A DNA stretch of 34,494 nt, taken from positions 1 through 34,494 of the forward strand of contig JBFMED010000073.1 in NCBI GenBank assembly GCA_040753475.1, in the 5' to 3' direction. The position numbers were made by a program, and so were the translations under genes. Positions 1 to 34,494 of this stretch are shown here, piece by piece (within the stretch, counting starts at the first letter, position 1; each line of letters begins with the position of its first letter). The DNA is from a bacterium (GTDB lineage: Bacteria; UBA9089; UBA9088). The notes under the pieces are model-generated. The model was not told the origin of the DNA, made no database searches, and saw only the letters and a program-made list of their open reading frames with translations.

Positions 1-1
1 T

Positions 2-544
2 GATTGTATATTTATTCCATTTACGGTGGGAGGTGGCATAATAAACCTCTTGCAAATAGAGGAAATCCTTTCAAATGGTGCGGATAGGGTATCAATAAAT
101 ACAGCGGCTGTCAAAAAGCCATCTTTTATTGAGGAGGCATCGTCAAAATTTGGCTCACAATGTATTGTTATAGCCATTGATGCAAAGAAAAAAGGCAATT
201 CCTGGGAGGTATATACCCATGGTGGAAGAAATCCAGCAGGTCTGGATGCCATAGAATGGGCAAAGGAGGCAGAATTGCGAGGAGGGGGTGAAATTCTTTT
301 AACCAGTATGGATTGCGATGGAAAGAAAACCGGGTATGACCTTTCATTGATTGAAGAAATTGCAGGCTCTGTAAATATCCCTGTTATTGCATCAGGTGGT
401 GCAGGATGTCCAGAGCATCTTGAAAAGGCAATCGCAAAGGGAGCGGATGCTGTTTTAGCCGCATCCATCTTTCATTACGGCGAGTATAAAATAAAAGATA
501 TTAAGGGATATCTTAAAAATAAAGGAATCTGCGTGAGAATATGA
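2..544 (+). CDS. hisF: Imidazole glycerol phosphate synthase cyclase subunit HisF, C-terminal part (5' end outside window)
   Basis: Frame is open from base 2 (DCIFIPFTVGGGI...), so the GTG at 26 in the ORF track is internal. HisF-type motifs: PFTVGGGI, ADRVSINTAAV, GGGEILLTSMDCDG, VIASGGAG. Confidence 0.9.
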   Translation, partial: DCIFIPFTVGGGIINLLQIEEILSNGADRVSINTAAVKKPSFIEEASSKFGSQCIVIAIDAKKKGNSWEVYTHGGRNPAGLDAIEWAKEAELRGGGEILLTSMDCDGKKTGYDLSLIEEIAGSVNIPVIASGGAGCPEHLEKAIAKGADAVLAASIFHYGEYKIKDIKGYLKNKGICVRI

Positions 545-1308
545 AAATTGCCATTATTCAATACCCTGGGACAAATTGTGAGTATGAAACCTGTAGCGCT
601 ATAAGGTCTTGTGGAATAGAGGCAGAAATATTTAGATGGAATAGACAAATTGAAGAATTGGAGGAATTTGATGCCTTTGTCCTTTCAGGAGGCTTTTCAT
701 ACCAAGATAGGGTAAGGGCAGGAGCAATTGCCGCAAAGAAGCCCATTATTAAGACAATTATGAGAAAGGCAGAAGATGGAGCACCTGTTTTGGGGATATG
801 CAATGGTGCCCAAATCTTAATCGAATCTGGAATTTGCCCTTCTTTAAAAAAAGGCTCAATTGAGATGGCTCTTTCTTTCAATAGAGAAATAGGCTTTTTG
901 TGTGATTGGGTATATGTTAAGGTTTCATCCATTAAAAGCCCATTTTTGTCATTGTTTAATCTAGACGATGTCTTTCCCATTCCCATTGCCCATGCGGAAG
1001 GAAGGTTCACTACACAAAACAAAGGCTTACTTTCCAAGCTTATAGAAAATGACCAGATAGCCTTAAGGTATTGCACAAAGGATGGAGAAATTATTGACAA
1101 ATTTCCCATAAACCCAAATGGCTCACTCTACAATATTGCAGGCTTAACCAACAAAGAGGGAAATGTTTTTGCTCTTATGCCACATCCAGAAAGGGCATCC
1201 TTTGTCTATCAAATTCCCCGAAAAAAACAAGCTTTTGCAAGAAAAATATTTGAAGGAATTAAAGAGCTTTATAAGACCAAGTCCTTGCCTTTTGGGGACA
1301 GGTCTTGA
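541..1308 (+). CDS. purQ: Phosphoribosylformylglycinamidine synthase glutaminase subunit PurQ (class I amidotransferase)
   Basis: YPGTNCE, GGFSYQDRVRAGAIAA, GICNGAQIL (nucleophile Cys), IAHAEGRF, NPNGS..IAGL, MPHPERA. ATGA overlap with the hisF stop. The motifs fit PurQ, not HisH. Confidence 0.85.
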   Translation: MKIAIIQYPGTNCEYETCSAIRSCGIEAEIFRWNRQIEELEEFDAFVLSGGFSYQDRVRAGAIAAKKPIIKTIMRKAEDGAPVLGICNGAQILIESGICPSLKKGSIEMALSFNREIGFLCDWVYVKVSSIKSPFLSLFNLDDVFPIPIAHAEGRFTTQNKGLLSKLIENDQIALRYCTKDGEIIDKFPINPNGSLYNIAGLTNKEGNVFALMPHPERASFVYQIPRKKQAFARKIFEGIKELYKTKSLPFGDRS

Positions 1309-2305
1309 TACACCTTGAACACATAATACAATTGGAAAGATTGGCAAAATTCCCCTTTCCCAAATCTACTTCCATTGGACAGGATTTAAGGCAGGCAGAA
1401 CAAGACTTACAGAGTTCTTTATTATGAACAATCCTAACCAATGAGATTTTATTAAAAAGCCCCAATATTCCACCAAGGGGACATAAAATCCTACAAAATA
1501 GCCTTCCCGAGATAAGGATAAACAAAAACAGAAAAACGAAACCTAAAATGATATGGTATAAAACAATATTGTTTAGAAAAAATGCCCTTTTTCCTGTGGT
1601 AAGGTAGTATGGAAACAAGCCATATAAAAGCCCAGATGGACAAAGATATGAGCAGAATAAAAATGGAAAGACAAAGGCTAGAATGACAACAATAAGGCTA
1701 AGATACTTAGCATAGATAAGAAATTGGGGAATTTTAATTCTTGGCTTCTTTATCTTATTCAATACATCAGAAATCATCCCAAATGGGCATAGCCATCCGC
1801 AAAGAAACCTTCCAAGGGATATTCCAAGAAGAATAAAAAATCCCAATATGAAAAATGGGAATCTTCTTTGCAGAAGAAATACCTGAAGAGAGCCAATTGG
1901 ACAAACACCAACCGCCATCTCGCAAGCCTGGCAATTTAAAAATGGAAGGACGCCAACAGATGTTCTGCTTACAGGGCATATCCCAGAAACCCTGATAACA
2001 CCAAGCCTTGTTATTACAAAAGAAATCCATTGAACAAGCCACCTATTTATCTTAAGCTTAATATCTTTGTTTTTTATAAAAATAAGGAAAAAAATTATGG
2101 GAAATACAATAAAAACAATAATGATAAATGGCTTTCTCTCTATTTCTTCAAAATGATATGCCTTTTTTAAGGCAAGGTTTGTAATCCCACAAGAAAGCAT
2201 CCCAACAGATTTCCCATAAGAATTATTAGAAGAGACAAAATTAAGGTCTCCCAATAAGAGACCTATGAGCAGAAGAAAAATCCCAAGAAGAAATAATTTT
2301 TTCAT
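1259..2305 (-). CDS. Membrane-bound polyferredoxin, NapH/MauN/NosR-like
   Basis: Hydrophobic N-terminus and several TM segments. Two CxxCP(F/L)G motifs (LCGWLCPFG, FCRILCPLG) plus two ferredoxin motifs (CKSCSACLKSCP, CIMCSRCIKTCP). The 3' end overlaps the purQ 3' end convergently by about 50 nt. Confidence 0.7.
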   Translation of the reverse strand: MKKLFLLGIFLLLIGLLLGDLNFVSSNNSYGKSVGMLSCGITNLALKKAYHFEEIERKPFIIIVFIVFPIIFFLIFIKNKDIKLKINRWLVQWISFVITRLGVIRVSGICPVSRTSVGVLPFLNCQACEMAVGVCPIGSLQVFLLQRRFPFFILGFFILLGISLGRFLCGWLCPFGMISDVLNKIKKPRIKIPQFLIYAKYLSLIVVILAFVFPFLFCSYLCPSGLLYGLFPYYLTTGKRAFFLNNIVLYHIILGFVFLFLFILISGRLFCRILCPLGGILGLFNKISLVRIVHNKELCKSCSACLKSCPMEVDLGKGNFANLSNCIMCSRCIKTCPQKARTWSYKAL

Positions 2306-2324
2306 TTTTTTAGCTTAAATAAAG

Positions 2325-4062
2325 CTAGCTTAAACGCTTTTCAAGGCATTCGCATTCCTTTTCAATCCAAGAAGGAAGCCTGTTTCCAAATTTTAAAAGA
2401 AATGCTTTTATATCCAGAAGCTCTTTTTGCCATTCATCTTTGTCTATCTTAAATAGCTCTTTTTCATTTATATTAAGTCCTGTAAGGTCTAAGTCTTTAG
2501 AATCCAATGGGTGTCTCTTTTGCTCCTACCCTACCTTTTGCCCTGTTAATAATCCATTTTAAAACCCTTATATTTTCAGAAAATCCAGGCCATAAGAAAT
2601 TTCCTCCTTCATCCTTTCTAAACCAATTTACAAAGAATATCCTTGGAGGATTTTCCATTTTCTCTCCCATCCTAAGCCAATGCTCCCAATAATCTGCCAT
2701 ATTGTATCCACAGAATGGCCACATTGCCATTGGATCGCGACGCAGGATGCCTACATCCTGGGTTGCCGCTGATGTTGTCTCTGATGCCATTCCACATCCC
2801 TGAAATACCCCAGCTTGCCAATTAAATGCCTCATATACCAGAGGAACAACCGATGACCTTCGGCAGCCAAAGATTATGGCAGATATGGGAACACCCTTTG
2901 GATTATCAAATTCTTTTGATAGGGTTGGACATTGGGTTATGGAAACCGTAAATCGTGAGTTTGGATGGGCAGCATCCTTTGAAGAGGATGGATTTCCTTT
3001 CCAGTCAATCAAGCCTTCTGGAATTCCATCAAGTCCATCCCACCAAGGCTCATTTGTTTTTGTGGCAAGGGCTGTGTTGGTAAAGAGGGTTGGATAGAAT
3101 GTGCCATTTTTTAAGGTCTTTAGCATATTTGGGTTTGTCTTTTCTGATGTTCCAGGTGCTACACCAAAAAATCCCATTTCTGGATTAATAGCATAAAGCC
3201 TTCCATCATCTCCGATATTCATCCAGGCAATGTCATCGCCAATTGTCCATATTTTATATCCAGAAAGAGAGGGATTAAGCATAGCAAGGTTTGTCTTTCC
3301 GCAGGCAGAGGGAAGGGCGGCTGTAATATATGTTGTATTACCAGATGGGTCTTCAATGCCCATAATCACCATATGCTCTGCCAGCCAATTTTCTTTCAAG
3401 CCAAGGAAGGATGCAATCCTTAAGGAAAAGCATTTTTTTCCGAGCAAAGCATTTCCACCATATCCAGAGCCAATAGACCAAACCAAACTTTCATCGGGAA
3501 AGTGCATAATGAACCTTCTTTTAGGAGAAAGGTCTCCTATGGAATGAAGCCCTTTTACAAACTCAAAAGAATTTCCTATTCTTTCTAATACAGCCTTTCC
3601 TTTTCTTGTCATTATCCTCGTGCTTACAGCCACATAGGATGAATCAGTAACCTGGATACAGGCTTTTGAATAGGCCGATTCTGGGTTTCCCATCATATAA
3701 GGAAGAACATACATCGTCCTTCCCTTCATACAACCTTTAAAAAGGGGATTGAGCATTTCCTTTGCTTCTTTCGGCTCCTTCCAATTGTTATTTGGGCCAG
3801 ATGTTTCTTGGTTTGGATGGCAGACATAGGTAAGTTGCTCTGTTCTTGCTACATCACTTGGATGGCTTCTATGGAGATAGGCATTTGGCCAGGCTTTCTG
3901 ATTTAGGGAATAAAAAACAGGATTGCCATTTATTTTTTCCTTCTCTATTCCCACTTTGATAATGGAATGTGCTTCTTCCTCGCTTCCATCGCACCAATAA
4001 ATATCTTTGGGGTGCGTCAGCTCTGCACATTCGCTAACCCATCTTTCAATTTCTGTTTTCAT
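2325..4062 (-). pseudogene. pckG: GTP-dependent phosphoenolpyruvate carboxykinase with the reading frame broken near 2497-2510
   Basis: The 521-aa ORF carries GSGYGGNALLGKKC, SACGKTNLAM and NWFRKDEGGNFLWPGFSEN, and stops after ETPIGF. The 60-aa ORF in the adjacent frame (TTG at 2507) continues with the conserved PEPCK C-terminus (DSKDLDLTGL...EFW-like...). Confidence 0.8.
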
Positions 4063-4072
4063 AGTCTATGAA

Positions 4073-4102
4073 ATTATATTTTTAAATAATTCTGTTGGTC
4101 AA
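4073..4102 (-). promoter_or_regulatory. Putative sigma70-type promoter of pckG: TTGACC-N18-TATAAT, with the -10 ending 10 nt before the ATG
   Basis: Minus strand reads TTGACCaacagaattatttaaaaaTATAATttcatagactATG. No Shine-Dalgarno sequence in the gap. Confidence 0.45.
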
Positions 4103-4111
4103 GGATTTTTG

Positions 4112-4141
4112 TTGACAGGAATGACAAAGAAAAGGAATAAT
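4112..4141 (+). promoter_or_regulatory. Putative promoter of the cysteine desulfurase gene: TTGACA-N18-AATAAT, with the -10 ending 7 nt before the ATG
   Basis: TTGACAggaatgacaaagaaaaggAATAATaatcaagATG. It lies back to back with the pckG promoter. Confidence 0.4.
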
Positions 4142-4148
4142 AATCAAG

Positions 4149-5387
4149 ATGGATGTAGAAAAAATAAGGAGAGATTTTCCAGCCCTTTTGCAAAAGAGGA
4201 ATAAAAAGCCTCCTATATACTTTGACAATGCCTGTATGACATTAAAACCCATTCCTGTAATTAAGGCAATGGATGAATATTATCAGAAATTCCCTGCTTG
4301 TGGTGGAGAGAGAAGCTCTCATTGGTTTGCCAGCAAGGTTAATGAAAGGATTGAGGAAGCCAGAGAGATTATAAGAAGATTCATCAATGCAAAATCAGCT
4401 AATGAGATTATATTTACAAAAAATACAACTGAGGGGATAAATCTTATTGCCCAAAGCATTAAGTTTAAAAAAGGGGATATTGTCTTAACTACAGACAAGG
4501 AGCATAATTCCAATCTCTGCCCCTGGAAAAATCTGGAAGGAAAAGGGGTTATTAAGCATAAAATTGTGGCCTCTCGTGAAGACAATACATTTAACATTGA
4601 AAGATTTAAGGATATGCTAACAAAGGATGTTAAGCTTGTAAGTATGGTTTTGACATCAAACCTTGATGGATATAGCATCCCAGCAAAAGAAATTATCAAG
4701 ATGGCACATCAAAATAAAAGCCTCATTTTACTTGATGCTGCCCAAACAGCCCCTCATAAGAAAATAGATGTCCAAAGCCTTGAGGCTGACTTTCTTGCAT
4801 TTTCTATTCATAAGATGGTCGGACCATCCCTCGGTGTTTTATATGGAAAATATGAGCTTTTAAGGGAATTAGAGCCATTTTTGGTGGGTGGTGATACCGT
4901 AGTGGATACATTTTATGATAAGATGCCTATCTATTTAGACCCTCCCCATAGATTTGAAGCAGGATTGCAGGATTATGCAGGAATAATTGGAGCAGGCAAA
5001 GCTTGTAATTATCTTTCAGACATTGGTTTTTTGAATATAGAAAAGCAAGAATTAAAATTAAATGAATTTTTAACAAAAAATCTTCTAAATTATAATGATA
5101 TAGAAATAATTGGGCCAAAGGAGCCTAAAGAAAGGGGAGGCATCCTTACATTTTTCATAAAGAGGCTTGGTCTGGGCGATATTTCCGAGCGTCTTGATAA
5201 AATGAATATAATGACAAGGAGTGGGATATTTTGCGTGAATTCCTGGTTTAATGCAAGGAAGATAAATAAAAACATCCCTAGCCTTAGAATCTCTCTATAT
5301 TTTTATAACACAAAAGCCGAATGTGAAATCTTCCTTAAAACCTTTGAGGAAATAATGGATGAAACGAGAAATTACCCAAAACCCTGA
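4149..5387 (+). CDS. Cysteine desulfurase, class V aminotransferase (SufS/NifS-like)
   Basis: FDNACMT N-terminal motif, PLP-lysine context FSIHKMVGP, active-site loop RSGIFCVNSW resembling group II (SufS-type) desulfurases. Confidence 0.8.
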   Translation: MDVEKIRRDFPALLQKRNKKPPIYFDNACMTLKPIPVIKAMDEYYQKFPACGGERSSHWFASKVNERIEEAREIIRRFINAKSANEIIFTKNTTEGINLIAQSIKFKKGDIVLTTDKEHNSNLCPWKNLEGKGVIKHKIVASREDNTFNIERFKDMLTKDVKLVSMVLTSNLDGYSIPAKEIIKMAHQNKSLILLDAAQTAPHKKIDVQSLEADFLAFSIHKMVGPSLGVLYGKYELLRELEPFLVGGDTVVDTFYDKMPIYLDPPHRFEAGLQDYAGIIGAGKACNYLSDIGFLNIEKQELKLNEFLTKNLLNYNDIEIIGPKEPKERGGILTFFIKRLGLGDISERLDKMNIMTRSGIFCVNSWFNARKINKNIPSLRISLYFYNTKAECEIFLKTFEEIMDETRNYPKP

Positions 5388-5760
5388 TTTTTTAGAGGTA
5401 TATTTTAAAGAAAAATTTTCCAAAAGAAACCTTGGCGTATTAGAGGGAGCAACCCACACCGCGGATGATAGAGCCTGCCGGGGAGGAAGGGACCATCTGT
5501 TTTTGTATATGAAAATTAAGGAAAATATTATTGAAGATATTAGCTTTGAATGTGGTGGCTGTGATATGGCTATGTTTGTTGTAGCTGATATTTTATGCGA
5601 TTTGGTAAGAAAGAAAAGGCTTAATGAAGCATCAAATATTTCTGAAAAAGAATTCCTAAAAGCCCTTGGTGGAAAAAGTAAAAGCGGAGCAGAGCATTTC
5701 AAAATGGCAAAAAAGGTATTGGAAGATGGCCTTAAAAGCTACATTGACAATAGAGGGTAA
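5359..5760 (+). CDS. Divergent IscU/SufU-like Fe-S scaffold-like protein
   Basis: Aligns by eye with the iscU at 13482: FECGGCDMAMFVVADIL versus FGCGAAIATSS, and AEHFKMAKKVLEDGL versus MHCSLLAEEALKGAI. The third Cys is replaced by Phe. Overlaps the desulfurase 3' end by 29 nt. Confidence 0.5.
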   Translation: MKREITQNPDFLEVYFKEKFSKRNLGVLEGATHTADDRACRGGRDHLFLYMKIKENIIEDISFECGGCDMAMFVVADILCDLVRKKRLNEASNISEKEFLKALGGKSKSGAEHFKMAKKVLEDGLKSYIDNRG

Positions 5761-5770
5761 ATTAAGGTAA
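5740..5770 (+). repeat. Direct repeat copy 1 (TACATTGACAATAGAGGGTAAATTAAGGTAA), which contains a TTGACA-N18-TAAAAT promoter-like sequence
   Basis: Matches 6473-6503 in 29 of 31 positions. Includes the stop of the iscU-like gene. Coordinates are aligned to the ORF track (+/-1). Confidence 0.8.
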
Positions 5771-5785
5771 AATGGCAATATCTAT

Positions 5786-6094
5786 ATGAGACTAGAATTT
5801 TATTCTATTGAGAAATTTAAAAAGGAAATTTTAGAAATCATAGGAAAATATTTAGACTTAAATTCCTACAGAATCTTCTTTTTTGGTTCAAGGGTAGCGG
5901 GAGGAGGAAATGAACGCTCTGATATTGATATTGGCATTGAAGGAAAAGAGGAAATTCCTCATCAAAAGATGTTTCACATTAAAGAAGAAATTGAAAATTT
6001 ACCCATTCTTTACAAAATTGAGGTGGTTGATTTTAAAAAGGTCTCCCCTGATTTTCGGGATGTAGCGTTCAAAGATGTAGAATCTATTCTATGA
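5786..6094 (+). CDS. Minimal nucleotidyltransferase (MNT-type antitoxin of an MNT-HEPN pair)
   Basis: GSRVAGGGNERSDIDIGI is the GS...DxD signature of the Pol-beta-like NTase fold. About 100 aa. ATGA overlap with the downstream HEPN gene. Confidence 0.8.
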   Translation: MRLEFYSIEKFKKEILEIIGKYLDLNSYRIFFFGSRVAGGGNERSDIDIGIEGKEEIPHQKMFHIKEEIENLPILYKIEVVDFKKVSPDFRDVAFKDVESIL

Positions 6095-6480
6095 ACAAGC
6101 TTATTGCAATAACAGAACAATTTAAAAAGGCATTTAATCGTTTTAAAGAGGTTTTGGATATGCCAAAGACAGAGATCGTCCGAGATTCTTCTATCCAGCG
6201 ATTTGAATTTACTATGGATCTTGCCTGGAAAACATTAAAGGCTTTTCTTGAAGAGAAAAAAGGGATTGTTTGTGCTTCTCCCAAAGAATGCTTTCGTGAG
6301 GCTTACCATCAGGGAATAATAGGCTACGACGAGGATTGGTTAAAATTTGTGGATATGCGAAATGAAACGGTTCATACTTATAGAGAGGAGATGGCAGAAG
6401 AAATATACAATGAATTACCAAACGTCCTTATCCATCTTGAGGCTTTATTGGCAACTATTGAGAAACAAAGCATACATTGA
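6091..6480 (+). CDS. HEPN-domain protein, HI0074-like nucleotidyltransferase substrate-binding family (putative toxin)
   Basis: RNETVH fits the Rx4-6H HEPN motif. About 130 aa, helical. Paired with the upstream MNT as in HI0073/HI0074. Confidence 0.75.
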   Translation: MNKLIAITEQFKKAFNRFKEVLDMPKTEIVRDSSIQRFEFTMDLAWKTLKAFLEEKKGIVCASPKECFREAYHQGIIGYDEDWLKFVDMRNETVHTYREEMAEEIYNELPNVLIHLEALLATIEKQSIH

Positions 6481-6503
6481 CAATGCAGGGTAAATTAAGG
6501 TAA
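6473..6503 (+). repeat. Direct repeat copy 2 (TACATTGACAATGCAGGGTAAATTAAGGTAA), which contains TTGACA-N18-TAATAT and is the likely thrS promoter
   Basis: The HEPN stop TGA lies inside the TTGACA. The -10 TAATAT lies at 6501-6506. Confidence 0.75.
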
Positions 6504-6523
6504 TATTATTTAGCTAATCAGAA

Positions 6524-6617
6524 TTGGATTTTAGGAATTTAGGATTTATAAATTTAGGATTTAGAAATTTTTTTCAATTGTTTTAAATCTTAAATCCTAA
6601 ATCTTAAATCCTAAATT
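6524..6617. repeat. Palindromic array of 7-8 nt tandem repeats (TAGGATT/AGGATTT on the left, TAAATCY on the right)
   Basis: Left arm 6526-6570 and right arm 6584-6617 are imperfect reverse complements built from heptamers. Preceded by TATTTAGCTA (6507-6516). Ends 6 nt before the thrS ATG. Confidence 0.8.
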
Positions 6618-6623
6618 ACTTAT

Positions 6624-8324
6624 ATGGAAGCATTTTGGCATTCTACCTCGCATATAATGGCATCTGCTGTTTGCAAGTGTTTCAAGGATGTGAAGCTTGG
6701 GATTGGTCCTGCTATAGCAGAGGGATTTTACTATGATTTTAGCTGCTCAATCACAGAGGATGACCTTGTAAAAATAGAGGAGGAAATGAGAAAAATTATA
6801 AAGGAAAACCTTCATTTTGAAAAAATTACAATGACAAAGGATGAGGCAAAAAAATATCTTTTAAAGGAGGGTCAGAGCTATAAGCTTGAAATTTTGGATG
6901 AAATCAAAGACAATGAGGTTTCATTCTTCCAAAATGGCGATTTTATTGACCTTTGCAAGGGTCCACATATTGAAAGAACAGGCGAAATTAAGACATTTAA
7001 GCTCTTAAGGCTGGCAGGTGCATATTGGAGGGGCAACGAGAAAAACCCAATGCTTACAAGGATATATGGCATCTCATTCAAAAGCAAAAAAGAGTTGGAT
7101 GACTATCTTGCAAAGATTGAGGAAGCAAAGAAAAGGGACCACAGGGTTTTGGGAGAGCAATTGGGCTTATTTAACATCTATGATGAGGTGGGAGGTGGTC
7201 TTATCTTCTGGCATCCAAAGGGAAATATTTTAAGGGATGAGATTATCAATTTTCTAAAGAGAGAGCATAGAAGGAGGGGGTATCTTGAGCTTGCAACACC
7301 ACACATTGGAAAGAAATCCCTCTGGGAGACATCTGGTCATTGCGATTATTACAAGGAGAATATGTATTTTATAAACAAAGATGATGAAGATTATGTCCTA
7401 AAGCCGATGAATTGCCCCTGCCATATTATGGTTTATAAAAGCACAATAAGGAGCTATTCTGAGCTTCCCTTAAGGTTCTTTGAGCTTGGCACGGTTTATA
7501 GATATGAAAGGTCTGGTGTCCTTCATGGGCTTTTAAGGGTTCGTGGATTTACTCAGGATGATGCTCATATATTTTGTAGAAAGGATCAACTTAAGGATGA
7601 AATAAAGGGTGTTTGCAAATTTGCCTTTGATATGCTCTCCTCTTTTGGCTTTAAGGAATATAATCTCTACCTTTCAACTAAACCAGAAAAATATGTTGGC
7701 TCTGATGAGATATGGGAGATGGCAACCAATGCATTAATGGATGTTTTGCAGGAGGAGGGTCTTAATTGGACAGTTGATGAGGGAGAGGGTGTATTTTATG
7801 GACCAAAGATTGACATAAAGCTCAAAGATGCACTGGGAAGGGCCTGGCAGGGCCCTACAATTCAGGTTGATTTTAATCTACCAGAGAGGTTTGATATTTC
7901 TTATATTGGAAACGATGGAGAAAAGCATCAGCCTGTTATGATACACAGGGTTGTTTTAGGAAGCCTTGAGAGGTTTATTGGTGCCTTAATTGAGCATTAT
8001 GCAGGAAAGCTTCCCTTATGGCTTTCTCCAATTCAAACAAGGATATTGCCAATCACAGACAATCAGCTTGATTATGCAGAAAAAATAGAAAAAATGCTTT
8101 TGGATTGTAAGATAAGGGCAGAAATAGACATTAGATCTGAAAGGCTACAAAGAAAGATAAAGGATGCCCATAATATGAAGATTCCATACCTTGCAATTGT
8201 TGGAAACAAAGAAAGTGAAGAGGAAAAGATAAGCTTAAGGCACAGGGAAAAGGGAGATATCGGCTCTTTTTCAATCCCTGATTTTATAGCCCTGCTTAAA
8301 AAAGAGATTAAAGAGAAGGGATGA
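6624..8324 (+). CDS. thrS: Threonine--tRNA ligase, lacking the N-terminal TGS domain
   Basis: WHSTSH (HxxxH editing-domain motif) at residues 5-10, NCPCH, YRYERSGVLHGLLRVRGFTQDDAH (class II motif 2), GPKID, HRVVLGSLERF (motif 3), C-terminal anticodon-binding region. An in-frame stop lies 9 nt upstream of the ATG. Confidence 0.9.
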   Translation: MEAFWHSTSHIMASAVCKCFKDVKLGIGPAIAEGFYYDFSCSITEDDLVKIEEEMRKIIKENLHFEKITMTKDEAKKYLLKEGQSYKLEILDEIKDNEVSFFQNGDFIDLCKGPHIERTGEIKTFKLLRLAGAYWRGNEKNPMLTRIYGISFKSKKELDDYLAKIEEAKKRDHRVLGEQLGLFNIYDEVGGGLIFWHPKGNILRDEIINFLKREHRRRGYLELATPHIGKKSLWETSGHCDYYKENMYFINKDDEDYVLKPMNCPCHIMVYKSTIRSYSELPLRFFELGTVYRYERSGVLHGLLRVRGFTQDDAHIFCRKDQLKDEIKGVCKFAFDMLSSFGFKEYNLYLSTKPEKYVGSDEIWEMATNALMDVLQEEGLNWTVDEGEGVFYGPKIDIKLKDALGRAWQGPTIQVDFNLPERFDISYIGNDGEKHQPVMIHRVVLGSLERFIGALIEHYAGKLPLWLSPIQTRILPITDNQLDYAEKIEKMLLDCKIRAEIDIRSERLQRKIKDAHNMKIPYLAIVGNKESEEEKISLRHREKGDIGSFSIPDFIALLKKEIKEKG

Positions 8325-9832
8325 AAATCGCATCGTCTAGTGAGATAAAAGAGATAGATAAAAAGGCAGGCGAATTGTATAACATCTCTCCCCTCATTTT
8401 AATGGAAAATGCTGGCATATCAGCATTTAATCTTTGTGTTTCAACCCTGAAAGAGATTGGGGGAAATAGGGTTGTTGTTTTTTGTGGTCCTGGAAATAAT
8501 GGAGGAGATGGCCTTGTTGTGGCAAGGCATTTATTTATCAAGGGATTTGATGTTAAGATTTATCTTGTAAATGGAAAAAAACAAAGACTTGAGAGAAAGA
8601 TAAACCTTGAGATTGTAAGAAAGCTTAACATCCCAATAATAGAGGAATTTGAACAAGCTGACCTTTTTGTTGATGGCTTGCTTGGAACGGGTATAGCAAA
8701 AGAGCCAGAGGGGAAAATAAGGGATTGCATTGATTTTATGAATTCTTCTGATAAAACCATTATCTCCCTTGATATTCCATCCGGGCTTTCCTCTGATTCT
8801 GGATTTTCCCTTGGATGTGCCATTAAAGCAGATAAGACAATAACCTTTGGTCTTCCAAAGATTGGCCAGGTTTTATACCCAGGCGTAGAATATGTTGGAA
8901 AGCTATATCTTTCAAGGATTTCCCTGGCCGATGAATTAAGTAAAGACATAAAGATAAACCTTTTAACTGGCTCTGAAATGGCAAGCCTTCTTCCTAAAAG
9001 ACCTTTAAACTCACACAAGGGCAATTTTGGTAAGATTCTTGTTATCGCAGGCTCGGTGGGAATGACCGGTGCGGCAACCTTATGTTGTCAGGGTGCGATG
9101 AGTATGGGAGCTGGTCTGATTTATCTTGGAATTCCAGAAAGCTTAAACGATATAATGGAAATTAAGCTTACCGAGGTGATCACAAAGCCCCTGCCAGAGA
9201 CAAAGAAAAGAACACTCTCTCCCTCTGCATACAATGGAATTATAGAGCTGGCAAAGAAATGTGATGTTTGTATAATTGGACCTGGCATATCAAGACAGGG
9301 TGAAACAAAAAAGCTTATCCAAACCCTTGTTTCAAGACTTACCATCCCCATAATCCTTGATGCAGATGGAATTTCGGCAATTTCTCCTCAAGAAATTTCT
9401 GGAAAGAATATTTTAATTACGCCACACCCAAAGGAATTGGCAGATTTTGTTAAAATAAATGTAGATGAAATTCAAAGGGATAGAATTGGAATTGTCCAAA
9501 GGGTAATGGATGAATATAAAATTTCTATCCTCCTTAAAGGATTTAGGACACTAATTGGCTACAATGGGCAAATTTACATAAACCCAAGTGGAAATCCAGG
9601 AATGGCAACCGGTGGCACAGGTGATGTTTTATCTGGAATGATTGGCTCTCTGGTTGGTCAGGGTTTAAATCTTGGTGATTCTGCTTGTCTTTCTGCCTTC
9701 CTTCACGGCTTATCAGGCGATATAGCAAAGGAGGAAAAGGGAGAATATTCCCTTATTGCATCCGACCTTATAGATTTCCTTCCTTGGGCTATAGATGAAT
9801 GTAGAGAAAAATACAATGTGGAGGGGATATAA
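8321..9832 (+). CDS. nnr: Bifunctional NAD(P)H-hydrate repair enzyme (epimerase/dehydratase, YjeF family)
   Basis: N-terminal GPGNNGGDGLVVARHL and C-terminal GGTGDVLSG kinase-fold motif. ATGA overlap with the thrS stop. Confidence 0.85.
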   Translation: MKIASSSEIKEIDKKAGELYNISPLILMENAGISAFNLCVSTLKEIGGNRVVVFCGPGNNGGDGLVVARHLFIKGFDVKIYLVNGKKQRLERKINLEIVRKLNIPIIEEFEQADLFVDGLLGTGIAKEPEGKIRDCIDFMNSSDKTIISLDIPSGLSSDSGFSLGCAIKADKTITFGLPKIGQVLYPGVEYVGKLYLSRISLADELSKDIKINLLTGSEMASLLPKRPLNSHKGNFGKILVIAGSVGMTGAATLCCQGAMSMGAGLIYLGIPESLNDIMEIKLTEVITKPLPETKKRTLSPSAYNGIIELAKKCDVCIIGPGISRQGETKKLIQTLVSRLTIPIILDADGISAISPQEISGKNILITPHPKELADFVKINVDEIQRDRIGIVQRVMDEYKISILLKGFRTLIGYNGQIYINPSGNPGMATGGTGDVLSGMIGSLVGQGLNLGDSACLSAFLHGLSGDIAKEEKGEYSLIASDLIDFLPWAIDECREKYNVEGI

Positions 9833-9847
9833 AAATGCAAAGATTAA

Positions 9848-10022
9848 AATGTCTGTATGTATTTAGCTAGGTGAGAATAAAATGGAAAATAGGCACTTAA
9901 GGCACAGAGGCACAGAGTTTATTTGTTACTTGCTTTCTTTGTGCCTTTGTCCCTTTGTTCCTTTGTGCCTGTTTACGTCCCTTTGTGCCTAGCTATAGGG
10001 TAGCTAAACACATACAATGTCT
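9848..10022. mobile_element. MITE-like non-autonomous element with 15-bp terminal inverted repeats, internal inverted octamer arrays and a 7-bp flanking direct repeat
   Basis: AATGTCT | GTATGTATTTAGCTA (9855-9869) ... TAGCTAAACACATAC (10001-10015) | AATGTCT. Inside are AGGCACWK octamers (9891-9917) and the complementary CTTTGTSC octamers (9937-9990). No ORF. Confidence 0.6.
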
Positions 10023-10042
10023 GTTGTCTGTCTTCTTAAAAT

Positions 10043-11320
10043 ATGGGAAAAACATTAGCTTGTAAAATATTATCTAAAAAGGCAGAAAAAGGGGTAAGCC
10101 CTGGCGAATTTATAGAGATAGAGCCAGATATTGCCTTGGCTAATGATGTTACCGCCCCTCTTGCCATTAAGGAATTTAAGGCTACAAATAAGCCTTTGGC
10201 ATTTCCAAACAGGCTTGTTTTGGTCTCTGACCATTTTGTTCCCGCTAGGGATATAAGGTCGGCAAATCAGGCAAAGATTTTAAGGGATTTTGCAAAGGAA
10301 TACAATATCAAACATTATTTTAAGGAGGGTTCTGGAATTGAACATTGCCTATTGCCCGATGAAGGTATTGTCCTTCCTTCTGATGTTGTAATTGGTGCGG
10401 ATTCCCATACCTGCACATACGGTGCATTAGGTGCATTTTCAACCGGTGTAGGTTCAACCGACATTGCCTATTTTATGGCAACAGGAAAAATATGGCTTAA
10501 GGTTCCTGAAAGTATGAGGATTGTCTTCAAAGGAAATCTAGCCAAATATGTCTCTGGAAAGGATTTGATTCTCTATACAATTGGAAAAATTGGGGTTGAT
10601 GGAGCAAATTATATGAGTATGGAATTTTGTGGAGATGCAATAAAAAGCCTCTCTATGGCGGGTAGATTTACAATGTGCAATATGGCAATTGAGGCAGGAG
10701 CAAAGGCGGGAATTGTTGAGCCAGATGAGAAGACGATGGAATATGTAAAGAATAGAGCACCAGAGCAGCCTACTAGCACCAGAGCACCAGACTATAAAAT
10801 ACATAAAGCTGATTCTGATGCAGAATACAAAGAAACATATGAGTTTAATTGCAGTGATATAGATTGCCAGGTAGCCTTGCCACACCTTCCGTCAAATACA
10901 AAGTCTGTAAAGGAAGTAGGCGATATTAAAATAGACCAGGCATTTATTGGCTCTTGCACAAATGGAAGGCTTGATGATTTAAGAATCTCGGCAGAAATCT
11001 TAAAAGGGAAAAAAATAAATCCCGATATCAGGCTTATCATAATCCCAGGAACACAAGAAATTTATAAAGAGGCGATAAAAGAGGGATTGATTGATGTATT
11101 CATTGATGCAGGCGGGATTATTTCCTGTCCTACCTGTGGCCCCTGCCTTGGTGGCCATATGGGTGTATTGGCAGATTTTGAAAAATGTATCTCAACCACG
11201 AATAGGAATTTTATAGGAAGGATGGGAAGCCTGAAGGGAGAGGTCTATCTGGCAGGTTCTGCTGTGGTTTCTGCTTCTGCGATTACTGGAAAGATAACCC
11301 ATCCCAATGAAGTAATATGA
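10043..11320 (+). CDS. leuC: 3-isopropylmalate/homoaconitate dehydratase large subunit (short, archaeal-type)
   Basis: Aconitase-family cluster ligand contexts DSHTCTYGALGAF, GSCTNGR and CGPCLGGH. About 420 aa. Confidence 0.85.
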   Translation: MGKTLACKILSKKAEKGVSPGEFIEIEPDIALANDVTAPLAIKEFKATNKPLAFPNRLVLVSDHFVPARDIRSANQAKILRDFAKEYNIKHYFKEGSGIEHCLLPDEGIVLPSDVVIGADSHTCTYGALGAFSTGVGSTDIAYFMATGKIWLKVPESMRIVFKGNLAKYVSGKDLILYTIGKIGVDGANYMSMEFCGDAIKSLSMAGRFTMCNMAIEAGAKAGIVEPDEKTMEYVKNRAPEQPTSTRAPDYKIHKADSDAEYKETYEFNCSDIDCQVALPHLPSNTKSVKEVGDIKIDQAFIGSCTNGRLDDLRISAEILKGKKINPDIRLIIIPGTQEIYKEAIKEGLIDVFIDAGGIISCPTCGPCLGGHMGVLADFEKCISTTNRNFIGRMGSLKGEVYLAGSAVVSASAITGKITHPNEVI

Positions 11321-11781
11321 TTGAAGGAATTGCTTATAAATTTAGGGATAATATAAATACGGATGAGATAATCCCAGCCACCTACCTTGATACAACAGAC
11401 GAAAGGGAGCTTGGCTGCCATTGTATGGAGGGAATTGAAGGAGGAACTAGGATAAAAGAGGGAGGAATTATTGTCTCTGGCTCTAATTTTGGCTGTGGCT
11501 CATCAAGGGAGCATGCACCCCTTTCTATAAAGGGAAGGGGGATAAGGGCAGTTATCGCAAAATCATTTGCCAGGATATTCTTTAGAAATAGCATAAATAT
11601 CGGGCTTTTTGTCTTTGAATGCAAAGAGGCTGATGATATAGATGGAGGAGATAAATTAAGAATATTGGAAGACAAGGGAATAATAGAGAATAGGACAAAG
11701 AATAAAACCTATAAAATAATGCCCCTTCCAGAATTTATGCAAAGAATCATTAGAGCCGGTGGCTTGATGAGGTCGCTATGA
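11317..11781 (+). CDS. leuD: 3-isopropylmalate/homoaconitate dehydratase small subunit
   Basis: NINTDEIIPA and GSNFGCGSSREHA. ATGA overlap with leuC. Confidence 0.85.
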   Translation: MIEGIAYKFRDNINTDEIIPATYLDTTDERELGCHCMEGIEGGTRIKEGGIIVSGSNFGCGSSREHAPLSIKGRGIRAVIAKSFARIFFRNSINIGLFVFECKEADDIDGGDKLRILEDKGIIENRTKNKTYKIMPLPEFMQRIIRAGGLMRSL

Positions 11782-12266
11782 TTCTTACCATAAAAAGATA
11801 CGGAAATCCCATATTGAGAAAAGAGGCATCGGATGTCAGAAAAATAGATGAGAAAATAAGAAAGATAGCATCTGATATGATAGAAACGCTCATTGCTGCT
11901 AATGGTCTTGGTCTTGCGGGAAATCAGGTTGGTATTTTGAAAAGAATAATTGTTGTGCGAATAAAAGAAAAGCCATTTGTCATTCTTAATCCAAAGGCTA
12001 TAAGCACAAGCGGAATTGTTGAAGAGGCATCTGAGGGTTGCCTGTCCTTTCCTTCCTTATTTGGCAATGTCCAAAGGGCTTTTACTATTACATTTAGGGG
12101 GCTTAATATAAACGGTGATGAGATTACAGGAGAGATAAGTGGATTACCTGCAAGGGCAATTCAGCATGAAATAGACCATCTTGACGGCATTTTGTTTATT
12201 GACAGGATGGATGAAAGCGAAAGAAAAAAGCTATTGGCTTTGTGGAGAAAGATAAAAATTACTTAA
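11778..12266 (+). CDS. def: Peptide deformylase
   Basis: GLAGNQVG, EGCLSFP and QHEIDHLDG are the three deformylase motifs. Confidence 0.9.
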   Translation: MILTIKRYGNPILRKEASDVRKIDEKIRKIASDMIETLIAANGLGLAGNQVGILKRIIVVRIKEKPFVILNPKAISTSGIVEEASEGCLSFPSLFGNVQRAFTITFRGLNINGDEITGEISGLPARAIQHEIDHLDGILFIDRMDESERKKLLALWRKIKIT

Positions 12267-12646
12267 GTCAAACATTTAATCCATATCTCCCTTTCCCTTG
12301 GTCCATCAAACTCACACAAAAATATCCTCTGCCATGTTCCCAAAACAAGCCTTTTATCCTTTACAAAAATAGAGAGAGAAGAGCCAATAATGGATGCCTT
12401 TATGTGAGCATCGGAGTTTCCCTCACTATGACGGAAATATGGGGAATCCCTTTTGATAATATTTGAAAGGCATTTTATGATATCAGAACAAACCTCTGGG
12501 TCATATCCTTCGTTTATGGTTATGGCACAGGTTGTATGGGGAACAAAGAGGTAAATAATGCCATCTTTATCTATTTCTCCTTTAATTTTTTCTGTAATAT
12601 CAACAAAAACCTCCCTCTTTGTTGTCGCTACATTTATAATCTTCAT
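12263..12646 (-). CDS. yjbQ: YjbQ/UPF0047 family protein (secondary thiamine-phosphate synthase)
   Basis: HTTCAITINE and GNSDAHIKASIIGSS. Confidence 0.75.
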   Translation of the reverse strand: MKIINVATTKREVFVDITEKIKGEIDKDGIIYLFVPHTTCAITINEGYDPEVCSDIIKCLSNIIKRDSPYFRHSEGNSDAHIKASIIGSSLSIFVKDKRLVLGTWQRIFLCEFDGPREREIWIKCLT

Positions 12647-12673
12647 CCCGTTAGAAATCCCCTTAATTTTGTG

Positions 12674-12702
12674 ATTATATTGAAATTTTTCATATTGCCC
12701 AA
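12674..12702 (-). promoter_or_regulatory. Putative yjbQ promoter TTGGGC-N17-TATAAT
   Basis: Minus strand reads TTGGGCaatatgaaaaatttcaaTATAAT, then 27 nt including AAGGGGA before the ATG. Confidence 0.35.
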
Positions 12703-12725
12703 ATTTGCTAAATTTCTAACGGGAA

Positions 12726-12929
12726 TCATTTACACCCTGAACAAGTTGTTTTTGCACAAGAGGCACAAGAAGAAACACTTTCTCCCTGACTGCTTGTTTT
12801 TATCATAAAAGCCGTGTAAACCCTCTTTACATCCTTATTTTGACAAACATCGCATATTACTTCCTCCCTTCCATTGAGGATGTCAAACTTTCTATTGCAT
12901 TTATTACAGAGATATGTATAAATAGCCAT
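12726..12929 (-). CDS. FmdB-family zinc-ribbon protein
   Basis: MAIYTYLCNKCNRKFD...CDVCQ fits the N-terminal CxxC...CxxC zinc ribbon of this family. Cys-rich tail. Confidence 0.65.
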   Translation of the reverse strand: MAIYTYLCNKCNRKFDILNGREEVICDVCQNKDVKRVYTAFMIKTSSQGESVSSCASCAKTTCSGCK

Positions 12930-12938
12930 TTTAAATGT

Positions 12939-12967
12939 ATTATAATATCTTCTAAATCTATTAGCAA
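12939..12967 (-). promoter_or_regulatory. Putative promoter TTGCTA-N17-TATAAT, with the -10 ending 9 nt before the ATG at 12929
   Basis: Minus strand reads TTGCTAatagatttagaagatatTATAATacatttaaaATG. Confidence 0.4.
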
Positions 12968-13028
12968 GATAAATGAATGCAAAATTTATTAGGAGGGGAG
13001 GGGATTAGAAATCCTTGACAGAAAGATC

Positions 13029-13058
13029 TTGACAGAAAGATAAAGATAATAGTATCCT
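13029..13058 (+). promoter_or_regulatory. Putative csp promoter TTGACA-N18-TATCCT, within a tandem CTTGACAGAAAGAT duplication
   Basis: CTTGACAGAAAGAT occurs twice (13014-13041). The second TTGACA has a TAnnnT hexamer 18 nt downstream. This implies a leader of about 115 nt. Confidence 0.35.
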
Positions 13059-13116
13059 AATATAAATTTAGCACTATAGTAGTGCAAGTAAAAAATAAGG
13101 ACAAAGAATTTTGAAG

Positions 13117-13163
13117 AAACCGCAAGGTTTTTCTAGTGATTTGTATTCCTTGCGGTTTTTTGT
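13117..13163 (+). terminator. Intrinsic-terminator-like hairpin inside the csp leader (possible attenuator)
   Basis: AAACCGCAAGG (13117-13127), a 20-nt loop, CCTTGCGGTTT (13148-13158), then TTTTGTTT. It ends about 18 nt before the csp ATG, just ahead of GGAGGTGA. Confidence 0.45.
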
Positions 13164-13180
13164 TTATCTGGAGGTGAGAA

Positions 13181-13378
13181 ATGAAAGGAAAAGTTAAAAG
13201 GCTAATCCGTGATAGAGGCTTTGGTTTTATTGAGGCTGAAGATGGCAAAGATATATTCTTCCATCAAACCTGCCTTACAAACACAAGTTTTGAGAGCTTA
13301 AATGAAGGTAGCTCTGTAGAATTTGATGTTGAGAAATCCTCTAAGGGTTTGCGGGCTACCAATGTAAAAGTCGGCTAA
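13181..13378 (+). CDS. Cold-shock domain protein
   Basis: 65 aa with RGFGFIE (RNP1-like) and DIFFH (RNP2-like). Strong SD GGAGGTGA. Confidence 0.85.
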   Translation: MKGKVKRLIRDRGFGFIEAEDGKDIFFHQTCLTNTSFESLNEGSSVEFDVEKSSKGLRATNVKVG

Positions 13379-13446
13379 TTTCTTACCGTCTATAAAGGGA
13401 TATTGAATTTAAACCAAGGGGTTATTGTGCCAGTTTAGCGAGATGG

Positions 13447-13475
13447 TTGCTCTTTAGTGGAAATTTAGTTATAAT
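13447..13475 (+). promoter_or_regulatory. Putative iscU promoter TTGCTC-N17-TATAAT, with the -10 ending 6 nt before the ATG
   Basis: TTGCTCtttagtggaaatttagtTATAATaaagctATG, with no SD. Confidence 0.45.
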
Positions 13476-13481
13476 AAAGCT

Positions 13482-13859
13482 ATGCAATACTCAGAGAAGG
13501 TAATGGAGCATTTTAGAAACCCAAGGAATGTTGGAGAGATTGAAAATGCCGATGGTGTAGGTCATGTGGGAAACCCGGTTTGCGGAGATATAATGGAGCT
13601 TTATATCAAGGTAGAACAGGGTATAATAAAAGATGCAAAATTTAAGACATTTGGCTGTGGTGCGGCTATTGCTACAAGCTCAATGGTTACAGAGCTTGTA
13701 AAAGGAAAGACAATAAGCGAGGCTCTACAAATATCAGATCAGGCTGTAGCAGAAGCATTAGGGGGCCTTCCACCTATCAAAATGCATTGCTCCCTCTTGG
13801 CAGAAGAAGCCCTTAAAGGAGCAATCAATGATTATCTTAAGAAACGGGATTCGGGATAA
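13482..13859 (+). CDS. iscU: Fe-S cluster assembly scaffold IscU/NifU N-terminal type
   Basis: NPVCGD, FGCGAAIATSS and MHCSLLAEEAL provide the three conserved Cys contexts. Confidence 0.9.
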   Translation: MQYSEKVMEHFRNPRNVGEIENADGVGHVGNPVCGDIMELYIKVEQGIIKDAKFKTFGCGAAIATSSMVTELVKGKTISEALQISDQAVAEALGGLPPIKMHCSLLAEEALKGAINDYLKKRDSG

Positions 13860-13873
13860 CGGGATTCGGAGTA
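13845..13873 (+). repeat. CGGGATT heptamer repeats spanning the iscU stop codon
   Basis: CGGGATT CGGGATA a CGGGATT CGGAGTA. The TAA stop (13857-13859) and the last residues RDSG are repeat-derived. Confidence 0.7.
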
Positions 13874-13881
13874 AAGAAGTT

Positions 13882-13896
13882 TGTATGTGTTTAGCT
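13882..13896 (+). repeat. Solo copy of the MITE-type terminal repeat TGTATGTGTTTAGCT
   Basis: Exact reverse-complement match to 10002-10016. One mismatch to 9854-9868. Confidence 0.65.
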
Positions 13897-13969
13897 GTTT
13901 CAAATTCATTCACTTTTAAGAAATTTTGAATTCTAAATAATGTTCTATATCCCTCCTTCTTTATTTTCA

Positions 13970-13999
13970 TTGACTTAATGTAAGAAGGGTTGATAAAAT
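13970..13999 (+). promoter_or_regulatory. Putative dedA promoter TTGACT-N18-TAAAAT (with TGn extension), with the -10 ending 6 nt before the ATG
   Basis: TTGACTtaatgtaagaagggtTGaTAAAATttttttATG. Confidence 0.45.
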
Positions 14000-14005
14000 T
14001 TTTTT

Positions 14006-14659
14006 ATGGAATTAAACATTATTAAAGATTTCGTTGATATCCTTCTTAATTTAGATAAACACCTTTCTCTGGTTATTGAAAATTATGGTCTGTGGACATA
14101 TTTAATCCTTTTCCTTATAATTTTTTGTGAAACAGGTCTTGTGGTAACCCCAATTCTTCCTGGAGATTCTTTACTTTTTGCCTCAGGGGCACTTATAGCA
14201 GGAAATGCATTAAATATACATTACCTATTCATATTGCTTAGCCTTGCGGCTATAGGAGGAGACACAGTAAATTACTGGATTGGATATTTTGTAGGACCTA
14301 AGGTATTTCATTACGAAAATGTGCGTTTCCTCAACAAAAAGCACCTTGAACGCACACATAGATTTTATGAAAAATATGGAGGAAAAACAATTGTCCTTGC
14401 CCGATTTATCCCAATTATTCGGACATTCGCACCATTTGTCGCGGGCATTGGCACAATGAGCTATAGAAAATTTATTGCTTACAATATCTTTGGGGGTATA
14501 ATGTGGATTTTAATTTTCTTATATGGTGGCTTTTATTTTGGCAACATTCCCTTAGTCAAAAGGCATTTTAGCATAGTTATTTTTGTCATCATCTTTATCT
14601 CTATCCTTCCTGGCATAATAGAATTTGTCCGCCATAAGCTTAAAAAAGTAACCACTTAA
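14006..14659 (+). CDS. dedA: DedA family membrane protein
   Basis: PGDSLLF and [16 protein letters not shown], with multiple TM segments. Confidence 0.85.
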
Positions 14660-14666
14660 CCTATCG

Positions 14667-15059
14667 TTAGTCAACAACTAATATCCCAGATGCGGCAAGA
14701 AGGAGGATAATAGCCTGTAATAAGGAAAGAAAGAAATAGATTTTATCCTTCTTTTTATAAAATATGGGAATAATCCCAAGAAAGCAGATAATTGTAATGC
14801 CCGAGAGAAAGGCAATCCCTATAAAGTTAAGGAAATCTCCATTACTAAGCAAGCTAATCCATAACCAACCCTGTGGGATGCTGGTAGCTTTAAGGTAATC
14901 CTTTGTTGACATAGCCCAGTATTTTGGAAGGGAAGAAATAGGAATGTAGGGAGGAATGATTCCAAAGATGTAGAGGATAAAGCTTATGATTAAAATAAAA
15001 AGCCCAATCCTTGTCCCTAATTTTAAAATCTTTGCATAAAGAACCTGCTCTTCCTTCAT
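14667..15059 (-). CDS. Small integral membrane protein (possibly DUF1634-like partner of TauE)
   Basis: Three to four hydrophobic helices. The ATG at 15059 overlaps the tauE stop as ATGA, and I prefer it to the TTG at 15065 in the track. The family assignment is from memory of TauE/DUF1634 gene pairs. Confidence 0.5.
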   Translation of the reverse strand: MKEEQVLYAKILKLGTRIGLFILIISFILYIFGIIPPYIPISSLPKYWAMSTKDYLKATSIPQGWLWISLLSNGDFLNFIGIAFLSGITIICFLGIIPIFYKKKDKIYFFLSLLQAIILLLAASGILVVD

Positions 15060-15904
15060 AGCCAAATCCCAAAGCCCTTGAGCAATGACCTTATCCCTAC
15101 AAAGATAAGCAAGGCAATCACGATATAGCGAATAATCTTAGGATGTGTCTTGGTAAGAAGCCTTACCCCAACCTTTGTTCCCAGCATTACCCCAAAGATA
15201 GAGGGGATAACAATCATAGGAAAAAGACAACCCTTGGTTATATAAACCCAGGCAGCCGATGTATCGGTGATGGAAAGGAGAAAAACGCTTGTTCCTACCG
15301 CAAGCTTTAAGGGAACACCCATAATTAAATTTAAAATAGAGACATTTGCCCATCCTGCACCAATCCCAAACATCCCTGCAATAAACCCAACCATGATAAA
15401 GAGAAAAAGCCCCCTTCTCATTCGGTGTATTTTCCAGTGAATCTCCTTTTCTTTTGATTCCTCATAATAGCTACCATTTATCTTAAGCAAAGAGGGAAGA
15501 CCTCCCTCCTTTTTTACGCTAGGATACTCGGTGCTTTTTGAAAGGACAAAAATTATAGCAATTGCAATCACAAGGATTCCCAAAGAGACTTGGATAATAT
15601 TGGTTGGTAAGACAAGACCAAGCATTGCCCCAAATATGGATGAGATAGAGGCTATTAAAGCACAGGGAATAGAGAGCCTTAAGTTTGCCAAGCCCTTTTC
15701 AAGGAGCTTTGGCCCGGCAGATAAAGAGCCACAAAGGGCAAGTAATAAACCACTACAACGGATGAAATCAATATGAAAGGGAAAGAAACCGCTTACTATA
15801 GGAACGAATAAAGTTCCCCCTCCCAAACCCCCCAAAACCCCAACGATTCCAATAAAAAAGCTTACAATGAATAAAATAAGGGGATAAATCCACCAATCAA
15901 TCAT
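15056..15904 (-). CDS. tauE: TauE/SafE (TSUP, DUF81) family anion permease
   Basis: GVLGGLGGGTLFVPIV in the first half and a GIGAGW-type glycine-rich helix in the second half, giving a two-repeat TM topology. I start it at MIDWW (15904), 1 nt after the upstream stop. Confidence 0.8.
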   Translation of the reverse strand: MIDWWIYPLILFIVSFFIGIVGVLGGLGGGTLFVPIVSGFFPFHIDFIRCSGLLLALCGSLSAGPKLLEKGLANLRLSIPCALIASISSIFGAMLGLVLPTNIIQVSLGILVIAIAIIFVLSKSTEYPSVKKEGGLPSLLKINGSYYEESKEKEIHWKIHRMRRGLFLFIMVGFIAGMFGIGAGWANVSILNLIMGVPLKLAVGTSVFLLSITDTSAAWVYITKGCLFPMIVIPSIFGVMLGTKVGVRLLTKTHPKIIRYIVIALLIFVGIRSLLKGFGIWL

Positions 15905-15905
15905 T

Positions 15906-16244
15906 TTAAGGATAGTAATGGCAAGAAAAGCATAATGGCTTTGCTCCAACAAAATTATGGCATCTGTTGCAAAATTCATCCCTATTTTTATGACATTCCC
16001 TACAACTTGTCAAAGTAAAAGAGCCCCTTATTCCCTCTCTCACCACCTTATCCCTTGCCTCTTTTAATAAATTCATATGGCTTGCCCTCATAACATTTCT
16101 CTCCTTTAGACATCTTCCCTTTGGAAGCTTTATCTCTGGCTCTGGAATTTTATCACTTATTCTTCCTCCCATAACATTTAGCACGAATGGGAAAGAGAAA
16201 ACCACCAAGAAAACTATCAAACCACCTATAACTAATTTATACAT
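15906..16244 (-). CDS. DsrJ-like triheme cytochrome c, second copy
   Basis: N-terminal TM anchor and three CxxCH motifs (CRECH, CNRCH, CFSCH). 57 of 77 hand-aligned C-terminal residues are identical to dsrJ at 32807-33121. The ATG at 16244 overlaps the qmoC stop by 8 nt. Confidence 0.75.
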   Translation of the reverse strand: MYKLVIGGLIVFLVVFSFPFVLNVMGGRISDKIPEPEIKLPKGRCLKERNVMRASHMNLLKEARDKVVREGIRGSFTLTSCRECHKNRDEFCNRCHNFVGAKPLCFSCHYYP

Positions 16245-17382
16245 CCCTATTATATTGTTTGGCATAGATAATGGCGATTGTGCGATAGACAAAATGGGCA
16301 AACTTTGAATATGGTGCGTAACATAAGAGAAAGAATACAGAGAGAAGGTGGATAAAATATAAGGGATAGGAAAGAATGGGTATATTCGCCCATCTTGTAA
16401 CCATTGTCAATGCTCCACAGGCAATTATTATATACAAAATAGCGATCAAAAGCCAATCAAAGTATCCACCAAGGCTATCCTTCTGGTTAATTCTGTTAAA
16501 GATTACAAGGTTTAGCCCAATGAACATAAGGATTACACCGCTATAGCCTATAAAGTTCATAATATAGGTAAGGGAATAGGAAAAACCTTGAGAAATTAGC
16601 TCTATGGGATAGAAAAACAAGAACAAATACAAATTATGGAATAGGCATATGGGATAAAACCCCTTTTTTTGCAATATCTCTAAATAAAAAATCCCACTTC
16701 CTGCTGTAATTATGAGAAGGACAAAGCCATAGAATATACATAGATGGGCATAATATCTTAATTTGTTTGTATTGCACTTTTTGAATTTGGAGTGAAGCAA
16801 TATCTCAGTTATTGTAGAGAAAATAGCCTTTATAAGACTTCCCTTTTCACCTTCCATCTTAACGCCACCTAAAAACCTCTTTATTCCTATAATAAACGAA
16901 ACAAGGCTAAAGCCAATCCCTATTGTAAAGAGTCCGCTAAGATGTAAGGGAGAAATAAAATCAGAAAAGAGAATCCCATCTTTCACATTTCTTGTCAAGG
17001 CTAATAAGATTATTAAGGGAAATCCAATAATAAGGGGAAGATACCTTGCTTTGTTGAGAAAATTTGCCAGGAATTTTGGAAAGGAATAGCTAATAATCGC
17101 AAGCCTCCTTATGGCAGAGATAACCTCACCTGGCTTTACTCCCCTTGGGCAATAGGCGGTGCAATCACCACATTGATGGCAGAGCCAGATGTCTAAATTA
17201 TTAAAGAGCTTGTCGGAAAGACCCCATTGGGCAAAGAAAATCTCCTTTCTGGGAAATGGCTTGTTTTCTGGCGAGATATTGCAAACAGCGGAACAGGTTG
17301 CACACTGAAAGCACTTCTTTAAAGAGCCTCCACCCGATGAAATTATCTCATTTATAAGCTTAATATCAGGTTTTATAATCAT
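16237..17382 (-). CDS. qmoC: Quinone-interacting membrane-bound oxidoreductase subunit QmoC (HdrC-like Fe-S domain fused to an HdrE-like cytochrome b)
   Basis: CFQCATCSAVCN and CHQCGDCTAYCP, followed by at least 5 TM helices. Positioned after qmoAB. Confidence 0.85.
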   Translation of the reverse strand: MIIKPDIKLINEIISSGGGSLKKCFQCATCSAVCNISPENKPFPRKEIFFAQWGLSDKLFNNLDIWLCHQCGDCTAYCPRGVKPGEVISAIRRLAIISYSFPKFLANFLNKARYLPLIIGFPLIILLALTRNVKDGILFSDFISPLHLSGLFTIGIGFSLVSFIIGIKRFLGGVKMEGEKGSLIKAIFSTITEILLHSKFKKCNTNKLRYYAHLCIFYGFVLLIITAGSGIFYLEILQKKGFYPICLFHNLYLFLFFYPIELISQGFSYSLTYIMNFIGYSGVILMFIGLNLVIFNRINQKDSLGGYFDWLLIAILYIIIACGALTMVTRWANIPILSYPLYFIHLLSVFFLLCYAPYSKFAHFVYRTIAIIYAKQYNRDV

Positions 17383-17751
17383 TTAATCGCCTCTTGCAAC
17401 CATCCGGATAAAATCGGTTGAGGTAAATATACCAAGCCTATCTTTACCCTCGATAACAATTCTGTGGAATCCATTCCTGTGCATATAGATTGCTGCCTTT
17501 TTTGAATCCATCTTTCCTGCCTCATCTATTGAAACTGTCTCAAGCTGCCTCTCTTTGCAGAATTCTGTTAATTTCTGTGGTGATTCCCTGTCATGCTCAG
17601 TGATTATCCCTATGGTATGGCCATTCCTATTTACTATCAAAAGACAACTCTTTCCTAAATCCCCCATCTTTTTTAAGGCATAGCTTACACTCTTATTCCA
17701 ATCTACCGTTAATAGACCCTCAAATGTTGCATAATCTACAATTGACTTCAT
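17383..17751 (-). CDS. Stand-alone CBS-pair domain protein
   Basis: 122 aa with two CBS-like halves (...LLIVNRNGHTIGIITEHD... and ...RIVIEGKDRLGIFTSTDFIRMV). There are no intergenic bases on either side: the qmoB stop ends at 17752 and the qmoC ATG is at 17382. AAGGGG SD lies inside the qmoB 3' end. Confidence 0.75.
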   Translation of the reverse strand: MKSIVDYATFEGLLTVDWNKSVSYALKKMGDLGKSCLLIVNRNGHTIGIITEHDRESPQKLTEFCKERQLETVSIDEAGKMDSKKAAIYMHRNGFHRIVIEGKDRLGIFTSTDFIRMVARGD

Positions 17752-19980
17752 CTAAAACCCCTTATATGGATTAGGACCAATCGCCTTTACCTTTTCAATA
17801 AAGCTTTCTATCATCTCTGGTATCTTGGGATAGTCTGCAATAGAGGTCTCCACCAGAGAAACCCTCTCTGCCTCAAGCCTAAGACGGTCAAGCGTTTCTT
17901 GGACTTTAGAAAGTCTATACTTTGCCAACTCGCTCCCCTTGATAAAATGGCATTGATAATCCTCGCCCAGCTTACAACCAATGAGCAAGATTCCGTCAAT
18001 TCCCTTTGACAGGGCATCGGTTACCCAGACAAGGTTCAGGCAACCAAGGCACCTTATGGGGATAAACCTTACCAAAGGGCTTATATTTTTTCGCATAATC
18101 CCTATGGTATCCAAAGCAGGATAGGCATCGTTTTCACAGGCAAAGCATAAGAATCGCATCTGGTTTTCATCCTCTGGAACATAAATAGATTTTATCATTG
18201 AGCTTATAATATCAATACTAAAGTCCTTAAATGAGACAATCCTTTCTGGGCAGGCACCCAGGCAGGTTCCGCACCTCCTGCACCTATTTGGCTTAAAGTA
18301 GGGAATCCCCTTCTCGTCCTCATCAATTGCTCCAAATGGACATTCATCGGTGCATCGCTTGCAAGCTGTGCACCTTTGCAGGAATGCCTCAGGATAGGTC
18401 ATATCCCATGCCCTTGGATGAACCGCAATCCCTTTTGCTACCTGTTCAATGCATTGTATGGCCTTTAAAGCTGCACCACCTGCATCTTCTATACATTCAC
18501 CTATATTCATTGGTGTCCTTACACATCCGGTAGAATAGACCCCGGTTCTCCTTGTCTCATAGGGAAAGCAGATAAAATTGGAATCCACAAACCCCAAGGC
18601 TTCTTCAAAAAGGGGAACCTCAGGTCCCTGCCGATATTTTAGGTTTAAGATAAAATCAGGTTTTTTTGTTTCATTTATATAGCTTGCCTTTGCCTCATCT
18701 CCCTTTAAGGCTGCCTTTGATAGACCATCAAGATAGCAAAGTGCATCCTTTGTTGAGGGAAGCATCCCTATGGCAAGGACAACAAGGTCTCCCTCAACCT
18801 CAATTACCTCCCCTAAAAGTGTATTCTCTGCCTCAAGGATGAGGCTTTCCTTCTCTTTCTTTATTGCCTTAACATCTGCCTTTGTCAATAAAATCCCAAT
18901 ATCCTCCTGGGTCTTCTTGTAAAAAAGCTCATATTGGGCGGGTGTTCTCATATCTTTATAAAAAATATAGGCAATTGAATTTTCATCCTTTTCCCTGATA
19001 TATTTTGCCTGTTTTAAAGATGTTAAGCAGCAATATGATGAGCAATAGGGTAGATGCTCTTTATCCCTAGAGCCAGCACATTGGATAAAGGCAACCCTTT
19101 TTACCGCCTTTCCATCCTTTCTTAAGAGCTTACCCTGCTTTGCCATCTCCTCAAACTCAATGTTTGTAATTACATCAGGATATATTCCATAGCCAAGATG
19201 AGAAAGCTTTGATGCATCATAGGGCTTAAATCCCGAGGCTAAAATAACAGCCCCTACTTTTCTTCTTATTTCCTCATCCTTTCTTTTTATTGAAACATCA
19301 AATACCCCAGGTTGTCCTTCAATGCTTTCTATCTCTGAATTTATTAAGACCTCAATATTTGGATGCTCATTAACTTTTTTTATCTTCTCAAAAACAATTG
19401 GTTCTCTTATTTCCTCATAGGGATATTCTGTGGGAACTTGCTTGTATAGCCTTGCTGAATACCCACCAAGGTTGTTTTCTTTTTCCACAAGGATTGTCTT
19501 ATACCCACAATCTGCCGTCTCAAGGCTGGCGGTTAATCCACTTATCCCACCACCCACAACCAGAATAGCCCTTTCTATATTTTCTTCTATATATGGCTCG
19601 GGAATATTCTGCTTAATTGCCTTAGTGATTCCCATTTTAAGATAGTCTTCGGCAATTAGCTGGGTATCTTCTCTCTTTGGTGGCTGGCAAAAAACACAAA
19701 GCTCCCTTATATTCACCCGCTCAAGGATACAATTTGGGAAATTAAACACCTCGGACTTTACCCTTCCTGAACATCCTGCAATAACCAATGTGTTTATCCC
19801 CTCCTTCTTTATATCCTCCTTTATTAAGGCAATCCCTTCATTGCATAGGACAGGGGATAGCTTAAATGATGTAATAGGAAGCTTTGTCTCCTTTGAGGCT
19901 TTCTCTATCAGCCTTTCTAAATTCAAGGATTGCTCTATACTACACCCCTTACAGATATAAATGCCTATCTTCTTATCCAT
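17752..19980 (-). CDS. qmoB: QmoB (HdrA-like flavoprotein with ferredoxin and MvhD-like domains)
   Basis: VVGGGISGLTAS FAD motif, CTACKRCTDECP and CRRCGTCLGACP, 742 aa. Overlaps the qmoA 3' end by 16 nt. Confidence 0.9.
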   Translation of the reverse strand: MDKKIGIYICKGCSIEQSLNLERLIEKASKETKLPITSFKLSPVLCNEGIALIKEDIKKEGINTLVIAGCSGRVKSEVFNFPNCILERVNIRELCVFCQPPKREDTQLIAEDYLKMGITKAIKQNIPEPYIEENIERAILVVGGGISGLTASLETADCGYKTILVEKENNLGGYSARLYKQVPTEYPYEEIREPIVFEKIKKVNEHPNIEVLINSEIESIEGQPGVFDVSIKRKDEEIRRKVGAVILASGFKPYDASKLSHLGYGIYPDVITNIEFEEMAKQGKLLRKDGKAVKRVAFIQCAGSRDKEHLPYCSSYCCLTSLKQAKYIREKDENSIAYIFYKDMRTPAQYELFYKKTQEDIGILLTKADVKAIKKEKESLILEAENTLLGEVIEVEGDLVVLAIGMLPSTKDALCYLDGLSKAALKGDEAKASYINETKKPDFILNLKYRQGPEVPLFEEALGFVDSNFICFPYETRRTGVYSTGCVRTPMNIGECIEDAGGAALKAIQCIEQVAKGIAVHPRAWDMTYPEAFLQRCTACKRCTDECPFGAIDEDEKGIPYFKPNRCRRCGTCLGACPERIVSFKDFSIDIISSMIKSIYVPEDENQMRFLCFACENDAYPALDTIGIMRKNISPLVRFIPIRCLGCLNLVWVTDALSKGIDGILLIGCKLGEDYQCHFIKGSELAKYRLSKVQETLDRLRLEAERVSLVETSIADYPKIPEMIESFIEKVKAIGPNPYKGF

Positions 19981-21239
19981 TGTATTGCTTTCATCGCAGA
20001 GGAGGTTGCCTTTCTGGTTGCCCTGGTAACATCCATCGGATTTTCGGCGACACCTGCAGCATATACACCCTTTTTTAGGGATGAATGGATAATAAACCCA
20101 TCATTATTACAAGAAAATATTCCCATTCCATCCTGACCCCTGACTCCTGACCCCTGACTCCTGACTCCTTTAATTGATGGCTGCATTCCCACCGCAAGCA
20201 CTGCCATATCCACCTTTACCTTTACCTTACTTCCTACTTCCACATCCTCTGCCTCTAAAATCACATCGCCTGTTTTATCCTCGCTAATCTTTCCCACCTT
20301 TCCCTTTATTAGATGGACATTTTTTTCATCCTCTATCTTGTTGTAAAACCTCTCATAGAATATACCGGGTGTCCTAATGTCTATATAAAATAGATAAATT
20401 TCTGCATTAGGGTTTTGCTCCTTGATGTAGGTAATCTGCTTTAAGGATGCCATACAGCAGATGTATGAGCAATAGGGAAGGTGGTTTTCATCCCTAGAGC
20501 CAGCACATTGGACAAAGGCTATTCTTTCAGGGGGCTTTCCATCTGATGGCCTTGTTATCTTGCCCTGAGTTGGGCCATTAAAAGATGCAATGCGTTCCAT
20601 CATCATATTGGTAATAACATTCTTTATCCTTCCAAAGCCAAGGTTCTCTATTTTTTCTGCCTCATAAGGCTTCCAGCCGGTTGCCCAGATAATCGAGGAT
20701 ACCTCTATTTCAATGGTTTTTGGTTGCATATCAAGCTCAATAGCAGAATATTTGCAAGCAGAAACACATTCTCCACATCTTGAGCAAACCTTATCATCAA
20801 TCACATACCTAAGGGGAAACGCCTGGTTGTAGGGGAGGTGTATGGCTTTTGTCTTGTTTAGAGAAAGGTTAAAATCATCCTCTCTTTCAACCGGGCAGAG
20901 ACTGACACACTCACCACACCCTGTGCAATTATCCTTTACATACCTTGGGTTTATTCTAATGGCTACATTAAAACCATTGCCTTTTTCCTTAATTTCTTCT
21001 ACCTCTGCCAAGGTCAAAAATGATATATTTGGATTAGCCCTCATCCTTCTTAAATTTATCTCAACACCGCAAGCAGGAGGGCAGAGCTTGGGAAAATATT
21101 TATTAAGCTGAACAACCCTTCCTCCAAGATATGGATTCTTGTCAAGAATTAAAGCCTGATAGCCGGTTTCCCCTATCTCAATGGCAGAGGTTATCCCACT
21201 AATCCCTCCGCCTACAACCAGAACATCCTTTTTTAGCAT
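19965..21239 (-). CDS. qmoA: QmoA (HdrA-like flavoprotein)
   Basis: MLKKDVLVVGGGISGITSA, CTGCGECVSLCP and CSRCGECVSACK. I place the start at 21239 (AGGA SD upstream) rather than 21293, which would overlap the upstream gene. Confidence 0.9.
   Translation of the reverse strand: MLKKDVLVVGGGISGITSAIEIGETGYQALILDKNPYLGGRVVQLNKYFPKLCPPACGVEINLRRMRANPNISFLTLAEVEEIKEKGNGFNVAIRINPRYVKDNCTGCGECVSLCPVEREDDFNLSLNKTKAIHLPYNQAFPLRYVIDDKVCSRCGECVSACKYSAIELDMQPKTIEIEVSSIIWATGWKPYEAEKIENLGFGRIKNVITNMMMERIASFNGPTQGKITRPSDGKPPERIAFVQCAGSRDENHLPYCSYICCMASLKQITYIKEQNPNAEIYLFYIDIRTPGIFYERFYNKIEDEKNVHLIKGKVGKISEDKTGDVILEAEDVEVGSKVKVKVDMAVLAVGMQPSIKGVRSQGSGVRGQDGMGIFSCNNDGFIIHSSLKKGVYAAGVAENPMDVTRATRKATSSAMKAIQWIRR
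20132..20168 (-). repeat. Five tandem CCTGACY heptamers inside the qmoA coding sequence
   Basis: Plus strand reads cctgacc cctgact cctgacc cctgact cctgact cc, translated as GVRSQGSGVRGQ in QmoA. Confidence 0.85.
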
Positions 21240-21249
21240 TCCATTCCTT

Positions 21250-22071
21250 TCATAAATGGATTCCCTTTTGTCTTGCCCTTCTGGAAAGTTCATAAGAGCG
21301 ATAGAGCTTTATGTGTGGATGTTCTTTTTTAAGATGTGCCTCTACATTAGGATGGATTGAATAACAAAGGATGAGGGGAAATACATCGGCTTTTAAGTAA
21401 TTTCTTGCCCTTTCAATAACCTTTGAAAAATCTTTAATATCATTTTTTCCTATGCTTGCTTTAGATTCTCCAATGATGTATATTTTATTTCCATTCTGCC
21501 TTGCCTCGGCATAGATATTTATCTCATCCTCACCACCCTCGGGATAGATAAAGAATCTCCTCTCAAATTCTTTTTCTATCTCAATTCCAAAATCCTTCTT
21601 TAACACATAAGGAAAGATGGAGTAGTATTTTTCCTCAAGCTCATAGCCAATGGTATTTGATATGCCACCTAATCTTTGGTCTGTTTTTTCCTGGGCAATG
21701 GCAAGCTTTTCTAACCTCTGTTCTGTTCTTTTCTGTGCCTCGGCAAGCTCTTCTACCCTTTGCTCTGTCCTTTTCTGTGCCTCGGCAAGCTCTTCTACCC
21801 TTTGCTCTGTCCTTTTCTGTGCCTCGGCAAGCTCTTCTACCCTTTGCTCTGTCCTTTTCTGTGCCTCTGCAAGCTCTTGCAAAGCTTTATCAAGCCTGCC
21901 TACCTCCTTCTGGGTTTCTTTCTGGGCCTCGGTAAGCTCTTTCTGGGCAATGGCAAGCTTCCTTACCTCATTGGTAAGGAGGTTAAACTCTTCCCTATCT
22001 ACCCTTATACCCTTTGTTTTTTCCTCTACAATGGTTTCTATTGTTTTATAAAGCTCAAGATCTATAGCCAT
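21250..22071 (-). CDS. Coiled-coil protein with a C-terminal PD-(D/E)xK-like (restriction-endonuclease-fold) domain, function unknown
   Basis: [14 protein letters not shown] repeats form a long heptad-rich helix. The C-terminus has GGEDEINIY...[14 protein letters not shown] (D...ExK). I start it at MAIDLE (22071), because the track's TTG at 22107 is part of a TTGACA -35 box. Confidence 0.6.
21739..21864 (-). repeat. Three perfect 42-bp tandem repeats, flanked by degenerate copies
   Basis: ctcggcaagctcttctaccctttgctctgtccttttctgtgc occurs three times with no mismatch. It encodes [14 protein letters not shown]. Confidence 0.95.
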
Positions 22072-22077
22072 ATTTTT

Positions 22078-22107
22078 ATTATAACCTTTAGGCCAATCTT
22101 CTGTCAA
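22078..22107 (-). promoter_or_regulatory. Consensus sigma70 promoter TTGACA-N18-TATAAT, with the -10 ending 6 nt before the ATG at 22071
   Basis: Minus strand reads TTGACAgaagattggcctaaaggtTATAATaaaaatATG. Confidence 0.55.
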
Positions 22108-22195
22108 TCTTATTACGGAATTTTTATCTGATATTTCAAGATTTCTTCATCCGTTTTTTCTCTAATAATTTTGGCATTGGCTTCCTTTATAAATC

Positions 22196-24136
22196 CTAAA
22201 CCACCAGCTGCTTATACTCTCTTTTAAAGATCTCAAACTTTCCGGTTTGGCTATTGTATTTGGAATTGACAAAGCATTTCCAATTACTATCATCAATCTT
22301 GGGAAAATCTGCTCTATAATAATAGCCAGGATACCTTGTCTCCTCCCGAAAGAGCATATGCCTGATATGAGCCTCAGCGGTTAAGATTCTATGCCTGTTT
22401 TCCCAGGCCCTCATCAGCTCATGGAGGTTTTCTGCCGCTAATCTATCTGAATCCTCCTTTGCCATTTCCAATAGCTCTAAGCCCTTTTCCATCATTGTTC
22501 TGCTCGTGATATACCAGGTGCTTACCCCTCCCGCATACTCATCCATAATCTTCATCACCCTTGGCTGTAATTGCTTTGGTCTAATATAATTGGGGTTTAT
22601 ATCAGCCGCGGTAGTATAGCCCTTGTATTTCTCATAAAGCTCAAAGGGAAGGCAGATCTCTTTGGCAAATTCCTCAATTGGCTTGGTGATGGTCGGGGTA
22701 AACCCGGAATGGTCAAGACAAAAGGCAACCATTGCTTTTGCCGCAATCCTTCCATCGGCATGTGAGCCAGATGAGAATTTATGACCCGAGGCACCTACGC
22801 CATCGCCGGCGGTGAATAGCCCCTTAACGGTTGTCATTCTATTATAGCCCCATTGCCATTCAGGGGGTGCGATGTCAGATGGCCCACTTACCCAAAAGCC
22901 TGAACAAGCGGCATGTGAACCAATAAAGTATGGCTCGGTAGGCATCATCTCAGATGGCTTTTCCTCTGGAGCAATATTATTGGTTGCCCAAACACCTGCT
23001 TGGGCAATGGTCATATCCAGAAAATCCTCCCAGGCGGCATTTTCCATCTCCTTTGCCAATTTTGCATCCTTTGCCCTCATTGCTTGAATAGCATCCTGTG
23101 TATGCATAAAAACAGGACCCTTTCCTGCCTTTAGCTCCTCAATCATTTGGTGGTTCCTTAAGCAGGTGGGAACCGGCTTTATATCGCAATATGGGGCATA
23201 TTGCTTGATTACCGGGGATTGGGTATAATCCTCACCTAAAGCATTGGTTGCCTTGCATTTTAAATAAAGGAAGAATGTTCCCACCGGGCCATAGCCATCC
23301 TTAAACCTGGTTGGAACAAATACATTCTCCATCATAGTAAGCTCTGCCCCTACCAGAAGCCCCATTGTGGTAGTTGAGCTTGAATTCCATACTGGATACC
23401 AGGTTCTTCCTAAACCCTCATCGGTTGCCCTAGGTCTATAGGTATTTACGCCGCCACCACAGGCATTAAGCACAACCTTTGCCTTAAAGAGGTAGCACTT
23501 GTAATCCCTGACAGAAAAACCAACCGCGCCAGCAATCCGATTATCCTCCTTCTCATCAAGGATGAGATGGGTAATAAAGACCCTCTCGTATAAATTTTGT
23601 GCCATCCCTGTCTTTTCTCGGTTGTATTCCAATACCTTCTTTGCTGCCTCGGCTACAATAACTTTGTATGACTCTCCGCTAATCATTGCCTGCCATCTGC
23701 CTGAGCGAACACACCTTGCCCCATCCCCAAGTTTTTTCTCCTCCTCTCCCTCGTTTTTCCAGAGGGGAAGCCCCCATTCGTCAAAGAGATAGACAGAATC
23801 ATCAACATGCCTTCCGATATCATAGACAATGTCCTCCCTGATTATACCCATTAGGTCTCCACGCACATAATTGACATAGTCTTCTACTGTATTTTCACCC
23901 ACATTTAAGCCAATGTAGGTGTTTATGGCAGAAAGACCCATTGCCACAGTGCCTGAGCGGTCTAATGCCGCCTTATCCACTAAGGTTACCTTTATTCCCT
24001 TTGGTGTTGCCCATCTGCAAGCCTCATAAGCTGCACCACAATTAGCCATTCCACCACCGACAAGCAGAATATCTGTCTCTATTGTTTCCATTTCTGGTGG
24101 CTTGGCATAACTAAATATATTAACCTCTTTTTCCAT
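22196..24136 (-). CDS. aprA: Adenylylsulfate (APS) reductase alpha subunit
   Basis: ILLVGGGMANCGAA FAD motif, 646 aa, immediately downstream of aprB. Confidence 0.92.
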   Translation of the reverse strand: MEKEVNIFSYAKPPEMETIETDILLVGGGMANCGAAYEACRWATPKGIKVTLVDKAALDRSGTVAMGLSAINTYIGLNVGENTVEDYVNYVRGDLMGIIREDIVYDIGRHVDDSVYLFDEWGLPLWKNEGEEEKKLGDGARCVRSGRWQAMISGESYKVIVAEAAKKVLEYNREKTGMAQNLYERVFITHLILDEKEDNRIAGAVGFSVRDYKCYLFKAKVVLNACGGGVNTYRPRATDEGLGRTWYPVWNSSSTTTMGLLVGAELTMMENVFVPTRFKDGYGPVGTFFLYLKCKATNALGEDYTQSPVIKQYAPYCDIKPVPTCLRNHQMIEELKAGKGPVFMHTQDAIQAMRAKDAKLAKEMENAAWEDFLDMTIAQAGVWATNNIAPEEKPSEMMPTEPYFIGSHAACSGFWVSGPSDIAPPEWQWGYNRMTTVKGLFTAGDGVGASGHKFSSGSHADGRIAAKAMVAFCLDHSGFTPTITKPIEEFAKEICLPFELYEKYKGYTTAADINPNYIRPKQLQPRVMKIMDEYAGGVSTWYITSRTMMEKGLELLEMAKEDSDRLAAENLHELMRAWENRHRILTAEAHIRHMLFREETRYPGYYYRADFPKIDDSNWKCFVNSKYNSQTGKFEIFKREYKQLVV

Positions 24137-24139
24137 AAT

Positions 24140-24580
24140 TTACCTCCCTATTGTTGGCAGGGTTTCACCCCTGGCTTGCTGGGTAAAGAACCCAGGCTCT
24201 TTTATCCTTGCGTAATCAGGCTCGCCCTTTCCTCCATAAGGGTCAATTGAGCCCTCTGGCGTTGTCCTTATCGGGAATTTAAACCGCTTAAGCCTTCCAT
24301 CCCTGAACTTAATCGTCCACATTATGGAATCAGAGCCCCTTAAGGGAATAACGCTTCCACCCAAGGGGTTAAAATCCGTATAACCCCTTACCTCTATAGC
24401 CTGCTGGGGGCATATCTTAACACAATTGTAGCACTCCCAACATTGATTAGGCTCCTGGTTATGAGCCTTCATCTTCTCTCTATCCAAGACCAAAAGGTCA
24501 TTTGGGCAGATATACTGACAGGCAGTCTTATCCTGTCCCTTACAACCATCGCATTTCTCAGCGATTACAAAACTTGGCAT
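24140..24580 (-). CDS. aprB: APS reductase beta subunit
   Basis: MPSFVIAEKCDGCKG...CQYICP and CWECYNCVKICP. I start it at 24580 (AAGGGGG SD), downstream of the sat stop. Confidence 0.9.
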   Translation of the reverse strand: MPSFVIAEKCDGCKGQDKTACQYICPNDLLVLDREKMKAHNQEPNQCWECYNCVKICPQQAIEVRGYTDFNPLGGSVIPLRGSDSIMWTIKFRDGRLKRFKFPIRTTPEGSIDPYGGKGEPDYARIKEPGFFTQQARGETLPTIGR

Positions 24581-24596
24581 TTTTTTTACCCCCTTT

Positions 24597-25814
24597 TCAT
24601 ATTTTTCCTTCTGCATGCTTATGCAACTCTATTTCTATTTTTTTATCACAGGATTTATAATATTCCTTTAATATTTCCAATACCTCGGGTCTACTAAAAT
24701 GCTCGGGAATCTCTTTATCCTCAGACAATAGCTTTCTCAGCATTGTTCCACTCAAGATAACCCGGTCGGAAACATCGTGTGGACAGGTCTTGGTTGTCGC
24801 CATACCATCGCATTTCTTACAATAAAAGGTTATGTCAATCTTTAATGGCTTTATCTCCATCGCATCAGCAGGTATCTCATCAAATATCGTTTGTGCATCA
24901 TAAGGGCCATAGTAATTGCCAACCCCGGCATGGTCTCGGCCAACAATAAGATAGGAACATCCATAGTTCTGTCTAAATAAGGCATGCAGCAATGCCTCCC
25001 TTGGACCACCATATCTCATCTCCATCGGATAGCCACCCTGAATGCAGGTATCCTTAACAAAATAGTCTTCAACCAAAGCCTCAATTGCCTTAACCCTTAC
25101 CTCTGCGGGAATATCACCCTCCTTTAGTTTTCCCAACAATTGATGGATGAATACACCATCAGAGATCTCAATGGCTATCTTTGCCAGATATTCATGGGCT
25201 CTGTGCATCGGGTTTCTTAATTGCAATGCCGCTACCTTGCTCCAGCCCTTTTCTTCAAAGATTTCCCTTGCCTCACTAGGACGCAGGTAAAGCCCTTTGT
25301 AAGCCTTGGGATAATAGCTTTCGGAAAGAACCCTTACCCTACCTGCAAGATTTACCTCCTCCTGTGATAAAACCTTATGCACACCAGGATGGTTAGGGTC
25401 ATTTGTTTTAAAGACCTCCTTACACTCATATTCCTTATCTATGGTATACTTTTCCTCTATCTTCATAGTTCCCATAAGCTCACCTGTCTCTTCATCAATT
25501 AGAGAGACCTCTTCTTTTATTTTTAGGCTATCAGCTTGACCTTTTGTGGTGGAAAGGGTTATGGGAATTGGCCAGAATAGACCATCCTTAAGCTTCATAT
25601 CTTTGCAGACGGCCTTCCAATCATTCTGGCCCATAAACCCATCTAAGGGTGTAAATGCACCAATCCCGAGCATAATCAAGTCTGATGTCTCTCTGGATGT
25701 CATCTTAACCTGGGTTAGAGAAGATGCCTTCTTAAGCTCTTCCTTAAGCTCCTCACCCTGTAATAATAATGGCTTTAATTCTCTCCTGCCATGTGGTTTT
25801 GGTAATTTTGACAT
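24597..25814 (-). CDS. sat: Sulfate adenylyltransferase (ATP sulfurylase)
   Basis: [11 protein letters not shown] and [16 protein letters not shown] upstream. Confidence 0.92.
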
Positions 25815-25825
25815 ATCTTTACCTC

Positions 25826-27453
<1,628 letters not shown>

Positions 27454-27457
<4 letters not shown>

Positions 27458-27666
27458 TCCTTCACCTCAATAAATGTTCCACCAAAGTATGAATAGACAC
27501 ACCTTTCGGAATCAATAAGCCCTTTTATTGCCTCTTTGCAATCCTCCCTTGATACGCCATAAAGGCTTTCTATCTCCTTGGAAAGCTCCTGTGGCTTAAA
27601 TTTCTTCTTTCCCTGATATTCCTTTAAAATCCCATACATTGCCTCTTTTGTTTCCTCAATGGTCAT
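27454..27666 (-). CDS. dsrD: DsrD
   Basis: 70 aa with KKKFKPQEL...CVYSYFGGTFIEV, which aligns with the KSKFYF...YWSSGSTTMY pattern of DsrD. Lies 11 nt downstream of dsrB. Confidence 0.75.
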
Positions 27667-27677
27667 TTTGCACCCCC

Positions 27678-28745
27678 TTACTTCATCTGCGTGGTCATCC
27701 GGTAGGTGGTTAGCGAATGCCTAAAGTCATCCAAGTGATACTTGGTAAAGGAAATCCCGTTTATTTCAAAGAATTTTGGCCAGCCGATGCGTTCTATCCA
27801 TTCACAAAGACGTTCGTATTTCTTTGCATTCTTGGCATAAATTTCAACCATATTTTTAACTGCAGAAACAACCTCAGGCCACCTAGGAGGGTTGTTGGGA
27901 AGATAAGGAATTGCCAATTTTGTAAAGCTTGGGCGATTTCTTGCATTGGAGATTTTTCCTCCCACCCAGATAGACACCCCATCGTTTAATGGGTCGGCAA
28001 TCGGCATTGCCGGGCATACGGTATAGCAATTTCCACAATACATACAATTATCCTCATCTATTTCTACAGATTTCTTTCCCTCAATTATGGTTGGTCTTAT
28101 TGCTGCATTTGGACAGGAGGCAACCGTGCTTGGAATCTCGCAGATCTTGGGAAGCTTCTCATGGTCTATCTTAGGTGGTCTTCTATGAACCCCAAGTATT
28201 GCAATATCAGAGCAATGGACAGCACCGCACATATTAAGGCAACAAGCAACAGCAATTCTTAACTTGGCAGGTAGGTAGCTTTCTTGTGTAAAATATGGAT
28301 AAAGCCCATCCATTACAACCTTTACCAAACCAGAGGCATCGGTGGCAGATGAATGGCAATGAACCCATCCCTGGGTATGGACAATGTTTGAGATGCTATT
28401 CTTTGTCCCACCTACTCCAAAGCCATTGGAAGATAGCTCGCTTATCAAAGGCTCAATATTTTCTTCCTTGCCGAGCAAGAATTCAACATTATTTCGGCTG
28501 GTAAATCGCAAATATCCATTGCAATATTTATCTGCCAAGTCGCAGAATAGCCTAATCGTATCAGATGACAAAAGCCTTGGCGAGCCTGCCCGCACAGTGT
28601 AAATTTTATCCCCAGAATATGAGGTATGCACCAGAACCCCTGGCCTTAATACCTCATGATACCTCCATTTCCCATAGTTTCTCTTGATAGTTGGACAGAG
28701 AAACGCCTCATAATGGGGTGGACCAAAATCTGTCTTTCTTTCCAT
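27678..28745 (-). CDS. dsrB: Dissimilatory sulfite reductase beta subunit
   Basis: [21 protein letters not shown] and the ferredoxin insert [12 protein letters not shown]. Starts directly after the dsrA stop. Confidence 0.92.
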
Positions 28746-29924
28746 TTATTTTTCCTCCTCATAATATTCCTCATAAAAGATATAGGGATTCTCCCTTGGG
28801 TGAAAGACCATCTCTGGAATTGGCTTAAGCCCGATTGCTTCTACAAAATTCCCCAACCCAACCCTCTGGATGAGCTCTCCTATTCTCTCCCTTGCCTTTC
28901 CATGCTCATCCCAGAAATCCCACATTCTTCTAATCAATGCCTTAAGCTCATCGTAGGGCTTTTCTATCTTCATAAAGGGAACAAGCACAAAGGCAAGCTG
29001 GGCTCCCTCCTTAATCGGTGCCTTTGCTCCTATAAGAATAGCTGCTCCCCTTTCATCGCCAATGGAGAGTGCCTTTGGGATAATGTTTAGGCAATGCATA
29101 CACTTGCTACATTCACTATTGTCAATATTCAATGTCTTTCCATCCCATTCAATGCAATTCCTTGGGCATCTATCCACGATATCATTTTTAATATCTATCC
29201 CTTTTTCTACATATTCCATTATTGCATCCTGGTCTATTTTTATTTCATCCTTCCATATTCCAATGATTGCCAAATCTGACCTGGCAATACCTGCCACACA
29301 ATCATTTGGGCATCCTGCTGCTTTTACCTTGAATTTATAGGGAAAGAATGGCCGATGGATTTCATCCTGATAGCTAATTGTCAAATCATAGGTTAATGCC
29401 AGGGTGTCATAGCAGGCAAATTCACACCGGGCAGGGCCTACACAACAGCTGGGCGTTCTAATATCAGAGCCAGAACCCCCTAAATCCCAGCCAGCTTTGG
29501 AAAGCTCGGTAAATAAAGGTTCCAGGGAATCTGTATCTGCACCCAGCAGAACAAGGTCTCCGGTTGAGCCGTGAAGGTTGGTAAGACCTGAGCCATATTT
29601 GTCCCAGATATCCATAAGCTTTCTTAAGGCATCGGATGTATAAAACCAGCCCGAGGTCTGATTTACCCTTAGGGTATGAAAGTGTGCGGCGTCAGGAAAT
29701 TCATCGGGTAGGGCAGAAAACCTTCCAATTACGCCACCGCCATACCCCTTTACGCCAACAATCCCTCCATGCTTCCAATAGCCCCTTTTGTCTTTATAAG
29801 ACCTCTCAAGCTGGTTTAGAAGACCAATCGCCTTTTTGTTCTTTTCCCCGGCTTTCTTTATCTCTTTGACAAAGCTTGGCCATCTCCCCTTTTCTAATTC
29901 ATTTAACAATGGTGTTTCAGGCAT
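28746..29924 (-). CDS. dsrA: Dissimilatory sulfite reductase alpha subunit
   Basis: [38 protein letters not shown]. Confidence 0.92.
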
Positions 29925-30306
29925 TGCAACCTCCTTTATTTAGTGCCACAGGAAGTGGGCCTGCGGCAACAAGTTTTTTACGGCGAAAATCTATAATTGC
30001 TGGAAAACCTTCCAATGTTCTTGAACCAAGAAGAATAAGGTCACCCTTTTTTCCAAAAATAACCTCATCAATGGTTTCAAAGCCTTCGCTTTTAATCACA
30101 GCATAACCTACATCCCTTGTAATTATCTGGCCATTAGCCATTACAAACTGTAAATCCCTCTTTTTTACTGTAATTCCTGCCTTTTTAAGATAGCTTTCAG
30201 GAATCCATGTGTATTCAGAACCAGAGTCAACCATTGCTTTTACATCAACAGACCTTTCTTCTAATACTGGATTACTAACCGTGCAATCAACATAGAATAT
30301 CCCCAT
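29917..30306 (-). CDS. Retropepsin-like (clan AA) aspartic protease, small single-domain type
   Basis: [10 protein letters not shown] (D-S/T-G catalytic motif) and a [12 protein letters not shown] flap-like region, 129 aa. The stop overlaps the dsrA ATG (ATGCCTGA). The start is 1 nt after the dsrP stop. Confidence 0.7.
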
Positions 30307-30307
30307 T

Positions 30308-31489
30308 TTATTCCTCTATCCTTGCCTCCTTTGGAAGCAGGGGCAATATTTTAAGACCAAGCACATATAATATTCCTAGCATTGCAAATACAGAGACAAC
30401 CTGGATAAATTCAGGAAAGCTAACGCAATAGAAATCAAATGCACCATCCATAAAGGGGCTGGCAATGTGTTTTCCCGGGAAAAGCTCTAATGGATAGACC
30501 TGACCGGGAAATAGAATGATATACCTCTCACAAAAAACACCACAAACGACAAGAATTGAAGAGAAGATTACCCAGAATATCTCTTTTTTGAGCTTGGGAT
30601 GAAAGAGAATAATCAAGGGGATAATACAGCCAATCAAGATAAGCCCAATCCAGAATAATAATGAATATTCATTAAGGCTAAAAAGCATAAAATGGGTTGG
30701 GTAATATGTGTCGGGTGCATATATTCTAGTGAGGTTTTCTACAAAAAGGAAATATAGGACAACAATGATAAAAACCGCAAGCAATCTGGATAATCCAAGA
30801 AGAAGCCTTTGATCAAGAAAGCGATTAGTGCATTTAAAGGTTAGGGTCAATAAAACAATGATTAAGGCTGTGCCAGAAGATAAAGCTGCCGCAACAAAGC
30901 TTGGTGGGGTTAAGGGAGAATGATAAAGCTCCCTTGCCCTGATAAACCCAAATATTCCACCGGTTCCCGAATGAACAAGGATAGCAATAAAGACAGCAAT
31001 TACCCCTAATACCTTAATTGTTTTTTTCATCTCTTTTTCCATAGCAAAGATATAGACAAAGCATAGAAAAATATAGCTTGTATAAAACAGGGCATTCCAG
31101 GACAATATAGATTCTGGATTTGGATGGAAGAATAGCTCTAACACCCTCTCTGGCCTTCCCAAATTAAACCCTAGTGAAATAAGGGCACCGATCAATAATA
31201 TTGCGGCAAGGTAGGCGGCAACCCTTGCAAATGGCTTGTATTCCTTCTTTCCAAAGACAACCGAGAGGGATGATAAGATAAGGCTTCCCGCAGAAAGCCC
31301 AATAAAGTAAATGGTTAAAACCTTCATAATTCCCCAGGGGACATTGTTGGTCATCCCGGTAATGTAATACCCCTTGGTGAACATAATGTAGGAATAATAA
31401 GCTCCGGCAAGGGCAAGAATAATTAAGATTCCTAAAAATCCCCAAAACCTTTTATCTTTTCCTTCAATCCTACTAAAATACATCTTCAT
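30308..31489 (-). CDS. dsrP: DsrP (NrfD/PsrC-like integral membrane subunit)
   Basis: About 10 TM helices, 393 aa, in the dsrKJO..P context. Confidence 0.85.
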   Translation of the reverse strand: MKMYFSRIEGKDKRFWGFLGILIILALAGAYYSYIMFTKGYYITGMTNNVPWGIMKVLTIYFIGLSAGSLILSSLSVVFGKKEYKPFARVAAYLAAILLIGALISLGFNLGRPERVLELFFHPNPESILSWNALFYTSYIFLCFVYIFAMEKEMKKTIKVLGVIAVFIAILVHSGTGGIFGFIRARELYHSPLTPPSFVAAALSSGTALIIVLLTLTFKCTNRFLDQRLLLGLSRLLAVFIIVVLYFLFVENLTRIYAPDTYYPTHFMLFSLNEYSLLFWIGLILIGCIIPLIILFHPKLKKEIFWVIFSSILVVCGVFCERYIILFPGQVYPLELFPGKHIASPFMDGAFDFYCVSFPEFIQVVSVFAMLGILYVLGLKILPLLPKEARIEE

Positions 31490-31501
31490 TTAAACATCCC
31501 C

Positions 31502-31530
31502 ATTATATTAAAACAATCTCTTTTTGTTCA
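31502..31530 (-). promoter_or_regulatory. Possible internal promoter TGAACA-N17-TATAAT ahead of dsrP
   Basis: Minus strand reads TGAACAaaaagagattgttttaaTATAATggggatgtttaaATG. The -35 overlaps the stop of the upstream NTase gene. Confidence 0.3.
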
Positions 31531-31983
31531 ATGTTTGTTTTCGCCTTCTAGGTATTCCAAATCCCATTTATCCTGGGTTCTTCCATAAAATTTTTTAAGC
31601 ACAATAAGATCCTCACGGGAGATAAGAAAAACAGGCACATCTCCAAAATAAGATTTTGCTTTTTTCTCCCATGCCTCATTGAAACTAATCTTTTCCTGAG
31701 ATGTCCATACCTCTATCTTGAAAGGCTCCTCTCCTATTTCTAAACGCTGTCCTTTAACTAAAAATGCTTTTGGTTCTATGTTAACCCCAGCAAAATTTTT
31801 TATAGCCTTAACCATTCTTGTGCTGTTTTCTTCATCCTGCCTTATCCAAATATCCAAGTCTTTTGTAGCCCTGGCTACTTTAGTATGGAGCATAGTGCCA
31901 TAGGCACCAATAATGAGATATTCCACCCTATTTTTATTAAGTATATTAAGGAATCTTTCAAAGTCATCTTTGAAATTAGCCAT
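31528..31983 (-). CDS. Minimal nucleotidyltransferase-fold protein (DUF2204/DUF6036-like, family recalled from memory)
   Basis: VEYLIIGAYGTMLHTKVARATKDLDIWI fits the G[AS]...DxD NTase pattern, 151 aa. The ATG overlaps the stop of the 59-aa ORF (TAATG). Confidence 0.6.
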   Translation of the reverse strand: MANFKDDFERFLNILNKNRVEYLIIGAYGTMLHTKVARATKDLDIWIRQDEENSTRMVKAIKNFAGVNIEPKAFLVKGQRLEIGEEPFKIEVWTSQEKISFNEAWEKKAKSYFGDVPVFLISREDLIVLKKFYGRTQDKWDLEYLEGENKH

Positions 31984-32162
31984 TATTTTAAAAGCCTTAC
32001 AACATTCCTTTTTACATACATAGATTTTTTATCTTTCCCCAAGATTTTTACCCAGTATTGATACATTATAAACTCAATGGTTTTTAATAAATTCTCCCCT
32101 GAATCCTCTTTTAAATCTTGAGGTCTATCTTTAGAAACCCAACTTAATTTATATTTTATCAT
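31983..32162 (-). CDS. 59-aa ORF absent from the supplied track: MIKYKLSWVSKDRPQDLKEDSGENLLKTIEFIMYQYWVKILGKDKKSMYVKRNVVRLLK
   Basis: Hand translation of the minus strand. The ATG overlaps the dsrO stop (ATGA) and the stop overlaps the NTase ATG (TAATG), filling the dsrO-NTase gap exactly. Confidence 0.5.
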   Translation of the reverse strand: MIKYKLSWVSKDRPQDLKEDSGENLLKTIEFIMYQYWVKILGKDKKSMYVKRNVVRLLK

Positions 32163-32803
32163 ATTCCCAAATAATAAACCTTTGGCTTTAGCCTTAAATC
32201 TTCTCTAATTGCCTTTGCATCCTTTAGATTTATATTATTCAAATCACCAAAGGTAAAGACCTTATTTGGGCAAACCTCAACACAAACAGGCAATAACCCT
32301 TTGTCTACCCGATGCACACAAAAATTACACATTCCCGCCACACCAACCATCCTTCTGGGAACCCCTGGGTTGGTAATCTTGTTTTCCTTAAAGACAAATG
32401 ACCTTGCCTTGTATGGGCAGGCAATCATACAATACCTACAGCCAATACACCTGTGAGCATCAACCAAGACTATGCCATCATCCCTTATAAATGATGCCTT
32501 TACCGGGCAAACACGAACACAAGGGGCATCGCTACAATGATTGCAAAGCAAGGGAATATTTTTGCCCTCCATCTTTGCTATCCTTATCCAATAGTTATCA
32601 ATGGTTTTTTTCCCAAACATACCTAAATTATTCTCTTTTGCACAAGCCTTGACGCATTCATTACAACCATTGCATTTACTAGCATCAATAAGCATCCCAT
32701 ATTTCTTTTTCTTGGGAATGCAAGCAAAAACCTCATCTAGCCCAGAAATTGCTGTGCTTATCAGCAAAGAACCAGATATTTTAAGAAATTCCCTTCTATT
32801 CAT
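32159..32803 (-). CDS. dsrO: DsrO (periplasmic ferredoxin-like subunit with a Tat signal)
   Basis: NRREFLK twin-arginine motif, plus CNGCNECVKAC, CNHCSDAPCVRVCP, CIGCRYCMIACP and CNFCVHR...CVEVCP. Confidence 0.88.
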   Translation of the reverse strand: MNRREFLKISGSLLISTAISGLDEVFACIPKKKKYGMLIDASKCNGCNECVKACAKENNLGMFGKKTIDNYWIRIAKMEGKNIPLLCNHCSDAPCVRVCPVKASFIRDDGIVLVDAHRCIGCRYCMIACPYKARSFVFKENKITNPGVPRRMVGVAGMCNFCVHRVDKGLLPVCVEVCPNKVFTFGDLNNINLKDAKAIREDLRLKPKVYYLGI

Positions 32804-32806
32804 CTT

Positions 32807-33121
32807 TTAAGGATAATAATGGCAGTTAAAGCACAATGGCTTTACGCCAGCAAAATTATGGCACCTATTGCAAAAATTCTCTCTATTATGATGACACAAG
32901 ATGCAACTTGTCAAGGTAAATGAACCCCTTATCCCTTCCCTTACTGCCTTTTCCCTTGCTTCTTTTAATAGCTCCATATGGTTTTTTCTCATAAAATCCC
33001 TCTCCTGGACGCATTTTCCCTTAGGGAGAACAAGCTCTGGCTCTTCAGGCTTTCTAAAACCTTGTAATAAGATTGGCGAAAGCATAATTAAAATAAAGGC
33101 AAAAACAAGAAATATCTTCAT
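32807..33121 (-). CDS. dsrJ: DsrJ (triheme cytochrome c)
   Basis: Signal anchor, CILCH, CNRCH and CFNCH, conserved PKGKC cysteine. Lies between dsrK and dsrO. Confidence 0.88.
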   Translation of the reverse strand: MKIFLVFAFILIMLSPILLQGFRKPEEPELVLPKGKCVQERDFMRKNHMELLKEAREKAVREGIRGSFTLTSCILCHHNRENFCNRCHNFAGVKPLCFNCHYYP

Positions 33122-34494
33122 AAGACAATAGAGCGTCCAACCAGCTGATGGACGCCACCCACCATTTCCATGGGAAACCCAAACTTGGGAAATACAGCAC
33201 TAAATTGTGCCTTGCAGATTGCACAAATCAGAGCAAAGAAATTAACGCCGTCGCTATCTACAACCTGTTTCAGGGCATTCATCCTTGGAGTAGCACCCTT
33301 TAGCCTTATTTCCATAAGCTCATCGGTAAGAAGACCTCCACCCGCACCACAGCAAAATGTTTTTTCCCTTATGGTTTCAGGGTTCATCTCAACAAATTTA
33401 TTACAGGATGCCTTAATAAGGGCTCTGGGTATCTCAAATTGACCACCGGGAAAATTTCCCATTCTGGATGCCCTTGCCACATTACAGGAATCGTGAAAGG
33501 TTGCCACAAATTCATCATTTGCAGATTTATCAAGCTTAAGCAAGCCATCCTTGATTAAATTATAGGTAAATTCAGAGATATGCTCTGGGATGGGATATTT
33601 TGGGTCTAAATCAAATGGTCCTTGTAATGTATTCCAGAAATTATAGGCAACCCGAAAGGCATGGCCACATTCACCCACAATAAGCCTCTTTGGCTTAAGC
33701 TCTCTTATTGCATCAGCTATTCTCTTGGTTGTCTCTTGCATAACCCTATAGCTTCCAATGAACATACTAAAATTTCCCGCCTCAGAGGCATAGGATGAGA
33801 TTGTCCAGGAAATCCCTGCCTTATGAAACACCTTAGCATATCCCTTTAAAGACTCAATATGGGGAGAGGCAAAGAAATCTGCCGAGGGTGTAATAAATAA
33901 AACCTCCGCACCCTCTACATCCAGAGGAATACGCACATCAATGCCGCTCTCTTCCTTTATCTCCTCTTCCATAAAGCTAAGGGTATTTTGCAGGGCAGGC
34001 TTTTGTATCCCAAGGTTATTCCCTATTTCAAGAAACTTTACCAAAACCTCGGTAGTGTATTTTTGTCCTATACCAATTTCATCCATAATTTCCCTTGCCG
34101 CCATTGAAATCTCTGCCGTATCTATGCCATAAGGGCAGAAAACCGAACACCTTCTGCATTGTGAGCATTGGTGAAAATAGACAAACCATTCATTAAGGGT
34201 ATCTTCGCTTATCCTCCTTTCCCGATAAACCTTCCTAAATAGCTCAGCCCTTGCCACTGGCATATTCTTTGGGTCAGATGTCCCTAAGAAAAATTGGCAT
34301 TTATCACTACAAGAGCCACATCTAACACAAATATCCATAAATAGCCTCAGGGATTTGTATTTTTTAAGCAATTCTGACATCTTTGCAATCGCCTCTTTCT
34401 GCCAATTTTCTACCCTTGTCTTTGGAAAGCCAAGGAATTCCATATGGGCTTCCTTTGCCGGGTATGGCTTAATTGAGGCGGTTGCCTCCCTCTT
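33118..34494 (-). CDS. dsrK: DsrK (HdrD-like catalytic Fe-S subunit), N-terminus outside the window
   Basis: CVRCGSCSDKC, CSQCRRCSVFCPYG and the CCG domain (CCGAGGG). The frame stays open upstream of M-34443 to the window edge (KREATASIKPYPAKEAH-MEF...). Confidence 0.88.
   Translation of the reverse strand, partial: KREATASIKPYPAKEAHMEFLGFPKTRVENWQKEAIAKMSELLKKYKSLRLFMDICVRCGSCSDKCQFFLGTSDPKNMPVARAELFRKVYRERRISEDTLNEWFVYFHQCSQCRRCSVFCPYGIDTAEISMAAREIMDEIGIGQKYTTEVLVKFLEIGNNLGIQKPALQNTLSFMEEEIKEESGIDVRIPLDVEGAEVLFITPSADFFASPHIESLKGYAKVFHKAGISWTISSYASEAGNFSMFIGSYRVMQETTKRIADAIRELKPKRLIVGECGHAFRVAYNFWNTLQGPFDLDPKYPIPEHISEFTYNLIKDGLLKLDKSANDEFVATFHDSCNVARASRMGNFPGGQFEIPRALIKASCNKFVEMNPETIREKTFCCGAGGGLLTDELMEIRLKGATPRMNALKQVVDSDGVNFFALICAICKAQFSAVFPKFGFPMEMVGGVHQLVGRSIVL

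Follow-up and report, generated by a model that had tools for sequence, protein, structure and literature searches.

Between nnr and leuC, in the genome of an uncultured sulfate reducer, lies a 161-bp element (positions 9855-10015) built of opposing short tandem repeats between inverted ends. The question raised by this locus is whether the element is mobile DNA or a conserved regulatory hairpin of the leu operon and, if mobile, to which transposase its ends belong. The window, i.e. the whole stretch of DNA analysed, comprises 34,494 nucleotides and comes from the host genome (G000; 1.31-Mb assembly, 221 contigs, 86% complete, 37% G+C). The nnr product carries YjeF N- and C-terminal domains, and the stop codon of the gene lies 22 nt 5' of the element; the leuC start codon lies 27 nt past it, and leuD comes after leuC. 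The initial annotation had placed a MITE-like element in this spacer, with 15-bp inverted repeats and flanking copies of AATGTCT, and each of these features was recovered base for base at its assigned position (Table 1).

Table 1. Positions of the element, its parts, the flanking genes and related sites in the window
Feature	Position	Strand	Details
Possible degenerate relative	6500-6618	+	TTTAGGA / TAAATCC heptamer foldback (6526-6616), with GTAATATTATTTAGCTA 5' of it
nnr, bifunctional NAD(P)H-hydrate repair enzyme	8321-9832	+	TIGR00196 211 bits, TIGR00197 142 bits, both above cut-offs
Left target-site duplication copy AATGTCT	9848-9854		8-mer AATGTCTG when base 9855 (terminal G) is counted as target
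Left terminal inverted repeat GTATGTATTTAGCTA	9855-9869	+	one G>A change against the family consensus GTATGTGTTTAGCTA
Subterminal segment GGTGAGAATAAAATGGAAAATA, conserved	9870-9891	+	Shine-Dalgarno-like sequence and ATG; downstream frame varies among copies (copy comparison)
Purine arm GGCACTTAAGGCACAGAGGCACAGAG	9892-9917	+	three GGCAC units: GGCACTTAA GGCACAGA GGCACAGA G
Central loop TTTATTTGTTACTTGCTTT, 19 nt	9918-9936	+	conserved in copies of the GGCAC subfamily
Pyrimidine arm	9937-9990	+	six CTTTGYSC-type units with one TGTTTACGTCC interruption; complements the purine arm
Right subterminal segment AGCTATAGGG	9991-10000	+	pairs locally with the inner part of the adjacent inverted repeat, as a small hairpin
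Right terminal inverted repeat TAGCTAAACACATAC	10001-10015	-	pairs with the left repeat
Right target-site duplication copy AATGTCT	10016-10022		directly outside the right repeat
leuC	10043-11320	+	TIGR02083 630.5 bits against a cut-off of 610.65
Solo left terminus GTATGTGTTTAGCTGTTTCAAATTCATTC..., no partner end	13882-13932	+	terminal motif at 13882-13897, 1 mismatch

The inverted-repeat arms reach 16 nt (9854-9869 against 10001-10016) and are 94% complementary. Tandem Repeats Finder resolved the units of the pyrimidine arm as CTTTGTGC / CTTTGTCC / CTTTGTTC. The opposing octamers had been expected to fold the unit into a long hairpin and, indeed, the element as RNA is predicted to fold as a single long hairpin of -59.4 kcal/mol (z = -5.0, with 0 of 200 shuffles as good), while the DNA fold has a predicted energy of -27 kcal/mol (z = -4.25, again with no shuffle as good). 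The words of the foldback hairpin of the core are GGCACAAAG/CTTTGTGCC. The Rfam 15 covariance models gave no match at E <= 1 across window positions 9000-11000, no terminator-like site was found in the element and no promoter-like site on the plus strand; the sole promoter-like site lies on the minus strand, downstream of the element. A conserved segment, AGGTGAGAATAAAATGGG, resembles a ribosome-binding site and start codon (Shine-Dalgarno-like AGGTGA, then ATG). A small protein encoded by the element was considered and rejected, as the open reading frame that follows runs for 8-100 aa in three different frames among 42 copies (36 aa in the window copy). Such variation in length and frame indicates that the element is non-coding.

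A dispersed family had been proposed from pieces of the terminal motif elsewhere in the window, and the genome-wide search bears this out. The 16-mer TGTATGTRTTTAGCTA, allowing <=2 mismatches, occurs 86 times on one strand and 78 times on the other (164 occurrences in 1.31 Mb), while the reversed pattern occurs 0+0 times. These motifs form 69 inward-facing terminal pairs of 56-489 bp in the host genome, and a BLAST search with the 161-bp unit found 62 loci matching the core of the window element. Perfect 8-bp direct repeats flank 23 of the 69 pairs, and none does after an 8-bp shift of the right flank; this excess over the shifted control defines 8 bp as the standard duplication of the family. 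The initial annotation was thus correct in taking the repeat that flanks the window copy as a target-site duplication, but the 7 bp that it counted is one short of the normal length: the duplication of the window copy is exact over 7 bp, or over 8 bp (AATGTCTG) when the outermost G of the left repeat is counted with the target. Every one of the 60 non-redundant paired units is intergenic, usually with less than 100 bp of spacer on either side, and none lies within a long open reading frame. Many contigs of the host assembly terminate in these repeats, at which the family breaks the assembly. The family is very dense for a genome of roughly 1.5 Mb: it comprises at least ten subfamilies, one of which alone is present in about 60 copies. 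Similar ends number about 200 in each congener and 10-51 per genome in a neighbouring family of the order; one further family carries a variant of the end (...AGCG), and the sister genus has none. The association with IS66-type ends is therefore limited to the genus, the neighbouring family of the order and one further family.

In two genomes of the same genus (G001 and G002), nnr and leuC overlap by ATGA and the element is absent. An empty site at this junction, for which the initial annotation had suggested looking, is thus found in both congeners insofar as the element is missing there, but the host spacer is about 41 bases longer than the element accounts for, and the two states do not form a clean before/after pair. 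No identical LeuC is on record on other contigs. Since the site of the window copy was not clean, all 23 perfectly duplicated insertions were reconstructed instead: their flanks were joined with one target copy and searched against the congeners. In G001, 14 of the 23 reconstructed sites align as one piece with the length expected (87-98% identity); in G002, six of the 23 do. Inspection of the individual bases showed a single 8-mer at C6:535, C181:4041 (in both congeners), C219:454, C7:1046, C140:4028 and C106:1372. The one-piece alignments and the single 8-mer are direct evidence for precise insertion of the unit, from one repeat to the other, with an 8-bp duplication. These sites uphold the reading as a mobile element and place many insertions after the divergence of these species. 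The MITE is, accordingly, one that was recently mobile in the genus.

The initial annotation had also called for a cognate transposase. Its type could be identified, as IS66, through metagenomic elements with identical 14-nt ends, but none was found in the host assembly itself. A metagenome scan with a remnant peptide returned 80 loci, more than 40 of which hold complete elements of 1.28-1.59 kb bounded by GTAYNTGTTTAGCT. Each of these elements has a single open reading frame of 400-503 aa that finishes inside the right repeat, with no tnpA/tnpB accessory genes. The encoded proteins match NF033517 (IS66 family transposase) with 276-300 bits against a cut-off of 180, and PF03050 with E = 1e-41 to 1e-45; the IS66 zinc finger (zf-IS66) is present in some of them. 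Six full-length elements (L084, L073, L074, L098, L103 and L097) are flanked by perfect 8-bp duplications. Over 14-16 nt the consensus MITE end, GTATGTGTTTAGCTA, matches those of the full-length elements without a difference, and this 100% identity holds against more than 40 transposase-bearing elements. Since identical ends bound transposase-bearing elements that make the same 8-bp duplication, the window element is very probably an IS66-family MITE with ISBst12-like ends of 14-16 nt and a foldback interior that is carried along. The similarity between MITE and full-length IS is confined to the 14-16-nt ends, which argues that the interior is of other origin.

IS66 terminal repeats typically start with 5'-GTAA. 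The ends described here begin with GTATG or GTACG and so agree with GTAA in the first three bases but not in the fourth. In overall pattern, GTAnnTnnTnAGCn, they are similar to the 14-nt repeat of ISDge4 and to that of L029, an element in an Omnitrophota MAG (GTAACTATTTAGCC). ISDge4, of the ISBst12 group in Deinococcus geothermalis, has 14-nt repeats (GTGACTACTCAGCA / GTAACTGCTCAGCA), one 449-aa transposase and an 8-bp duplication (PMC12898284).

Within the relatives of the host, decayed C-terminal transposase remnants (...KVEPTNNRAERGLRE.VVIRKIIGTLRNEKGTRIY...) with stop codons inside them occur in G001, G002 and G004, each with ...GAGCTAAACACATAC within about 90 nt after the remnant. In the host, a tblastn search with eight full-length transposases yielded nothing beyond a weak match on contig C8, to an IS66 fragment that is unrelated, and no ISBst12-like transposase bounded by GTATGTGTTTAGCT is assembled among its 221 contigs, many of which end in repeats. 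Pairs of ends 500-4000 bp apart in this genome enclose ordinary genes and no transposase. As the bin is 86% complete and its contigs end in repeats, this absence is weak negative evidence, inseparable from non-assembly, and a multi-copy IS may have been lost from the bin despite its original presence in the genome. The IS66 DDE fragment on C8 was considered as the cognate partner, because a MITE-type end lies 17 nt past its stop codon, and was rejected as belonging to a different IS66 lineage. A full relative of this fragment, L029, has its own end, GTAACTATTTAGCC, which overlaps the stop codon; the end proper to the lineage of the C8 fragment is GTAACTATTTACCC, and the fragment merely abuts the MITE end. 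The MITE ends stem from the other IS66 lineage, that of the decayed remnants in the congeners.

The window itself contains two further sites at which the initial annotation had seen pieces of the terminal motif. The one at 13882-13896 is a real solo left terminus. Over 49 nt, positions 13882-13932 share 90% identity with a decayed IS66 remnant in a congener (G001:C122), in its left part, and the sequence is therefore a relic of the lineage's own IS or of a deletion derivative. The ~35 nt that follow its terminal motif also match the ends of other copies, and the same extended end recurs at C103, C111:19552 and C210 of the host genome. The motif at 6507-6516 is an unconvincing member of the family: it shows a weak, degenerate resemblance (TATTTAGCTA), and no target duplication was found around the foldback at 6500-6618.

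Comparison of copies within the host genome showed that at least ten different interiors are common to one pair of ends, in agreement with the suggestion that the internal repeat unit differs between copies. The core types include GGCACAAA, TTGTAAA, AATTCCAA, GGRTTCAA, AAGTCAAA, TAGCCTT, CACGAAT/CACTAAT and CGGAAGR, among others. Other forms with the same ends are 85-90 bp long and contain no arrays, are chimeric, or are nested; on C103, for instance, one copy is inserted into the end of another and has its own duplication. The longest element, of 489 bp (C204:2196-2684), contains a 65-aa open reading frame that has no Pfam match at E <= 1. Within the GGCAC subfamily, copies keep the same order of variant units (GTGCC, GTCCC, GTTCC), which indicates that the arrays are carried along during transposition. 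The number of units is variable: among 36 copies of this subfamily, which fall into 17 configurations and range in length from 124 to 233 bp, the purine arm has 2-5 units and the pyrimidine arm 3-14, and the two counts are uncorrelated (r = -0.07). Independent slippage on the two arms after insertion would be the simplest reading of this variation. With hypervariable tandem words on both arms, the copies are natural strain-typing markers and could rapidly alter the length of spacers within operons.

The octamer arrays had been read as a feature of this family, and in this respect the initial annotation has to be revised, since the same GGCACARAG arrays are abundant in phyla that do not have these ends. 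Short-period arrays are numerous in the host genome itself (in 1.31 Mb, 334 arrays with a period of 7, 182 with 8 and 171 with 9). Tandem GGCACARAG / GGCACARAGGCACARAG arrays number 281 in G081, 143 in G022, 125 in G100, 80 in G011 and 76 in G080, with reversed controls near 0; they are abundant both in other families of the host phylum and in unrelated phyla. In the array-rich genomes G081, G100, G080, G069 and G011, no enrichment of IS66-type ends above control was found. The occurrence of these arrays in unrelated phyla without the ends places the core in a wider class of word-array foldbacks. Some opposing arrays of the host genome also have no IS66-type ends. One of these "naked" arrays, C2:3061, retains part of the MITE subterminal sequence and therefore looks like an eroded MITE. 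Three genes for four-helix-bundle proteins of the 23S-rRNA-IVS type (PF05635) in the host genome are flanked by inverted heptamer arrays and have no IS66-type ends. In G081 the arrays lie directly downstream of one flanking coding region, counted irrespective of gene strand, and their modular spacers end in the Shine-Dalgarno-like AGAGGAG. The host genome thus ties word-array hairpins to an identifiable transposase family, which makes the connection testable there.

Copies of the GGCAC subfamily that lie between co-directional genes are strongly oriented: by simple ORF gene calls, the sense strand holds the purine arm in 18 of 19 (binomial p = 7.6e-5), and the window copy has this orientation too. 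In the congener G001 one copy has the same orientation and four the opposite, at five informative sites only and in a variant subfamily without the ATG. Orientation also tracks the GC skew of the contig, by 27 to 8, and GC skew is confounded with gene strand. Since orientation follows GC skew and the assembly is fragmented, a replication-linked insertion bias is inseparable from selection. The 18:1 bias is a real pattern in the host genome and could reflect either selection on the transcript or insertion bias; if it held in complete genomes, it would point to constraint at the RNA level.

These observations have led us to a model of how the window copy came to its present place and form. An IS66-type DDE transposase, supplied in trans, would recognize both inverted ends, insert the unit that they bound and duplicate 8 bp of target. 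By this route the window copy probably arrived between nnr and leuC after the host lineage split from the two sequenced congeners. Its interior is not derived from a transposase gene and consists of opposing tandem words of 8-9 nt (GGCACARA / YTTTGYSC) that travelled with the ends; since then each array would have gained and lost units separately from the other, most likely through replication slippage. The element occupies a formerly translationally coupled gene pair and has no terminator-like or plus-strand promoter-like site, and it is therefore most likely read through, forming a strong hairpin in the mRNA.

Other explanations assign the mobility, or the hairpin, to something else. The foldback core might be the active entity, spread by whatever process disperses word-array hairpins in many phyla, with the IS66-like ends captured or incidental. 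This would accommodate the abundance of GGCACARAGGCACARAG arrays in unrelated phyla without end enrichment, the end-less foldback arrays and the IVS-type genes with heptamer arrays in the host genome, and the presence of at least ten cores within one pair of ends. It is nevertheless improbable, as the 8-bp duplications in the host genome abut the inverted repeats exactly, removal of the repeat-to-repeat unit with one target copy restores the empty sites of a congener (14 sites), and the naked array at C2:3061 appears to be an eroded MITE. A palindrome of the REP/REPIN type, mobilized by a RAYT (Y1) transposase, would equally be a small, intergenic, hairpin-forming repeat of high copy number, and the host genome has a single Y1 transposase-like gene (C185:6540-6875). 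That gene has a flanking inverted repeat of its own (GGGACGGTTCTATT), unrelated to the ends of the element, and REPINs have neither a fixed target duplication nor the terminal repeats of DDE elements, against the 8-bp duplications and IS66-type ends found here, so that mobilization of this kind is highly improbable. The position directly upstream of leuC and the very stable fold would suit a conserved cis-regulatory hairpin of the leu operon (an attenuator, leader or terminator) that is not mobile DNA at all. The initial annotation had itself made this choice depend on further copies and on the orthologous loci: about 60 copies exist at unrelated loci, and the orthologous junctions of both congeners are without the element. 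The regulatory reading is refuted on this account and, with no Rfam match at E <= 1 and no terminator-like or plus-strand promoter-like site, retains next to no probability.

Two further proposals take the element as an IS66-family MITE and add a function to it. The MITE may also be under strand-specific selection at the level of RNA or transcription, such that copies between co-directional genes are tolerated with the GGCAC arm on the sense strand only, for example as a read-through hairpin protecting or insulating the adjacent cistrons. The shared orientation of 18 of 19 copies relative to transcription is what would be expected, and the intergenic position of all copies, which fill short spacers, and the G081 arrays directly downstream of one flanking coding region, with spacers ending in AGAGGAG, are in keeping with it. 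The opposing count in G001 (1 same, 4 opposite; a small sample of an ATG-less variant), the parallel trend with GC skew (27 to 8) and the crude ORF calls all weigh on the other side, and we regard such selection as possible but on balance unlikely. More broadly, MITEs of the IS66/ISBst12 type could serve as vehicles for the word-array hairpins found in intergenic spacers of many bacterial phyla, with 14-nt ends that repeatedly acquired or swapped their cores and with cores that are functional hitch-hikers under strand-specific RNA constraint. This proposal is distinctly doubtful; if it were true, the cores would be functional mRNA elements hitch-hiking on a transposon, with the GGCAC arm in the sense orientation just past the upstream stop codon. 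The reading that we favor, an IS66-family MITE whose foldback interior is carried along, stands apart from both additions.

Placed among known systems, the element most resembles the bacterial MITEs that derive from DDE insertion sequences, such as MITEPsy1 of Pseudomonas syringae and MITEAba12 of Acinetobacter. Like these, it is small (124-233 bp), lacks a transposase, has the ends of an autonomous IS and a duplication of fixed length, is intergenic and multi-copy, and is variably present or absent among relatives. Unlike the MITEs named, its parent is an ISBst12-like element of the IS66 family, and its interior is a hypervariable foldback of 8-9-nt words that exists in at least ten versions. 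The full-length partners share with the ISBst12 group 14-nt repeats of the pattern GTAnnTnnTnAGCn, an 8-bp duplication, a single transposase of 400-500 aa, and the IS66 zinc finger and DDE domain; they were found in metagenomes, and in relatives of the host as decayed remnants only. The window element differs from that group in having no transposase and in repeats that begin with GTATG/GTACG and not with GTAA.

The interior is a prokaryotic counterpart of the architecture of eukaryotic Foldback transposons (FB of Drosophila, Galileo, Tetris and the nematode Tm1). In both, the arms consist of tandem subrepeats whose number varies by copy and by arm, and the element is non-autonomous, its transposase being encoded elsewhere. 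The window element comes from a prokaryote, is smaller by a factor of ten to a hundred and depends on another transposase superfamily, and the likeness is one of architecture, with no homology implied.

Among intergenic repeats, paired heptamer repeats have been described in Xanthomonas and Nostoc (PMC4692102). These, and the cyanobacterial STRR heptamers, resemble the window element in that 7-9-nt tandem units commonly face their complement and form intergenic hairpins. They have been described without terminal repeats, duplications or a transposase, whereas the foldback of the window element is carried within an IS66-type MITE. BOX elements of Streptococcus pneumoniae are likewise modular intergenic repeats, with variable internal subunits between conserved end modules, and are co-transcribed with their neighbors. 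Both are modular and variable in subunit number, but BOX subunits are about 45 nt long, compared with 8 nt in the window element, and BOX elements lack both an autonomous IS counterpart and an 8-bp target duplication. A full-text search of the literature found no pertinent account of an IS66-derived MITE or of a bacterial foldback MITE. The MITE is thus of a kind already known; what is new is its parent family, its interchangeable foldback cores and the link that these cores provide to word arrays across phyla.

Overlap of nnr and leuC (ATGA) is found in two congeners, G001 (contig C119) and G002 (contig C3); in the genome under study, G000, these formerly coupled genes now stand separated. 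Relative to those two congeneric contigs, its spacer holds approximately 41 extra bases besides the MITE (window 9833-9847 and 10023-10042), including a TGTCTGT tandem at window 10018-10031.

Short-period tandem arrays are in excess across the 1.31 Mb of G000: 334 have a 7-nt period, 182 an 8-nt period, 171 a 9-nt period and 144 a 14-nt period. Some lie within coding genes; the table gives four examples from the window. Foldback word arrays (opposing tandem units) that lack recognisable ends adjoin tRNA genes on C177 and C189, the former sitting between two tRNA genes.

G000 also encodes three members of the 23S_rRNA_IVP four-helix-bundle family (67-123 bits). Inverted heptamer arrays, exemplified by the pair GGGTCAGA... 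/ ...GACTCCAGACTCC, lie on both sides of at least two of the three genes (C63 and C136); the C220 gene showed an array on a single flank. No IS66-type ends were found near the three genes.

Coordinates of features in G000 (contigs or window) and in its congener G001
Location	Positions	Feature
C63	3251-3565	23S_rRNA_IVP family gene (PF05635)
C220	8667-8903	23S_rRNA_IVP family gene (PF05635)
C136	4017-4190	23S_rRNA_IVP family gene (PF05635)
Window	6526-6616	tandem array
Window	13845-13869	tandem array
Window	20131-20169	tandem array
Window	26050-26083	tandem array
C177	16840-16911	foldback word arrays
C189	2161-2248	foldback word arrays
C8 (L009)	194-546	IS66-family transposase fragment
C185	6508-7185	Y1 transposase gene (PF01797)
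C204	2196-2684	489-bp unit
C103	1497-1656	nested MITE
G001:C122 (L015)	1267-1702	deleted IS66 derivative

Tandem GGCACARAG units number 25-281 per genome in seven genomes of other families and phyla (G081, G100, G080, G022, G011, G069 and G120), with near-zero counts for the reversed pattern used as control. Five of these genomes (G081, G100, G080, G069 and G011) were examined for the IS66-type end, and none shows enrichment of it. The G081 arrays are found directly downstream of a coding region on one of their two sides, as judged by position irrespective of gene strand, and occupy modular spacers with a terminal ...AGTTACARYGTTTTTCAGAGGAG that looks like the Shine-Dalgarno sequence of the next gene.

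Two transposase genes of G000 are unrelated to the MITE family. The truncated C-terminus on C8 belongs to a second IS66 lineage with an end of its own, GTAACTATTTACCC; it shares 83% identity with a 472-aa copy from an Omnitrophota MAG (L029) and adjoins a MITE right end and a 14-nt tandem array. The Y1 (IS200/RAYT-like) gene on C185 (64 bits), the only one in the genome, lies between the arms of an inverted repeat of its own, GGGACGGTTCTATT / AATAGAACCGTCCC.

Relatives of the MITE itself take several forms. The C204 unit has the family's terminal repeats and contains arrays together with an ORF of 65 aa that has a strong Shine-Dalgarno sequence (MKAVIEKGRVNLPRSDY...); this ORF has no Pfam match, and the unit may therefore be a cargo-carrying derivative. 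On C103, a MITE with its own 8-bp duplication, GCTGTTTC, has inserted within the terminal 19 nt of a different end. In the C39, C140 and C145 copies a duplicated partial left end, GTATGTGTTTAGCTGTCCTATATTTAGGCACAAAGTAAATAAATC, precedes the complete unit. Finally, the internally deleted IS66 derivative of G001, in which about 440 bp hold both a left and a right end as well as a transposase C-terminus containing stop codons, resembles a transitional form between the IS and the MITEs derived from it.

Follow-up and report, generated by a model that had tools for sequence, protein, structure and literature searches.

What is a second gene for a DsrJ-type cytochrome doing at the end of a qmo operon? 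The question is raised by the window analysed here, the 34,494 nucleotides of contig JBFMED010000073.1 (assembly GCA_040753475.1, an uncultured sulfate-reducing bacterium of the UBA9089 lineage), in which a triheme cytochrome gene, here named dsrJ2, begins inside qmoC and is followed by the gene of a TauE permease. Electron supply to APS reductase, together with energy conservation at that step, is a long-standing open point of sulfate respiration: menaquinol oxidation at QmoC with APS reduction is regarded as thermodynamically marginal or endergonic, and electrogenicity of Qmo has not been demonstrated (PMC10553843). A sequence-only reading had proposed that the arrangement marks a Qmo variant with a periplasm-facing cytochrome, perhaps functionally tied to the permease.

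The dsrJ2 gene and its coupling to qmoC

The order sat-aprB-aprA-(coiled-coil gene)-qmoA-qmoB-CBS-qmoC places qmoA and qmoB side by side and links them to aprBA and sat. Both encode HdrA-like flavoproteins: qmoA (19965..21293, minus strand, the true start probably lying downstream of 21293) has HdrA-family matches and is 44-54% identical to QmoA elsewhere, and qmoB (17752..19980, minus strand) carries a C-terminal FlpD/MvhD-like domain (Pfam FlpD 125 bits, Pyr_redox_2, Fer4) and is 46-55% identical to QmoB of other qmoABC loci. A CBS-domain gene (17383..17751, minus strand; Pfam CBS E = 6e-10) lies between qmoB and qmoC and abuts each of them with a 0-nt gap; CBS-pair genes lie 3' of qmoC in 22 of 80 related loci. 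The product of qmoC itself (16237..17382, minus strand) combines an HdrC-like FeS domain with a six-helix dihaem-b membrane domain and scores 359.3 bits against NCBIfam NF038018 (cut-off 300); a PDB search with it returned HdrC matches only.

As read directly from the sequence, qmoC and dsrJ2 overlap by 8 nt (16237..16244, minus strand; ATGTATAA): qmoC ends in AAT AGG GAT GTA TAA, and the dsrJ2 ATG (16244-16242) sits within GAT GTA. No Shine-Dalgarno motif at normal spacing precedes this start, while dsrA, dsrB, sat and aprA have strong ones. The operon-internal paralog dsrJ1 (32807..33121, minus strand) is likewise coupled, overlapping dsrK by 4 nt, again with no Shine-Dalgarno motif. Judged by its start site, dsrJ2 is coupled in translation to qmoC. 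All 20 genes of the cluster run in one direction with gaps of 0-4 nt, and the base composition is even, giving no hint of foreign insertion. Between positions 13900 and 22400, promoter and terminator scans gave counts at shuffle level, with no notable terminator from qmoC to the last small gene, and an Rfam scan of the window gave no match.

[quoted passage not shown] Its haem motifs are CRECH, CNRCH and CFSCH, accompanied by PKGRC. The CxxCH columns are invariant in alignments of 20 and of 51 sequences, and DsrJ2 keeps each of the 18 columns that do not vary across 20 diverse DsrJ proteins, including Cys45, Met52, His56 and the three CxxCH motifs. The haem-ligand inventory is thus that of canonical DsrJ, with the conserved Cys distal ligand, the single non-motif His and the Met all present. 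Since only one distal His is internal, DsrJ2, like canonical DsrJ, probably needs a His from DsrO; in the structure from Archaeoglobus fulgidus, one DsrJ haem has its axial His from DsrO (bioRxiv 10.64898/2026.08.25.746951). The topology check found one N-terminal helix (a single hydropathy peak at residues 4-22; AlphaFold2 helix 2-27, block pLDDT 91-94), a predicted membrane anchor of the DsrJ signal-anchor type, its cleavage state apart. This helix is the one confident part of the AlphaFold2 monomer (51-sequence alignment; mean pLDDT 69, pTM 0.40). A PDB sequence search with DsrJ2 found no DsrJ structure and a spurious cytochrome c555 repeat match alone. The membrane anchor, the haem motifs and the overlap described by the sequence-only reading were all borne out.

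Against the NCBIfam DsrJ model (NF038038) DsrJ2 scores 87.5 bits, dsrJ1 76.2 and a dsrJ from a qmoC-dsrJ-dsrO locus 71.4; as all three fall below the 100-bit cut-off, that cut-off shuts out the whole branch. DsrJ2 and dsrJ1 share 65 of 105 residues by BLASTP (62%, E = 2e-46) and 57 of the 77 C-terminal residues that form the haem domain (74%), the same count as had been obtained by hand. Their dN/dS is 0.27 at a dS of 1.1, with no sign of recent gene conversion. The anchor and linker of DsrJ2 are far more diverged from DsrJ1 than are those of P0003, a relative 73% identical to dsrJ1 and itself encoded in a canonical dsrC-dsrMKJOP locus, and the DsrJ2 linker is five residues longer. With its 18 invariant columns kept and this dN/dS, dsrJ2 is by sequence criteria an intact, old paralog under purifying selection and not a chance ORF. 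Searches of 5.8 billion clustered proteins and of 1.84 billion representatives yielded no orthologue, DsrJ2 was not on record in an exact-protein look-up, and the exact arrangement qmoC-dsrJ2-tauE is known from one genome, a MAG.

qmoC-dsrJ junctions in other genomes

We scanned metagenomes for relatives of DsrJ2 with an alignment of six sequences and took the best 80 loci, 71 of which were classifiable. A dsrJ-like gene directly after qmoC, which the sequence-only reading had proposed to look for, was found in 36 of the 71; the start codon in the dsrJ frame overlaps the qmoC stop in 25 of these 36, and dsrO and dsrP usually come next. Overlaps of 4 nt occur in L165, L166 and many other loci. 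LCP-89 and Zixibacteria MAGs at NCBI carry stand-alone six-gene operons (qmoA-qmoB-qmoC-dsrJ-dsrO-dsrP), and 17 contigs share one qmoABC-dsrJOP locus; in all of these a PAS kinase and a response regulator follow, away from dsr genes. No dsrMK lies within 10 kb on either side of the stand-alone operons. Other loci are ordered aprA-qmoABC-dsrJOP-sat, and in L134 dsrJOP follows qmoC, and dsrMK comes some 3 kb further downstream on that contig. With further cases in Electryoneota and Planctomycetota MAGs and on many metagenome contigs, qmoABC-dsrJOP operons are, by gene order, widespread in uncultured bacteria. The statement that DsrJ occurs only within DsrMKJOP therefore stands for the literature that we searched and fails for the sequence data. 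As had been claimed for the module, we found no description of qmoC-dsrJ or qmoABC-dsrJOP in the literature; the synteny table of PMC10504309, a source available to us in part, probably includes cases.

The phylogeny separates the window from these operons. In a neighbour-joining tree the qmoC-linked DsrJs form one clade (88% bootstrap) with DsrJ2 outside it, and DsrJ2, dsrJ1 and P0003 group together (76%). DsrJ2 is a real paralog, as had been proposed, and the tree makes it a duplicate of the dsrK-linked type that is specific to its lineage, not an orthologue of the qmoC-linked DsrJs. The tree suggests, weakly, that the duplication is older than the split from the organism that carries P0003. 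Because DsrJ2 groups with dsrK-linked DsrJ, stands without dsrOP and is without an orthologue in the protein sets searched, the junction in the window is, on this phylogeny, an independent, DsrJ-only version of the qmoC-dsrJ arrangement. Next after dsrJ2 comes tauE, with no dsrO or dsrP; the only dsrO and dsrP of the contig lie 14-16 kb upstream, beside dsrMK-dsrJ1. The sole dsrO (32159..32803, minus strand; NCBIfam DsrO 226.6 bits, cut-off 200) is a candidate shared partner of DsrJ2. The product of dsrP (30308..31489, minus strand) is an NrfD-type quinol-interacting membrane subunit; it shares 55-56% identity with the DsrP proteins encoded in related dsrMKJOP loci, and the NCBIfam model that it matches best, DsrP, gives 94 bits, which is under the cut-off.

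The QmoC of the window does not belong to the dsrJ-linked type, an assignment that we considered and rejected: of 38 discriminating columns, 7 show the dsrJ-linked state, and the His-rich loop is absent. It shares on average 46% of its residues with Nitrospirota-type QmoC and 36% with dsrJ-linked QmoC, and its TM5-TM6 loop reads TRWANIPILSY, as in QmoC without a linked dsrJ, where dsrJ-linked QmoC has LHYxRxEPHRH. By these comparisons it is an ordinary Nitrospirota-like QmoC. No cytochrome gene follows qmoC in the 80 closest QmoC loci. The predicted periplasmic TM3-TM4 loop (residues 234-278, 16549..16683, minus strand, placed from hydropathy topology alone) is 45 residues long; in 80 QmoC without a linked dsrJ it measures 19-38 residues, and in 23 dsrJ-linked QmoC it has 23. 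It is the longest in the compared set, but the region is variable, and a tie to DsrJ2 is speculative. The lack of the dsrJ-linked signature in this QmoC and the lack of dsrOP after dsrJ2 both count against a role of DsrJ2 as partner of QmoC.

The tauE pair downstream

The dsrJ2 stop (TAA) is separated by 1 base from the ATG of tauE at 15904, and the tauE stop overlaps the next ATG (ATGA), as the sequence-only reading had it. The tauE gene (15056..15904, minus strand) encodes a TSUP-family permease of 282 residues that matches the whole Pfam TauE profile (PF01925) at 127.7 bits (gathering threshold 32.6); an 87.5% identical homologue has its first residue at the same place, which supports this start. 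Identities of TauE are 87.5% to the sister MAG (L169), 64% to L123, 58% to L071 and 60% to Dissulfurispira. The overlapping gene (14667..15059, minus strand), last of the co-directional cluster, encodes a DUF1634-like membrane protein of 130 residues with 3-4 predicted helices. It covers positions 3-100 of 102 of Pfam DUF1634 (PF07843) at E = 0.013, its 16.1 bits being below the gathering threshold of 27.5; one of its 546 homologues, at 58% identity, carries the UniRef name DUF1634 domain protein. Beyond it lies dedA (14006-14659), convergent to the cluster.

The functional tie to the permease that had been proposed fared poorly, because the pair stands by itself elsewhere. The small gene lies 3' of tauE in all five other loci examined. 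In the sister MAG (GCA_040753555.1) a gltD-like gene is followed by tauE and the small gene (87.5% and 67% identity), with no qmoC, dsrJ or cytochrome, and in Dissulfurispira the pair lies beside a DASS transporter. Since gltD-tauE-small occurs in the sister MAG with the sat...dsrJ2 block absent, dsrJ2 moves together with the sat-apr-qmo genes and not with tauE. A search for a dsrJ2 remnant in the gltD-tauE spacer of that MAG gave a local alignment score no better than shuffles. By gene order, the pair is a separate conserved module that would share the transcript, and it is probably a sulfur-oxyanion transporter.

Possible roles of DsrJ2

The best reading, to which we give even chances, is that DsrJ2 is a functional periplasmic triheme cytochrome c made with QmoC, and would be the haem-c partner of QmoC as DsrJ is for DsrM. 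The part of the earlier proposal that survives is the Qmo variant with a periplasm-facing cytochrome, backed by the qmoC-dsrJ junctions elsewhere and by the DsrJ-DsrM precedent; one correction to it is that DsrJ2 is no orthologue of the qmoC-linked DsrJs. By cryo-EM of DsrMKJOP, DsrJ lies on the periplasmic face of DsrM and electrons pass DsrP-DsrO-DsrJ-DsrM-DsrK (bioRxiv 10.64898/2026.08.25.746951). The membrane domain of QmoC is described as the same dihaem HdrE/DsrM-type module (PMC10504309); in our searches DsrM cross-matched the qmoC model, and a motif match was seen by BLASTP. By analogy, menaquinol would most likely be oxidised at DsrP, electrons would reach DsrJ2 through DsrO from the periplasmic side, and from DsrJ2 they would pass to the b haems of QmoC, its FeS centres, QmoB/QmoA and AprBA, where APS would be reduced. 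We infer the docking of DsrJ2 on QmoC, its use of the single DsrOP set beside dsrMK-dsrJ1, and the direction of flow. In favour of this role, coupling is of the same style as at dsrK/dsrJ1, and the junction recurs in the large, separate qmoABC-dsrJOP clade.

A less probable rival, which we rate unlikely, makes DsrJ2 an alternative DsrJ isoform of DsrMKJOP, used for instance under other conditions, its site after qmoC being accidental, a matter of where the copy came to lie in a packed sulfur supercluster. Its place among dsrK-linked DsrJ in the tree, closest to dsrJ1 and P0003, agrees with this, as do the 74% identity of the haem domain, which would probably keep the DsrO-facing surface, and the ordinary signature of the window QmoC. 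Moreover, with 0-4 nt gaps throughout the cluster, genes here are as a rule coupled to the one before them, and since dsrMK lies within a few kb in some qmoABC-dsrJOP loci such as L134, adjacency could reflect supercluster gene order and not a Qmo-DsrJ complex. Yet the junction evolved independently, and overlapping starts are conserved across a large clade that includes stand-alone operons; the DsrJ anchor, which contacts DsrM (bioRxiv 10.64898/2026.08.25.746951), is strongly diverged from DsrJ1 in DsrJ2, as is the linker; and a redundant copy would not be expected to last at dS near 1 with a dN/dS of 0.27.

Improbable by comparison is a partnership of DsrJ2 with the TauE permease and the DUF1634-like protein, in which a His/Cys haem would react with a periplasmic sulfur compound, sulfite or thiosulfate for instance, moved by the permease. 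The 1-nt gap to tauE, the ATGA overlap beyond it, the His/Cys haems known in SoxAX and TsdA and the recurrence of tauE-small near qmoABC in L071 and L123 fit such a role; but the closest pair, that of the sister MAG, comes after a gltD-like gene and has no cytochrome beside it, nor does one stand next to the pair in Dissulfurispira or L071. Mutation of the DsrJ Cys ligand is also without effect on sulfate or sulfite respiration, and thiosulfate and sulfite are not donors to DsrMKJOP. A decaying or silent duplicate with no role is very improbable and disfavoured, even though dsrJ2 comes from a single MAG and has no orthologue in the protein sets searched: its invariant residues and haem motifs are intact, the dN/dS indicates constraint, the frame is open within an operon of overlapping stops and starts, and the duplication, by the weak indication of the tree, predates the split from the P0003 organism.

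Extending the QmoC-partner reading beyond the window, we suggest tentatively, at less than even chances, that in many bacteria Qmo would be fed through a periplasmic DsrJ(-DsrOP) module docked on QmoC and not by menaquinol at QmoC itself, mirroring the DsrP-DsrO-DsrJ-DsrM path, and that the window would be a second, independent origin by duplication of the dsr-operon DsrJ. A DsrJ welded to qmoC offers a concrete, testable alternative, in which Qmo is fed by the quinol-oxidising DsrOP/DsrJ module that the 2026 structure assigned to DsrMK. If true, selection would favour feeding QmoC through haem c, and in a QmoABC-DsrJ(-OP) supercomplex the oxidation of quinol at DsrP, and with it energy conservation, would be coupled to the reduction of APS or the oxidation of sulfite. 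It would also account for the co-distribution of type I QmoABC with DsrJOP reported in the PMC10504309 supplement, and would give the enigmatic DsrJOP a second client. Hundreds of MAG operons annotated 'hypothetical protein' would then be flagged as a distinct respiratory complex.

Compared with the DsrJ of described DsrMKJOP complexes (Allochromatium vinosum, Desulfovibrio vulgaris, A. fulgidus), DsrJ2 agrees in size, signal-anchor helix, three CxxCH motifs, Cys/His ligand, Met52 and His56, and both are translationally coupled to the gene upstream; DsrJ2 differs in following qmoC and not dsrK, in having no dsrO or dsrP next, and in being the genome's second copy with a diverged anchor and linker. 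As in QmoABC of the D. vulgaris and A. fulgidus type, the donor to AprBA, the window has qmoA, qmoB and qmoC directly downstream of sat-aprBA. However, described QmoABC has no periplasmic or haem-c subunit, whereas here the gene of a triheme cytochrome begins before the qmoC stop, and a CBS-domain gene separates qmoB from qmoC. The qmoABC-dsrJOP operons share with the window a dsrJ directly after, and usually overlapping, qmoC, some of them inside apr/sat clusters, but theirs is followed by dsrO and dsrP, belongs to a separate DsrJ clade marked by PFLExPD...YMRxHHWELL and accompanies a QmoC with a His-rich periplasmic loop, none of which is found in the window. The TauE/SafE and DUF1634 pair of Nitrospirota and relatives has the same 282-aa permease and overlapping membrane protein of about 130 residues; the window differs in a small protein below the DUF1634 cut-off and in joining the pair to the end of the qmo operon. 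Finally, cable bacteria have DsrMKJ without OP (bioRxiv 10.64898/2026.08.25.746951); DsrJ there, as presumed for the window, accompanies a dihaem-b membrane subunit without adjacent DsrOP genes. In cable bacteria it is joined to DsrM, and the homologues of DsrOP make up a complex of their own, whereas the window has a normal dsrMKJOP besides and QmoC as the presumed partner of DsrJ2.

A second dsrJ in the sulfur gene cluster

The window, one entire contig of 34,494 bp, carries a very compact cluster of co-directional minus-strand genes that runs from 34443 down to 14667. Its first half reads dsrK, dsrJ1 (32807-33121, the operon-internal DsrJ gene), dsrO, a DUF6036 nucleotidyltransferase gene, dsrP, a retropepsin-like gene, dsrA, dsrB and a gltD/dsrL-like gene, and its second half sat, aprB, aprA, a coiled-coil repeat gene, qmoA, qmoB, a CBS-domain gene, qmoC (16237-17382), dsrJ2 (15906-16244; NCBI AB1595_02625), tauE (15056-15904) and the gene of a 130-aa membrane protein (14667-15059). 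A convergent dedA gene closes the cluster, and housekeeping genes occupy the other side of the contig. The dsrMKJOP operon is normally uninterrupted; here the DUF6036-type gene (31528-31983, minus strand; Pfam E = 7e-9) splits dsrO from dsrP. The retropepsin-like aspartic protease gene (29917-30306, minus strand), between dsrP and dsrA, overlaps dsrA by 8 nt, and upstream of qmoA in metagenome locus L123 there is a similar gene (271-657). A 543-aa protein that may be of DsrL type is encoded between dsrB and sat by the gltD/NAD(P)-binding FeS flavoprotein gene (25826-27457, minus strand; NF009410, 569 bits); the order dsrAB-gltD is also found in locus L084. The coiled-coil gene (21250-22107, minus strand, 285 aa), between aprA and qmoA, has four tandem 14-aa repeats and a weak DUF3782 match, and at its 5' end lies a perfect 12/12 sigma-70 consensus (TTGACA-18-TATAAT, 22107-22078), a possible internal promoter from which the qmo portion would be transcribed.

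The qmoC stop and the dsrJ2 ATG at 16244 share an 8-nt overlap (ATGTATAA), dsrJ2 itself stops 1 nt from the tauE ATG, and tauE ends in an ATGA that also holds the start codon of the next gene. The 112-aa product has a single N-terminal hydrophobic helix, three CxxCH motifs and a PKGRC cysteine. BLASTP aligned it to DsrJ1 with 65/105 identical residues (E = 2e-46), with 57 identities in the 77 residues of the haem domain. The sequence-only reading was correct in all that it stated about the sequence. Against the NCBIfam DsrJ model DsrJ2 scores 87.5 bits and DsrJ1 76.2 bits; since both copies fall below the 100-bit cut-off, the cut-off is unfit for this DsrJ branch. The alternative named in that reading, a decaying duplicate, is disfavoured by the retention of 18/18 columns invariant in an alignment of 20 diverse DsrJs (including Cys45, Met52, His56 and the nine haem-motif residues) and by a dN/dS of 0.27 against dsrJ1 (dS 1.1). 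The two genes use the same codon at only 40 of 63 conserved residues. These comparisons indicate a copy that is old, without recent conversion and under purifying selection.

Strong Shine-Dalgarno motifs are found at dsrA, dsrB, sat and aprA in this genome; dsrJ1 and dsrJ2 both have none, and overlap the preceding gene instead (dsrK/dsrJ1 by 4 nt, qmoC/dsrJ2 by 8 nt). Per 30-nt window, nucleotide identity between the copies is 67-87% in the haem domain and 23-47% in the anchor and linker, and the linker of DsrJ2 is 5 residues longer. A diverged anchor and linker beside a conserved haem domain would fit a change of membrane partner with the DsrO face kept, but anchors are fast-evolving in any case.

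qmoC-dsrJ junctions elsewhere and the origin of DsrJ2

Among 5.8 billion clustered proteins, a word-indexed search returned only DsrJ2 itself, DsrJ1 and two relatives, P0003 (61%) and P0004 (49%), and an exhaustive HMMER search of 1.84 billion representatives gave nothing above 50% identity outside DsrJ2's own cluster; an orthologue was found in neither. The P0003 locus is a canonical dsrC-dsrMKJOP, and short contigs with P0004 read qmoC 3' half (163 bits, qmoC model)-dsrJ-dsrO.

We scanned JGI metagenome contigs with a six-sequence DsrJ alignment. Directly upstream of dsrJ lay qmoC in 36 of the 80 loci returned and dsrK in 35, nine being undecidable; this roughly 50:50 split is a biased frequency, as both of the two search patterns preferred DsrJs of the short type and a qmoC-linked sequence was among the six seeds. 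After dsrJ, dsrO was seen in 31 of the 36 qmoC-linked loci (the other five run off the contig), and in 25 of the 36 a start codon in the dsrJ frame overlaps the qmoC stop, most commonly by 4 nt. Long contigs show qmoA-qmoB-qmoC-dsrJ-dsrO-dsrP (L086, L089, L097, L100, L108, L110, L114, L132, L134, L145, L152 and L156), some within apr/sat clusters: aprA...qmoABC-dsrJOP-sat...dsrMK in L134, aprA...qmoABC-dsrJOP-sat in L145, and aprBA downstream of the operon in L089. The operon spans 5009-12389 in L164, 5088-12373 in L165 and 5140-12549 in L166. In three looked-up loci, those of LCP-89 (GCA_005223185.1), of Zixibacteria (GCA_043819555.1) and one present on 17 contigs, genes for a PAS histidine kinase and for a response regulator come next, and no dsrAB, dsrMK, apr or sat gene was present within 10 kb either side. 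A profile of qmoC-linked DsrJs matched 890 proteins at E <= 1e-10, nearly all unnamed or 'hypothetical'; named sources among them are Zixibacteria, candidate division LCP-89, Ca. Electryonea clarkiae and Planctomycetota MAGs. Our search of the published literature found no paper on qmoC-dsrJ or qmoABC-dsrJOP, the nearest statement being that type I QmoABC and DsrJOP are co-distributed (PMC10504309 supplement). The claim that DsrJ is known only in DsrMKJOP thus holds for the papers found but not for the sequence data, and the qmoABC-dsrJOP operons are apparently an undescribed class, much larger than the window's case.

Started from QmoC, the neighbourhood comparison had a different outcome: no DsrJ-like gene or ORF with at least two CxxCH motifs stood directly after qmoC in any of 80 GTDB-species loci (mostly Nitrospirota, some Desantisbacteria) chosen for the highest similarity of their QmoC (40-48% identity). 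The gene behind qmoC in this set codes for an H+-pyrophosphatase in about 32 loci and for a CBS-pair protein in 22. So far, a DsrJ-only, qmoC-coupled paralog is unique to this MAG.

In a short, distance-based neighbour-joining tree of the DsrJ haem domain (65 sequences, 85 columns, 200 bootstraps), the qmoC-linked DsrJs all fall in one clade (88% bootstrap) with DsrJ2 outside. DsrJ2, DsrJ1 and P0003 group at 76%, DsrJ2 being sister to the other two (66%), and this trio is joined at 67% by L084 and L085, dsrMKJOP-dsrAB-gltD loci with the same gene order as the window. The qmoC-linked proteins carry the signature PFLExPD...YMR(Y/F)HHWELL...NAVSLxPDCFGCHYYP, and DsrJ1 and DsrJ2 PE(L/I)xLPKGxC...MRxxHMxLL...NFxGxKPLCFxCHYYP. 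Grouping and signatures together mark DsrJ2 as a duplicate, specific to this lineage, of the DsrJ in the dsr operon, now behind qmoC. By this short, distance-based tree, the qmoC-dsrJ junction appears to have arisen a second time, independently, in the window.

The tauE pair and the sister genome

The 130-aa protein is DUF1634-like (Pfam E = 0.013 over the whole profile; one homologue so named by UniRef) and has 546 homologues, Nitrospirota predominating. Its gene stands behind tauE in 5/5 other loci, with varying neighbours. The order is gltD-like-tauE-small gene, without qmoC or dsrJ, in the sister MAG GCA_040753555.1 from the same study (identity to the window 87.5% for tauE, 67% for the small gene, 65% for gltD), qmoABC-tauE-small in L071 (tauE 58%, small 51%), and qmoABC-dsrJOP-MOT1-type transporter-two small ORFs-tauE-small in L123 (64% and 47%). 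In Dissulfurispira thermophila (AP022873.1, L171 7026-10924) tauE-small-Usp-CBS-DASS (Na+/sulfate symporter family) lies behind a GntR regulator (60% and 58%); in this cultured organism, a sulfur disproportionator, the gene order associates the pair with genes of sulfate transport. As the pair occurs without qmoC or dsrJ in the sister MAG and its neighbours vary, we rejected it as a DsrJ2-specific partner; the suggested tie of DsrJ2 to a TSUP-type transporter is weak. The pair is best seen as a putative sulfur-oxyanion transport module, often near sulfur genes, in line with what has been discussed in general for the TSUP proteins of sulfate reducers (PMC5840216).

The sister MAG (L169 500-3434) and the window (14667-27457) have kept the gltD 3' end and the AGGAGG behind it in common, and therefore a block of ~9.9 kb (sat-aprBA-coiled-coil-qmoAB-CBS-qmoC-dsrJ2) is present in the window and absent in the sister, dsrJ2 going with the block. 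The two genomes thus differ by an insertion or deletion. No dsrJ2 remnant was detectable in the sister's gltD-tauE spacer. This spacer holds a 33-aa ORF (L169 2093-2194, MRKLNTYDFVKTEEKLCPTCKRKERARGFLLNA) whose end overlaps the tauE start by 8 nt, the geometry of qmoC/dsrJ2; it has no significant similarity to dsrJ2.

DsrJ2 as a candidate partner of QmoC

On the evidence, DsrJ2 is best read as the periplasmic haem-c partner of QmoC. What the sequence data show of this is the integrity of dsrJ2, selection on it, its translational coupling and the independent recurrence of the junction. DsrJ2 would dock on QmoC, receive electrons from the single DsrOP set or from some other donor in the periplasm, and pass them on towards AprBA. 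Like all DsrJs it has one conserved internal distal His only, and DsrO is probably still required. In the main rival reading, less probable but plausible, DsrJ2 would serve as a second isoform for DsrMKJOP, its position behind qmoC being incidental. The Qmo variant with a periplasm-facing cytochrome that the sequence-only reading suggested is thus supported in part, in a more precise form.

A point against the partnership is that, with mean identities of 46% to 80 QmoCs without linked dsrJ and 36% to 23 dsrJ-linked ones, the QmoC of the window is by sequence of the ordinary type. The dsrJ-linked QmoCs have in common a His-rich, predicted periplasmic TM5-TM6 loop, LHYxRxEPHRH, a possible interface with DsrJ or site of a ligand to it. 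The loop aligns to residues 328-340 of the window QmoC (window 16363-16401), where this motif is absent and TRWANIPILSY stands instead; QmoCs without linked dsrJ, the window's included, have (T/L)RLxxxxxLAY at that position. The predicted periplasmic TM3-TM4 loop of the window QmoC is, at 45 residues, the longest seen (19-38 without linked dsrJ, 23 in dsrJ-linked QmoCs) and is hydrophobic with one His and one Cys; because this loop is variable, its length is only a lead.

The CBS-domain gene of the window (17383-17751, minus strand) lies between qmoB and qmoC with 0-nt gaps. The CBS-pair gene directly behind qmoC in 22/80 Nitrospirota-type loci (such as L019, L021, L028, L032 and L033, and further L035, L043, L044, L046 and others) encodes 142-148 aa. 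A CBS protein could be a sensor of adenine nucleotides, for example of the AMP that APS reduction yields.

The described complex of DsrJ offers a model for the proposed partnership of DsrJ2 and QmoC. In a cryo-EM preprint on Archaeoglobus (A. fulgidus) DsrMKJOP, DsrJ contacts the periplasmic face of DsrM, menaquinone occupies the DsrM/DsrJ cleft, the axial His of one DsrJ haem comes from DsrO, and an electron path DsrP-DsrO-DsrJ-DsrM-DsrK is proposed; growth was abolished by dsrJ deletion and not by mutation of the Cys ligand, and cable bacteria have a DsrMKJ complex without OP (bioRxiv 10.64898/2026.08.25.746951). QmoC is an HdrC-like domain fused to the same kind of dihaem membrane module as DsrM (PMC10504309), and a DsrM cross-hits the qmoC model. 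For Qmo no periplasmic subunit has been described, and the energetics of menaquinol-driven APS reduction are still debated (PMC10553843); with dsrJ2 and the qmoABC-dsrJOP class together, the source of Qmo's electrons becomes a directly testable question.

Follow-up and report, generated by a model that had tools for sequence, protein, structure and literature searches.

A stand-alone CBS-pair gene abutting qmoB and qmoC, a candidate adenylate sensor of the sulfate-activation and APS-reduction cluster

The window, a stretch of 34,494 nucleotides from a bacterial genome, carries on its minus strand a sat-aprBA-qmoABC cluster in which a gene for a protein of 122 residues is placed between qmoB and qmoC. 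The genes and ribosome-binding features of this region are listed below in their order of transcription.

24597..25814, minus strand: sat (ATP sulfurylase), from Pfam PUA_2 and ATP-sulfurylase
24140..24616, minus strand: aprB, from Pfam APS-reductase_C and Fer4
22196..24136, minus strand: aprA, from TIGR02061 (922 bits)
19965..21293, minus strand: qmoA, 442 aa, HdrA-like, from Pfam and NCBIfam
17752..19980, minus strand: qmoB, 742 aa, HdrA-like flavoprotein with a C-terminal MvhD/FlpD domain, from Pfam FlpD, Pyr_redox_2 and Fer4 (HdrA2-like in NCBIfam)
17758..17763, minus strand: SD-like AAGGGG for the CBS gene, within the final qmoB codons (K-G), at -12 to -7 from the ATG at 17751
17383..17751, minus strand: stand-alone CBS-pair (Bateman module) gene, 122 aa, from the ORF call, Pfam PF00571, AF2, Foldseek and homologues
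17390..17395, minus strand: SD-like AAGAGG for qmoC, within the final codons of the CBS gene (A-R-G), at -13 to -8 from the ATG at 17382
16237..17382, minus strand: qmoC, 381 aa, HdrC-like Fe-S domain and membrane domain, from NCBIfam NF038018 and Pfam Fer4_8

QmoC scores 359 bits against NF038018 (cutoff 300), QmoB is 55-65% identical to the QmoB of 80 loci, and QmoA is 50-58% identical to the QmoA of related loci. A 285-aa repeat protein is encoded between aprA and qmoA, and in the dsr region of the window a DUF6036 nucleotidyltransferase gene separates dsrO from dsrP, while an aspartyl-protease-like gene separates dsrP from dsrA. There is no pyrophosphatase gene in the window.

The stop codon of qmoB (TAG, 17754-17752) is followed at the very next base, 17751, by the A of the CBS start codon, and the TAA of the CBS gene (17385-17383) is followed in the same way by the A of the qmoC ATG at 17382, with zero intergenic bases on either side. 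These base-perfect junctions and their coordinates, together with a Shine-Dalgarno sequence inside the 3' end of qmoB, had been claimed in the original prediction, and reading of the minus strand bears them out, with AAGGGG at 17763-17758. Because the stop codons touch the next starts and the ribosome-binding sites lie within the preceding genes, the geometry of the junctions indicates that the CBS gene is probably translated in a coupled manner with qmoB and qmoC. The sequence evidence marks the ORF as a genuine gene, as opposed to a chance reading frame, since it passes the Pfam CBS threshold and has 16 homologues that share 39 invariant alignment columns with it. A scan for promoters and terminators over 14.5-28 kb gave the same counts as shuffled sequence, with none between qmoB and qmoC, and carries no evidence on operon structure. 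The source contig belongs to a metagenome-assembled genome and the arrangement was seen once, which would fit a chimeric join that put a foreign CBS gene into the qmo operon. We regard such an artefact as extremely unlikely: both junctions are base-exact, keep the frame and carry SD-like sequences, which a misjoin would not yield twice, and the family resides in the same type of cluster elsewhere (see below). In addition, a search of the flanks of the CBS gene for direct or inverted repeats that an insertion might have left returned short chance matches only, and the base composition of the gene is continuous with that of its neighbours. In a sister genome (GCA_040753555.1), with a ThrRS 86% identical to that of the window, the synteny from thrS to def is kept and the sulfur cluster is absent at that place. 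The nearest homologues of this ThrRS are all entered as unclassified bacteria, and members of named phyla are reached only at about 60% identity.

The original prediction that the ORF encodes a CBS pair agrees with the Pfam search, in which PF00571 scores 39.7 bits (cutoff 24) in two stretches and is the sole Pfam domain, the best stretch being residues 19-54. A phmmer search of the PDB aligned residues 11-118 with one CBS pair of MJ1225 (E 7e-6). The AF2 model (mean pLDDT 80.4) is predicted to repeat the beta-alpha-beta-beta-alpha topology twice, with elements E15-17, H22-32, E36-40, E46-51 and H61-67 in CBS1 and E72-74, H83-93, E97-101, E106-110 and H111-119 in CBS2. Foldseek with this model returned 245 matches at E<=1e-3, and all of the matches listed are CBS proteins, including AMPK gamma, MgtE, TA0289, MJ0922, AcuB, CBSX2-AMP and the CBS domains of IMPDH. 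The 122-aa ORF is thus a minimal CBS pair, on which Pfam, the AlphaFold model and Foldseek agree. Its motifs are located as follows.

17578..17718, minus strand: CBS motif 1, about residues 12-58, best Pfam stretch
17590-17610, minus strand: ribose-phosphate motif GIITEHD, residues 48-54, read from the sequence
17392..17547, minus strand: CBS motif 2, about residues 69-120, with a shortened start, second Pfam stretch
17413-17433, minus strand: ribose-phosphate motif GIFTSTD, residues 107-113, read from the sequence

In ligand-competent CBS motifs the ribose-phosphate motif, G-h-h-[T/S]-x-x-[D/N], lies at the junction of strand beta3 and helix alpha2, and it is present in both CBS motifs of the ORF. 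Among the 17 sequences of the family, G48, I49, T51, E52 and D54 of the first motif are invariant and H53 is nearly so, while G107, F109, T110, S111, T112, D113, F114 and I115 of the second are all invariant; as stretches, GI[IV]TEHD and GIFTSTDFI, together with R97, are invariant or nearly so. The second motif, GIFTSTDFIRMV, aligns with GIITSTDFIKLL of MJ1225 in the PDB sequence search. An hhalign comparison with a CBS family found in Nitrospirota (described below) places a deletion of about nine residues at the start of CBS2 in the window family, and this shortening may leave one of the two sites without function. Two cysteines, C36 and C65, are invariant in 17/17 sequences, as is F64 beside the latter; in the AF2 prediction strand beta2 of CBS1 begins with C36, and C65 lies in the helix that contains EFC.

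The family of the window protein comprises 17 sequences among 5.8 billion clusters, the 16 homologues being 57-65% identical to it. It forms one cluster at 50% identity, with a single representative at E<=1e-30 among 1.84 billion; the next match in the profile search of these representatives scores 98.8 bits and the 150th best 50 bits. A metagenome scan with the family alignment added 3 further loci only. The family is truly rare and sharply delimited, and belongs to an uncultured bacterial lineage. The genomic context could be counted at 11 other loci with a readable flank (12 with the window), outside which stand two contigs that end directly after the CBS gene and one too short to read. The gene is directly upstream of sat, as the first gene, at 4 of these 11 loci (L001, L002, L009, L010), directly 3' of qmoC at three (L003/L004, L006, L007), and before a CxxCxxCC gene at two (L091, L094). 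This CxxCxxCC gene recurs in apr-qmo clusters, and is the sole gene visible before the contig ends in L091 and L094. At one locus (L005) the CBS gene is unlinked, following an unrelated 117-aa gene, with no sulfur genes within 8 kb downstream. Counting the window, the gene is adjacent to sat or qmo genes at 8 of the 12 readable loci, in three different positions, and beside a recurrent cluster gene at two more. Its position follows the clades of the family tree, in which the nearest relatives of the window protein are of the type that precedes sat. The CBS gene has thus been relocated at least twice, mostly staying in or beside the sulfate-activation/APS-reduction cluster.

As the original prediction had stated, qmoC directly follows qmoB in canonical operons: at 80 such junctions in other genomes, 77 gaps measure 18-153 bp and the three larger ones hold no CBS gene. 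The window family is also absent from all 80 of these other qmo loci. Distant CBS genes hidden in the operon inserts of L011, L013, L015 and L030 were ruled out by the contents of these inserts, which are a frameshifted qmoB, a PF03601 membrane protein, small ORFs and toxin-antitoxin-like genes. The position between qmoB and qmoC is therefore seen only in this window (0/11 other readable family loci, 0/80 junctions), and of the arrangement on which the original prediction was built it is the linkage to the cluster, at three positions, that is conserved in relatives. A Desantisbacteria cluster (L014) matches that of the window from sat to qmoC, with identities of 56-74% for Sat through QmoB and of 45% for QmoC; it has no CBS gene. 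Since such closely similar clusters do without it, the CBS protein is an accessory part and not a core subunit. Judged as a fourth subunit of QmoABC, it is encoded inside the operon with abutting codons, and it does not co-occur universally with the complex; for a co-evolution analysis about 4 paired sequences are available.

The same survey revealed a different CBS-pair family, encoded between qmoC and hppA (H+-pyrophosphatase) in 25 of 71 mostly Nitrospirota clusters, with one further copy that is frameshifted. These proteins, with Thermodesulfovibrionales and Ca. Sulfobium among their sources, are 142-148 aa long, score 73-107 bits against Pfam CBS and number at least 512. Like the window protein they are stand-alone, and their genes are co-oriented and tightly packed in the sat-aprBA-qmoABC cluster; both ribose-phosphate motifs are present, as G[LM]FTERD and a second motif S-x-R-D. 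In contrast to the window family, they always occupy one position, carry a conserved C-terminal tail, AE(V/N)HYLKDYI, where the window protein is tail-less and ends in ...MVARGD, and have no conserved cysteines that match those of the window family. The two families share 18% identity by hhalign. Scored against each other's profiles they reach 14-36 bits, where members of either family exceed 210 bits on their own: the qmoC-hppA proteins reach at most 30 bits against the window-family profile, and the window protein scores 28.4 bits against theirs, where intact members score 210-242. With this score and the absent tail, membership of the window protein in the qmoC-hppA family was rejected. An exhaustive profile search found no intermediate relatives joining the two families, so that common ancestry beyond the CBS superfamily is unsupported. 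Separate recruitment is more likely than orthology. The qmoC-hppA protein also gives weak, generic NCBIfam matches to the CBS regions of Mn-dependent diphosphatases.

Stand-alone CBS proteins are known from several organisms, and M. jannaschii MJ0922, P. horikoshii PH0107 (2yzi), M. tuberculosis HRP1 (Rv2626c) and Arabidopsis CBSX1/CBSX2 likewise are single Bateman modules of about 120-140 aa that lack further domains. They share the fold of the window model (Foldseek probability 1.00, query-normalised TM-score 0.50-0.66) and have canonical ribose-phosphate motifs, and CBSX2 was crystallised with AMP according to its PDB title. The window family differs from them in sequence (16-24% identity), in its shortened CBS2, its two invariant cysteines and a DWN motif, and in being genetically tied to sat-aprBA-qmoABC, a context for which we found no published report on any of these proteins. 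MJ1225, an archaeal relative of AMPK gamma, and AMPK gamma itself bind AMP, ADP and ATP. Among solved structures the former (PDB 3kh5/3lfz) matches best by sequence, its GIITSTDFIKLL being nearly identical to GIFTSTDFIRMV of the window protein, and the latter is the top Foldseek match. Both have four CBS motifs in two Bateman modules, whereas the window protein has one module and no kinase partner is present; assignment to this type, for which four CBS motifs are required, was rejected for an ORF of 122 aa with two.

In family II CBS-PPases, a Bateman module makes the PPi-removing enzyme responsive to adenine nucleotides, and removal of PPi pulls sulfate activation. There the CBS pair is fused into the enzyme as an insert, whereas the window CBS is a separate polypeptide; identity with such a regulatory insert (DHH/DHHA2 fusion) was rejected, as the ORF is stand-alone and the window has no PPase gene. 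AcuB, which combines CBS and ACT domains, is likewise a small CBS protein encoded in an operon, that for acetoin utilisation, and was crystallised with AMP/ADP (titles of 9s4v and 9s4x). The link of its operon to an AMP-forming enzyme offers a functional analogy for a trans-acting adenylate sensor, although AcuB has the extra ACT domain (about 200-220 aa), another operon and partner, and only weak similarity (E 0.06). In Desulfovibrio the qmo operon has a fourth gene, for QmoD (DVU0851), which is cotranscribed with qmoABC, lineage-restricted and of unknown role (PMC3125180; PMC4045070). QmoD has 25.8 kDa (PMC10920352), compared with about 14 kDa for the window protein, and reports place its homologues in Desulfovibrio only and do not call it a CBS protein; identity with it was rejected on size and taxon, by description.

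Dissimilatory sulfate reduction spends ATP before any is gained, and how sulfate activation and APS reduction are matched to the energy state of the cell, and how Qmo pushes electrons towards APS reductase, are poorly understood. Accounts of the pathway usually list Sat, AprAB and QmoABC, at times a pyrophosphatase as well, and name no dedicated sensor. We propose that the CBS protein is an accessory sensor of adenosine-containing ligands, co-expressed with Sat, AprAB and QmoABC, a reading to which we give a probability of about 0.5. It would be made as a minimal Bateman module from the same transcript as QmoA, QmoB and QmoC, and would hold an adenosine-containing ligand between its two CBS motifs, in the cleft where other Bateman modules bind theirs. 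ATP, APS and AMP are the obvious candidate ligands, as the pathway makes or uses them. The conformation adopted with ligand would then modulate a pathway protein, with Sat, AprAB, QmoABC and a pyrophosphatase as equally possible partners, and would so match the flux through ATP-costly sulfate activation and reduction to the adenylate state of the cell. The basis for nucleotide sensing is the intact ribose-phosphate motifs in both CBS motifs, which suggest ligand binding from what is generally known of CBS domains. Against this model stand the incomplete linkage (L005), the position between qmoB and qmoC seen once and the shortened CBS2, and the invariant C36 and C65, which it does not explain, hint at a redox or metal role.

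A functional tie of the CBS gene to the sulfate pathway becomes much more likely than could be told from the window alone, given the conserved linkage to the cluster at three positions and the second CBS family after qmoC. The original prediction is supported in part; the varied positions argue against a fixed architecture with a subunit between QmoB and QmoC. A lineage-specific small gene merely tolerated in a highly expressed operon, with no role in sulfate respiration, would find company in the toxin-antitoxin-like ORFs between qmoA and qmoB or qmoB and qmoC in L001, L014 and L030, in the repeat protein, nucleotidyltransferase and protease-like genes among the apr-qmo and dsr genes of the window itself, and in DVU0851, which closes the Desulfovibrio qmo operon and has been discussed in just such terms (PMC3125180). 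The family member away from the cluster in L005 also points this way, and passengers are common enough in such clusters that insertion alone proves little. We nevertheless consider this distinctly improbable, because a passenger would not be expected to follow the cluster through its relocations, as the sat- or qmo-adjacent loci and the two beside the recurrent cluster gene show, and because the family is strongly conserved, the junctions appear built for coupled translation on both sides, and a second CBS-pair family stands at the qmoC 3' end in about a third of the mostly Nitrospirota clusters (25/71).

The protein may instead regulate Sat or a pyrophosphatase and not Qmo/Apr electron transfer, acting in trans as the CBS insert of family II pyrophosphatases acts in cis, and its adjacency to qmoB and qmoC would then be incidental. 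The four loci with the gene first and directly before sat, the type of the window's nearest relatives, are in keeping with this, as are the place of the other CBS family directly before the H+-pyrophosphatase gene and the weak diphosphatase matches of the Nitrospirota protein. With no pyrophosphatase gene in the window, and with the gene next to qmoC instead in three loci and in the window, we hold it to be unlikely; within one operon, adjacency cannot discriminate between partners. The cysteines raise another reading, in which C36 and C65 would act as a redox switch or metal site and the protein would sense or relay redox state, or aid maturation, for the Fe-S/flavin proteins QmoB and QmoC. 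CBSX proteins regulate thioredoxins and TA0289 is a CBS-rubredoxin protein, which are loose analogies for such a role. Both types are among the structural matches (TA0289, with CBS and an Fe-binding domain, and CBSX1/CBSX2), the neighbouring genes encode HdrA/HdrC-like redox proteins of the thiol/disulfide type, and the two cysteines and F64 are invariant throughout the family. However, a standard Fe-S or rubredoxin site in a monomer needs more than two cysteines, C36 and C65 are not conserved in the Nitrospirota family, and the canonical ribose-phosphate motifs are invariant as well, so that nucleotide binding would not be displaced; a thiol or metal role therefore seems rather unlikely.

A stronger form of adenylate sensing would make the CBS-pair proteins nucleotide-gated parts of the APS-reduction machinery, docking on QmoB/QmoC or AprAB, with occupancy by AMP, APS or ATP gating or directing the electrons that pass from menaquinol via Qmo to APS reductase. 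Different Bateman modules would then have been recruited for the same job in two bacterial lineages. We judge this improbable; if true, it would give a handle on the drive and control of the energetically awkward electron transfer from menaquinol to APS. The sensor hypothesis is in any case concrete and cheap to test with a 14-kDa protein.

One gene cluster thus hosts two families of the nucleotide-sensor type, one tiny and mobile within the cluster and the other common in uncultured Nitrospirota. As the window family lies mostly in or beside the cluster and an unrelated CBS family follows qmoC in many Nitrospirota, these CBS proteins are probably an unrecognised accessory part of sulfate respiration, regulatory in nature. 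We found no published mention of either family with qmo or apr genes in the searchable literature. Annotations as 'CBS domain-containing protein' beside qmoC or sat deserve notice in genome-based reconstructions of the pathway; members of the qmoC-hppA family are named 'CBS domain-containing protein' or 'IMP dehydrogenase' in databases.

Read on the minus strand, the CBS gene fills the space between qmoB and qmoC exactly, with no intergenic base at either boundary, and the coordinates of the original prediction are right in every detail:

17752–19980, minus strand: qmoB, 742 aa, with the 3' end ...AAG GGG TTT TAG (TAG at 17754–17752)
17763–17758, minus strand: AAGGGG, within qmoB, 6 nt ahead of the CBS start
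17383–17751, minus strand: CBS ORF, 122 aa, starting ATG AAG TCA... at 17751 and ending ...AGA GGC GAT TAA (TAA at 17385–17383)
17395–17390, minus strand: AAGAGG, within the CBS gene, 7 nt ahead of the qmoC start
16237–17382, minus strand: qmoC, 381 aa, with its ATG beginning at 17382

The AAGGGG is the Shine-Dalgarno-like sequence that had been placed inside the qmoB 3' end, and the observed geometry of both junctions fits a CBS gene that is probably translationally coupled to qmoB and qmoC. The names given to the flanking genes are also correct: qmoC scores 359 bits with NCBIfam NF038018 (cutoff 300) and aprA 922 bits with TIGR02061, qmoA and qmoB are both HdrA-like, the latter with an MvhD/FlpD domain at its C-terminus, and sat and aprB lie upstream of the qmo genes.

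As had been proposed, the ORF is a genuine CBS-pair gene, and it is conserved. Pfam CBS (PF00571) matches it in two stretches with 39.7 bits (cutoff 24), and the best sequence match among solved structures is MJ1225 (E = 7e-6), where residues 11–118 align with one entire CBS pair, including GIFTSTDFIRMV against GIITSTDFIKLL. The AlphaFold2 model obtained from the family alignment (mean pLDDT 80.4) has the beta-alpha-beta-beta-alpha topology twice, and in Foldseek it gave 245 PDB matches at E ≤ 1e-3; the matches listed are all CBS proteins, among them AMPK gamma, MgtE, TA0289, MJ0922, HRP1, AcuB, CBSX2 and the CBS domains of IMPDH. Since these four lines concur, the ORF is, as judged from sequence and model, a minimal stand-alone Bateman module. 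In characterised CBS domains, the motif Gly-h-h-Thr/Ser-x-x-Asp binds adenosine ligands by their ribose and phosphate. It is intact in both CBS motifs of the window protein (GIITEHD, residues 48–54, and GIFTSTD, residues 107–113), and is invariant or nearly so throughout the family. Peculiar to this family are a second CBS motif truncated at its start, an invariant DWN motif (residues 17–19) and two invariant cysteines, C36 and C65; NCBIfam holds no model specific to the protein.

By these searches, the family is tiny and sharp-edged. Among 5.8 billion protein clusters, word-indexed searching yielded 17 members including the window's own, of 117–126 aa and 57–65% identical to it. When 1.84 billion representatives (50% identity) were searched exhaustively with a profile, a single one reached E ≤ 1e-30 (212 bits), followed by a 1083-aa multi-CBS protein (98.8 bits) and ordinary CBS proteins at no more than 74 bits. 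No homologue above 65% identity was found in the databases searched, though they do include close relatives of the host.

The loci of other genomes that carry family members (L001–L010 and L091–L094, L003 and L004 counted as one) place the gene as follows.

Positions of the CBS gene in other loci
Directly 5' of sat and co-oriented with it: L001 (12 bp), L009 (12 bp), L010 (~120 bp), L002 (~300 bp)
Immediately 3' of qmoC: L003/L004 (3 bp), L006, L007
Immediately 5' of a CxxCxxCC (PF03692) gene, with the contig end beyond: L091, L094
Contig stopping just past the CBS gene, or with too little flank to read: L008, L092, L093
Not linked to the cluster: L005 (preceded by an unrelated 117-aa gene; 8 kb downstream without sulfur genes)

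In L007 a TauE gene comes next after the CBS gene, and in the window a TauE gene nearly follows qmoC. The CxxCxxCC gene recurs in these clusters, 5' of qmoA in L007 and 3' of hppA, the H+-pyrophosphatase gene, in mostly Nitrospirota clusters; L073, L074 and L078 (labelled Deltaproteobacteria, Thermodesulfobacteriota and Pseudomonadota) have one or two of them between aprA and qmoA. In a neighbour-joining tree clade matches position, one clade having the CBS gene after qmoC or before CxxCxxCC and the other before sat; the window protein groups with those of L010 (before sat) and L008 (contig ending right after the gene). As position tracks clade across the mapped contexts, the gene has moved at least twice, mostly remaining in or beside the cluster, and the family is genetically tied to sat-aprBA-qmoABC through these relocations. 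The position between qmoB and qmoC is derived and unique to the window contig, a one-off rearrangement. Synteny therefore bears out the association with the sat/qmo cluster, which recurs at other positions, and not the particular junction; the finding is of more interest for the cluster as a whole than for the exact position.

A scan with the window QmoC, one genome per species, gave 80 loci (L011–L090), mostly of Nitrospirota or Thermodesulfovibrionales, with QmoC identities of 40–48%. The expectation that canonical operons have no gene between qmoB and qmoC holds: the gap is 18–153 bp in 77 of the 80 junctions, and none of the 80 has a CBS gene there. The three wider gaps contain small ORFs (L015), a toxin-antitoxin-like pair (L030, 2448–4450) and a 570-aa PF03601 (putative sulfate-exporter family) membrane protein (L013, 7736–9448). 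No member of the window family occurs in these 80 loci, and its profile weakly matches genes just 3' of qmoC in many of them. These belong to a second family (at least 512 members) of well-conserved CBS pairs of 142–148 aa, with Pfam CBS scores of 73–107 bits and an AE(V/N)HYLKDYI tail as C-terminal hallmark, named in databases only 'CBS domain-containing protein' or 'IMP dehydrogenase'. The typical order in mostly Nitrospirota clusters is sat-aprB-aprA-qmoA-qmoB-qmoC-[CBS]-hppA-CxxCxxCC, the CBS-pair gene being optional, the pyrophosphatase of PF03030 and ~688 aa, and the PF03692 gene often next (examples: L017, 11254–13335; L040, 11141–11587). Among 71 loci with room beyond qmoC, the following gene is CBS in 25 (plus one frameshifted copy, L023), H+-pyrophosphatase in 38 and another in 8.

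No second-family member exceeds 30 bits with the window-family profile, for which the 150th best global-library representative scores 50 bits; hhalign relates the two families with a probability of 94.6% and just 18% identity. By these comparisons the second family has no specific kinship to the first, and membership of the window protein in it is ruled out (28 bits against its profile, versus 210–242 bits for intact members). The same kind of gene cluster is thus occupied by two different Bateman-module families, and their separate recruitment is the simplest reading.

Sat makes APS and PPi from ATP and sulfate, AprAB turns APS into sulfite and AMP by reduction, and pyrophosphatase pulls the Sat step, so that ATP, APS and AMP are natural signals for a sensor. 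We predict, with a probability of about 0.5, that the window CBS protein is an adenylate-sensing regulator of the pathway, which would bind an adenosine-containing ligand and, in response, modulate a pathway protein. Gene order does not reveal the partner, the neighbours being sat, qmoC or, in the second family, hppA. Specific control of Sat or the pyrophosphatase instead of Qmo/Apr, a sub-case differing in the partner alone, is unlikely, and a thiol or metal role via the two invariant cysteines is less likely again. The sat-apr-qmo cluster can do without the gene, as shown by L014 (Desantisbacteria), which lacks it. That it is a passenger without function is plausible in principle, as inserted genes abound in these clusters and this argument has also been put forward for Desulfovibrio DVU0851 (PMC3125180), but the linkage retained across relocations and the existence of a second CBS family in such clusters are hard to reconcile with it, and we rate it below the cysteine role. 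Misassembly is very improbable.

With every testable defining feature seen in its sequence and model, the protein is classed in the CBS-pair superfamily. It is not of the AMPK gamma/MJ1225 type, which needs four CBS motifs, nor, as a stand-alone protein, the insert of a CBS-PPase, where the CBS pair is part of the enzyme chain. QmoD/DVU0851, of 25.8 kDa (PMC10920352) and restricted to Desulfovibrio (PMC3125180), is ruled out by size and taxon as described. The label of Qmo subunit does not hold, since the protein is absent from many Qmo loci (all 80 of the scan, including L014, which has no CBS gene). The qmo operon consists of three genes in published genome descriptions of Thermodesulfovibrio and Thermosulfurimonas, and we found no paper tying CBS proteins to clusters of qmo, apr or sat genes in the literature searched, most subscription journals being outside its reach. 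Recurrent Bateman modules in sulfate-activation/APS-reduction clusters appear so far unrecognised; a known sensor fold is found here in a new, conserved pathway context, and its role is cheap to test.

The window threonyl-tRNA synthetase is 75–90% identical solely to unclassified 'MAG: bacterium' proteins, versus ~57–60% to those of named phyla (Desantisbacteria, Margulisiibacteriota, Omnitrophota). Positions 1–12300 (hisF ... thrS, yjeF, leuCD, def) are syntenic with a sister MAG (L095; ThrRS 86% identical), which past def has PEPCK and Fic genes and no sulfur genes at that place. The G+C content is 0.35–0.39 in the left part of the window versus 0.41–0.44 over dsr-sat-apr-qmo, and the sulfur cluster, in the part from 12300 to 34494, may have been acquired laterally or relocated as an island.

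This supercluster as a whole seems unusually insertion-permissive. The dsr genes (27678–34443, minus strand) are broken up by unrelated small genes, with a DUF6036 nucleotidyltransferase (31528–31983) between dsrO and dsrP and an aspartyl-protease-like gene (29917–30306) between dsrP and dsrA. Between aprA and qmoA lies a 285-aa ORF (21250–22107, minus strand), found in no related locus, with a coiled-coil-like N-terminal half made up by 4.3 copies of a 42-bp (14-aa) repeat (21700–21878) and a C-terminal domain of no confident family (weak DUF3782). A 12/12 sigma-70 consensus (TTGACA-18-TATAAT, 22107–22078, minus strand) sits at its annotated start, so the true start may be the ATG 12 codons inward; qmoA-C may have their own promoter. 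Toxin-antitoxin-like pairs separate qmoA and qmoB in L001 (5828–6464) and L014 (7221–7729).

The window has two DsrJ-like triheme cytochrome c genes (15906–16301 and 32807–33121, minus strand), one placed, as expected, within dsr(M)KJOP and the other directly 3' of qmoC, overlapping its end, with three CxxCH motifs and an NCBIfam DsrJ score of 87 bits, short of the 100-bit cutoff. It is unusual for a qmo operon to have a periplasmic cytochrome joined to it; a comparable gene stands at the start of the L073 locus, ~2.6 kb 5' of aprB. A 543-aa GltD/NfnB-like NAD(P)-binding Fe-S flavoprotein (25826–27457, minus strand; NCBIfam NF009410, 569 bits) is encoded directly 5' of sat and may be a further accessory redox gene of the cluster; L091 has a 61%-identical copy (20–1690) ~3 kb from its CBS gene. 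In addition, a nucleotidyltransferase (Polbeta) and HEPN/NTase-substrate-binding pair, a typical MNT-HEPN toxin-antitoxin module, lies at 5786–6480 (plus strand) between an aminotransferase gene and thrS.

What the first reader, a model, noticed from the sequence alone, without database searches (positions are those of the whole stretch)
20132..20168. In-frame CCTGACY heptamer array inside qmoA
Five tandem 7-nt units interrupt the QmoA coding sequence and encode GVRSQGSGVRGQ, in a region after the LAVGMQPS strand that looks like a loop. The same heptamer in the same orientation occurs in the dsrL-like gene 6 kb away. A 7-nt unit keeps the frame only in multiples of three, so gaining or losing a single unit would knock out qmoA. 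This could act as a slippage-driven on/off switch, or it could be the footprint of a repeat family invading coding DNA. It is reminiscent of the heptameric STRR repeats of cyanobacteria.
Basis: seen in the sequence. Interest (0 to 1): 0.6.

Follow-up and report, generated by a model that had tools for sequence, protein, structure and literature searches.

The report
In-frame heptamer repeat inside qmoA
The 7-base tandem repeat inside the sulfate-respiration gene qmoA is real, but it is one of about 390 such arrays in this small genome (about 100 in frame inside genes, several of them essential), so it is most likely tolerated repeat DNA of a known but unexplained class and not an on/off switch.

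Summary
Window 20131-20169 holds 5.6 units of CCTGACY inside qmoA (minus strand) and encodes KGVRSQGSGVRGQD. A perfect 4.9-unit array of the same heptamer lies at 26050-26083 in the GltD/DsrL-like gene. Both are insertions: 15 QmoA homologs lack about 10 residues there, and the same-genus ortholog of the DsrL-like gene lacks 18.

The arrays are not gene-specific. The 1.31-Mb genome holds 393 heptamer arrays, 103 of them inside long ORFs. Hosts include ileS, murF, glmU, mfd and queA. I found no gene frameshifted at an array. Across 21 orthologous sites in two same-genus genomes, 37 of 40 length differences are multiples of 3 and none is 7 or 14. Units with stop codons on both strands are almost absent from ORFs.

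The "invading repeat family" reading is therefore supported and the "slippage switch" reading is not. The class is the known heptameric long simple-sequence-repeat / STRR-like class. This scan has noted it before on other DNA (326 notes in at least 308 genomes).

Four features remain unexplained: a modal length of 32-34 nt, a fixed starting phase, different units at the same site in sister species, and arrays flanking all three PF05635 genes.

The parts
20131..20169 (-). Heptamer array: 5.6 units of CCTGACY on the + strand, RGTCAGG on the sense strand. It encodes KGVRSQGSGVRGQD, residues about 375-388 of QmoA.
   Evidence: TRF; sequence; translation
19965..21293 (-). qmoA (HdrA-like flavoprotein, 442 aa). 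It is intact and keeps all columns that are invariant among 15 homologs.
   Evidence: Pfam; homologs up to 59-60% identity named QmoA; alignment A1; HdrA structures at E=3e-91
26050..26083 (-). Second array of the same heptamer: CTGACTC x4.9, perfect. It encodes [11 protein letters not shown] in the linker before the C-terminal ferredoxin domain.
   Evidence: TRF; sequence; translation
25826..27457 (-). GltD/DsrL-like NAD(P)/FAD oxidoreductase with a C-terminal 4Fe-4S domain (543 aa). The same-genus ortholog lacks 18 residues that include the array.
   Evidence: Pfam; ortholog alignment G002:C110
13845..13869 (+). CGGGATT x3.4 array at the 3' end of ORF 13482-13859. It is another member of the genome-wide heptamer set.
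   Evidence: TRF; array list
6530..6616 (.). Two intergenic heptamer arrays (ATTTAGG-type and TAAATCY-type) in inverted orientation, just upstream of the ATG at 6624.
   Evidence: TRF; sequence

Best explanation
The qmoA array is one copy of a genome-wide, lineage-wide family of short tandem heptanucleotide arrays: long simple-sequence repeats, STRR-like. Such arrays arise and turn over throughout the genome. The likely routes are replication slippage and/or short-tract conversion, which is inferred. They survive inside genes only where three conditions hold. The unit must be free of stop codons on the sense strand, the net length change must be a multiple of 3, and the site must be a tolerant loop, linker or terminus. 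In qmoA the array adds about 10 residues of Gly/Ser/Gln/Arg-rich peptide to a variable segment between the VLAxGMxP strand and the DGF hairpin. The enzyme is otherwise intact. The array is a tolerated passenger and has no dedicated regulatory role. A change of 1 or 2 units would truncate QmoA before its C-terminal FAD-binding motif. Such variants are expected to be removed by selection and not used as a switch. Shown: the anatomy, the insertion status, the genome-wide distribution, the stop-codon and frame filters, and the conservation and turnover across sister species. Inferred: the mutational mechanism and the neutrality.
For: The array is an insertion. Fifteen QmoA homologs have a 10-residue gap at this point. 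The G002 ortholog of the DsrL-like gene lacks 18 residues that include its array.

The arrays are genome-wide. Perfect arrays of at least 3 copies number 67 for period 7, against 2 for period 6 and 15 for period 8. There are 393 merged heptamer arrays, 103 in long ORFs and 290 outside, while long ORFs cover 86% of the genome.

There is a stop-codon filter. Of arrays whose unit is stop-free on at least one strand, 100 of 247 lie in ORFs. Of arrays with stops on both strands, 2 of 139 do (Fisher p=5e-21). In the CCTGACY family, 23 of 33 arrays lie in ORFs, all with RGTCAGG as sense.

The hosts include isoleucine-tRNA ligase, MurF, GlmU, Mfd, QueA and a PcrA/UvrD-type helicase.

No gene is broken at an array. 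Five candidates all resolved into adjacent genes with the array at the junction.

Twenty-one orthologous sites in same-genus genomes G001 and G002 gave 40 comparisons. Thirty-seven length differences are multiples of 3, 12 are zero, and none is 7 or 14.

The same heptamer forms arrays in 10 of 30 related genomes and never in the reversed-pattern control. It also does so in many cyanobacteria and other phyla.

The array-encoded residues fall in a segment with pLDDT below 50.
Against: No reads could be examined, so minority length variants cannot be excluded. No close qmoA ortholog exists for comparison: the best hit is 59-60% identical, G002 lacks the gene at the orthologous locus, and G001 keeps only a 5' remnant. 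The age and stability of this particular array are therefore unknown.

Simple slippage does not obviously explain four observations. The modal length is 32-34 nt both in and outside ORFs. Left boundaries are phase-locked, A|AGTC in 36 of 39 arrays. Net insert sizes are not multiples of 21. One site carries completely different units although the flanks are 96-99% identical (C90).

Neutrality of the peptide insert is assumed. It was not tested.
Confidence: 0.75

Rival explanations
1. Contingency locus. The array is a hypermutable tract whose gain or loss of one unit switches qmoA, and hence sulfate respiration, off and on in a subpopulation.
For: The 7-nt unit is not a multiple of 3, and a change of 1 or 2 units truncates QmoA at 390-410 aa. 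Tandem repeats of this kind are slippage-prone in general (established knowledge). Arrays break assemblies in a relative: the G001 contig ends in the array orthologous to C100.
Against: The same arrays sit in essential single-copy genes (ileS, murF, glmU), where an off state would be lethal. None of about 100 coding arrays is out of frame. At orthologous sites 37 of 40 length differences are multiples of 3 and 12 are zero. The qmoA tract is short and imperfect, at 5.6 units and 87% matches. No truncated or length-variant QmoA allele appears among 5.8 billion protein clusters; the next hit is 59% identical.
Confidence: 0.07
2. A functional nucleic-acid element. The arrays would be selected as binding sites or structures, for example two- to four-tetrad G-quadruplexes on the G-rich sense strand, or sites for a repeat-binding protein. 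The coding copies would then modulate transcription, translation or replication locally.
For: The preferred size of about 4-5 units matches the four-unit preference reported for G-rich GGGNATC heptamers of Xanthomonas and Nostoc, which form G4 in vitro (PMC4692102). The left boundary is phase-locked. All three PF05635 genes are flanked by such arrays.
Against: The same length mode holds for AT-rich heptamers that cannot form G4. Units differ between sister species at the same site, which argues against a sequence-specific site. Host genes have no common function. Rehm et al. also found no regulatory role.
Confidence: 0.1
3. Assembly artefact. The array, or its unit number, was created or collapsed by a short-read assembler.
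For: The modal array length of 32-34 nt is close to common k-mer sizes. The assembly is fragmented into 221 contigs. Arrays coincide with contig ends in G001.
Against: Collapse by multiples of 7 would break two thirds of coding arrays, yet none is broken. Arrays of 78-124 nt are assembled intact. Independent assemblies of two sister species carry arrays of identical length at the same sites. The same mode is seen in unrelated genomes. Both qmoA flanks align colinearly with homologs.
Confidence: 0.04

Closest known systems
Heptameric long simple-sequence repeats of bacteria, e.g. GGGAATC / GGGGA(C/T)T repeats of Xanthomonas and Nostoc (Rehm et al. 2015, PMC4692102). Over-representation of heptamers was first reported in 2007, as cited there.
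   Same: Hundreds of dispersed tandem 7-nt arrays per genome. They are enriched in intergenic DNA. They prefer about four to five units. Many occur as inverted pairs. Length and sequence vary between relatives at the same sites. Host genes come from all functional classes, so phase variation was judged unlikely.
   Different: The unit is RGTCAGG, not GGGNATC. Only the GGGGTCA variant has a G-tract of 3 or more. In this genome 26% of all arrays and about 70% of this family lie inside ORFs, against 7-11% in Xanthomonas. The host is a 37% GC, roughly 1.5-Mb anaerobe carrying sulfate-reduction genes.
STRR (short tandemly repeated repetitive) heptanucleotides of heterocystous cyanobacteria. From my own knowledge, Mazel et al. 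1990 list units CCCCAGT, TTGGTCA and CAACAGT.
   Same: Tandem heptamers occur in many dispersed copies. Arrays of exactly CCTGACY x4 occur in Okeania, Dolichospermum, Anabaena, Microcystis, Trichodesmium and other cyanobacteria, with the same drop in frequency beyond about 34 nt.
   Different: The unit is not one of the three named STRR units. The organism is not a cyanobacterium. In cyanobacteria the boundary phase of the arrays differs.
TAACTGA direct repeats of marine Beggiatoaceae (MacGregor 2015, PMC4679880)
   Same: A heptamer with stop codons on one strand, so that coding copies occur only in the 'reverse' orientation and mostly at the periphery of proteins. The phylogenetic distribution is patchy and suggests horizontal spread.
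   Different: The unit differs. TAACTGA arrays sit mainly just upstream of start codons, with 2-6 copies. Here a large share lies inside conserved housekeeping proteins.
Phase-variable contingency loci (simple-sequence-repeat switches of Haemophilus, Neisseria, Campylobacter)
   Same: A tandem repeat whose unit is not a multiple of 3 lies inside a reading frame. One unit more or less destroys the product.
   Different: There are no off-state alleles. The hosts are essential and metabolic genes, not surface or restriction genes. The tract is short and imperfect. Length is conserved across species.

Membership tests
Heptameric long simple-sequence repeats (LSSR; Rehm 2015 class) | Head-to-tail repeats of a 7-nt unit, at least 2-3 units | tested here: met
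   TRF reports period 7 and 5.6 copies at 20131-20169
Heptameric long simple-sequence repeats (LSSR; Rehm 2015 class) | Genome-wide over-representation of period 7 relative to neighbouring periods | tested here: met
   67 perfect arrays of period 7, against 2 of period 6 and 15 of period 8. TRF gives 534 period-7 rows.
Heptameric long simple-sequence repeats (LSSR; Rehm 2015 class) | Bias to non-coding DNA and a preferred number of about four units | tested here: met
   290 of 393 arrays lie in the 14% of the genome outside long ORFs. The length mode is 32-34 nt. The CCTGACY sub-family itself is mostly coding, 23 of 33.
Heptameric long simple-sequence repeats (LSSR; Rehm 2015 class) | G-tract of 3 or more per unit and G-quadruplex formation | tested here: inconclusive
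   The qmoA array alternates GGGGTCA and GGAGTCA, so it has only two GGGG tracts.
Cyanobacterial STRR | Unit is one of the named STRR heptamers (CCCCAGT, TTGGTCA, CAACAGT; own knowledge) | tested here: not met
   The unit is CCTGACY / RGTCAGG
Cyanobacterial STRR | Host is a (heterocystous) cyanobacterium | tested here: not met
   The window carries sat-aprBA-qmoAB-dsr genes. The closest QmoA homologs are named Nitrospirota / Thermodesulfovibrio. The same heptamer does form arrays in many cyanobacteria.
Phase-variable contingency locus | Repeat with a unit not divisible by 3 inside an ORF or promoter | tested here: met
Phase-variable contingency locus | Tract length varies within populations, with on and off alleles both observed | tested here: not met
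   No coding array is out of frame in G000. No difference of 7 or 14 nt appears in 40 ortholog comparisons.
Phase-variable contingency locus | Target genes are dispensable and environment-facing (surface, restriction-modification) | tested here: not met
   Hosts include ileS, murF, glmU, mfd and queA
MITE of this genome (TIR GTAYGTGTTTAGCTA, 8-bp target duplication) | Terminal inverted repeats and a target-site duplication flanking the array | tested here: not met
   None of 33 CCTGACY-family arrays lies in or within 45 nt of a MITE terminus. The qmoA flanks carry no such terminus.

The most novel reading that the evidence does not exclude
The arrays may not be products of in-situ slippage. 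They could be discrete modules of about 32-34 nt that an active, possibly templated process writes or overwrites at permissive sites. Five observations fit this. The length mode is shared by coding and non-coding arrays. The left boundary is phase-locked (A|AGTC in 36 of 39). Net insert sizes are not multiples of 21. Sister species with 96-99% identical flanks carry unrelated units at the same site (GTCAGGG against the octamer GCACCAGR; TGACTCC against TTTCGGA in ileS). All three PF05635 (S23p/Avd-like four-helix-bundle) genes are bracketed by arrays of related units. If so, qmoA records one hit of a new kind of sequence-writing or conversion system shared by many phyla.
Probability: 0.15. Interest if true: 0.7.

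Novelty: new member of a known kind. Interest (0 to 1): 0.33.

Why it matters
For qmoA itself the result is deflationary. The gene is intact and the repeat is a tolerated insert, so it should not be annotated as a switch or a pseudogene risk.

More broadly, this genome is a dense example of a repeat class that has lacked a mechanism since 1990. It has one array per 3.3 kb and a quarter of them are translated. It shows cleanly how stop-codon content and the reading frame filter where such repeats survive. It also shows that arrays at a fixed site can change unit sequence while keeping their length. That makes the origin of heptamer arrays testable by comparing sister genomes. In practice these arrays add 10-40 residue low-complexity inserts to conserved proteins and break short-read assemblies.

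Tried and rejected

2. Search for genes frameshifted at arrays: five candidates (C201, C61 twice, C90, C28) all proved to be two adjacent genes with the array at the junction.

3. MITE origin: a MITE family with internal octamer arrays exists (62 paired copies), but no CCTGACY array is associated with its termini.

4. qmoA orthologs in the same genus: G002 lacks the whole sat-apr-qmo block at the orthologous locus, and G001 keeps only a 5' remnant. The age of the qmoA array could not be set.

5. Structure: the AlphaFold2 model is mediocre (mean pLDDT 66.6). It only weakly supports a loop or disordered placement. I did not run a fold search on it.

6. Quantisation of coding-array lengths at 33+21k nt: only marginal (7 of 14 against 11 of 51, p=0.047).

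7. Taxon name: the closest named relative protein is labelled only '[bacterium]'.

8. Not attempted: a metagenome-contig scan for alternative alleles. It was judged unpromising because no near-identical QmoA variant exists in the protein collection.

9. One literature search failed on a formatting limit.

Full report
**Observation**

The window carries the described repeat. Tandem Repeats Finder reports 20131-20169 with period 7, 5.6 copies and 87% matches. Read with period 14 it gives 2.8 copies at 96%. The + strand reads TCCTGACCCCTGACTCCTGACCCCTGACTCCTGACTCCT. A perfect 4.9-copy array of CTGACTC lies at 26050-26083. A two-unit pattern, CCTGACYCCTGACY, matches 8 times in the window against 0.02 expected from dinucleotide-preserving shuffles.

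The first array lies in the minus-strand ORF 19965-21293 (442 aa). Pfam finds FAD/NAD-binding and 4Fe-4S domains in it. Its homologs are named QmoA by their sources. Its best solved relatives are HdrA subunits at E=3e-91. The array is translated as KGVRSQGSGVRGQD.

The second array lies in ORF 25826-27457, a GltD/DsrL-like flavoprotein with a C-terminal ferredoxin domain. It encodes [11 protein letters not shown].

**Are they insertions?**

Yes. I aligned the window's QmoA with 15 homologs at 56-61% identity. The window's protein has 10 extra residues between the conserved VLAxGMxP strand and the DGF motif. This segment varies in sequence in all homologs, and every column that is invariant in the family is kept. 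An AlphaFold2 model is only moderate (mean pLDDT 66.6). It places residues 369-391 in a stretch with pLDDT below 50 and no secondary structure.

For the DsrL-like gene a same-genus ortholog exists (G002:C110, 71% nucleotide identity). It lacks 18 residues, [18 protein letters not shown], exactly at the linker.

**Genome-wide context**

The window is contig C73 of a 1.31-Mb assembly with 221 contigs, 37% GC and 86% estimated completeness.

- Perfect tandem arrays of at least 3 copies number 67 for period 7, against 2 for period 6 and 15 for period 8.
- TRF lists 534 period-7 rows.
- After merging there are 393 heptamer arrays of at least 3 copies, about one per 3.3 kb.
- 290 of them lie in the 14% of the genome outside long ORFs, and 103 lie inside ORFs of at least 120 codons.

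The CCTGACY family (canonical units ACTCCTG and ACCCCTG) has 33 arrays, 23 of them inside ORFs. In all of these RGTCAGG is the sense strand and the product is a phase of the cyclic peptide SQ(E/G)SGVR. This orientation is forced. CCTGACY contains TGA, and because 7 and 3 are coprime the TGA falls in every frame within 21 nt.

More generally, 100 of 247 arrays whose unit is stop-free on at least one strand are in ORFs. Only 2 of 139 arrays with stops on both strands are (p=5e-21).

**Host genes**

Ten hosts of this heptamer family were scanned against NCBIfam. They include isoleucine-tRNA ligase, MurF, GlmU, Mfd, QueA, a PcrA/UvrD-type helicase, an acyl-CoA dehydratase activase-like protein (five arrays in one ORF) and a second GltD-like protein. 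One open frame joins FdhD and NadA through an array. Switching essential single-copy genes off would be lethal. This argues against a general switch function.

**Frame integrity**

I searched for arrays at the junction of two long open frames on one strand. The five candidates were all pairs of different adjacent genes with the array between them, or forming a C-terminal tail. Examples are fmt with an acyltransferase gene, aroE with serS, and an array upstream of carA. No gene in this assembly is interrupted by an array-length frameshift.

For qmoA itself, adding or removing 1 or 2 units gives products of 390-410 aa that lack the conserved C-terminal G..G....P.DV motif. Adding or removing 3 units keeps the frame (motif).

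**Comparison with sister species**

Joined flanks of 21 coding arrays were searched in the two same-genus genomes, and the orthologous junctions were extracted. Flank identity was 72-99%.

- There were 40 comparisons. In 37 the length difference is a multiple of 3, in 12 it is zero, and in none is it 7 or 14.
- The three exceptions (32, 20 and 8 nt) sit where my extrapolated junction is uncertain by a base or two, or at a gene junction.
- Some arrays are absent from one or both relatives. These are lineage-specific gains or losses, for example 34 against 16 nt in C118, and 33 against 6 nt in the helicase gene.
- Many arrays are present at the same site with the same length but with substituted units, for example 33/33/33 nt in mfd.
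- Several sites carry a different repeat. ileS has (TGACTCC)4.7 in G000 and (TTTCGGA)5-6 in G002. C90 has GTCAGGG-type heptamers in G000 and an octamer (GCACCAGR)4 in G001, although the flanks are 96-99% identical. C176 has ATTCGGG in G000 and AGTCAGG in G002 at equal length.
- QueA differs by exactly 21 nt between G000 and G001.

Arrays are thus long-lived at permissive sites and always in frame, and their units turn over faster than the flanks diverge.

**Distribution**

CCTGACY x3 occurs in 10 of 30 related genomes: all three of the family, two of three further genomes of the order, and up to 64 matches in one genome of the phylum. It never occurs in the reversed-pattern control.

Many are in cyanobacteria (Okeania, Dolichospermum, Anabaena, Microcystis, Trichodesmium, Microcoleus). 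Others are in Gemmataceae, Acidobacteriota, Verrucomicrobiota, Chitinophagaceae and a Nitrospirota MAG. In those loci 35 of 130 arrays lie in ORFs, and frequency drops sharply beyond 34 nt.

**Comparison with the literature**

Rehm et al. (PMC4692102) describe GGGNATC heptamers of Xanthomonas and Nostoc. [quoted passage not shown] They conclude that phase variation is unlikely and that the function is unknown.

MacGregor (PMC4679880) describes TAACTGA repeats. Their coding copies occur only in the stop-free orientation and at protein peripheries.

The present arrays fit this class. They are not one of the three named STRR units (my own knowledge of Mazel et al. 1990), and the host is not a cyanobacterium.

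This scan has noted the class repeatedly: 326 notes in at least 308 genomes.

**Unexplained features**

1. Array length peaks at 32-34 nt (4.6-4.9 units) both inside and outside ORFs, with a second peak at 25-27 nt. A simple slippage equilibrium would more likely give a monotonic decline.
2. In G000, 36 of 39 RGTCNGG arrays are preceded by A, where about 38% is expected. Twenty-eight begin AGTC and 8 more begin GAGT, which is the same phase. The cyanobacterial and other loci show a different and weaker phase preference.
3. Net inserts are 30 nt in qmoA and 54 nt in the DsrL-like gene. Neither is a multiple of 21.
4. I followed a lead from earlier notes of this scan. All three PF05635 (23S rRNA-intervening-sequence protein, four-helix bundle) genes of G000 have 7-8-nt arrays within about 50 nt. 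Two are bracketed on both sides, and one set uses GGGTCAGA and CCAGACT units.
5. Coding arrays of 40 nt or more cluster weakly near 33+21k nt (p=0.047).

**Verdict**

The repeat-family reading is supported and the switch reading is not. The most likely account is a tolerated, in-frame passenger copy of a heptameric simple-sequence-repeat family in a permissive loop of QmoA (confidence 0.75).

The rivals are a contingency switch (0.07), a functional DNA/RNA element (0.10) and an assembly artefact (0.04). The artefact reading is unlikely because frames are preserved everywhere, long arrays are assembled, and sister assemblies agree.

Noticed in passing
window 9855-10015; about 62 paired copies genome-wide: A MITE family with terminal inverted repeats GTAYGTGTTTAGCTA / TAGCTAAACACRTAC. 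It has 8-bp target-site duplications, a median length of 160 bp, and internal octamer arrays (AGGCACAA-type) whose copy number varies. 150 termini were found in 1.31 Mb.
   Followed up: partly
window about 15906-25826: The block qmoC-like/qmoB/qmoA/DUF3782/aprA/aprB/sat is missing between orthologous flanking genes in same-genus genome G002 (C110). There the DsrL-like gene abuts the ortholog of window 14679-15909. G001 keeps only the DUF3782 gene and a 40-53-codon qmoA 5' remnant. The sulfate-activation/APS-reduction cluster is therefore variable within the genus.
   Followed up: partly
G000 contigs C63:3206-3704, C136:3987-4240, C220:8913-8973: All three PF05635 (S23p, four-helix-bundle) genes of the genome are flanked by tandem 7-8-nt arrays. 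In C136 the two arms are reverse complements (GGAGTTTT / AAACTCC). In C63 the units are GGGTCAGA and CCAGACT(C).
   Followed up: partly
window 6530-6616: Two heptamer arrays (ATTTAGG-type and TAAATCY-type) face each other as an inverted repeat that ends 7 nt before the ATG at 6624. They could fold as a long hairpin in the leader of that gene.
   Followed up: no
G000 C162:216-1949: FdhD-like and NadA reading frames are joined into one 578-codon open frame by a 47-nt CTGACCC array. Both sister species also carry an array there (38 and 35 nt).
   Followed up: partly
G000 C61:2332-2433: A 102-nt (14.6-unit) CCTGACC array fills the aroE-serS spacer and would be translated as a roughly 35-residue C-terminal tail of shikimate dehydrogenase.
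   Followed up: no
G000 C90:7900-7930 against G001:C212: With flanks 96-99% identical, G000 has 31 nt of GTCAGGG-type heptamers and G001 has 37 nt of the octamer GCACCAGR at the same codon position. The repeat has been replaced at a fixed site.
   Followed up: partly
window 21700-21878: A 42-nt unit repeated 4.3 times (95% matches) inside the DUF3782-like coiled-coil gene between aprA and qmoA. It is in frame, giving 14-residue repeats.
   Followed up: no

Follow-up and report, generated by a model that had tools for sequence, protein, structure and literature searches.

A predicted coiled-coil nuclease gene of the DUF3782 family as a probable old insertion between aprA and qmoA in a sulfate-reduction operon

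A solitary DUF3782-family gene separates aprA from qmoA in the sulfate-reduction operon analyzed here. The explanation that we consider likely is that of an old insertion, delimited as a promoter-to-stop unit, that captured transcription of qmoABC and encodes a stalked nuclease. The aprBA-qmoABC genes are among the most conserved gene arrangements in sulfate reducers. In the window (the whole 34,494-nt stretch of DNA that was analyzed, from the metagenome-assembled genome AB1595), the minus strand carries, in order, sat, aprB, aprA, a 273-amino-acid open reading frame (ORF; ATG at 22071, TGA at 21250-21252) and qmoA. The identical ORF is annotated by NCBI as hypothetical protein AB1595_02650. 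Its TGA lies 10 nt from the qmoA ATG, and the aprA-qmoA gap measures 956 nt, with the remaining operon junctions being 0 to 3 nt or overlapping. The features of the region are collected in Table 1; an Rfam search of the window gave no match.

Table 1. Features of the aprA-qmoA region, in positions of the window
Feature	Position	Strand	Evidence
aprA, adenylyl-sulfate reductase alpha subunit	22196..24136	-	ORF list; NCBI name of identical protein; homologues at 60-78% identity
Upstream arm of imperfect flanking repeat	22169..22194	-	22/27 alignment with 21257-21231, p ~0.004-0.012
~60-nt A/T-rich unstructured spacer	22108..22168	-	RNA fold z-score -1.2, no terminator; no similarity to L001-L003 upstream flanks
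Putative sigma-70-type promoter: TTGACA (22107-22102), N18, TATAAT (22083-22078)	22078..22107	-	Sole 12/12 site in window
CDS, 273-aa coiled-coil plus PD-(D/E)xK protein (AB1595_02650), TGA included	21250..22071	-	ORF list; NCBI; >5,600 homologues; dN/dS 0.14-0.28
Predicted stalk helix, residues 26-134	21670..21996	-	AlphaFold2 full-length model; motif nearly invariant across family
42-nt tandem array, 4.3 copies	21700..21878	-	TRF and exact check
Predicted flexible hinge LGGISNT	21652..21672	-	pLDDT <50 at residues 134-140; G135 and G136 nearly invariant
Predicted PD-(D/E)xK nuclease domain, residues 138-268	21268..21660	-	AlphaFold2, Foldseek, conservation
Downstream arm of flanking repeat	21231..21257	-	Sequence and 22/27 alignment
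qmoA, 424 aa from ATG 21239	19965..21239	-	ORF list; homologues

Six loci around the three nearest AprA relatives (78, 78, and 71% amino acid identity) were examined. All have the order sat-aprB-aprA-qmoA-qmoB-qmoC-TauE with an aprA-qmoA spacer that holds no gene, and in the closest AprA relatives these spacers measure 255, 242, and 130 nt. Likewise, no homologue of the nuclease gene was found within 6 kb at any of 80 further, more distant qmoA loci, where the usual aprA-qmoA gap is 100 to 440 nt. As the spacers are empty both in the nearest relatives and at these 80 loci, the nuclease gene is a true discrete insertion into the aprA-qmoA spacer, as had been proposed from a sequence-only reading of the window. 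The result is presence and absence at the same conserved site, a pattern expected of free-standing homing endonucleases. It does not amount to a between-strain polymorphism, because the relatives with empty spacers are only 71 to 78% identical in AprA. An ancestor of the lineage would have acquired the gene in the aprA-qmoA spacer, within a sat-aprBA-qmoABC operon without gaps elsewhere, and its descendants would have inherited it. The empty-site spacer of one relative (L100) is strongly structured (RNA fold z-score of -4.6), and the structured spacer of the relatives appears to have been lost in the window. The A/T-rich stretch of about 60 nt at 22108 to 22168 could be either filler or a remnant of the original spacer.

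Four copies of the gene, that of the window and three others (L001, L002, and L003), were compared across three MAGs, namely AB1595 and the related populations AB1630 (GCA_040753555.1) and GCA_040756715.1. In the four-copy alignment, the shared unit is bounded by the -35 box and the stop codon (about 22112 to 21250) and comprises only promoter and ORF. Homology begins at the -35 box in four different contexts, a sharp common 5' boundary that is not explained by simple vertical inheritance. In L001 and L002, the nuclease gene still adjoins the 5' part of qmoA, of which 53 and 114 nt, respectively, remain. Upstream of L001 are orthologues of dsrO and dsrP, arranged in the order seen in the window. 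The dS values of the window-L001 pair were 0.21 to 0.29 for the gene and 0.25 to 0.55 for the neighboring dsrO and dsrP. Given that three MAGs have the gene-qmoA junction in common and that the dS of the gene resembles that of its neighbors, the insertion appears to be old and lineage specific, not a fresh transposon hop, and a recent insertion is not supported. All four copies are intact, and the dN/dS ratios between them (0.14 to 0.28) indicate purifying selection on the nuclease gene.

The two related MAGs with qmoA fragments contain no apr or qmo genes in their assemblies, and L001 and L002 may either be what is left of a locus that decayed or have moved to their present places. A local alignment (z of about 3.9) matched the 3' end of aprA to the flank upstream of L001; this possible remnant was not reproduced by BLAST and is unproven. 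An integron-cassette origin was considered for L002, which is built of repeated modules of about 260 nt with 43-nt inverted arms, and was set aside, as neither an integrase nor evidence of attC was found.

A consensus promoter 6 nt ahead of the ATG had been noticed earlier, and its presence was confirmed. The TTGACA-N18-TATAAT sequence is the single perfect match in the window, compared with 0.02 expected from shuffles, and its -10 box ends 6 nt before the ATG of the nuclease gene. All four copies have the same -35 box, a -10 box of the form TA(T/C/A)AAT, and 6 nt between the -10 box and the ATG, but differ in the spacer. With the -10 box this close to the ATG, the transcript is predicted to be leaderless or nearly so. 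The leaderless-like layout is present in the window clade and in L091 and is absent in most distant homologues. No terminator or further promoter-like site was found between the nuclease-gene promoter and qmoA, which leaves this promoter well placed to drive qmoABC, as had been suggested. As the stop codon lies 10 nt from the qmoA ATG with no terminator intervening, qmoABC would have to be supplied by the nuclease-gene promoter, probably together with read-through from aprBA. An insertion that swaps a native structured spacer for a consensus promoter would illustrate how a passenger gene can rewire the expression of a core respiratory operon.

The ends of the inserted segment had been described as a 13-bp duplication, part of which stands. 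The 13-mer is present exactly once and its other "copy" requires a 1-nt indel, yet an imperfect and longer match exists, which at its full extent covers 22 of 27 alignment columns, ATTTAT-AAAGGAAGCCAATGCCAAAA (22194-22169) against ATTTATGAAAGGAATGGAATGCTAAAA (21257-21231). Among 2000 dinucleotide shuffles, 7 to 23 attained its score, as did 1.2% of the segment pairs with equal spacing in the window, which provides moderate statistical support for the repeat. The upstream arm starts 1 nt past the aprA stop codon (TAG at 22196-22198). It seems to be a vestigial duplicate of the qmoA Shine-Dalgarno (SD) sequence, ATG, and first two codons, and its ATG (22177-22175) opens a 13-codon ORF ending at 22136. 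The downstream arm contains the last sense codon (TTA) and the TGA of the nuclease gene, the qmoA SD (AAGGA) and the qmoA ATG (21239-21237), and homology with L003 stops just upstream of it, at about 21260. An extra base in this arm had been held to create the stop codon of the insert; it is not needed, because a TAA would otherwise be in frame. The possibility that the 13-mer is a generic ribosome binding site (RBS) motif, raised at the outset as a check, was rejected upon comparison with the start regions of the other genes in the window, which do not have it.

These observations bear on the proposal of a recent transposon-like insertion, in which the element would be everything between the repeats, flanked by a 13-bp target duplication, and its excision would restore a short aprA-qmoA junction. 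The repeat is indeed real (p of about 0.004 to 0.012) and longer than reported, its arms start 1 nt after aprA and exactly where L003 homology ends, and RBS sequences of the window do not commonly show its motif. However, the 5' end of the block shared by the four copies is the -35 box, which is separated by about 60 nt from the 26-nt match, by about 70 nt from the 13-mer, and by about 85 nt from the aprA stop, and the 60 nt between match and box are not shared with the other copies. The unit also lacks the attributes of an insertion sequence or transposon, being a single ORF with no transposase and no terminal inverted repeats, and with the repeat lying about 60 nt outside it. Neither flanking duplications nor inverted ends were found at the other copies inspected (L097 to L099, L001, and L003), and the event is apparently old. 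Furthermore, with the SD, the ATG, and two codons included, the repeat is better read as a duplicated start region of qmoA than as a staggered-cut footprint, and the match is probably not a target-site duplication whose removal would restore the junction. We regard this transposon-like reading as quite improbable. Spread as a self-mobilizing homing-type nuclease cassette, by DNA cutting and repair copying that sometimes drags the 3' flank along, with retention because loss is harmful, seems unlikely to us. It is consistent with the presence/absence pattern at a conserved intergenic site, the identical 5' boundary in four different contexts, the two copies with different lengths of qmoA 5' sequence, and the intact state of the gene where neighboring apr, qmo, and dsrAB are missing. 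As L003 and L002 are close (dS of 0.13) in unrelated flanks, at least one relocation of the unit must have taken place, and an independent paralogue pair from one WGS project (L084/L085) shares only the gene and 77 nt upstream. In contrast, the divergence between the window and L001 fits vertical descent, the position of L001 after dsrO-dsrP argues for locus decay over transposition, and the protein has no evident sequence-recognition domain. The presence of L003 in the AB1630 bin could reflect binning errors of short contigs. Moreover, no close copies were encountered in the phages, plasmids, and viral contigs searched: tblastn against 50,697 phage and 72,556 plasmid records returned no homologue, PHROG no match to the nuclease domain, and an IMG/VR scan with a single protein no close relative. 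There is likewise only a small chance that the unit from promoter to stop is mobile in its own right without a transposase, as the gene of a leaderless, self-promoted coiled-coil nuclease that relocates by its own DNA cutting, with a 5' end fixed at the -35 box and the ability to carry 3' host DNA (the qmoA fragments), and that persists like an addiction module while neighboring metabolic genes are deleted. If it were, the hypervariable stalk would tune target reach or escape from inhibition.

It is very improbable that the gene serves the sulfate-reduction operon, for instance through a product that scaffolds or regulates AprBA-QmoABC, instead of being a nuclease passenger. Its tight embedding (a stop codon 10 nt from the qmoA ATG, with probable cotranscription) and the purifying selection on it would agree with such a function, but the gene is absent at all 86 other apr-qmo loci examined, and its copies persist where apr and qmo are gone. 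In addition, its homologues turn up in unrelated settings and in genomes with no apr or qmo genes close to them, and its catalytic nuclease residues are conserved. Even slighter is the chance that a multicopy repeat gene led the assembler to misjoin the aprA and qmoA contigs. The gene family is multicopy in a related MAG and the L001 array broke its scaffold with an N-gap, but the gene-qmoA junction was recovered independently in three MAGs. As aprA and qmoA are adjacent in every relative, it would take an unlikely coincidence for a copy from another place to have misjoined just these two genes. Under the preferred reading of an old insertion, the gene product would most likely act as a stand-alone "conflict" nuclease, of a selfish or a defensive kind, with no relation to sulfate reduction. 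The homologues sit in unrelated contexts with no link to sulfur metabolism, and no recurrent neighbor was found at the loci of close or distant homologues (L001 to L003 and L097 to L099), at the metagenome loci L084, L088, L091, and L092, or at the weak relative L096. PADLOC matches (JetC, DruC, PbeC, and LmuB) fall mainly in the coiled coil, at about residues 7 to 174, with a weak typeIV_DinG match to residue 240; neither an effector-domain match nor a conserved partner, either of which would mark an anti-phage system, was found. The NCBIfam and PADLOC matches to SMC, Rad50, JetC, and PbeC were treated as coiled-coil noise and not used.

More than 5,600 homologues were retrieved. Clusters defined at 50% identity numbered 601, and in all of the best 150 of these 601 the domain lies at the C terminus. 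A metagenome scan gave no copy closer than 49%. Some are named "DUF3782 domain-containing protein" or "chordopoxvirus fusion protein", the labels that had been suggested at the outset, and PF26618 is precomputed on many of them. The Pfam DUF3782 model (PF12644) matched residues 104 to 170 of the window protein with 21.6 bits (E of 2.5e-4), just under the gathering score of 24.4. Family membership follows by transitive homology, because the homologues P0001 (79% identity; 25.0 bits), P0023 (25.4 bits), and P0088 (31.0 bits) pass this cutoff. By these matches, the window protein appears to belong to the published but uncharacterized "DUF3782 family of prokaryotic endonucleases" with coiled-coil stalks (Hartmann et al., eLife 2016, PMC4786415). 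It shares with the family the architecture of a long N-terminal coiled coil followed by a C-terminal PD-(D/E)xK domain, here a modeled helix, hinge, and alpha/beta domain, and its stalk is built of heptad-type repeats like those of other bacterial members, not the crenarchaeal nonads (PMC4786415). Membership leaves the role of the protein unexplained, and the same publication contains nothing on genomic mobility, promoters, or repeat turnover of DUF3782 genes. The finding alone is a well-documented curiosity, not a new kind of system. The locus and its relatives offer three handles, namely a unit of minimal extent, from promoter to stop, whose 5' boundary is sharp, copies that retain fragments of a former neighbor gene, and 14-residue stalk repeats with fast turnover across the family, that render the mobility, retention, and mechanism of this large family testable.

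The C-terminal domain (residues 138 to 268) is predicted with high confidence to have a restriction-endonuclease fold, which the sequence-only reading had put forward for checking by Foldseek. The AlphaFold2 model (pLDDT of 92, pTM of 0.85) shows the alpha-beta-beta-beta-alpha-beta core of PD-(D/E)xK enzymes, and its top PDB matches in Foldseek were the MspJI nuclease domain, NucS/EndoMS, Can2, Cap4, Card1, and BamHI. These matches were moderate (TM scores of 0.43 to 0.58, E values of about 1e-3 to 1e-4), the best being 4f0q (E of 4e-4, TM score of 0.58), 2vld, and 5gke (E of about 9e-4 for the latter two). The D...ExK signature noted earlier corresponds to the predicted catalytic residues E146, D182/E183, and E202-x-K204, with the helix-1 glutamate, the beta-2 acidic residue and the beta-3 (D/E)xK motif on the expected elements of the model. 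Among 31 to 73 homologues, E146, E202, and K204 are invariant or nearly so, E183 is nearly invariant, and R171 is also invariant. No significant Pfam-A model was found for the nuclease domain, and the nuclease-domain alignment, used as a profile against PDB sequences, yielded only spurious tropomyosin matches, for which reason fold comparison was needed.

NucS/EndoMS (C-terminal domain) and MspJI (endonuclease domain) are the closest solved structures and have the minimal PD-(D/E)xK core in common with the window protein, at 10 to 15% sequence identity; one homologue matches Pfam NucS_C (E of 9e-4). Unlike these enzymes, the window protein has a coiled-coil stalk in place of the N-terminal DNA-binding domain of NucS or the SRA-like domain of MspJI. 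Free-standing homing endonuclease genes of phages, such as seg and mob of T4, are small nuclease genes with their own promoters between conserved genes. Like the window gene, they are absent from the same site in relatives; the window gene differs in its nuclease family, the lack of an evident DNA-recognition module, its chromosomal bacterial site, and the apparent age of the insertion. Rpn-like genes are solitary, often multicopy bacterial PD-(D/E)xK genes without classical transposon ends. The window gene and its family are alike in being solitary, often multicopy, bacterial, and free of such ends, but Rpn proteins have no long coiled coil, and profile searches gave no sequence match between Rpn/YhgA-like PDDEXK_2 and the window protein. 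The Rpn/YhgA-like proteins, "recombination-promoting nucleases / putative transposases", constitute group 113 of Steczkiewicz et al. (NAR 2012, PMC3424549). Group 95 of that survey, PDDEXK_10 (DUF1626, COG5493), is uncharacterized and occurs in Archaea and Bacteria, including a Thermodesulfovibrio member, with a patchy distribution ascribed to horizontal gene transfer (PMC3424549). Its HMM (PF07788) matched neither the window protein nor 30 of 31 homologues, the remaining one matching weakly (E of 0.0025), and it would be a sister family at best.

The long coiled coil proposed for the N-terminal part appears in the AlphaFold2 full-length model (pLDDT of 88.5) as a single continuous helix of 109 residues (26 to 134) with a 14-residue motif that is nearly invariant across the family. 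This stalk, about 16 nm long, is predicted to oligomerize as a parallel coiled coil. A Gly-Gly hinge would join it to the predicted metal-dependent nuclease with its E...(D/E)...ExK site, and oligomerization would bring two or three active sites together for cutting of nucleic acid, most likely DNA. An exact check verified the three mismatch-free 42-bp repeats seen initially (exactly 3.0, at 21867-21742), which lie within a perfect period-42 tract of 140 nt (21867-21728). Short reads are typically about 150 nt long, a value assumed here. As the perfect tract nears read length and the array of L001 is interrupted by an N-gap, the assembled repeat number may be a minimum. Repeat units number at least 8 in L001, 2 to 3 in L002, and about 1 in L003; the stalk array thus undergoes repeat turnover, in line with the expansion or contraction that had been surmised. 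The 42-nt units, each encoding 14 residues or two heptads, would be gained and lost through slippage or unequal recombination, with the register left intact, which would make stalk length hypervariable. Arrays of near-identical 42-nt units are found across the family, and distant homologues each have one of their own, with 13 copies at 91 to 96% identity in L098 and 10 copies at 93 to 97% in L099.

The gene order on the minus strand of the window is dsrO, dsrP, dsrAB, a GltD-like gene, sat, aprB, aprA, the 273-aa ORF, qmoA, qmoB, a CBS-domain gene, qmoC and TauE. The sat-aprB-aprA and qmoA-qmoB-CBS-qmoC junctions are each 0 to 3 nt or overlapping, and the sole large gap among them (956 nt) is occupied by the ORF. 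The closest AprA proteins among 5.8 billion sequences were 78, 78 and 71% identical. All six loci around them carried sat-aprB-aprA-qmoA-qmoB-qmoC, with TauE where the contig reached, and the aprA-qmoA spacers of these relatives were gene-free (255, 242 and 130 nt). Likewise, no homologue of the ORF was detected within 6 kb of qmoA in any of 80 more distant qmoA loci, where the usual gap is 100 to 440 nt. The 273-aa ORF, a coiled-coil PD-(D/E)xK gene that brings its own promoter, is therefore an insertion between aprA and qmoA, as the sequence-only reading had proposed. A strong hairpin opens the relatives' spacers, which are highly structured throughout (z-score -4.6 in L100, a nearest-relative locus), whereas the aprA-to-ORF spacer of the window is unstructured (z-score -1.2), and no terminator was found in it. 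Thus, the native spacer was replaced and not merely split.

Coordinates of features in the window and in homologue loci
Feature	Locus	Position (nt)	Strand	Remark
273-aa ORF (nuclease gene)	window	ATG 22071, TGA 21250-21252	minus	NCBI: hypothetical protein AB1595_02650
TTGACA-N18-TATAAT	window	22107-22078		
42-nt array	window	21700-21878	minus	4.3 copies
Mismatch-free 42-nt units	window	21867-21742		
Arms of flanking match	window	22194-22169, 21257-21231		
13-codon ORF	window	22136-22177	minus	directly 3' of aprA stop, good SD
P0121 (qmoA in NCBI) start stretch	window	21240-21293	minus	overlaps 3' end of nuclease gene
CBS-domain gene (122 aa)	window	17383-17751	minus	between qmoB and qmoC, 0-nt gaps
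Retropepsin-like aspartyl protease ORF (gag-asp_proteas, 129 aa)	window	29917-30306	minus	between dsrP and dsrA
DUF6036 nucleotidyltransferase	window	31528-31983	minus	dsrO-dsrP junction
MNT (NTP_transf_2) + HEPN pair	L001	475-1174		dsrO-dsrP junction
Scaffold gap (run of N)	L001	3187-3286		inside 42-nt array
Paralogue and neighboring features	L084	1475-2197, 2333-3538		
Dispersed intergenic repeat	window	13886-13938, 9794-9887		
Dispersed intergenic repeat	L002	1-128, 1345-1602, 2826-3079		
Dispersed intergenic repeat	L003	1129-1220		

Two further MAGs from the same project contain three close copies of the gene: AB1630 (GCA_040753555.1) has L001 and L003, and GCA_040756715.1 has L002. In a four-way alignment, every copy becomes similar at most a few nucleotides from the -35 box, and the four upstream contexts are mutually unrelated. 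On the 3' side, L003 parts from the others at its stop codon; L001 extends 53 nt and L002 114 nt into qmoA, with unrelated DNA beyond in each. The consensus promoter noticed earlier was confirmed as the single perfect sigma-70 site in the window (0.02 expected) and ends 6 nt 5' of the ATG. All four copies share an invariant -35 hexamer, a -10 box of the form TA[T/C/A]AAT, a variable spacer and the same 6 nt to the ATG. Such a combination would be expected of a working promoter with a predicted leaderless mRNA. An independent pair of paralogues from the WGS project LDZS01 (L084, L085) is likewise alike only over the gene and 77 nt of upstream sequence. In L084, a tyrosine integrase lies directly upstream, and coiled-coil-repeat similarity occurs inside a 240-aa opposite-strand ORF about 2 kb away.

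A 13-bp target duplication had been thought to flank the insert. The flanking match is moderately supported, at 22 of 27 columns with one indel, a score attained in 7 to 23 of 2000 shuffles and by 1.2% of equally spaced segment pairs; the exact duplication did not hold up, as the 13-mer occurs exactly only once and its second copy needs the indel. That the match might be a general RBS motif was ruled out by comparison. As the upstream arm lies about 60 nt outside the unit common to the four copies, and neither inverted ends nor flanking duplications were found here or at other family loci, the target-site-duplication model is unsupported. AAGGAA, a short spacer, ATG, C(C/T)A and AAA are common to the two arms, so that the upstream one resembles a decayed copy of the region where qmoA translation is initiated. 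The 13-codon ORF (MPKLLEKKRMKKS) is probably a decayed remnant of the duplicated qmoA start, not a gene. The NCBI start of qmoA (442 aa) at ATG 21293, 18 codons 5' of the homologue-supported start at 21239, is probably mis-called.

The perfect 42-bp repeats were also verified, with exactly three mismatch-free units. As 42 nt correspond to 14 residues, or two heptads, gain or loss of units keeps the coiled-coil register. Arrays in the close copies comprise 4 units in the window, at least 8 in L001 (with an assembly gap), 2 to 3 in L002 and about 1 in L003, numbers that are uncertain in all MAG copies, window included, because short-read assemblies cannot resolve such arrays. Distant homologues own separate near-identical arrays (13 copies at 91 to 96% in L098, 10 at 93 to 97% in L099). 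Given this variation, rapid repeat turnover is a family trait and not a sign of recent insertion. The 14-residue stalk motif is unusually well conserved across phyla. Repeat DNA is 80 to 88% identical between distant lineages (L085, L091, L099 and others), whose nuclease domains align at the protein level only. The GC-rich homologue L097 encodes the same repeat peptide via different codons, indicating constraint on the peptide motif.

A recent insertion was not borne out. No QmoA or AprA 80 to 99% identical to those of the window was present in the searched collection; the two related MAGs are therefore without these genes as assembled. Orthologues of dsrO-dsrP (86 to 93% nucleotide identity) precede L001 by about 500 nt in the order and orientation of the window, and the intervening dsrAB, sat and aprBA are missing. 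Between window and L001, dS was 0.21 to 0.29 for the nuclease gene, 0.25 to 0.29 for dsrO and 0.55 for dsrP, values compatible with co-divergence. Taken together, these observations favor an old, vertically inherited insertion, whose flanking pathway genes would have been lost later in two lineages; MAG incompleteness, not loss, may instead be behind the missing genes. L002 and L003 are mutual closest relatives (dS, 0.13) yet lie in unrelated flanks, with a piece of qmoA in L002 only. This requires the promoter-to-stop unit to have relocated at least once, unless a binning error is responsible.

The 273-aa protein has more than 5,600 homologues. A search with its C-terminal domain returned 601 clusters at 50% identity; in the best 150 of these, the domain is always C-terminal, in proteins of about 120 to 440 aa. 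Several homologues bear the names given in the sequence-only reading, DUF3782 or "chordopoxvirus fusion protein"; the window protein falls just under the Pfam DUF3782 cut-off and close homologues lie above it. Hartmann et al. (PMC4786415) describe DUF3782 as a family of prokaryotic endonucleases in which a coiled-coil stalk is combined with a PD-(D/E)XK domain. The AlphaFold2 model comprises a 109-residue helix (residues 26 to 134) followed by a Gly-Gly hinge of low confidence and then a compact alpha/beta domain. In agreement with the nuclease-like C terminus suspected earlier, the best structural neighbors of this domain were the MspJI nuclease domain, NucS/EndoMS, Can2, Cap4 and BamHI. E146, R171, E202 and K204 are invariant in homologue alignments and E183 nearly so. 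With dN/dS between copies at 0.14 to 0.28, the gene has been maintained. It is an additional member of a known, uncharacterized family, and its product likely acts as an oligomeric, stalk-mounted metal-dependent nuclease in a role that is probably selfish or defensive. Homologues sit in varied contexts (polysaccharide genes, ilv/leu genes, transporters, an integrase once, PaREP1 or HEPN genes), without a recurrent partner gene in the loci examined; searches of phages, plasmids and viral contigs turned up no relatives.

Elsewhere in the window, the nearest relatives (L100, L102, L104) lack the CBS-domain gene, which makes it the second gene added to the sulfate-reduction operon in this lineage. 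A retropepsin-like ORF lies within the dsr cluster. Differing small toxin-antitoxin-type genes occupy the dsrO-dsrP junction in two related MAGs, which suggests that operon junctions were invaded recurrently in this lineage. The three MAGs have a dispersed family of intergenic repeats in common, possibly of a MITE-, REP- or cassette-boundary-like kind. Its form in L002 is a module some 260 nt long, with inverted arms of 43 nt, that is repeated every 1,474 to 1,481 nt and flanks the nuclease gene on either side.

Follow-up and report, generated by a model that had tools for sequence, protein, structure and literature searches.

A small retropepsin-like aspartic protease gene lies wedged between dsrP and dsrA in a bacterial sulfate-reduction gene string, within the 34,494-nucleotide stretch of DNA analysed here (the window). 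We conclude that this gene is very probably a lineage-specific hitchhiker, drawn from the prokaryotic single-domain clan AA peptidases and passively transcribed with the dsr genes. We regard it as most likely a passenger, and not a new part of the sulfite-reductase system, because its family is widespread and occurs inside unrelated operons in many phyla. The protease is not a conserved Dsr component. A first-pass annotation of this DNA had offered a hitchhiking small gene as one option, and this option fits all the comparative data. If this reading is true, its significance is mainly one of annotation: a protease inside a dsr operon should not be counted as a new component of Dsr.

Position of the gene and its junctions

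The protease open reading frame occupies positions 29917..30306 on the minus strand; it is intact, begins with ATG, and encodes 129 amino acids. It is flanked upstream by dsrP (30308..31489, minus strand, stop codon included), which encodes an NrfD-family membrane subunit (Pfam NrfD, E 9.5e-61), and downstream by dsrA (28746..29924, minus strand), which scores 578 bits against TIGR02064 (cut-off 393). Profile searches also support the remaining dsr genes: dsrB matches TIGR02066 at 516 bits, and DsrO and DsrK exceed their NCBIfam cut-offs. DsrP (94 bits, below the equivalog cut-off) and DsrJ (76 bits, likewise below cut-off) each find their respective NCBIfam model as the best match. In protein comparisons, the window DsrP is 77-84% identical to DsrP of the closest relatives and aligns with relatives to its very C-terminus.

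Both junctions are as tight as the first-pass annotation had described. On the dsrP side (30307..30325, minus strand), only base 30307 separates the dsrP TAA from the protease ATG, and a Shine-Dalgarno-like GAGG motif for the protease lies within the 3' end of dsrP. The N-terminus, MGIFYVD, matches that of the family and fixes the start codon. On the dsrA side, direct reading of the sequence places the protease TGA (29917-29919) inside ATGCCTGA, an 8-nt overlap between the protease stop and the dsrA start (29917..29924, minus strand). The final eight codons of the protease, LNKGGCNA, and its stop (29917..29943, minus strand) are encoded by the dsrA leader, Shine-Dalgarno included (AAAGGAGGT), together with the first dsrA bases.

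Translational coupling of the protease to dsrA had been proposed as probable; this proposal is weakened by the dsrA leader. A strong Shine-Dalgarno for dsrA itself (AAGGAGG) lies inside the protease tail, 5 nt upstream of the dsrA ATG, so coupling to the protease is not required. A comparable A-rich stretch with a GGAG(G) motif is present in nearly all dsrA leaders of 17 relatives, and relatives without the protease show the same DsrA N-terminus and leader. For the dsrP-dsrA interval, minus-strand scans revealed no sigma-70-like promoter. Scanning around the protease gene for a promoter or terminator of its own likewise yielded none on the minus strand, with sites no more frequent than in shuffled sequence. 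Since no promoter of its own is detectable, the gene most likely relies on passive transcription as part of the polycistronic dsr mRNA. Its composition differs from that of its neighbors: GC3 is 0.25 in the protease vs 0.40-0.43 in dsrP and dsrA.

Family, motifs, and predicted fold

The protein is a retropepsin-like clan AA protease with a DSGS motif, as had been recognized at first reading. Its score exceeds the cut-offs of two Pfam models, gag-asp_proteas (PF13975; 33.8 bits, cut-off 28.2) and Asp_protease_2 (PF13650; 29.6 bits, cut-off 24.3), and the Pfam scan returned no match to another protease family. The catalytic motif D27-S-G-S30 (codons at 30220..30231, minus strand) is preceded by M25-V26, giving the expected pattern of two hydrophobic residues followed by D-[ST]-G-[AS]. 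At least 90% of 120 homologues share D27, and D[ST]G[SA] is present in 65 of the 69 genome copies with a parsable motif region. The second hallmark, a hydrophobic-hydrophobic-Gly motif (L92-L93-G94), lies within L90-I-L-L-G-S95 (codons at 30022..30039, minus strand), where L90, L92, L93, and G94 are invariant or nearly so.

Homologues are numerous: 2935 (clusters) were found, the best of them 71% identical to the window protein (E 1e-47). The family consists of widespread, patchily distributed, stand-alone retropepsin-like proteins of ~122 amino acids that are predicted to be cytoplasmic. Within it, the window protein belongs to a subfamily with the signature MGxFYVD...FxMANGQ...FETVDEVVF, which continues to the motif of residues 90-99. 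A search of 185,579 species genomes gave 476 stretches that match this subfamily, which is very conserved: identity remains at 55-72% across more than 15 phyla, above that of a tRNA synthetase in the one genome pair compared. We found no specific description of this tightly conserved subfamily.

By its sequence, the window protein is intact and of a known kind. It belongs to the prokaryotic single-domain clan AA peptidases, which are reported to be widespread and little known (PMC2642776). With the pSNCAPs (COG3577/COG5550; PF13650, PF13975) it shares a stand-alone reading frame of ~120 codons and the D-[ST]-G-[AS] and LLG motifs; it differs in belonging to a tightly conserved subfamily and in its dsr-operon location, which was not seen in the other loci examined. 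The more specific placement in the AF_0612-type family (TIGR03698, clan_AA_DTGF) did not hold. This model is the best NCBIfam match and covers model positions 1-106 of 107 (E 2.8e-10), but the score of 40.4 bits falls below the cut-off of 57.35, and the window carries DSGS (DTGS in most family members), not DTGF. By score and motif, TIGR03698 is a related family, different from that of the window protein.

Could the gene be a decaying or non-functional remnant, an inert leftover tolerated in the spacer? An apparently frameshifted copy in one relative (G023), the 8-codon tail that extends into the dsrA leader, and the low GC3 would all suit such a reading. We consider it scarcely credible: the reading frame is full length and keeps all invariant residues and the catalytic Asp, and the window copy matches 60 of the 63 columns in which at least 80% of homologues agree. 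The three deviations are all conservative (A/L, I/V, and I/V). The tail is also in keeping with the family, whose core ends at GPxP[AV]A; 35/117 homologues stop there and the others carry variable tails of 1-26 amino acids. A plausible ribosome-binding site, the GAGG motif, is present as well.

Structure prediction suggests a retropepsin fold with a flap hairpin. A first AlphaFold model, built from a 22-sequence alignment, reached pLDDT 70 and gave insignificant fold matches (best E 0.17); with a 120-sequence alignment, pLDDT was 81 and pTM 0.72, residues 125-129 remaining below pLDDT 50. Foldseek returned 20 matches to the latter model at E 1e-3 or better, nearly all of them retroviral proteases (best E ~4e-4, probability 1.00), and the RVP domain of DDI1 and ApRick came just above E 1e-3. 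The top matches (HIV-1, HTLV-1, SFV, and XMRV proteases, and DDI1 3s8i; TM 0.5-0.7) have the same catalytic and LLG motifs, but share only 13-24% identity with the window protein. The window protein belongs to no polyprotein or retroelement and lacks ubiquitin-like and UBA domains.

One detail of the first-pass annotation requires correction. Residues 90-99 had been taken for the flap; they contain instead the hydrophobic-hydrophobic-Gly motif, which we take to be equivalent to I84-I85-G86-R87 of HIV-1 protease. In the model, residues 90-95 come after a long hairpin (E47-55/E61-73). This hairpin (~residues 47-73), which bears FVMANGQ..TRDVGY, is the predicted flap equivalent.

By sequence, no solved structure comes closer than PDB 5c9b, the APRc/ApRick protease from Rickettsia conorii: the profile match (E 0.014) aligns its DTGA, ANG, and LLG motifs, and it also matches the fold of the window model (TM 0.53-0.58, 23% identity). 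The rickettsial enzyme, from an intracellular pathogen, is associated with the membrane and undergoes autoprocessing (PMC4140852). In contrast, the window protein has neither a hydrophobic segment (maximum Kyte-Doolittle 19-residue mean, 0.91) nor a pro-region. We found no signal peptide or membrane anchor of the kind expected for exported APRc/Rlo-type proteins, and the N-terminus belongs to the first strand of the model; the product is predicted to be soluble and cytoplasmic.

The dsrA loci of relatives

A Dsr component would be expected to co-occur with, or adjoin, dsr genes in relatives. Of 40 GTDB genomes used as relatives, 17 carry dsrA at 68-75% identity, and none of these 17 has a protease homologue in the examined dsrA-flanking DNA or on the dsrA contig. 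The protease is also absent beside dsrA in all four of the closest environmental contigs, at 80-86% DsrA identity, and tblastn detected no protease remnant in the dsrP-dsrA spacers of these contigs, even at E 10. dsrP is followed directly by dsrA in 11 of these 21 loci: in eight of the 17 GTDB relatives, with a gap of only ~60-245 nt, and in three of the four environmental contigs, where the genes range from a 23-nt overlap to 115 nt apart. The fourth contig has dsrC before dsrA. The proposal that the protease is a processing or regulatory factor of Dsr, the other option of the first-pass annotation, fails because no relative conserves the dsrA-adjacent position.

These counts bear equally on the idea of a recruited accessory factor: a protease that, in this lineage, processes, matures, or quality-controls DsrAB or some other protein of the Dsr system, perhaps by cutting back a terminus or clearing misassembled Fe-S/sirohaem subunits, and that is held in a fixed ratio with DsrA by the stop/start overlap. 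To our knowledge, no Dsr protein needs proteolytic maturation. The position is unique among the 21 dsrA loci, DsrA and its leader are unchanged relative to relatives without the protease, and the Shine-Dalgarno sequence of dsrA makes coupling dispensable. Nonetheless, the gene joins its neighbors with unusual tightness, a 1-nt gap on one side and an 8-nt overlap on the other, and a seamless, intact, and constrained copy is a match for a recruited accessory factor too; this counts against the passenger reading. The evident purifying constraint suggests that the host keeps the protease and would express it stoichiometrically with Dsr. There is also a precedent in RimB, a small, cytoplasmic, operon-encoded retropepsin-like protease of the Pseudomonas rimABK operon that acts on the products of its own operon and that co-occurs, and is even fused, with rimK across bacteria (PMC11957791). 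RimB has a conserved rimK partner, whereas the window protein has no conserved partner. On balance, we judge a recruited accessory factor to be very unlikely.

Several observations point to a separate history of the protease. Same-genus genomes (95-97% complete) carry neither dsrA nor this protease subfamily, and their best protease matches are paralogues with 35-39% identity. The protease is 69% identical to a copy from NPL-UPA2, while the ThrRS proteins of the same two genomes are only 53% identical; the low GC3 of the gene is consistent with this picture. The sulfate-reduction gene string as a whole, ~20 kb, is absent from the sister species. A mis-binned contig was considered as the reason for this absence and rejected: thrS and its neighbors on the same contig are syntenic with same-genus genomes, at 86-96% amino-acid identity.

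The protease is not the only insertion in the string. An AbiEii-like NTase cassette lies between dsrO and dsrP, two genes upstream of the protease, and is absent in five relatives; dsrO abuts dsrP in five of the eight GTDB relatives with adjacent dsrP and dsrA. The window contains no tRNA or Rfam element that would point to an integration site or to regulation by RNA. A search for a mobility mechanism for the protease found no repeats, integrase, or tRNA, which counts against the passenger reading.

We propose the following for the passenger gene. In this lineage alone, the protease occupies the short spacer between dsrP and dsrA, in a sulfate-reduction string that is compacted and was probably acquired horizontally. 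It would be co-transcribed with dsr and translated from the GAGG motif inside the end of dsrP. We infer that the product forms a homodimer to which each chain contributes Asp27, and that it is proteolytically active on a cytoplasmic substrate with nothing specifically to do with Dsr; the argument for this last point is missing co-occurrence. Because dsrA retains its own strong Shine-Dalgarno, we read the overlap of the protease with its ATG as a by-product of genome compaction. A sulfate-reduction string with unrelated small inserts would illustrate how an operon that is highly expressed and probably transferred can serve as a safe harbor for passenger genes.

Genomic contexts across phyla

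Between 75 and 80 loci of the family, from more than 15 phyla, were compared, and flanking genes were clustered for 75 of them. None of 80 family loci contains a match to DsrA or DsrB, a further point against an accessory role in Dsr. Neither clustering nor a Pfam tally of the flanking genes revealed a conserved partner: clusters recur solely inside one taxonomic family, and the 141 flanking proteins match 148 different Pfam families, none of which is present in more than eight of them. Three homologues inspected singly lie in unrelated housekeeping contexts. Close packing with neighbors is common, with a co-directional gene within 20 nt upstream in 20/74 loci and downstream in 18/74. Dense embedding extends to the interior of operons: Gemmataceae carry the family gene between gltB and gltD, one Pyrinomonadaceae MAG has it between nrfCD and the gene for a Mo-oxidoreductase, and in other Pyrinomonadaceae it separates T2SS-F from T2SS-E. 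The top-ranked literature on aspartic and retropepsin proteases makes no mention of dsrMKJOP.

This recurrent wedging into operons would also suit a selfish or conflict element, that is, a toxin-like or defence-related passenger that persists inside an indispensable, highly expressed operon. Its patchy presence across phyla at high identity (69% for the protease, 53% for ThrRS) and the NTase cassette in the same gene string are compatible with this, as are two family loci that adjoin DNA methylases and two that adjoin DUF4258. Most neighbors, however, are housekeeping genes; the 75 loci show no recurrent neighbor, and no conserved antitoxin-like partner, integrase, or repeats. PADLOC gave no match and PHROGs no meaningful match for the protease. 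We regard a selfish element as unlikely.

A further thought arises from the company that the family keeps. In two of the other operon-embedded cases the enzymes, the Mo-oxidoreductase and GOGAT, are like Dsr of the Fe-S redox type, and this may be more than coincidence; it runs against the passenger reading and lends something to the accessory-factor alternative. Taken further, the subfamily would serve Fe-S redox complexes as a cytoplasmic protease dedicated to their maturation or quality control, recruited repeatedly and each time independently (dsrP|dsrA, nrfCD|Mo-oxidoreductase, gltB|gltD) and here acting on DsrAB in step with DsrA. We offer this as a long shot. For the passenger reading, the promoter-less seat inside unrelated operons makes the subfamily a cheap target for a first biochemical characterization of bacterial cytoplasmic retropepsins.

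A DsrL-like flavoprotein gene lies near the protease in the window, and a link through GltD-like flavoproteins was considered and rejected. The GltD-like neighbors of the family are ordinary GOGAT subunits (TIGR01316/TIGR01317), not of the PRK12771/DsrL-like type, and their identity is only 39%. In a same-phylum relative, the family gene lies 10 nt past a GOGAT gene.

Junctions and translation of the protease gene

The dsr genes lie on the minus strand in the order dsrK (33118-34443), dsrJ (32807-33121), dsrO (32159-32803), a 59-aa ORF (31983-32162), a DUF6036/AbiEii-like nucleotidyltransferase gene (31528-31983), dsrP (30308-31489), the 129-aa retropepsin-like protease ORF (29917-30306), dsrA (28746-29924), dsrB (27678-28745), and a 70-aa ORF that recurs after dsrB in relatives (27454-27666). 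The first-pass annotation had the coordinates of the protease gene and both of its junctions right: one base separates the dsrP TAA from the protease ATG, and the protease TGA falls within ATGCCTGA, where the gene overlaps the start of dsrA by 8 nt. We read the protease as, very probably, a passenger gene. The dsr transcript would carry and express it; its product, an intact and presumably homodimeric cytoplasmic aspartic endopeptidase, would be active without having a specific part in sulfite reduction.

The core of the protease family ends in GPxP[AV]A. The window protease extends eight codons (LNKGGCNA) past this core, via AAAGGAGGT and into the first bases of dsrA; many family members carry C-terminal tails of 1-26 aa, and this tail is therefore no defect. 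AAAGGAGGT, which the tail reads through, is the Shine-Dalgarno sequence of dsrA, and a comparable A-rich stretch with GGAG(G) is present in nearly all dsrA leaders of 17 dsrA-bearing relatives. Since dsrA carries its own ribosome-binding site, translational coupling between protease and dsrA is possible, though not needed. A GAGG motif within the end of dsrP can serve translation of the protease. Between dsrP and dsrA the minus strand has no sigma-70-like site; the region's best one lies upstream of dsrP (31531-31502). The window holds no detectable tRNA or Rfam elements.

Family membership and predicted fold

The protease ORF is a genuine gene. It scores above the Pfam gathering thresholds of both gag-asp_proteas (33.8 bits against 28.2) and Asp_protease_2 (29.6 against 24.3). 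Its best NCBIfam match is TIGR03698, the AF_0612-type family to which it had been tentatively assigned; at 40.4 bits the match stays below the cut-off of 57.35, and the protease is thus related to that family without belonging to it. A collection of 5.8 billion proteins yields 2935 homologues, the best 71% identical, with a typical length of 122 aa. The N-terminus of the window protein (MGIFYVD) coincides with that of the family, M1 and G2 being at least 90% conserved, as is Asp27 of the DSGS motif among 120 homologues; of the 69 genome copies that could be parsed, 65 have D[ST]G[SA]. At 60 of the 63 columns whose consensus reaches 80% or more the window copy agrees with the family, and its three departures are conservative changes. 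That the gene is a decaying remnant is highly improbable. No hydrophobic segment was found in the protein, which is therefore predicted to be soluble and cytoplasmic.

An initial AlphaFold model built on 22 sequences was of middling quality (pLDDT 70) and gave no significant fold match, the Rlo structure PDB 9g59 being among its nonsignificant Foldseek matches. Built on 120 sequences, a second model attained pLDDT 81 and pTM 0.72; with it Foldseek returned 20 matches at E<=1e-3, nearly all of them retroviral proteases (HIV-1, HTLV-1, SFV); the retroviral-protease-like domain of DDI1, Rickettsia ApRick, and XMRV protease came next (E 1.4e-3 to 3e-3, TM-scores 0.5-0.7). By sequence profile, ApRick is the only solved relative (E 0.014). 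The flap equivalent is a long hairpin, residues 47-73, bearing FVMANGQ..TRDVGY. Residues 90-99, earlier taken for the flap, are instead the conserved hydrophobic-hydrophobic-Gly motif that follows it, which would correspond to I84-I85-G86-R87 of HIV-1 protease.

Single-domain clan AA peptidases of prokaryotes, some 120 residues long, had been recognised by 2009 at the latest and have been called little known (PMC2642776). The retropepsin-like enzymes characterised from bacteria are APRc (PMC4140852), the secreted or periplasmic Rlo proteins of P. aeruginosa (PMC12239564), and RimB, whose gene belongs to the rimABK operon and whose targets are products of that operon (PMC11957791). The window protein has fold and motifs in common with all three; however, APRc and Rlo have export signals and RimB has a conserved partner, and the window protein has neither. 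It belongs to a known, uncharacterised kind, and its position is unmatched in the other loci examined. Of the ten papers ranked highest for aspartic proteases together with dsrMKJOP, none mentions dsrMKJOP.

The position beside dsrA in relatives and in the family

Forty GTDB relatives were searched for dsrA and the protease. Seventeen carry dsrA (68-75% identity), and in none of these does the dsrA contig, or the dsrA locus of about 4 kb, contain a homologue of the protease. In 8 of the 17, dsrA comes directly after dsrP at a distance of about 60-245 nt. A DsrA search of a large protein collection gave four closer relatives (80-86% identity), whose dsrA contigs hold no protease match even at E 10. 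In three of these contigs dsrP (77-84% identical) immediately precedes dsrA, the called genes overlapping by 23 nt or lying 50 or 115 nt apart; in the fourth, dsrC stands before dsrA. Because the dsrA-adjacent position lacks the protease in relatives, its insertion postdates the divergence from lineages whose DsrA is 86% identical. One option raised by the first-pass annotation was a Dsr role for the protease; that the placement is conserved in none of the relatives examined counts against this. Recruitment of the protease in this lineage to mature or quality-control Dsr proteins is quite unlikely. In the contig with the closest DsrA (86%; L136:1281-3671), an ATP-sulfurylase gene directly follows dsrA, without dsrB, and the contig may be a chimeric assembly.

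With one genome scanned per species, 476 stretches were found to encode the protease family. The best 80 of these, all 51-70% identical to the window protein, include Acidobacteriota, Planctomycetota, Spirochaetia, Elusimicrobia, Omnitrophota, WOR-3, KSB1, Latescibacterota, Verrucomicrobiota, Chloroflexi, NPL-UPA2, and others, with one MAG labelled archaeon; tblastn detected neither DsrA nor DsrB in these best 80. Neighbours recur only inside single taxonomic families (75 loci with clusterable flanking genes), and 141 immediate neighbours match 148 different Pfam families, with at most 8 members per family. Some 70% of the neighbours run in the same direction as the protease gene, and roughly one in four is no more than 20 nt away. 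Three homologues inspected singly sit between unrelated housekeeping genes.

The protease is repeatedly wedged in operons. In Gemmataceae and further Planctomycetota it stands between gltB and gltD (L127:2503-6913, L082, L116, and L069); several Planctomycetota loci have this position in common, which makes it a single older insertion into a different enzyme operon. The L127 copy begins 2 nt downstream of gltB. In some Pyrinomonadaceae the protease lies between T2SS-F and T2SS-E genes, and in a same-phylum relative 10 nt after a GOGAT gene. A link to Dsr via the GltD-like neighbours was dropped: these are ordinary GOGAT subunits, unrelated to the window's DsrL-like protein. In a further Pyrinomonadaceae MAG (L101:3373-8847) the protease lies between a fused nrfC-nrfD gene and one for a 1093-aa molybdopterin oxidoreductase. 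This is a second protease directly downstream of an NrfD-type membrane subunit, one case in 75 loci, and may be chance.

History of the gene string and other small genes

The placement of the contig is correct: the leftmost 12.6 kb, with thrS, yjeF, aconitase-family genes, def, and others, keeps synteny with two genomes of the same genus, and amino-acid identity runs from 80 to 96% between thrS and the gene at 12263-12646. Synteny ends at about 12.65 kb, where no tRNA or integrase was found, and the stretch beyond (12650-34494) carries the sulfate-reduction string. Since the two same-genus genomes, 95-97% complete, lack dsrA, the string is either a gain in the window species or a loss in its sisters. 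The protease is distributed across these genomes as the string is: its subfamily is absent from both, where the best matches are paralogues of 35-39% identity. Identity to a copy in an NPL-UPA2 MAG reaches 69% for the protease but only 53% for ThrRS, a difference that fits horizontal spread or unusually strong constraint. GC3 is 0.25 for the protease against 0.40-0.43 for dsrP and dsrA and 0.31-0.37 for housekeeping genes, a weak hint of separate origin or lower codon adaptation. The protease could also be a selfish or conflict-related element, which we consider unlikely; PADLOC and PHROGs returned no match for it.

The window's own 1.3-Mb genome encodes at least four further, more distant small retropepsin-like paralogues (121-133 aa) with D[TAS]G[AV] motifs (C207:830-1195, C165:146-526 and 5136-5516, and C217:6247-6648), beside which no evident partner gene was found; relatives in the phylum have up to 12 matches per genome. 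In one GTDB relative a protease copy, 59-69% identical, is split over two frames with internal stops (G023:C89:5560-5938; locus L021), either a pseudogene or an assembly error.

The 59-aa ORF and the nucleotidyltransferase gene form a cassette between dsrO and dsrP (31528-32162, minus strand), confirmed in the window. In five of the eight relatives with adjoining dsrP and dsrA, dsrO also abuts dsrP and the cassette is therefore missing, as it is in two close environmental contigs with the same arrangement. The nucleotidyltransferase is weakly AbiEii-like (DUF6036), and the cassette has the lowest GC of the region (26% in the 59-aa ORF). More than one insert in a single string is in keeping with the passenger reading of the protease. 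In an environmental contig with 84% identical DsrA, a bAvd / 23S_rRNA_IVP-type four-helix-bundle gene lies just upstream of dsrO (L137:91-477), a further instance of a small foreign gene within a dsrMKJOP cluster.

Follow-up and report, generated by a model that had tools for sequence, protein, structure and literature searches.

Two small genes lodged between dsrO and dsrP, inside a dsrMKJOP-dsrAB operon, are best explained as a MenAT1-like toxin-antitoxin (TA) module, a promoterless passenger that was inserted at this junction. We give this reading a probability of roughly 0.7. It draws its support from the DUF6036 and MenT1 matches of one gene product, from the conservation of the other (59 aa), and from the recurrence of the same two-gene architecture within this genome and elsewhere. 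The same points, together with the strict pairing of the two genes, strengthen the suggestion of an earlier note that the pair resembles toxin-antitoxin or abortive-infection modules. The window, by which we mean the whole stretch of DNA analysed (34,494 nucleotides), carries the locus as follows:

32159-32803, minus strand: dsrO, the upstream neighbour, 214 aa, periplasmic Fe-S subunit; NCBIfam DsrO NF045797 at 226.6 bits (cut-off 200) and Pfam Fer4_11.
31983-32162, minus strand: 59-aa ORF, the putative antitoxin; its ATG overlaps the dsrO TGA, and no family model matches it.
31528-31983, minus strand: 151-aa nucleotidyltransferase (NTase), the putative toxin; Pfam DUF6036 (PF19502), a homologue of MenT1.
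31490-31527, minus strand: spacer of 38 nt before dsrP; 7 nt separate its GGGGA ribosome-binding site from the ATG of dsrP.
30308-31489, minus strand: dsrP, the downstream neighbour, 393 aa, NrfD-type membrane subunit; Pfam NrfD at 206.6 bits.

The earlier note had described this layout, and its coordinates proved exact, including both overlaps: ATGA at 32162-32159, shared by the start of the 59-aa ORF and the stop of dsrO, and TAATG at 31985-31981, shared by the start of the NTase gene and the TAA stop of the 59-aa ORF. The flanking dsrP scores 94 bits against the NCBIfam DsrP model, under that model's cut-off, and is 54-65% identical to its counterparts in relatives from the phylum (46% in genome G006), where it directly follows dsrO. 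The cassette is more AT-rich than its surroundings, with a GC content of 0.30-0.36 versus 0.38-0.44 in the flanks.

By sequence and structure model, the second gene of the pair encodes a minimal NTase of the Pol-beta fold, 151 aa long and homologous to the Mycobacterium tuberculosis toxin MenT1. Pfam DUF6036 matches residues 16-143 at 36.1 bits (gathering cut-off 23.6, E 7.1e-9), and a Pfam scan of the whole genome again placed this copy over the cut-off. A PDB search with the single sequence gave no match, and MenT1 was reached only with a profile built from 11 family members, which found 8an4 and 8an5 at E 1.4e-9 across profile positions 5-148 of 154. Among the models that the earlier note had proposed for searching, DUF6036 therefore passes and AbiEii gives a weak signal: Pfam AbiEii/DUF1814 (PF08843) has no match to the NTase at E <= 1, and the PADLOC AbiEii models reach E 2.9e-5 over residues 8-80 only, that is, the N-terminal ~70 residues. 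The PF08843 model scores 36.1 bits on the MenT1 segment itself, and two members of the NTase family (P0003 and P0007) match both PF08843 and PF19502. Neither NTP_transf_2 (PF01909) nor PF18765 matches the NTase.

MenAT1 of M. tuberculosis (Rv0078B/Rv0078A; PDB 8an4, 8an5) consists of the tRNA NTase toxin MenT1, which is inactivated by D41A, K137A and D152A, and the antitoxin MenA1, which induces auto-phosphorylation of MenT1 at T39 (PMC10435456, PMC11375011). The functional residues carry over. In the numbering of those papers T40 of the NTase corresponds to T39 of MenT1, D42 to D41, D44 to D43, K130 to K137, D138 to D149 and D141 to D152. Pol-beta NTase motifs I and II (hG[GS]...DxD plus a third acidic residue) are present as G26, D42-L-D44 and E91 (D in most relatives), and G26, T40, D42, D44, E91, K130, D138 and D141 are all conserved across two family alignments (A2 and A5) and a set of 81 sequences. 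In that set, which was retrieved with a pattern that did not contain K130, D138 or D141, these residues are found in 80, 81 and 80 of the 81 sequences, respectively. T40 is present in 81 of 81, a count biased by the inclusion of the T40 motif in the retrieval pattern; it is also invariant in A2 and A5, which were gathered independently. The earlier note had named a lack of catalytic Asp residues on alignment as grounds for refutation; they are all in place, as are the other residues on which MenT1 function depends.

The AF2 model of the NTase is of high confidence (pLDDT 90.2), and Foldseek aligned it with TM1012 (TM 0.71), MenT1 (0.71-0.72), the antibiotic NTase LnuA (0.65, E 2.7e-5), ANT(2'')-Ia (0.64) and MenT3/TglT (0.58). 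In the Foldseek ranking TM1012 and LnuA stand as high as MenT1. We know of no function for TM1012 (PDB 2ewr/2fcl/4hx0). This protein, LnuA and ANT(2'')-Ia rank first or close to first among the structural matches (TM 0.64-0.71) and are of similar size, ~150-175 aa. Such matches would be expected if the NTase modified small molecules, antibiotics or metabolites, in the manner of LnuA or ANT(2'')-Ia, with the 59-aa ORF either unrelated or regulatory, and the Pfam model Aminoglyc_resit (PF10706) does marginally exceed its cut-off (22.1 bits versus 21), although it is outscored by DUF6036. However, the profile similarity to these three proteins is far weaker (E 0.004-0.02, with LnuA at 0.022) than the 1.4e-9 obtained for MenT1, and it is with MenT1 that the NTase has the K130...D138..D141 motif and T40 in common. 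The antibiotic modifiers LnuA and ANT(2'') also lack an obligate small upstream partner, whereas a small overlapping partner is obligate for the NTase family across phyla, and the family occurs as 4-7 paralogues per small genome with frequent truncated copies. We consider a small-molecule enzyme quite unlikely for these reasons.

By its pattern of conservation, the 59-aa ORF is a real gene. The earlier note had taken a lack of conservation of this frame as a second ground for refutation, but the frame is conserved as a protein: it shares 49% identity with the partner (P0009) of the NTase that is itself 65% identical to ours, with pN 0.34 versus pS 0.64 (pN/pS ~0.5). About 11 proteins of 59-77 aa make up the family, with the core F-I-M-Y-Q-Y-x-V-x-I-L-x-K-D-P-x-x-M-R-V in common. 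In every context recovered, the small gene immediately precedes a DUF6036-type NTase gene or a remnant of one, and within the subclade of this MenT1-like cassette no intact NTase lacks the small ORF. Searches of Pfam, NCBIfam, PADLOC and PDB sequences with the 59-aa protein gave no match, scans of genome contigs and metagenome contigs with the family pattern found no further relatives, and the family profile found no PDB chain below E 0.88, MenA1 of 8an5 not being among its matches. AF2 places a single central helix at residues 22-40 of the protein, but the confidence of the model is low (pLDDT 57), too low for a fold search. We regard the 59-aa protein as a putative antitoxin and a functional analogue of MenA1, to which it has no detectable homology. 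A relationship with the major partner family of DUF6036 NTases, characterised by 'FWQ...RLQR', was also considered; hhalign aligned the two in the expected register, but at a probability of 4.6% (P 0.009), and the homology is unproven. The analysis defines two small partner families, neither of which is covered by any database model.

The roles of the two proteins could in principle be reversed, with the NTase acting as the antitoxin and the 59-aa protein as the toxin. Minimal NTases are the antitoxins of MNT-HEPN modules, and the congener G002 has one of these modules between its dsrO and dsrP; small helical proteins can act as membrane-active toxins. The MNT of such systems AMPylates its toxin. 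Like our cassette, MNT-HEPN (MntA/HepT, type VII) consists of two genes, one of them for a minimal NTase, but there the NTase comes first, whereas here it comes second. The G002 cassette has both a HEPN partner and an NTP_transf_2/Polbeta NTase in first position, and the 59-aa/NTase pair has neither. The 59-aa protein contains no His at all, which makes the HEPN motif (R-x4-6-H) impossible, and no transmembrane-like hydrophobic stretch is predicted in it. The NTase, for its part, is not an NTP_transf_2/MNT protein by Pfam but is homologous to a proven toxin. The small gene is first in order, and in three of six distinct contexts it survives unbroken beside a truncated or frameshifted NTase, a tally from few contigs, some of them unpolished; this counts against a toxic 59-aa protein because loss of its antitoxin would be lethal. 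A reversal of roles is therefore very unlikely, and we continue to treat the NTase as the putative toxin.

The statement of the earlier note that dsrMKJOP is normally contiguous holds within the phylum: 13 of the 16 orthologous dsrO-dsrP junctions contain no recognisable gene, with gaps of ~14-310 nt, and the 59-aa/NTase pair is absent from the junction in the 15 other genomes. The two remaining junctions hold unrelated insertions. In G002 the MNT-HEPN pair lies at the identical dsrO|dsrP junction, and in the order-level relative G004 a DNA methyltransferase sits at the same junction. Between the host and G002 the DNA homology in dsrO (93%) runs to the final sense codon and stops precisely there (window position 32163); it resumes (86%) at window position 31420, 23 codons into dsrP. 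A metagenome search for further genus-level dsrO 3' ends found none. Retropepsin-like proteases were also seen at dsr junctions in the same lineage.

These comparisons bear on a further possibility, namely that the pair serves sulfate respiration in an accessory role and was recruited into the operon for co-expression; it might, for instance, nucleotidylate a protein of Dsr or of the DsrC pathway, or regulate the complex. Its tight coupling to both neighbouring dsr genes fits such a role, as do the lack of a terminator and the lack of any evident promoter for the pair. The conserved presence at the junction expected of an accessory subunit of DsrMKJOP is not observed, however, and unrelated cassettes take its place in G002 and G004. 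The paralogous pairs of the same genome lie between unrelated housekeeping genes, and the closest NTase homologue (65%) adjoins a HAD hydrolase rather than dsr genes. Since other selfish genes take up this junction in relatives, we conclude that the pair has no part in sulfate respiration, and a respiratory role appears highly improbable. Judging by titles and the opening of abstracts, none of the four papers found that contain both 'dsrMKJOP' and 'toxin-antitoxin' appears to concern a TA cassette inside dsrMKJOP.

The toxin-antitoxin module proposed here is one of several in its host. The 1.3-Mb genome contains three further pairs of a small ORF and an NTase and one degenerate pair. The paralogous pairs are all embedded seamlessly in strings of genes: between serA and the C-terminal portion of a synthase of leuA/cimA type (identified by eye from sequence), between a membrane protein and der, and between lpxB and an unknown gene. 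Seven HEPN and five PIN matches were found in the same genome. Relatives carry 2-7 paralogues per genome, yet no orthologue of the dsrO-dsrP cassette. On a wider scale, the DUF6036 NTase family has at least 540 members in species-representative genomes, and an overlapping upstream partner of 60-80 aa was present at no fewer than 66 of the 80 NTase loci inspected. The family is found on eight plasmids, and a phage search found no homologue. In a crude and purely descriptive tally from raw ORFs, made with no baseline, 21% of 68 loci had same-strand genes close on both sides. In the library of papers searched, none mentions DUF6036, and the single paper that mentions DUF2204 is irrelevant.

Visible degeneration affects several of the module's relatives, among them an 86-aa NTase fragment in the same genome, and MenT2 has no toxicity (PMC10435456). 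This raises the question of whether the cassette at the dsrO-dsrP junction is itself a decayed or inert remnant, its genes intact by chance or through recent insertion and its toxin activity gone. We think this unlikely. Both ORFs are full length, their catalytic and regulatory residues are intact, and the substitution patterns (pN/pS ~0.5 for the small gene, pN 0.23 for the NTase against its 65%-identical homologue) speak against decay.

How the cassette arrived and how it is expressed can be addressed to some extent from the sequence around it. Neither a convincing target-site duplication nor convincing terminal inverted repeats turned up in a repeat search around the cassette; the best candidate for an insertion scar, a 25-nt direct repeat of 72% identity, was taken as chance. 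An Rfam search found no RNA, and a sequence scan found no terminator. The overlapping codons and the lack of a terminator make it plausible that the cassette is co-translated with the core respiratory complex. The earlier note had pointed to a promoter-like element, TGAACA-N17-TATAAT, in the spacer before dsrP. The element is indeed there (31530-31502, 10 of 12 matches in a promoter-motif scan), but its significance as a promoter did not stand: the region holds 12 promoter-like sites versus 13.7 +/- 4.1 in shuffled sequence, and because such sites are not enriched we do not use the element as evidence. Its -10 box ends just 15 nt from the dsrP ATG, abutting the GGGGA ribosome-binding site.

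We hypothesize that transcription starting at the dsr promoter reads through the cassette, whose translation is coupled to that of dsrO via the ATGA and TAATG overlaps; the cassette would be a selfish or defence-type addition and no component of the Dsr complex. The NTase would be a toxin that modifies tRNA, and the 59-aa protein, probably largely helical, would neutralise it by docking over its active-site face, by triggering the auto-phosphorylation of T40, or by both. T40 lies two residues before the first catalytic Asp, and its phosphorylation would parallel the action of MenA1 on T39 of MenT1. In MenT3 the counterpart of T39 is the phospho-acceptor S78.

The likeness to MenAT1 is close in some respects and limited in others. 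The NTase is a homologue of MenT1 detectable by sequence, with the same fold and functional residues, and a very short protein is encoded immediately upstream of it. MenA1 is itself a protein of 68 aa, encoded upstream, with one long central helix and no DNA-binding domain (PMC10435456, PMC11375011), and a helix is predicted in the 59-aa partner, albeit at pLDDT 57 only. Unlike MenT1 (~190 aa), however, the NTase has 151 aa and belongs to DUF6036 rather than AbiEii/DUF1814; its partner has no detectable similarity to MenA1; and the cassette, known here from sequence and model, lies inside a respiratory operon without its own promoter. The toxins of AbiE (AbiEi/AbiEii) and MenAT3 (MenA3/MenT3, also known as TglT/TakA) belong to the same Pol-beta NTase superfamily (TglT TM 0.58), but these DUF1814 proteins are ~290 aa long with an extra C-terminal domain, and their antitoxins are wHTH/COG5340 proteins of 200-300 aa, which are absent from the dsrO-dsrP cassette. 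MenT1 is not toxic in E. coli (PMC10435456), and a heterologous assay may be uninformative for this reason; in M. smegmatis MenT1 is toxic.

A broader reading, which we offer as speculation and consider doubtful at present, is that dsrO|dsrP, and dsr junctions generally, serve in this small phylum as a landing and exchange site for promoterless addiction or defence cassettes that hitch-hike on operon transcription. If this is true, the expression of sulfate respiration would dictate the amounts of a tRNA-modifying toxin and of its antitoxin, which may lead to growth arrest once dsr transcription stops, or may stabilise a horizontally mobile sulfate-reduction island against loss. Separately, DUF6036 NTases with their ~65-aa partners, a combination widespread across at least 540 genomes, would form an unrecognised major branch of MenAT systems.

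It would be an unusual regulatory situation for a TA pair to lack its own promoter and to have its translation coupled to that of a respiratory operon that is essential. For annotators of sulfate reducers, the analysis suggests that extra genes inside dsrMKJOP of this lineage are interchangeable selfish cassettes (TA pairs, a methyltransferase) and not new Dsr subunits. For the uncharacterised DUF6036 family we propose a testable function, that of a MenT1-type tRNA NTase toxin with a conserved phospho-acceptor Thr, and this would extend antitoxin-induced auto-phosphorylation, a recently proposed mechanism, beyond DUF1814.

We propose that the cassette between dsrO and dsrP, a 59-aa ORF followed by a 151-aa nucleotidyltransferase (NTase) gene, is a toxin-antitoxin (TA) module resembling MenAT1 of M. 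tuberculosis, in which the NTase toxin MenT1 is paired with the antitoxin MenA1. We give this reading a probability of about 0.68. The earlier note had likened the pair to such modules, and that likeness gains support from homology to MenT1, an intact active site and strict pairing. The layout described there also holds: the small ORF starts on the dsrO stop codon and ends on the NTase start codon, dsrP follows a 38-nt spacer containing TGAACA-N17-TATAAT, and NCBIfam DsrO and NrfD matches identify the flanking genes.

Gene layout around the cassette
33118-34443, minus: dsrK
32807-33121, minus: dsrJ
32159-32803, minus: dsrO (NCBIfam DsrO equivalog, 226.6 bits, cut-off 200)
31983-32162, minus: 59-aa ORF, ATG overlapping the dsrO TGA (ATGA)
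31528-31983, minus: 151-aa ORF (NTase), ATG overlapping the TAA of the 59-aa ORF (TAATG)
between the 151-aa ORF and dsrP, minus: 38-nt spacer
30308-31489, minus: dsrP (NrfD family, 206.6 bits)
29917-30306, minus: 129-aa retropepsin-like clan-AA aspartic protease (Pfam gag-asp_proteas; TIGR03698 below cut-off)
28746-29924, minus: dsrA

The cassette is AT-richer than its neighbors (GC 0.30-0.36 versus 0.38-0.44), and no terminator-like site lies on its coding strand. A promoter scan recovered TGAACA-N17-TATAAT, which carries no weight as a promoter because such sites are not in excess of dinucleotide shuffles (12 in the 5-kb region versus 13.7 +/- 4.1) and because its -10 box abuts the dsrP ribosome-binding site. 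We hypothesize that the cassette owes its expression to read-through from the dsr operon together with translational coupling.

Among the families that the earlier note had suggested searching, the NTase passes Pfam DUF6036 (36.1 bits, cut-off 23.6), falls below the cut-off of DUF2204 (19.2 bits, cut-off 20.3) and has weak, N-terminal PADLOC AbiEii matches (E 2.9e-5). No paper in the literature searched mentions DUF6036. As a single sequence the NTase had no match in the PDB; a profile of 11 family members matched MenT1 (8an4/8an5) with E 1.4e-9 over positions 5-148 of 154. With an AlphaFold2 model built from eight sequences (pLDDT 90.2, pTM 0.86), Foldseek against the PDB gave TM scores of 0.71 for TM1012, 0.69-0.72 for MenT1 (by itself or within the MenAT1 complex), 0.65 for LnuA, 0.64 for ANT(2'')-Ia and 0.58 for MenT3/TglT. 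A role in modifying small molecules, like that of Lnu/ANT(2'')-type NTases, to which the LnuA and ANT(2'')-Ia structures and an Aminoglyc_resit match (22.1 bits, cut-off 21; weaker than DUF6036) could be taken to point, is quite improbable next to the agreement with the active site of MenT1.

A residue map from the HMMER alignment, in the numbering of the papers (one higher than that of the PDB chain, as F28 and F38 show), places T40, D42, D44, K130, D138 and D141 of the window NTase on T39, D41, D43, K137, D149 and D152 of MenT1, respectively. The substitutions D41A, K137A and D152A abolish MenT1 activity, and MenA1 binding leads to auto-phosphorylation of MenT1 at T39 (PMC10435456, PMC11375011). 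Loss of the catalytic aspartates would have spoken against the proposal of the earlier note, and both D42 and D44 are kept. All six residues, G26 and the motif-II acidic position (E91 in the window NTase, D in most relatives) are (near-)invariant in the alignments and in 81 sequences; since the pattern that retrieved the 81 loci included T-K-D-L-D and lacked K130, D138, D141 and E/D91, only the counts for these four are unbiased. In Pfam the two proteins are reciprocal, the MenT1 segment matching AbiEii (PF08843; 36.1 bits) outside DUF6036 and the window NTase the reverse, and some relatives (P0003, P0007) are annotated with both. On the strength of the residue map, these reciprocal assignments and the doubly annotated relatives, we treat the NTase as a DUF6036 member and a bona fide but distant MenT1 homolog with a complete MenT-type active site. 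MenAT1 is the closest characterized system: apart from missing the Pfam AbiEii model and being some 40 residues shorter, the NTase matches MenT1 on every sequence and structure criterion tested.

The 59-aa protein has no match in Pfam, NCBIfam, PADLOC or the PDB. P0002, the closest NTase homolog (65% identity), comes from a JGI metagenome contig, and its start is overlapped by a preceding 64-aa ORF whose product shares 49% identity with the 59-aa protein as well as the core E-F-x-M-Y-Q-Y-W-V-x-I-L-x-K-D...M-x-V-K-R-N. With pN 0.34 below pS 0.64 between the small genes (0.23 and saturated for the NTase genes), the frame is conserved (lack of conservation would, by the earlier note, have counted against its proposal), and the 59-aa ORF is a real gene. 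An exhaustive HMM search of 1.84 billion representatives returned eight small family members (E <= 0.001), two further matches to much longer proteins being judged chance, and an added word-indexed search brought the total to eleven members. The family is new and, unlike the NTase, has no detectable link to its MenAT1 counterpart. MenA1 is short, lacks a DNA-binding domain and has a long central helix (PMC10435456); the 59-aa protein is likewise short, with one central helix (residues 22-40) predicted in a poor AlphaFold2 model (pLDDT 57), a fit and no proof.

In every recoverable context, an ORF of the 59-aa family is directly followed, with overlap, by this type of NTase. The NTase is intact at L038/L039 and L047, cut by the contig end at L046, truncated after 61 aa at L042/L043 and after 54 aa at L045, and frameshifted at L044. 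In other words, it has decayed beside an intact small gene in three of six distinct contexts, a small sample in which two contigs are unpolished Logan assemblies, and no intact NTase of the window's subclade was found without the small gene. A toxic NTase with the small protein as antidote would be expected to leave this asymmetry; an exchange of roles on the model of MNT-HEPN pairs is very unlikely given the direction of decay. By analogy with MenT1, MenT3 and MenT4, the NTase may extend tRNA 3'-CCA ends and so block aminoacylation, and the 59-aa protein would neutralize it through occlusion, through induced auto-phosphorylation of T40, or both.

The closest homologous cassette has directly upstream (L038:463-705) a gene for an 80-aa protein that contains two CxxC pairs and has the look of a zinc-ribbon antitoxin of the YgiT/MqsA type, a hint of TA-rich surroundings there.

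The window's genome (1.3 Mb, 86% complete; like all genomes compared, a MAG) holds three further NTase paralogs (39, 31 and 26% identity), each with a 65-83-aa ORF directly upstream, as well as 7 HEPN and 5 PIN matches. The pairs lie between the C-terminal part of a leuA/cimA-type synthase and serA (both by eye), between a membrane protein and der, and between lpxB and an unknown gene. Because all are embedded seamlessly in same-strand gene strings, promoterless in-line insertion is how these modules normally occur in this genome and is nothing dsr-specific. The synthase-serA site (L002:1483-2705, contig C114) carries two pairs in tandem, one intact (83 aa and 154 aa) and one degenerate (71 aa and an internally deleted NTase fragment of 86 aa). 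Decay of this kind is what an inert remnant would resemble; for the window cassette, with its complete active site and conserved small frame, that explanation is unlikely.

The NTase family occurs in at least 540 genomes of many phyla among GTDB species representatives and on eight plasmids, and was not found in phages. Across many phyla, 65 of the best 80 loci (L049-L126) have a 60-80-aa upstream partner from one single family (consensus ...F/Y-W-Q...E-E-R-x-x-A...R-L-Q-R...), which has no Pfam model; the overlap of its 3' end with the NTase start varies remarkably little (47-59 nt). One further locus, L047, which among the 80 has the NTase nearest to that of the cassette (40% identity), has a partner from the 59-aa family. 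Aligned with hhalign, the two partner families fall in the expected register with a probability of only 4.6%, so their common origin is unproven. In two Blastocatellia MAGs (L040:2102-2948, L041:2110-2971) the partner has 140-145 aa, with an N-terminal DUF433 before the usual ~65-aa domain, and the pair sits between leuD and leuB of leuCD-leuB, its codons overlapping on both sides.

Sixteen of 25 species genomes sampled in the phylum have an orthologous dsrO-dsrP locus, and at 13 of these junctions a gap of about 14-310 nt holds no recognizable gene, in keeping with the earlier note's statement that dsrMKJOP is normally contiguous. Relatives carry 0-7 NTase paralogs each (best 36% identity) and no ortholog of the window cassette. 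At the identical junction, the congener G002 (L036:475-1174, C87) has an unrelated pair, an MNT protein (107 aa; Pfam Polbeta 51 bits, NTP_transf_2 49 bits) and a HEPN protein (135 aa; 92 bits). Compared with the DNA of the window's genome, that of G002 matches at 93% as far as the final sense codon of dsrO (window 32163), is unrelated from there on and matches again at 86% from window 31420, 23 codons into dsrP. The G002 locus is either decaying or mis-assembled, since its dsrO is frameshifted and lacks about 121 nt and its dsrP breaks off after about 266 aa, giving way to unrelated sequence that includes an N-run. The order-level relative G004 (L037:997-2526, C22) has a 329-aa DNA methyltransferase (SPPY motif) at this junction, then about 540 nt of apparently non-coding sequence with no convincing ORF; the insert could be the remnant of a restriction-modification system. 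Its congener G006 has no insert there. In the gene string that contains its dsrOP, 1.4 kb beyond dsrP, G006 carries a 76-aa and 151-aa NTase pair (30% identical to the window NTase; L139:2030-2712, C66), flanked by two predicted membrane proteins: a multi-pass one ahead of it (sulfate-permease-like by eye) and another behind it (TauE-like by eye). An accessory function of the pair in Dsr, which its place inside the operon might evoke, is highly improbable given this distribution.

Retropepsin-like proteases are recurrently associated with dsr operon junctions at differing positions: the 129-aa protein of the window lies between dsrP and dsrA, and in G019 (L013:2322-2702) and G020 (L015:2251-2631), which belong to a different family within the phylum, a 126-aa protease of the same type separates dsrJ from dsrO. 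Seen together with the gene-free junctions and the unrelated inserts of G002 and G004, the window cassette is thus a passenger specific to its lineage. Small genes, mostly of selfish type, repeatedly occupy operon junctions in this phylum.
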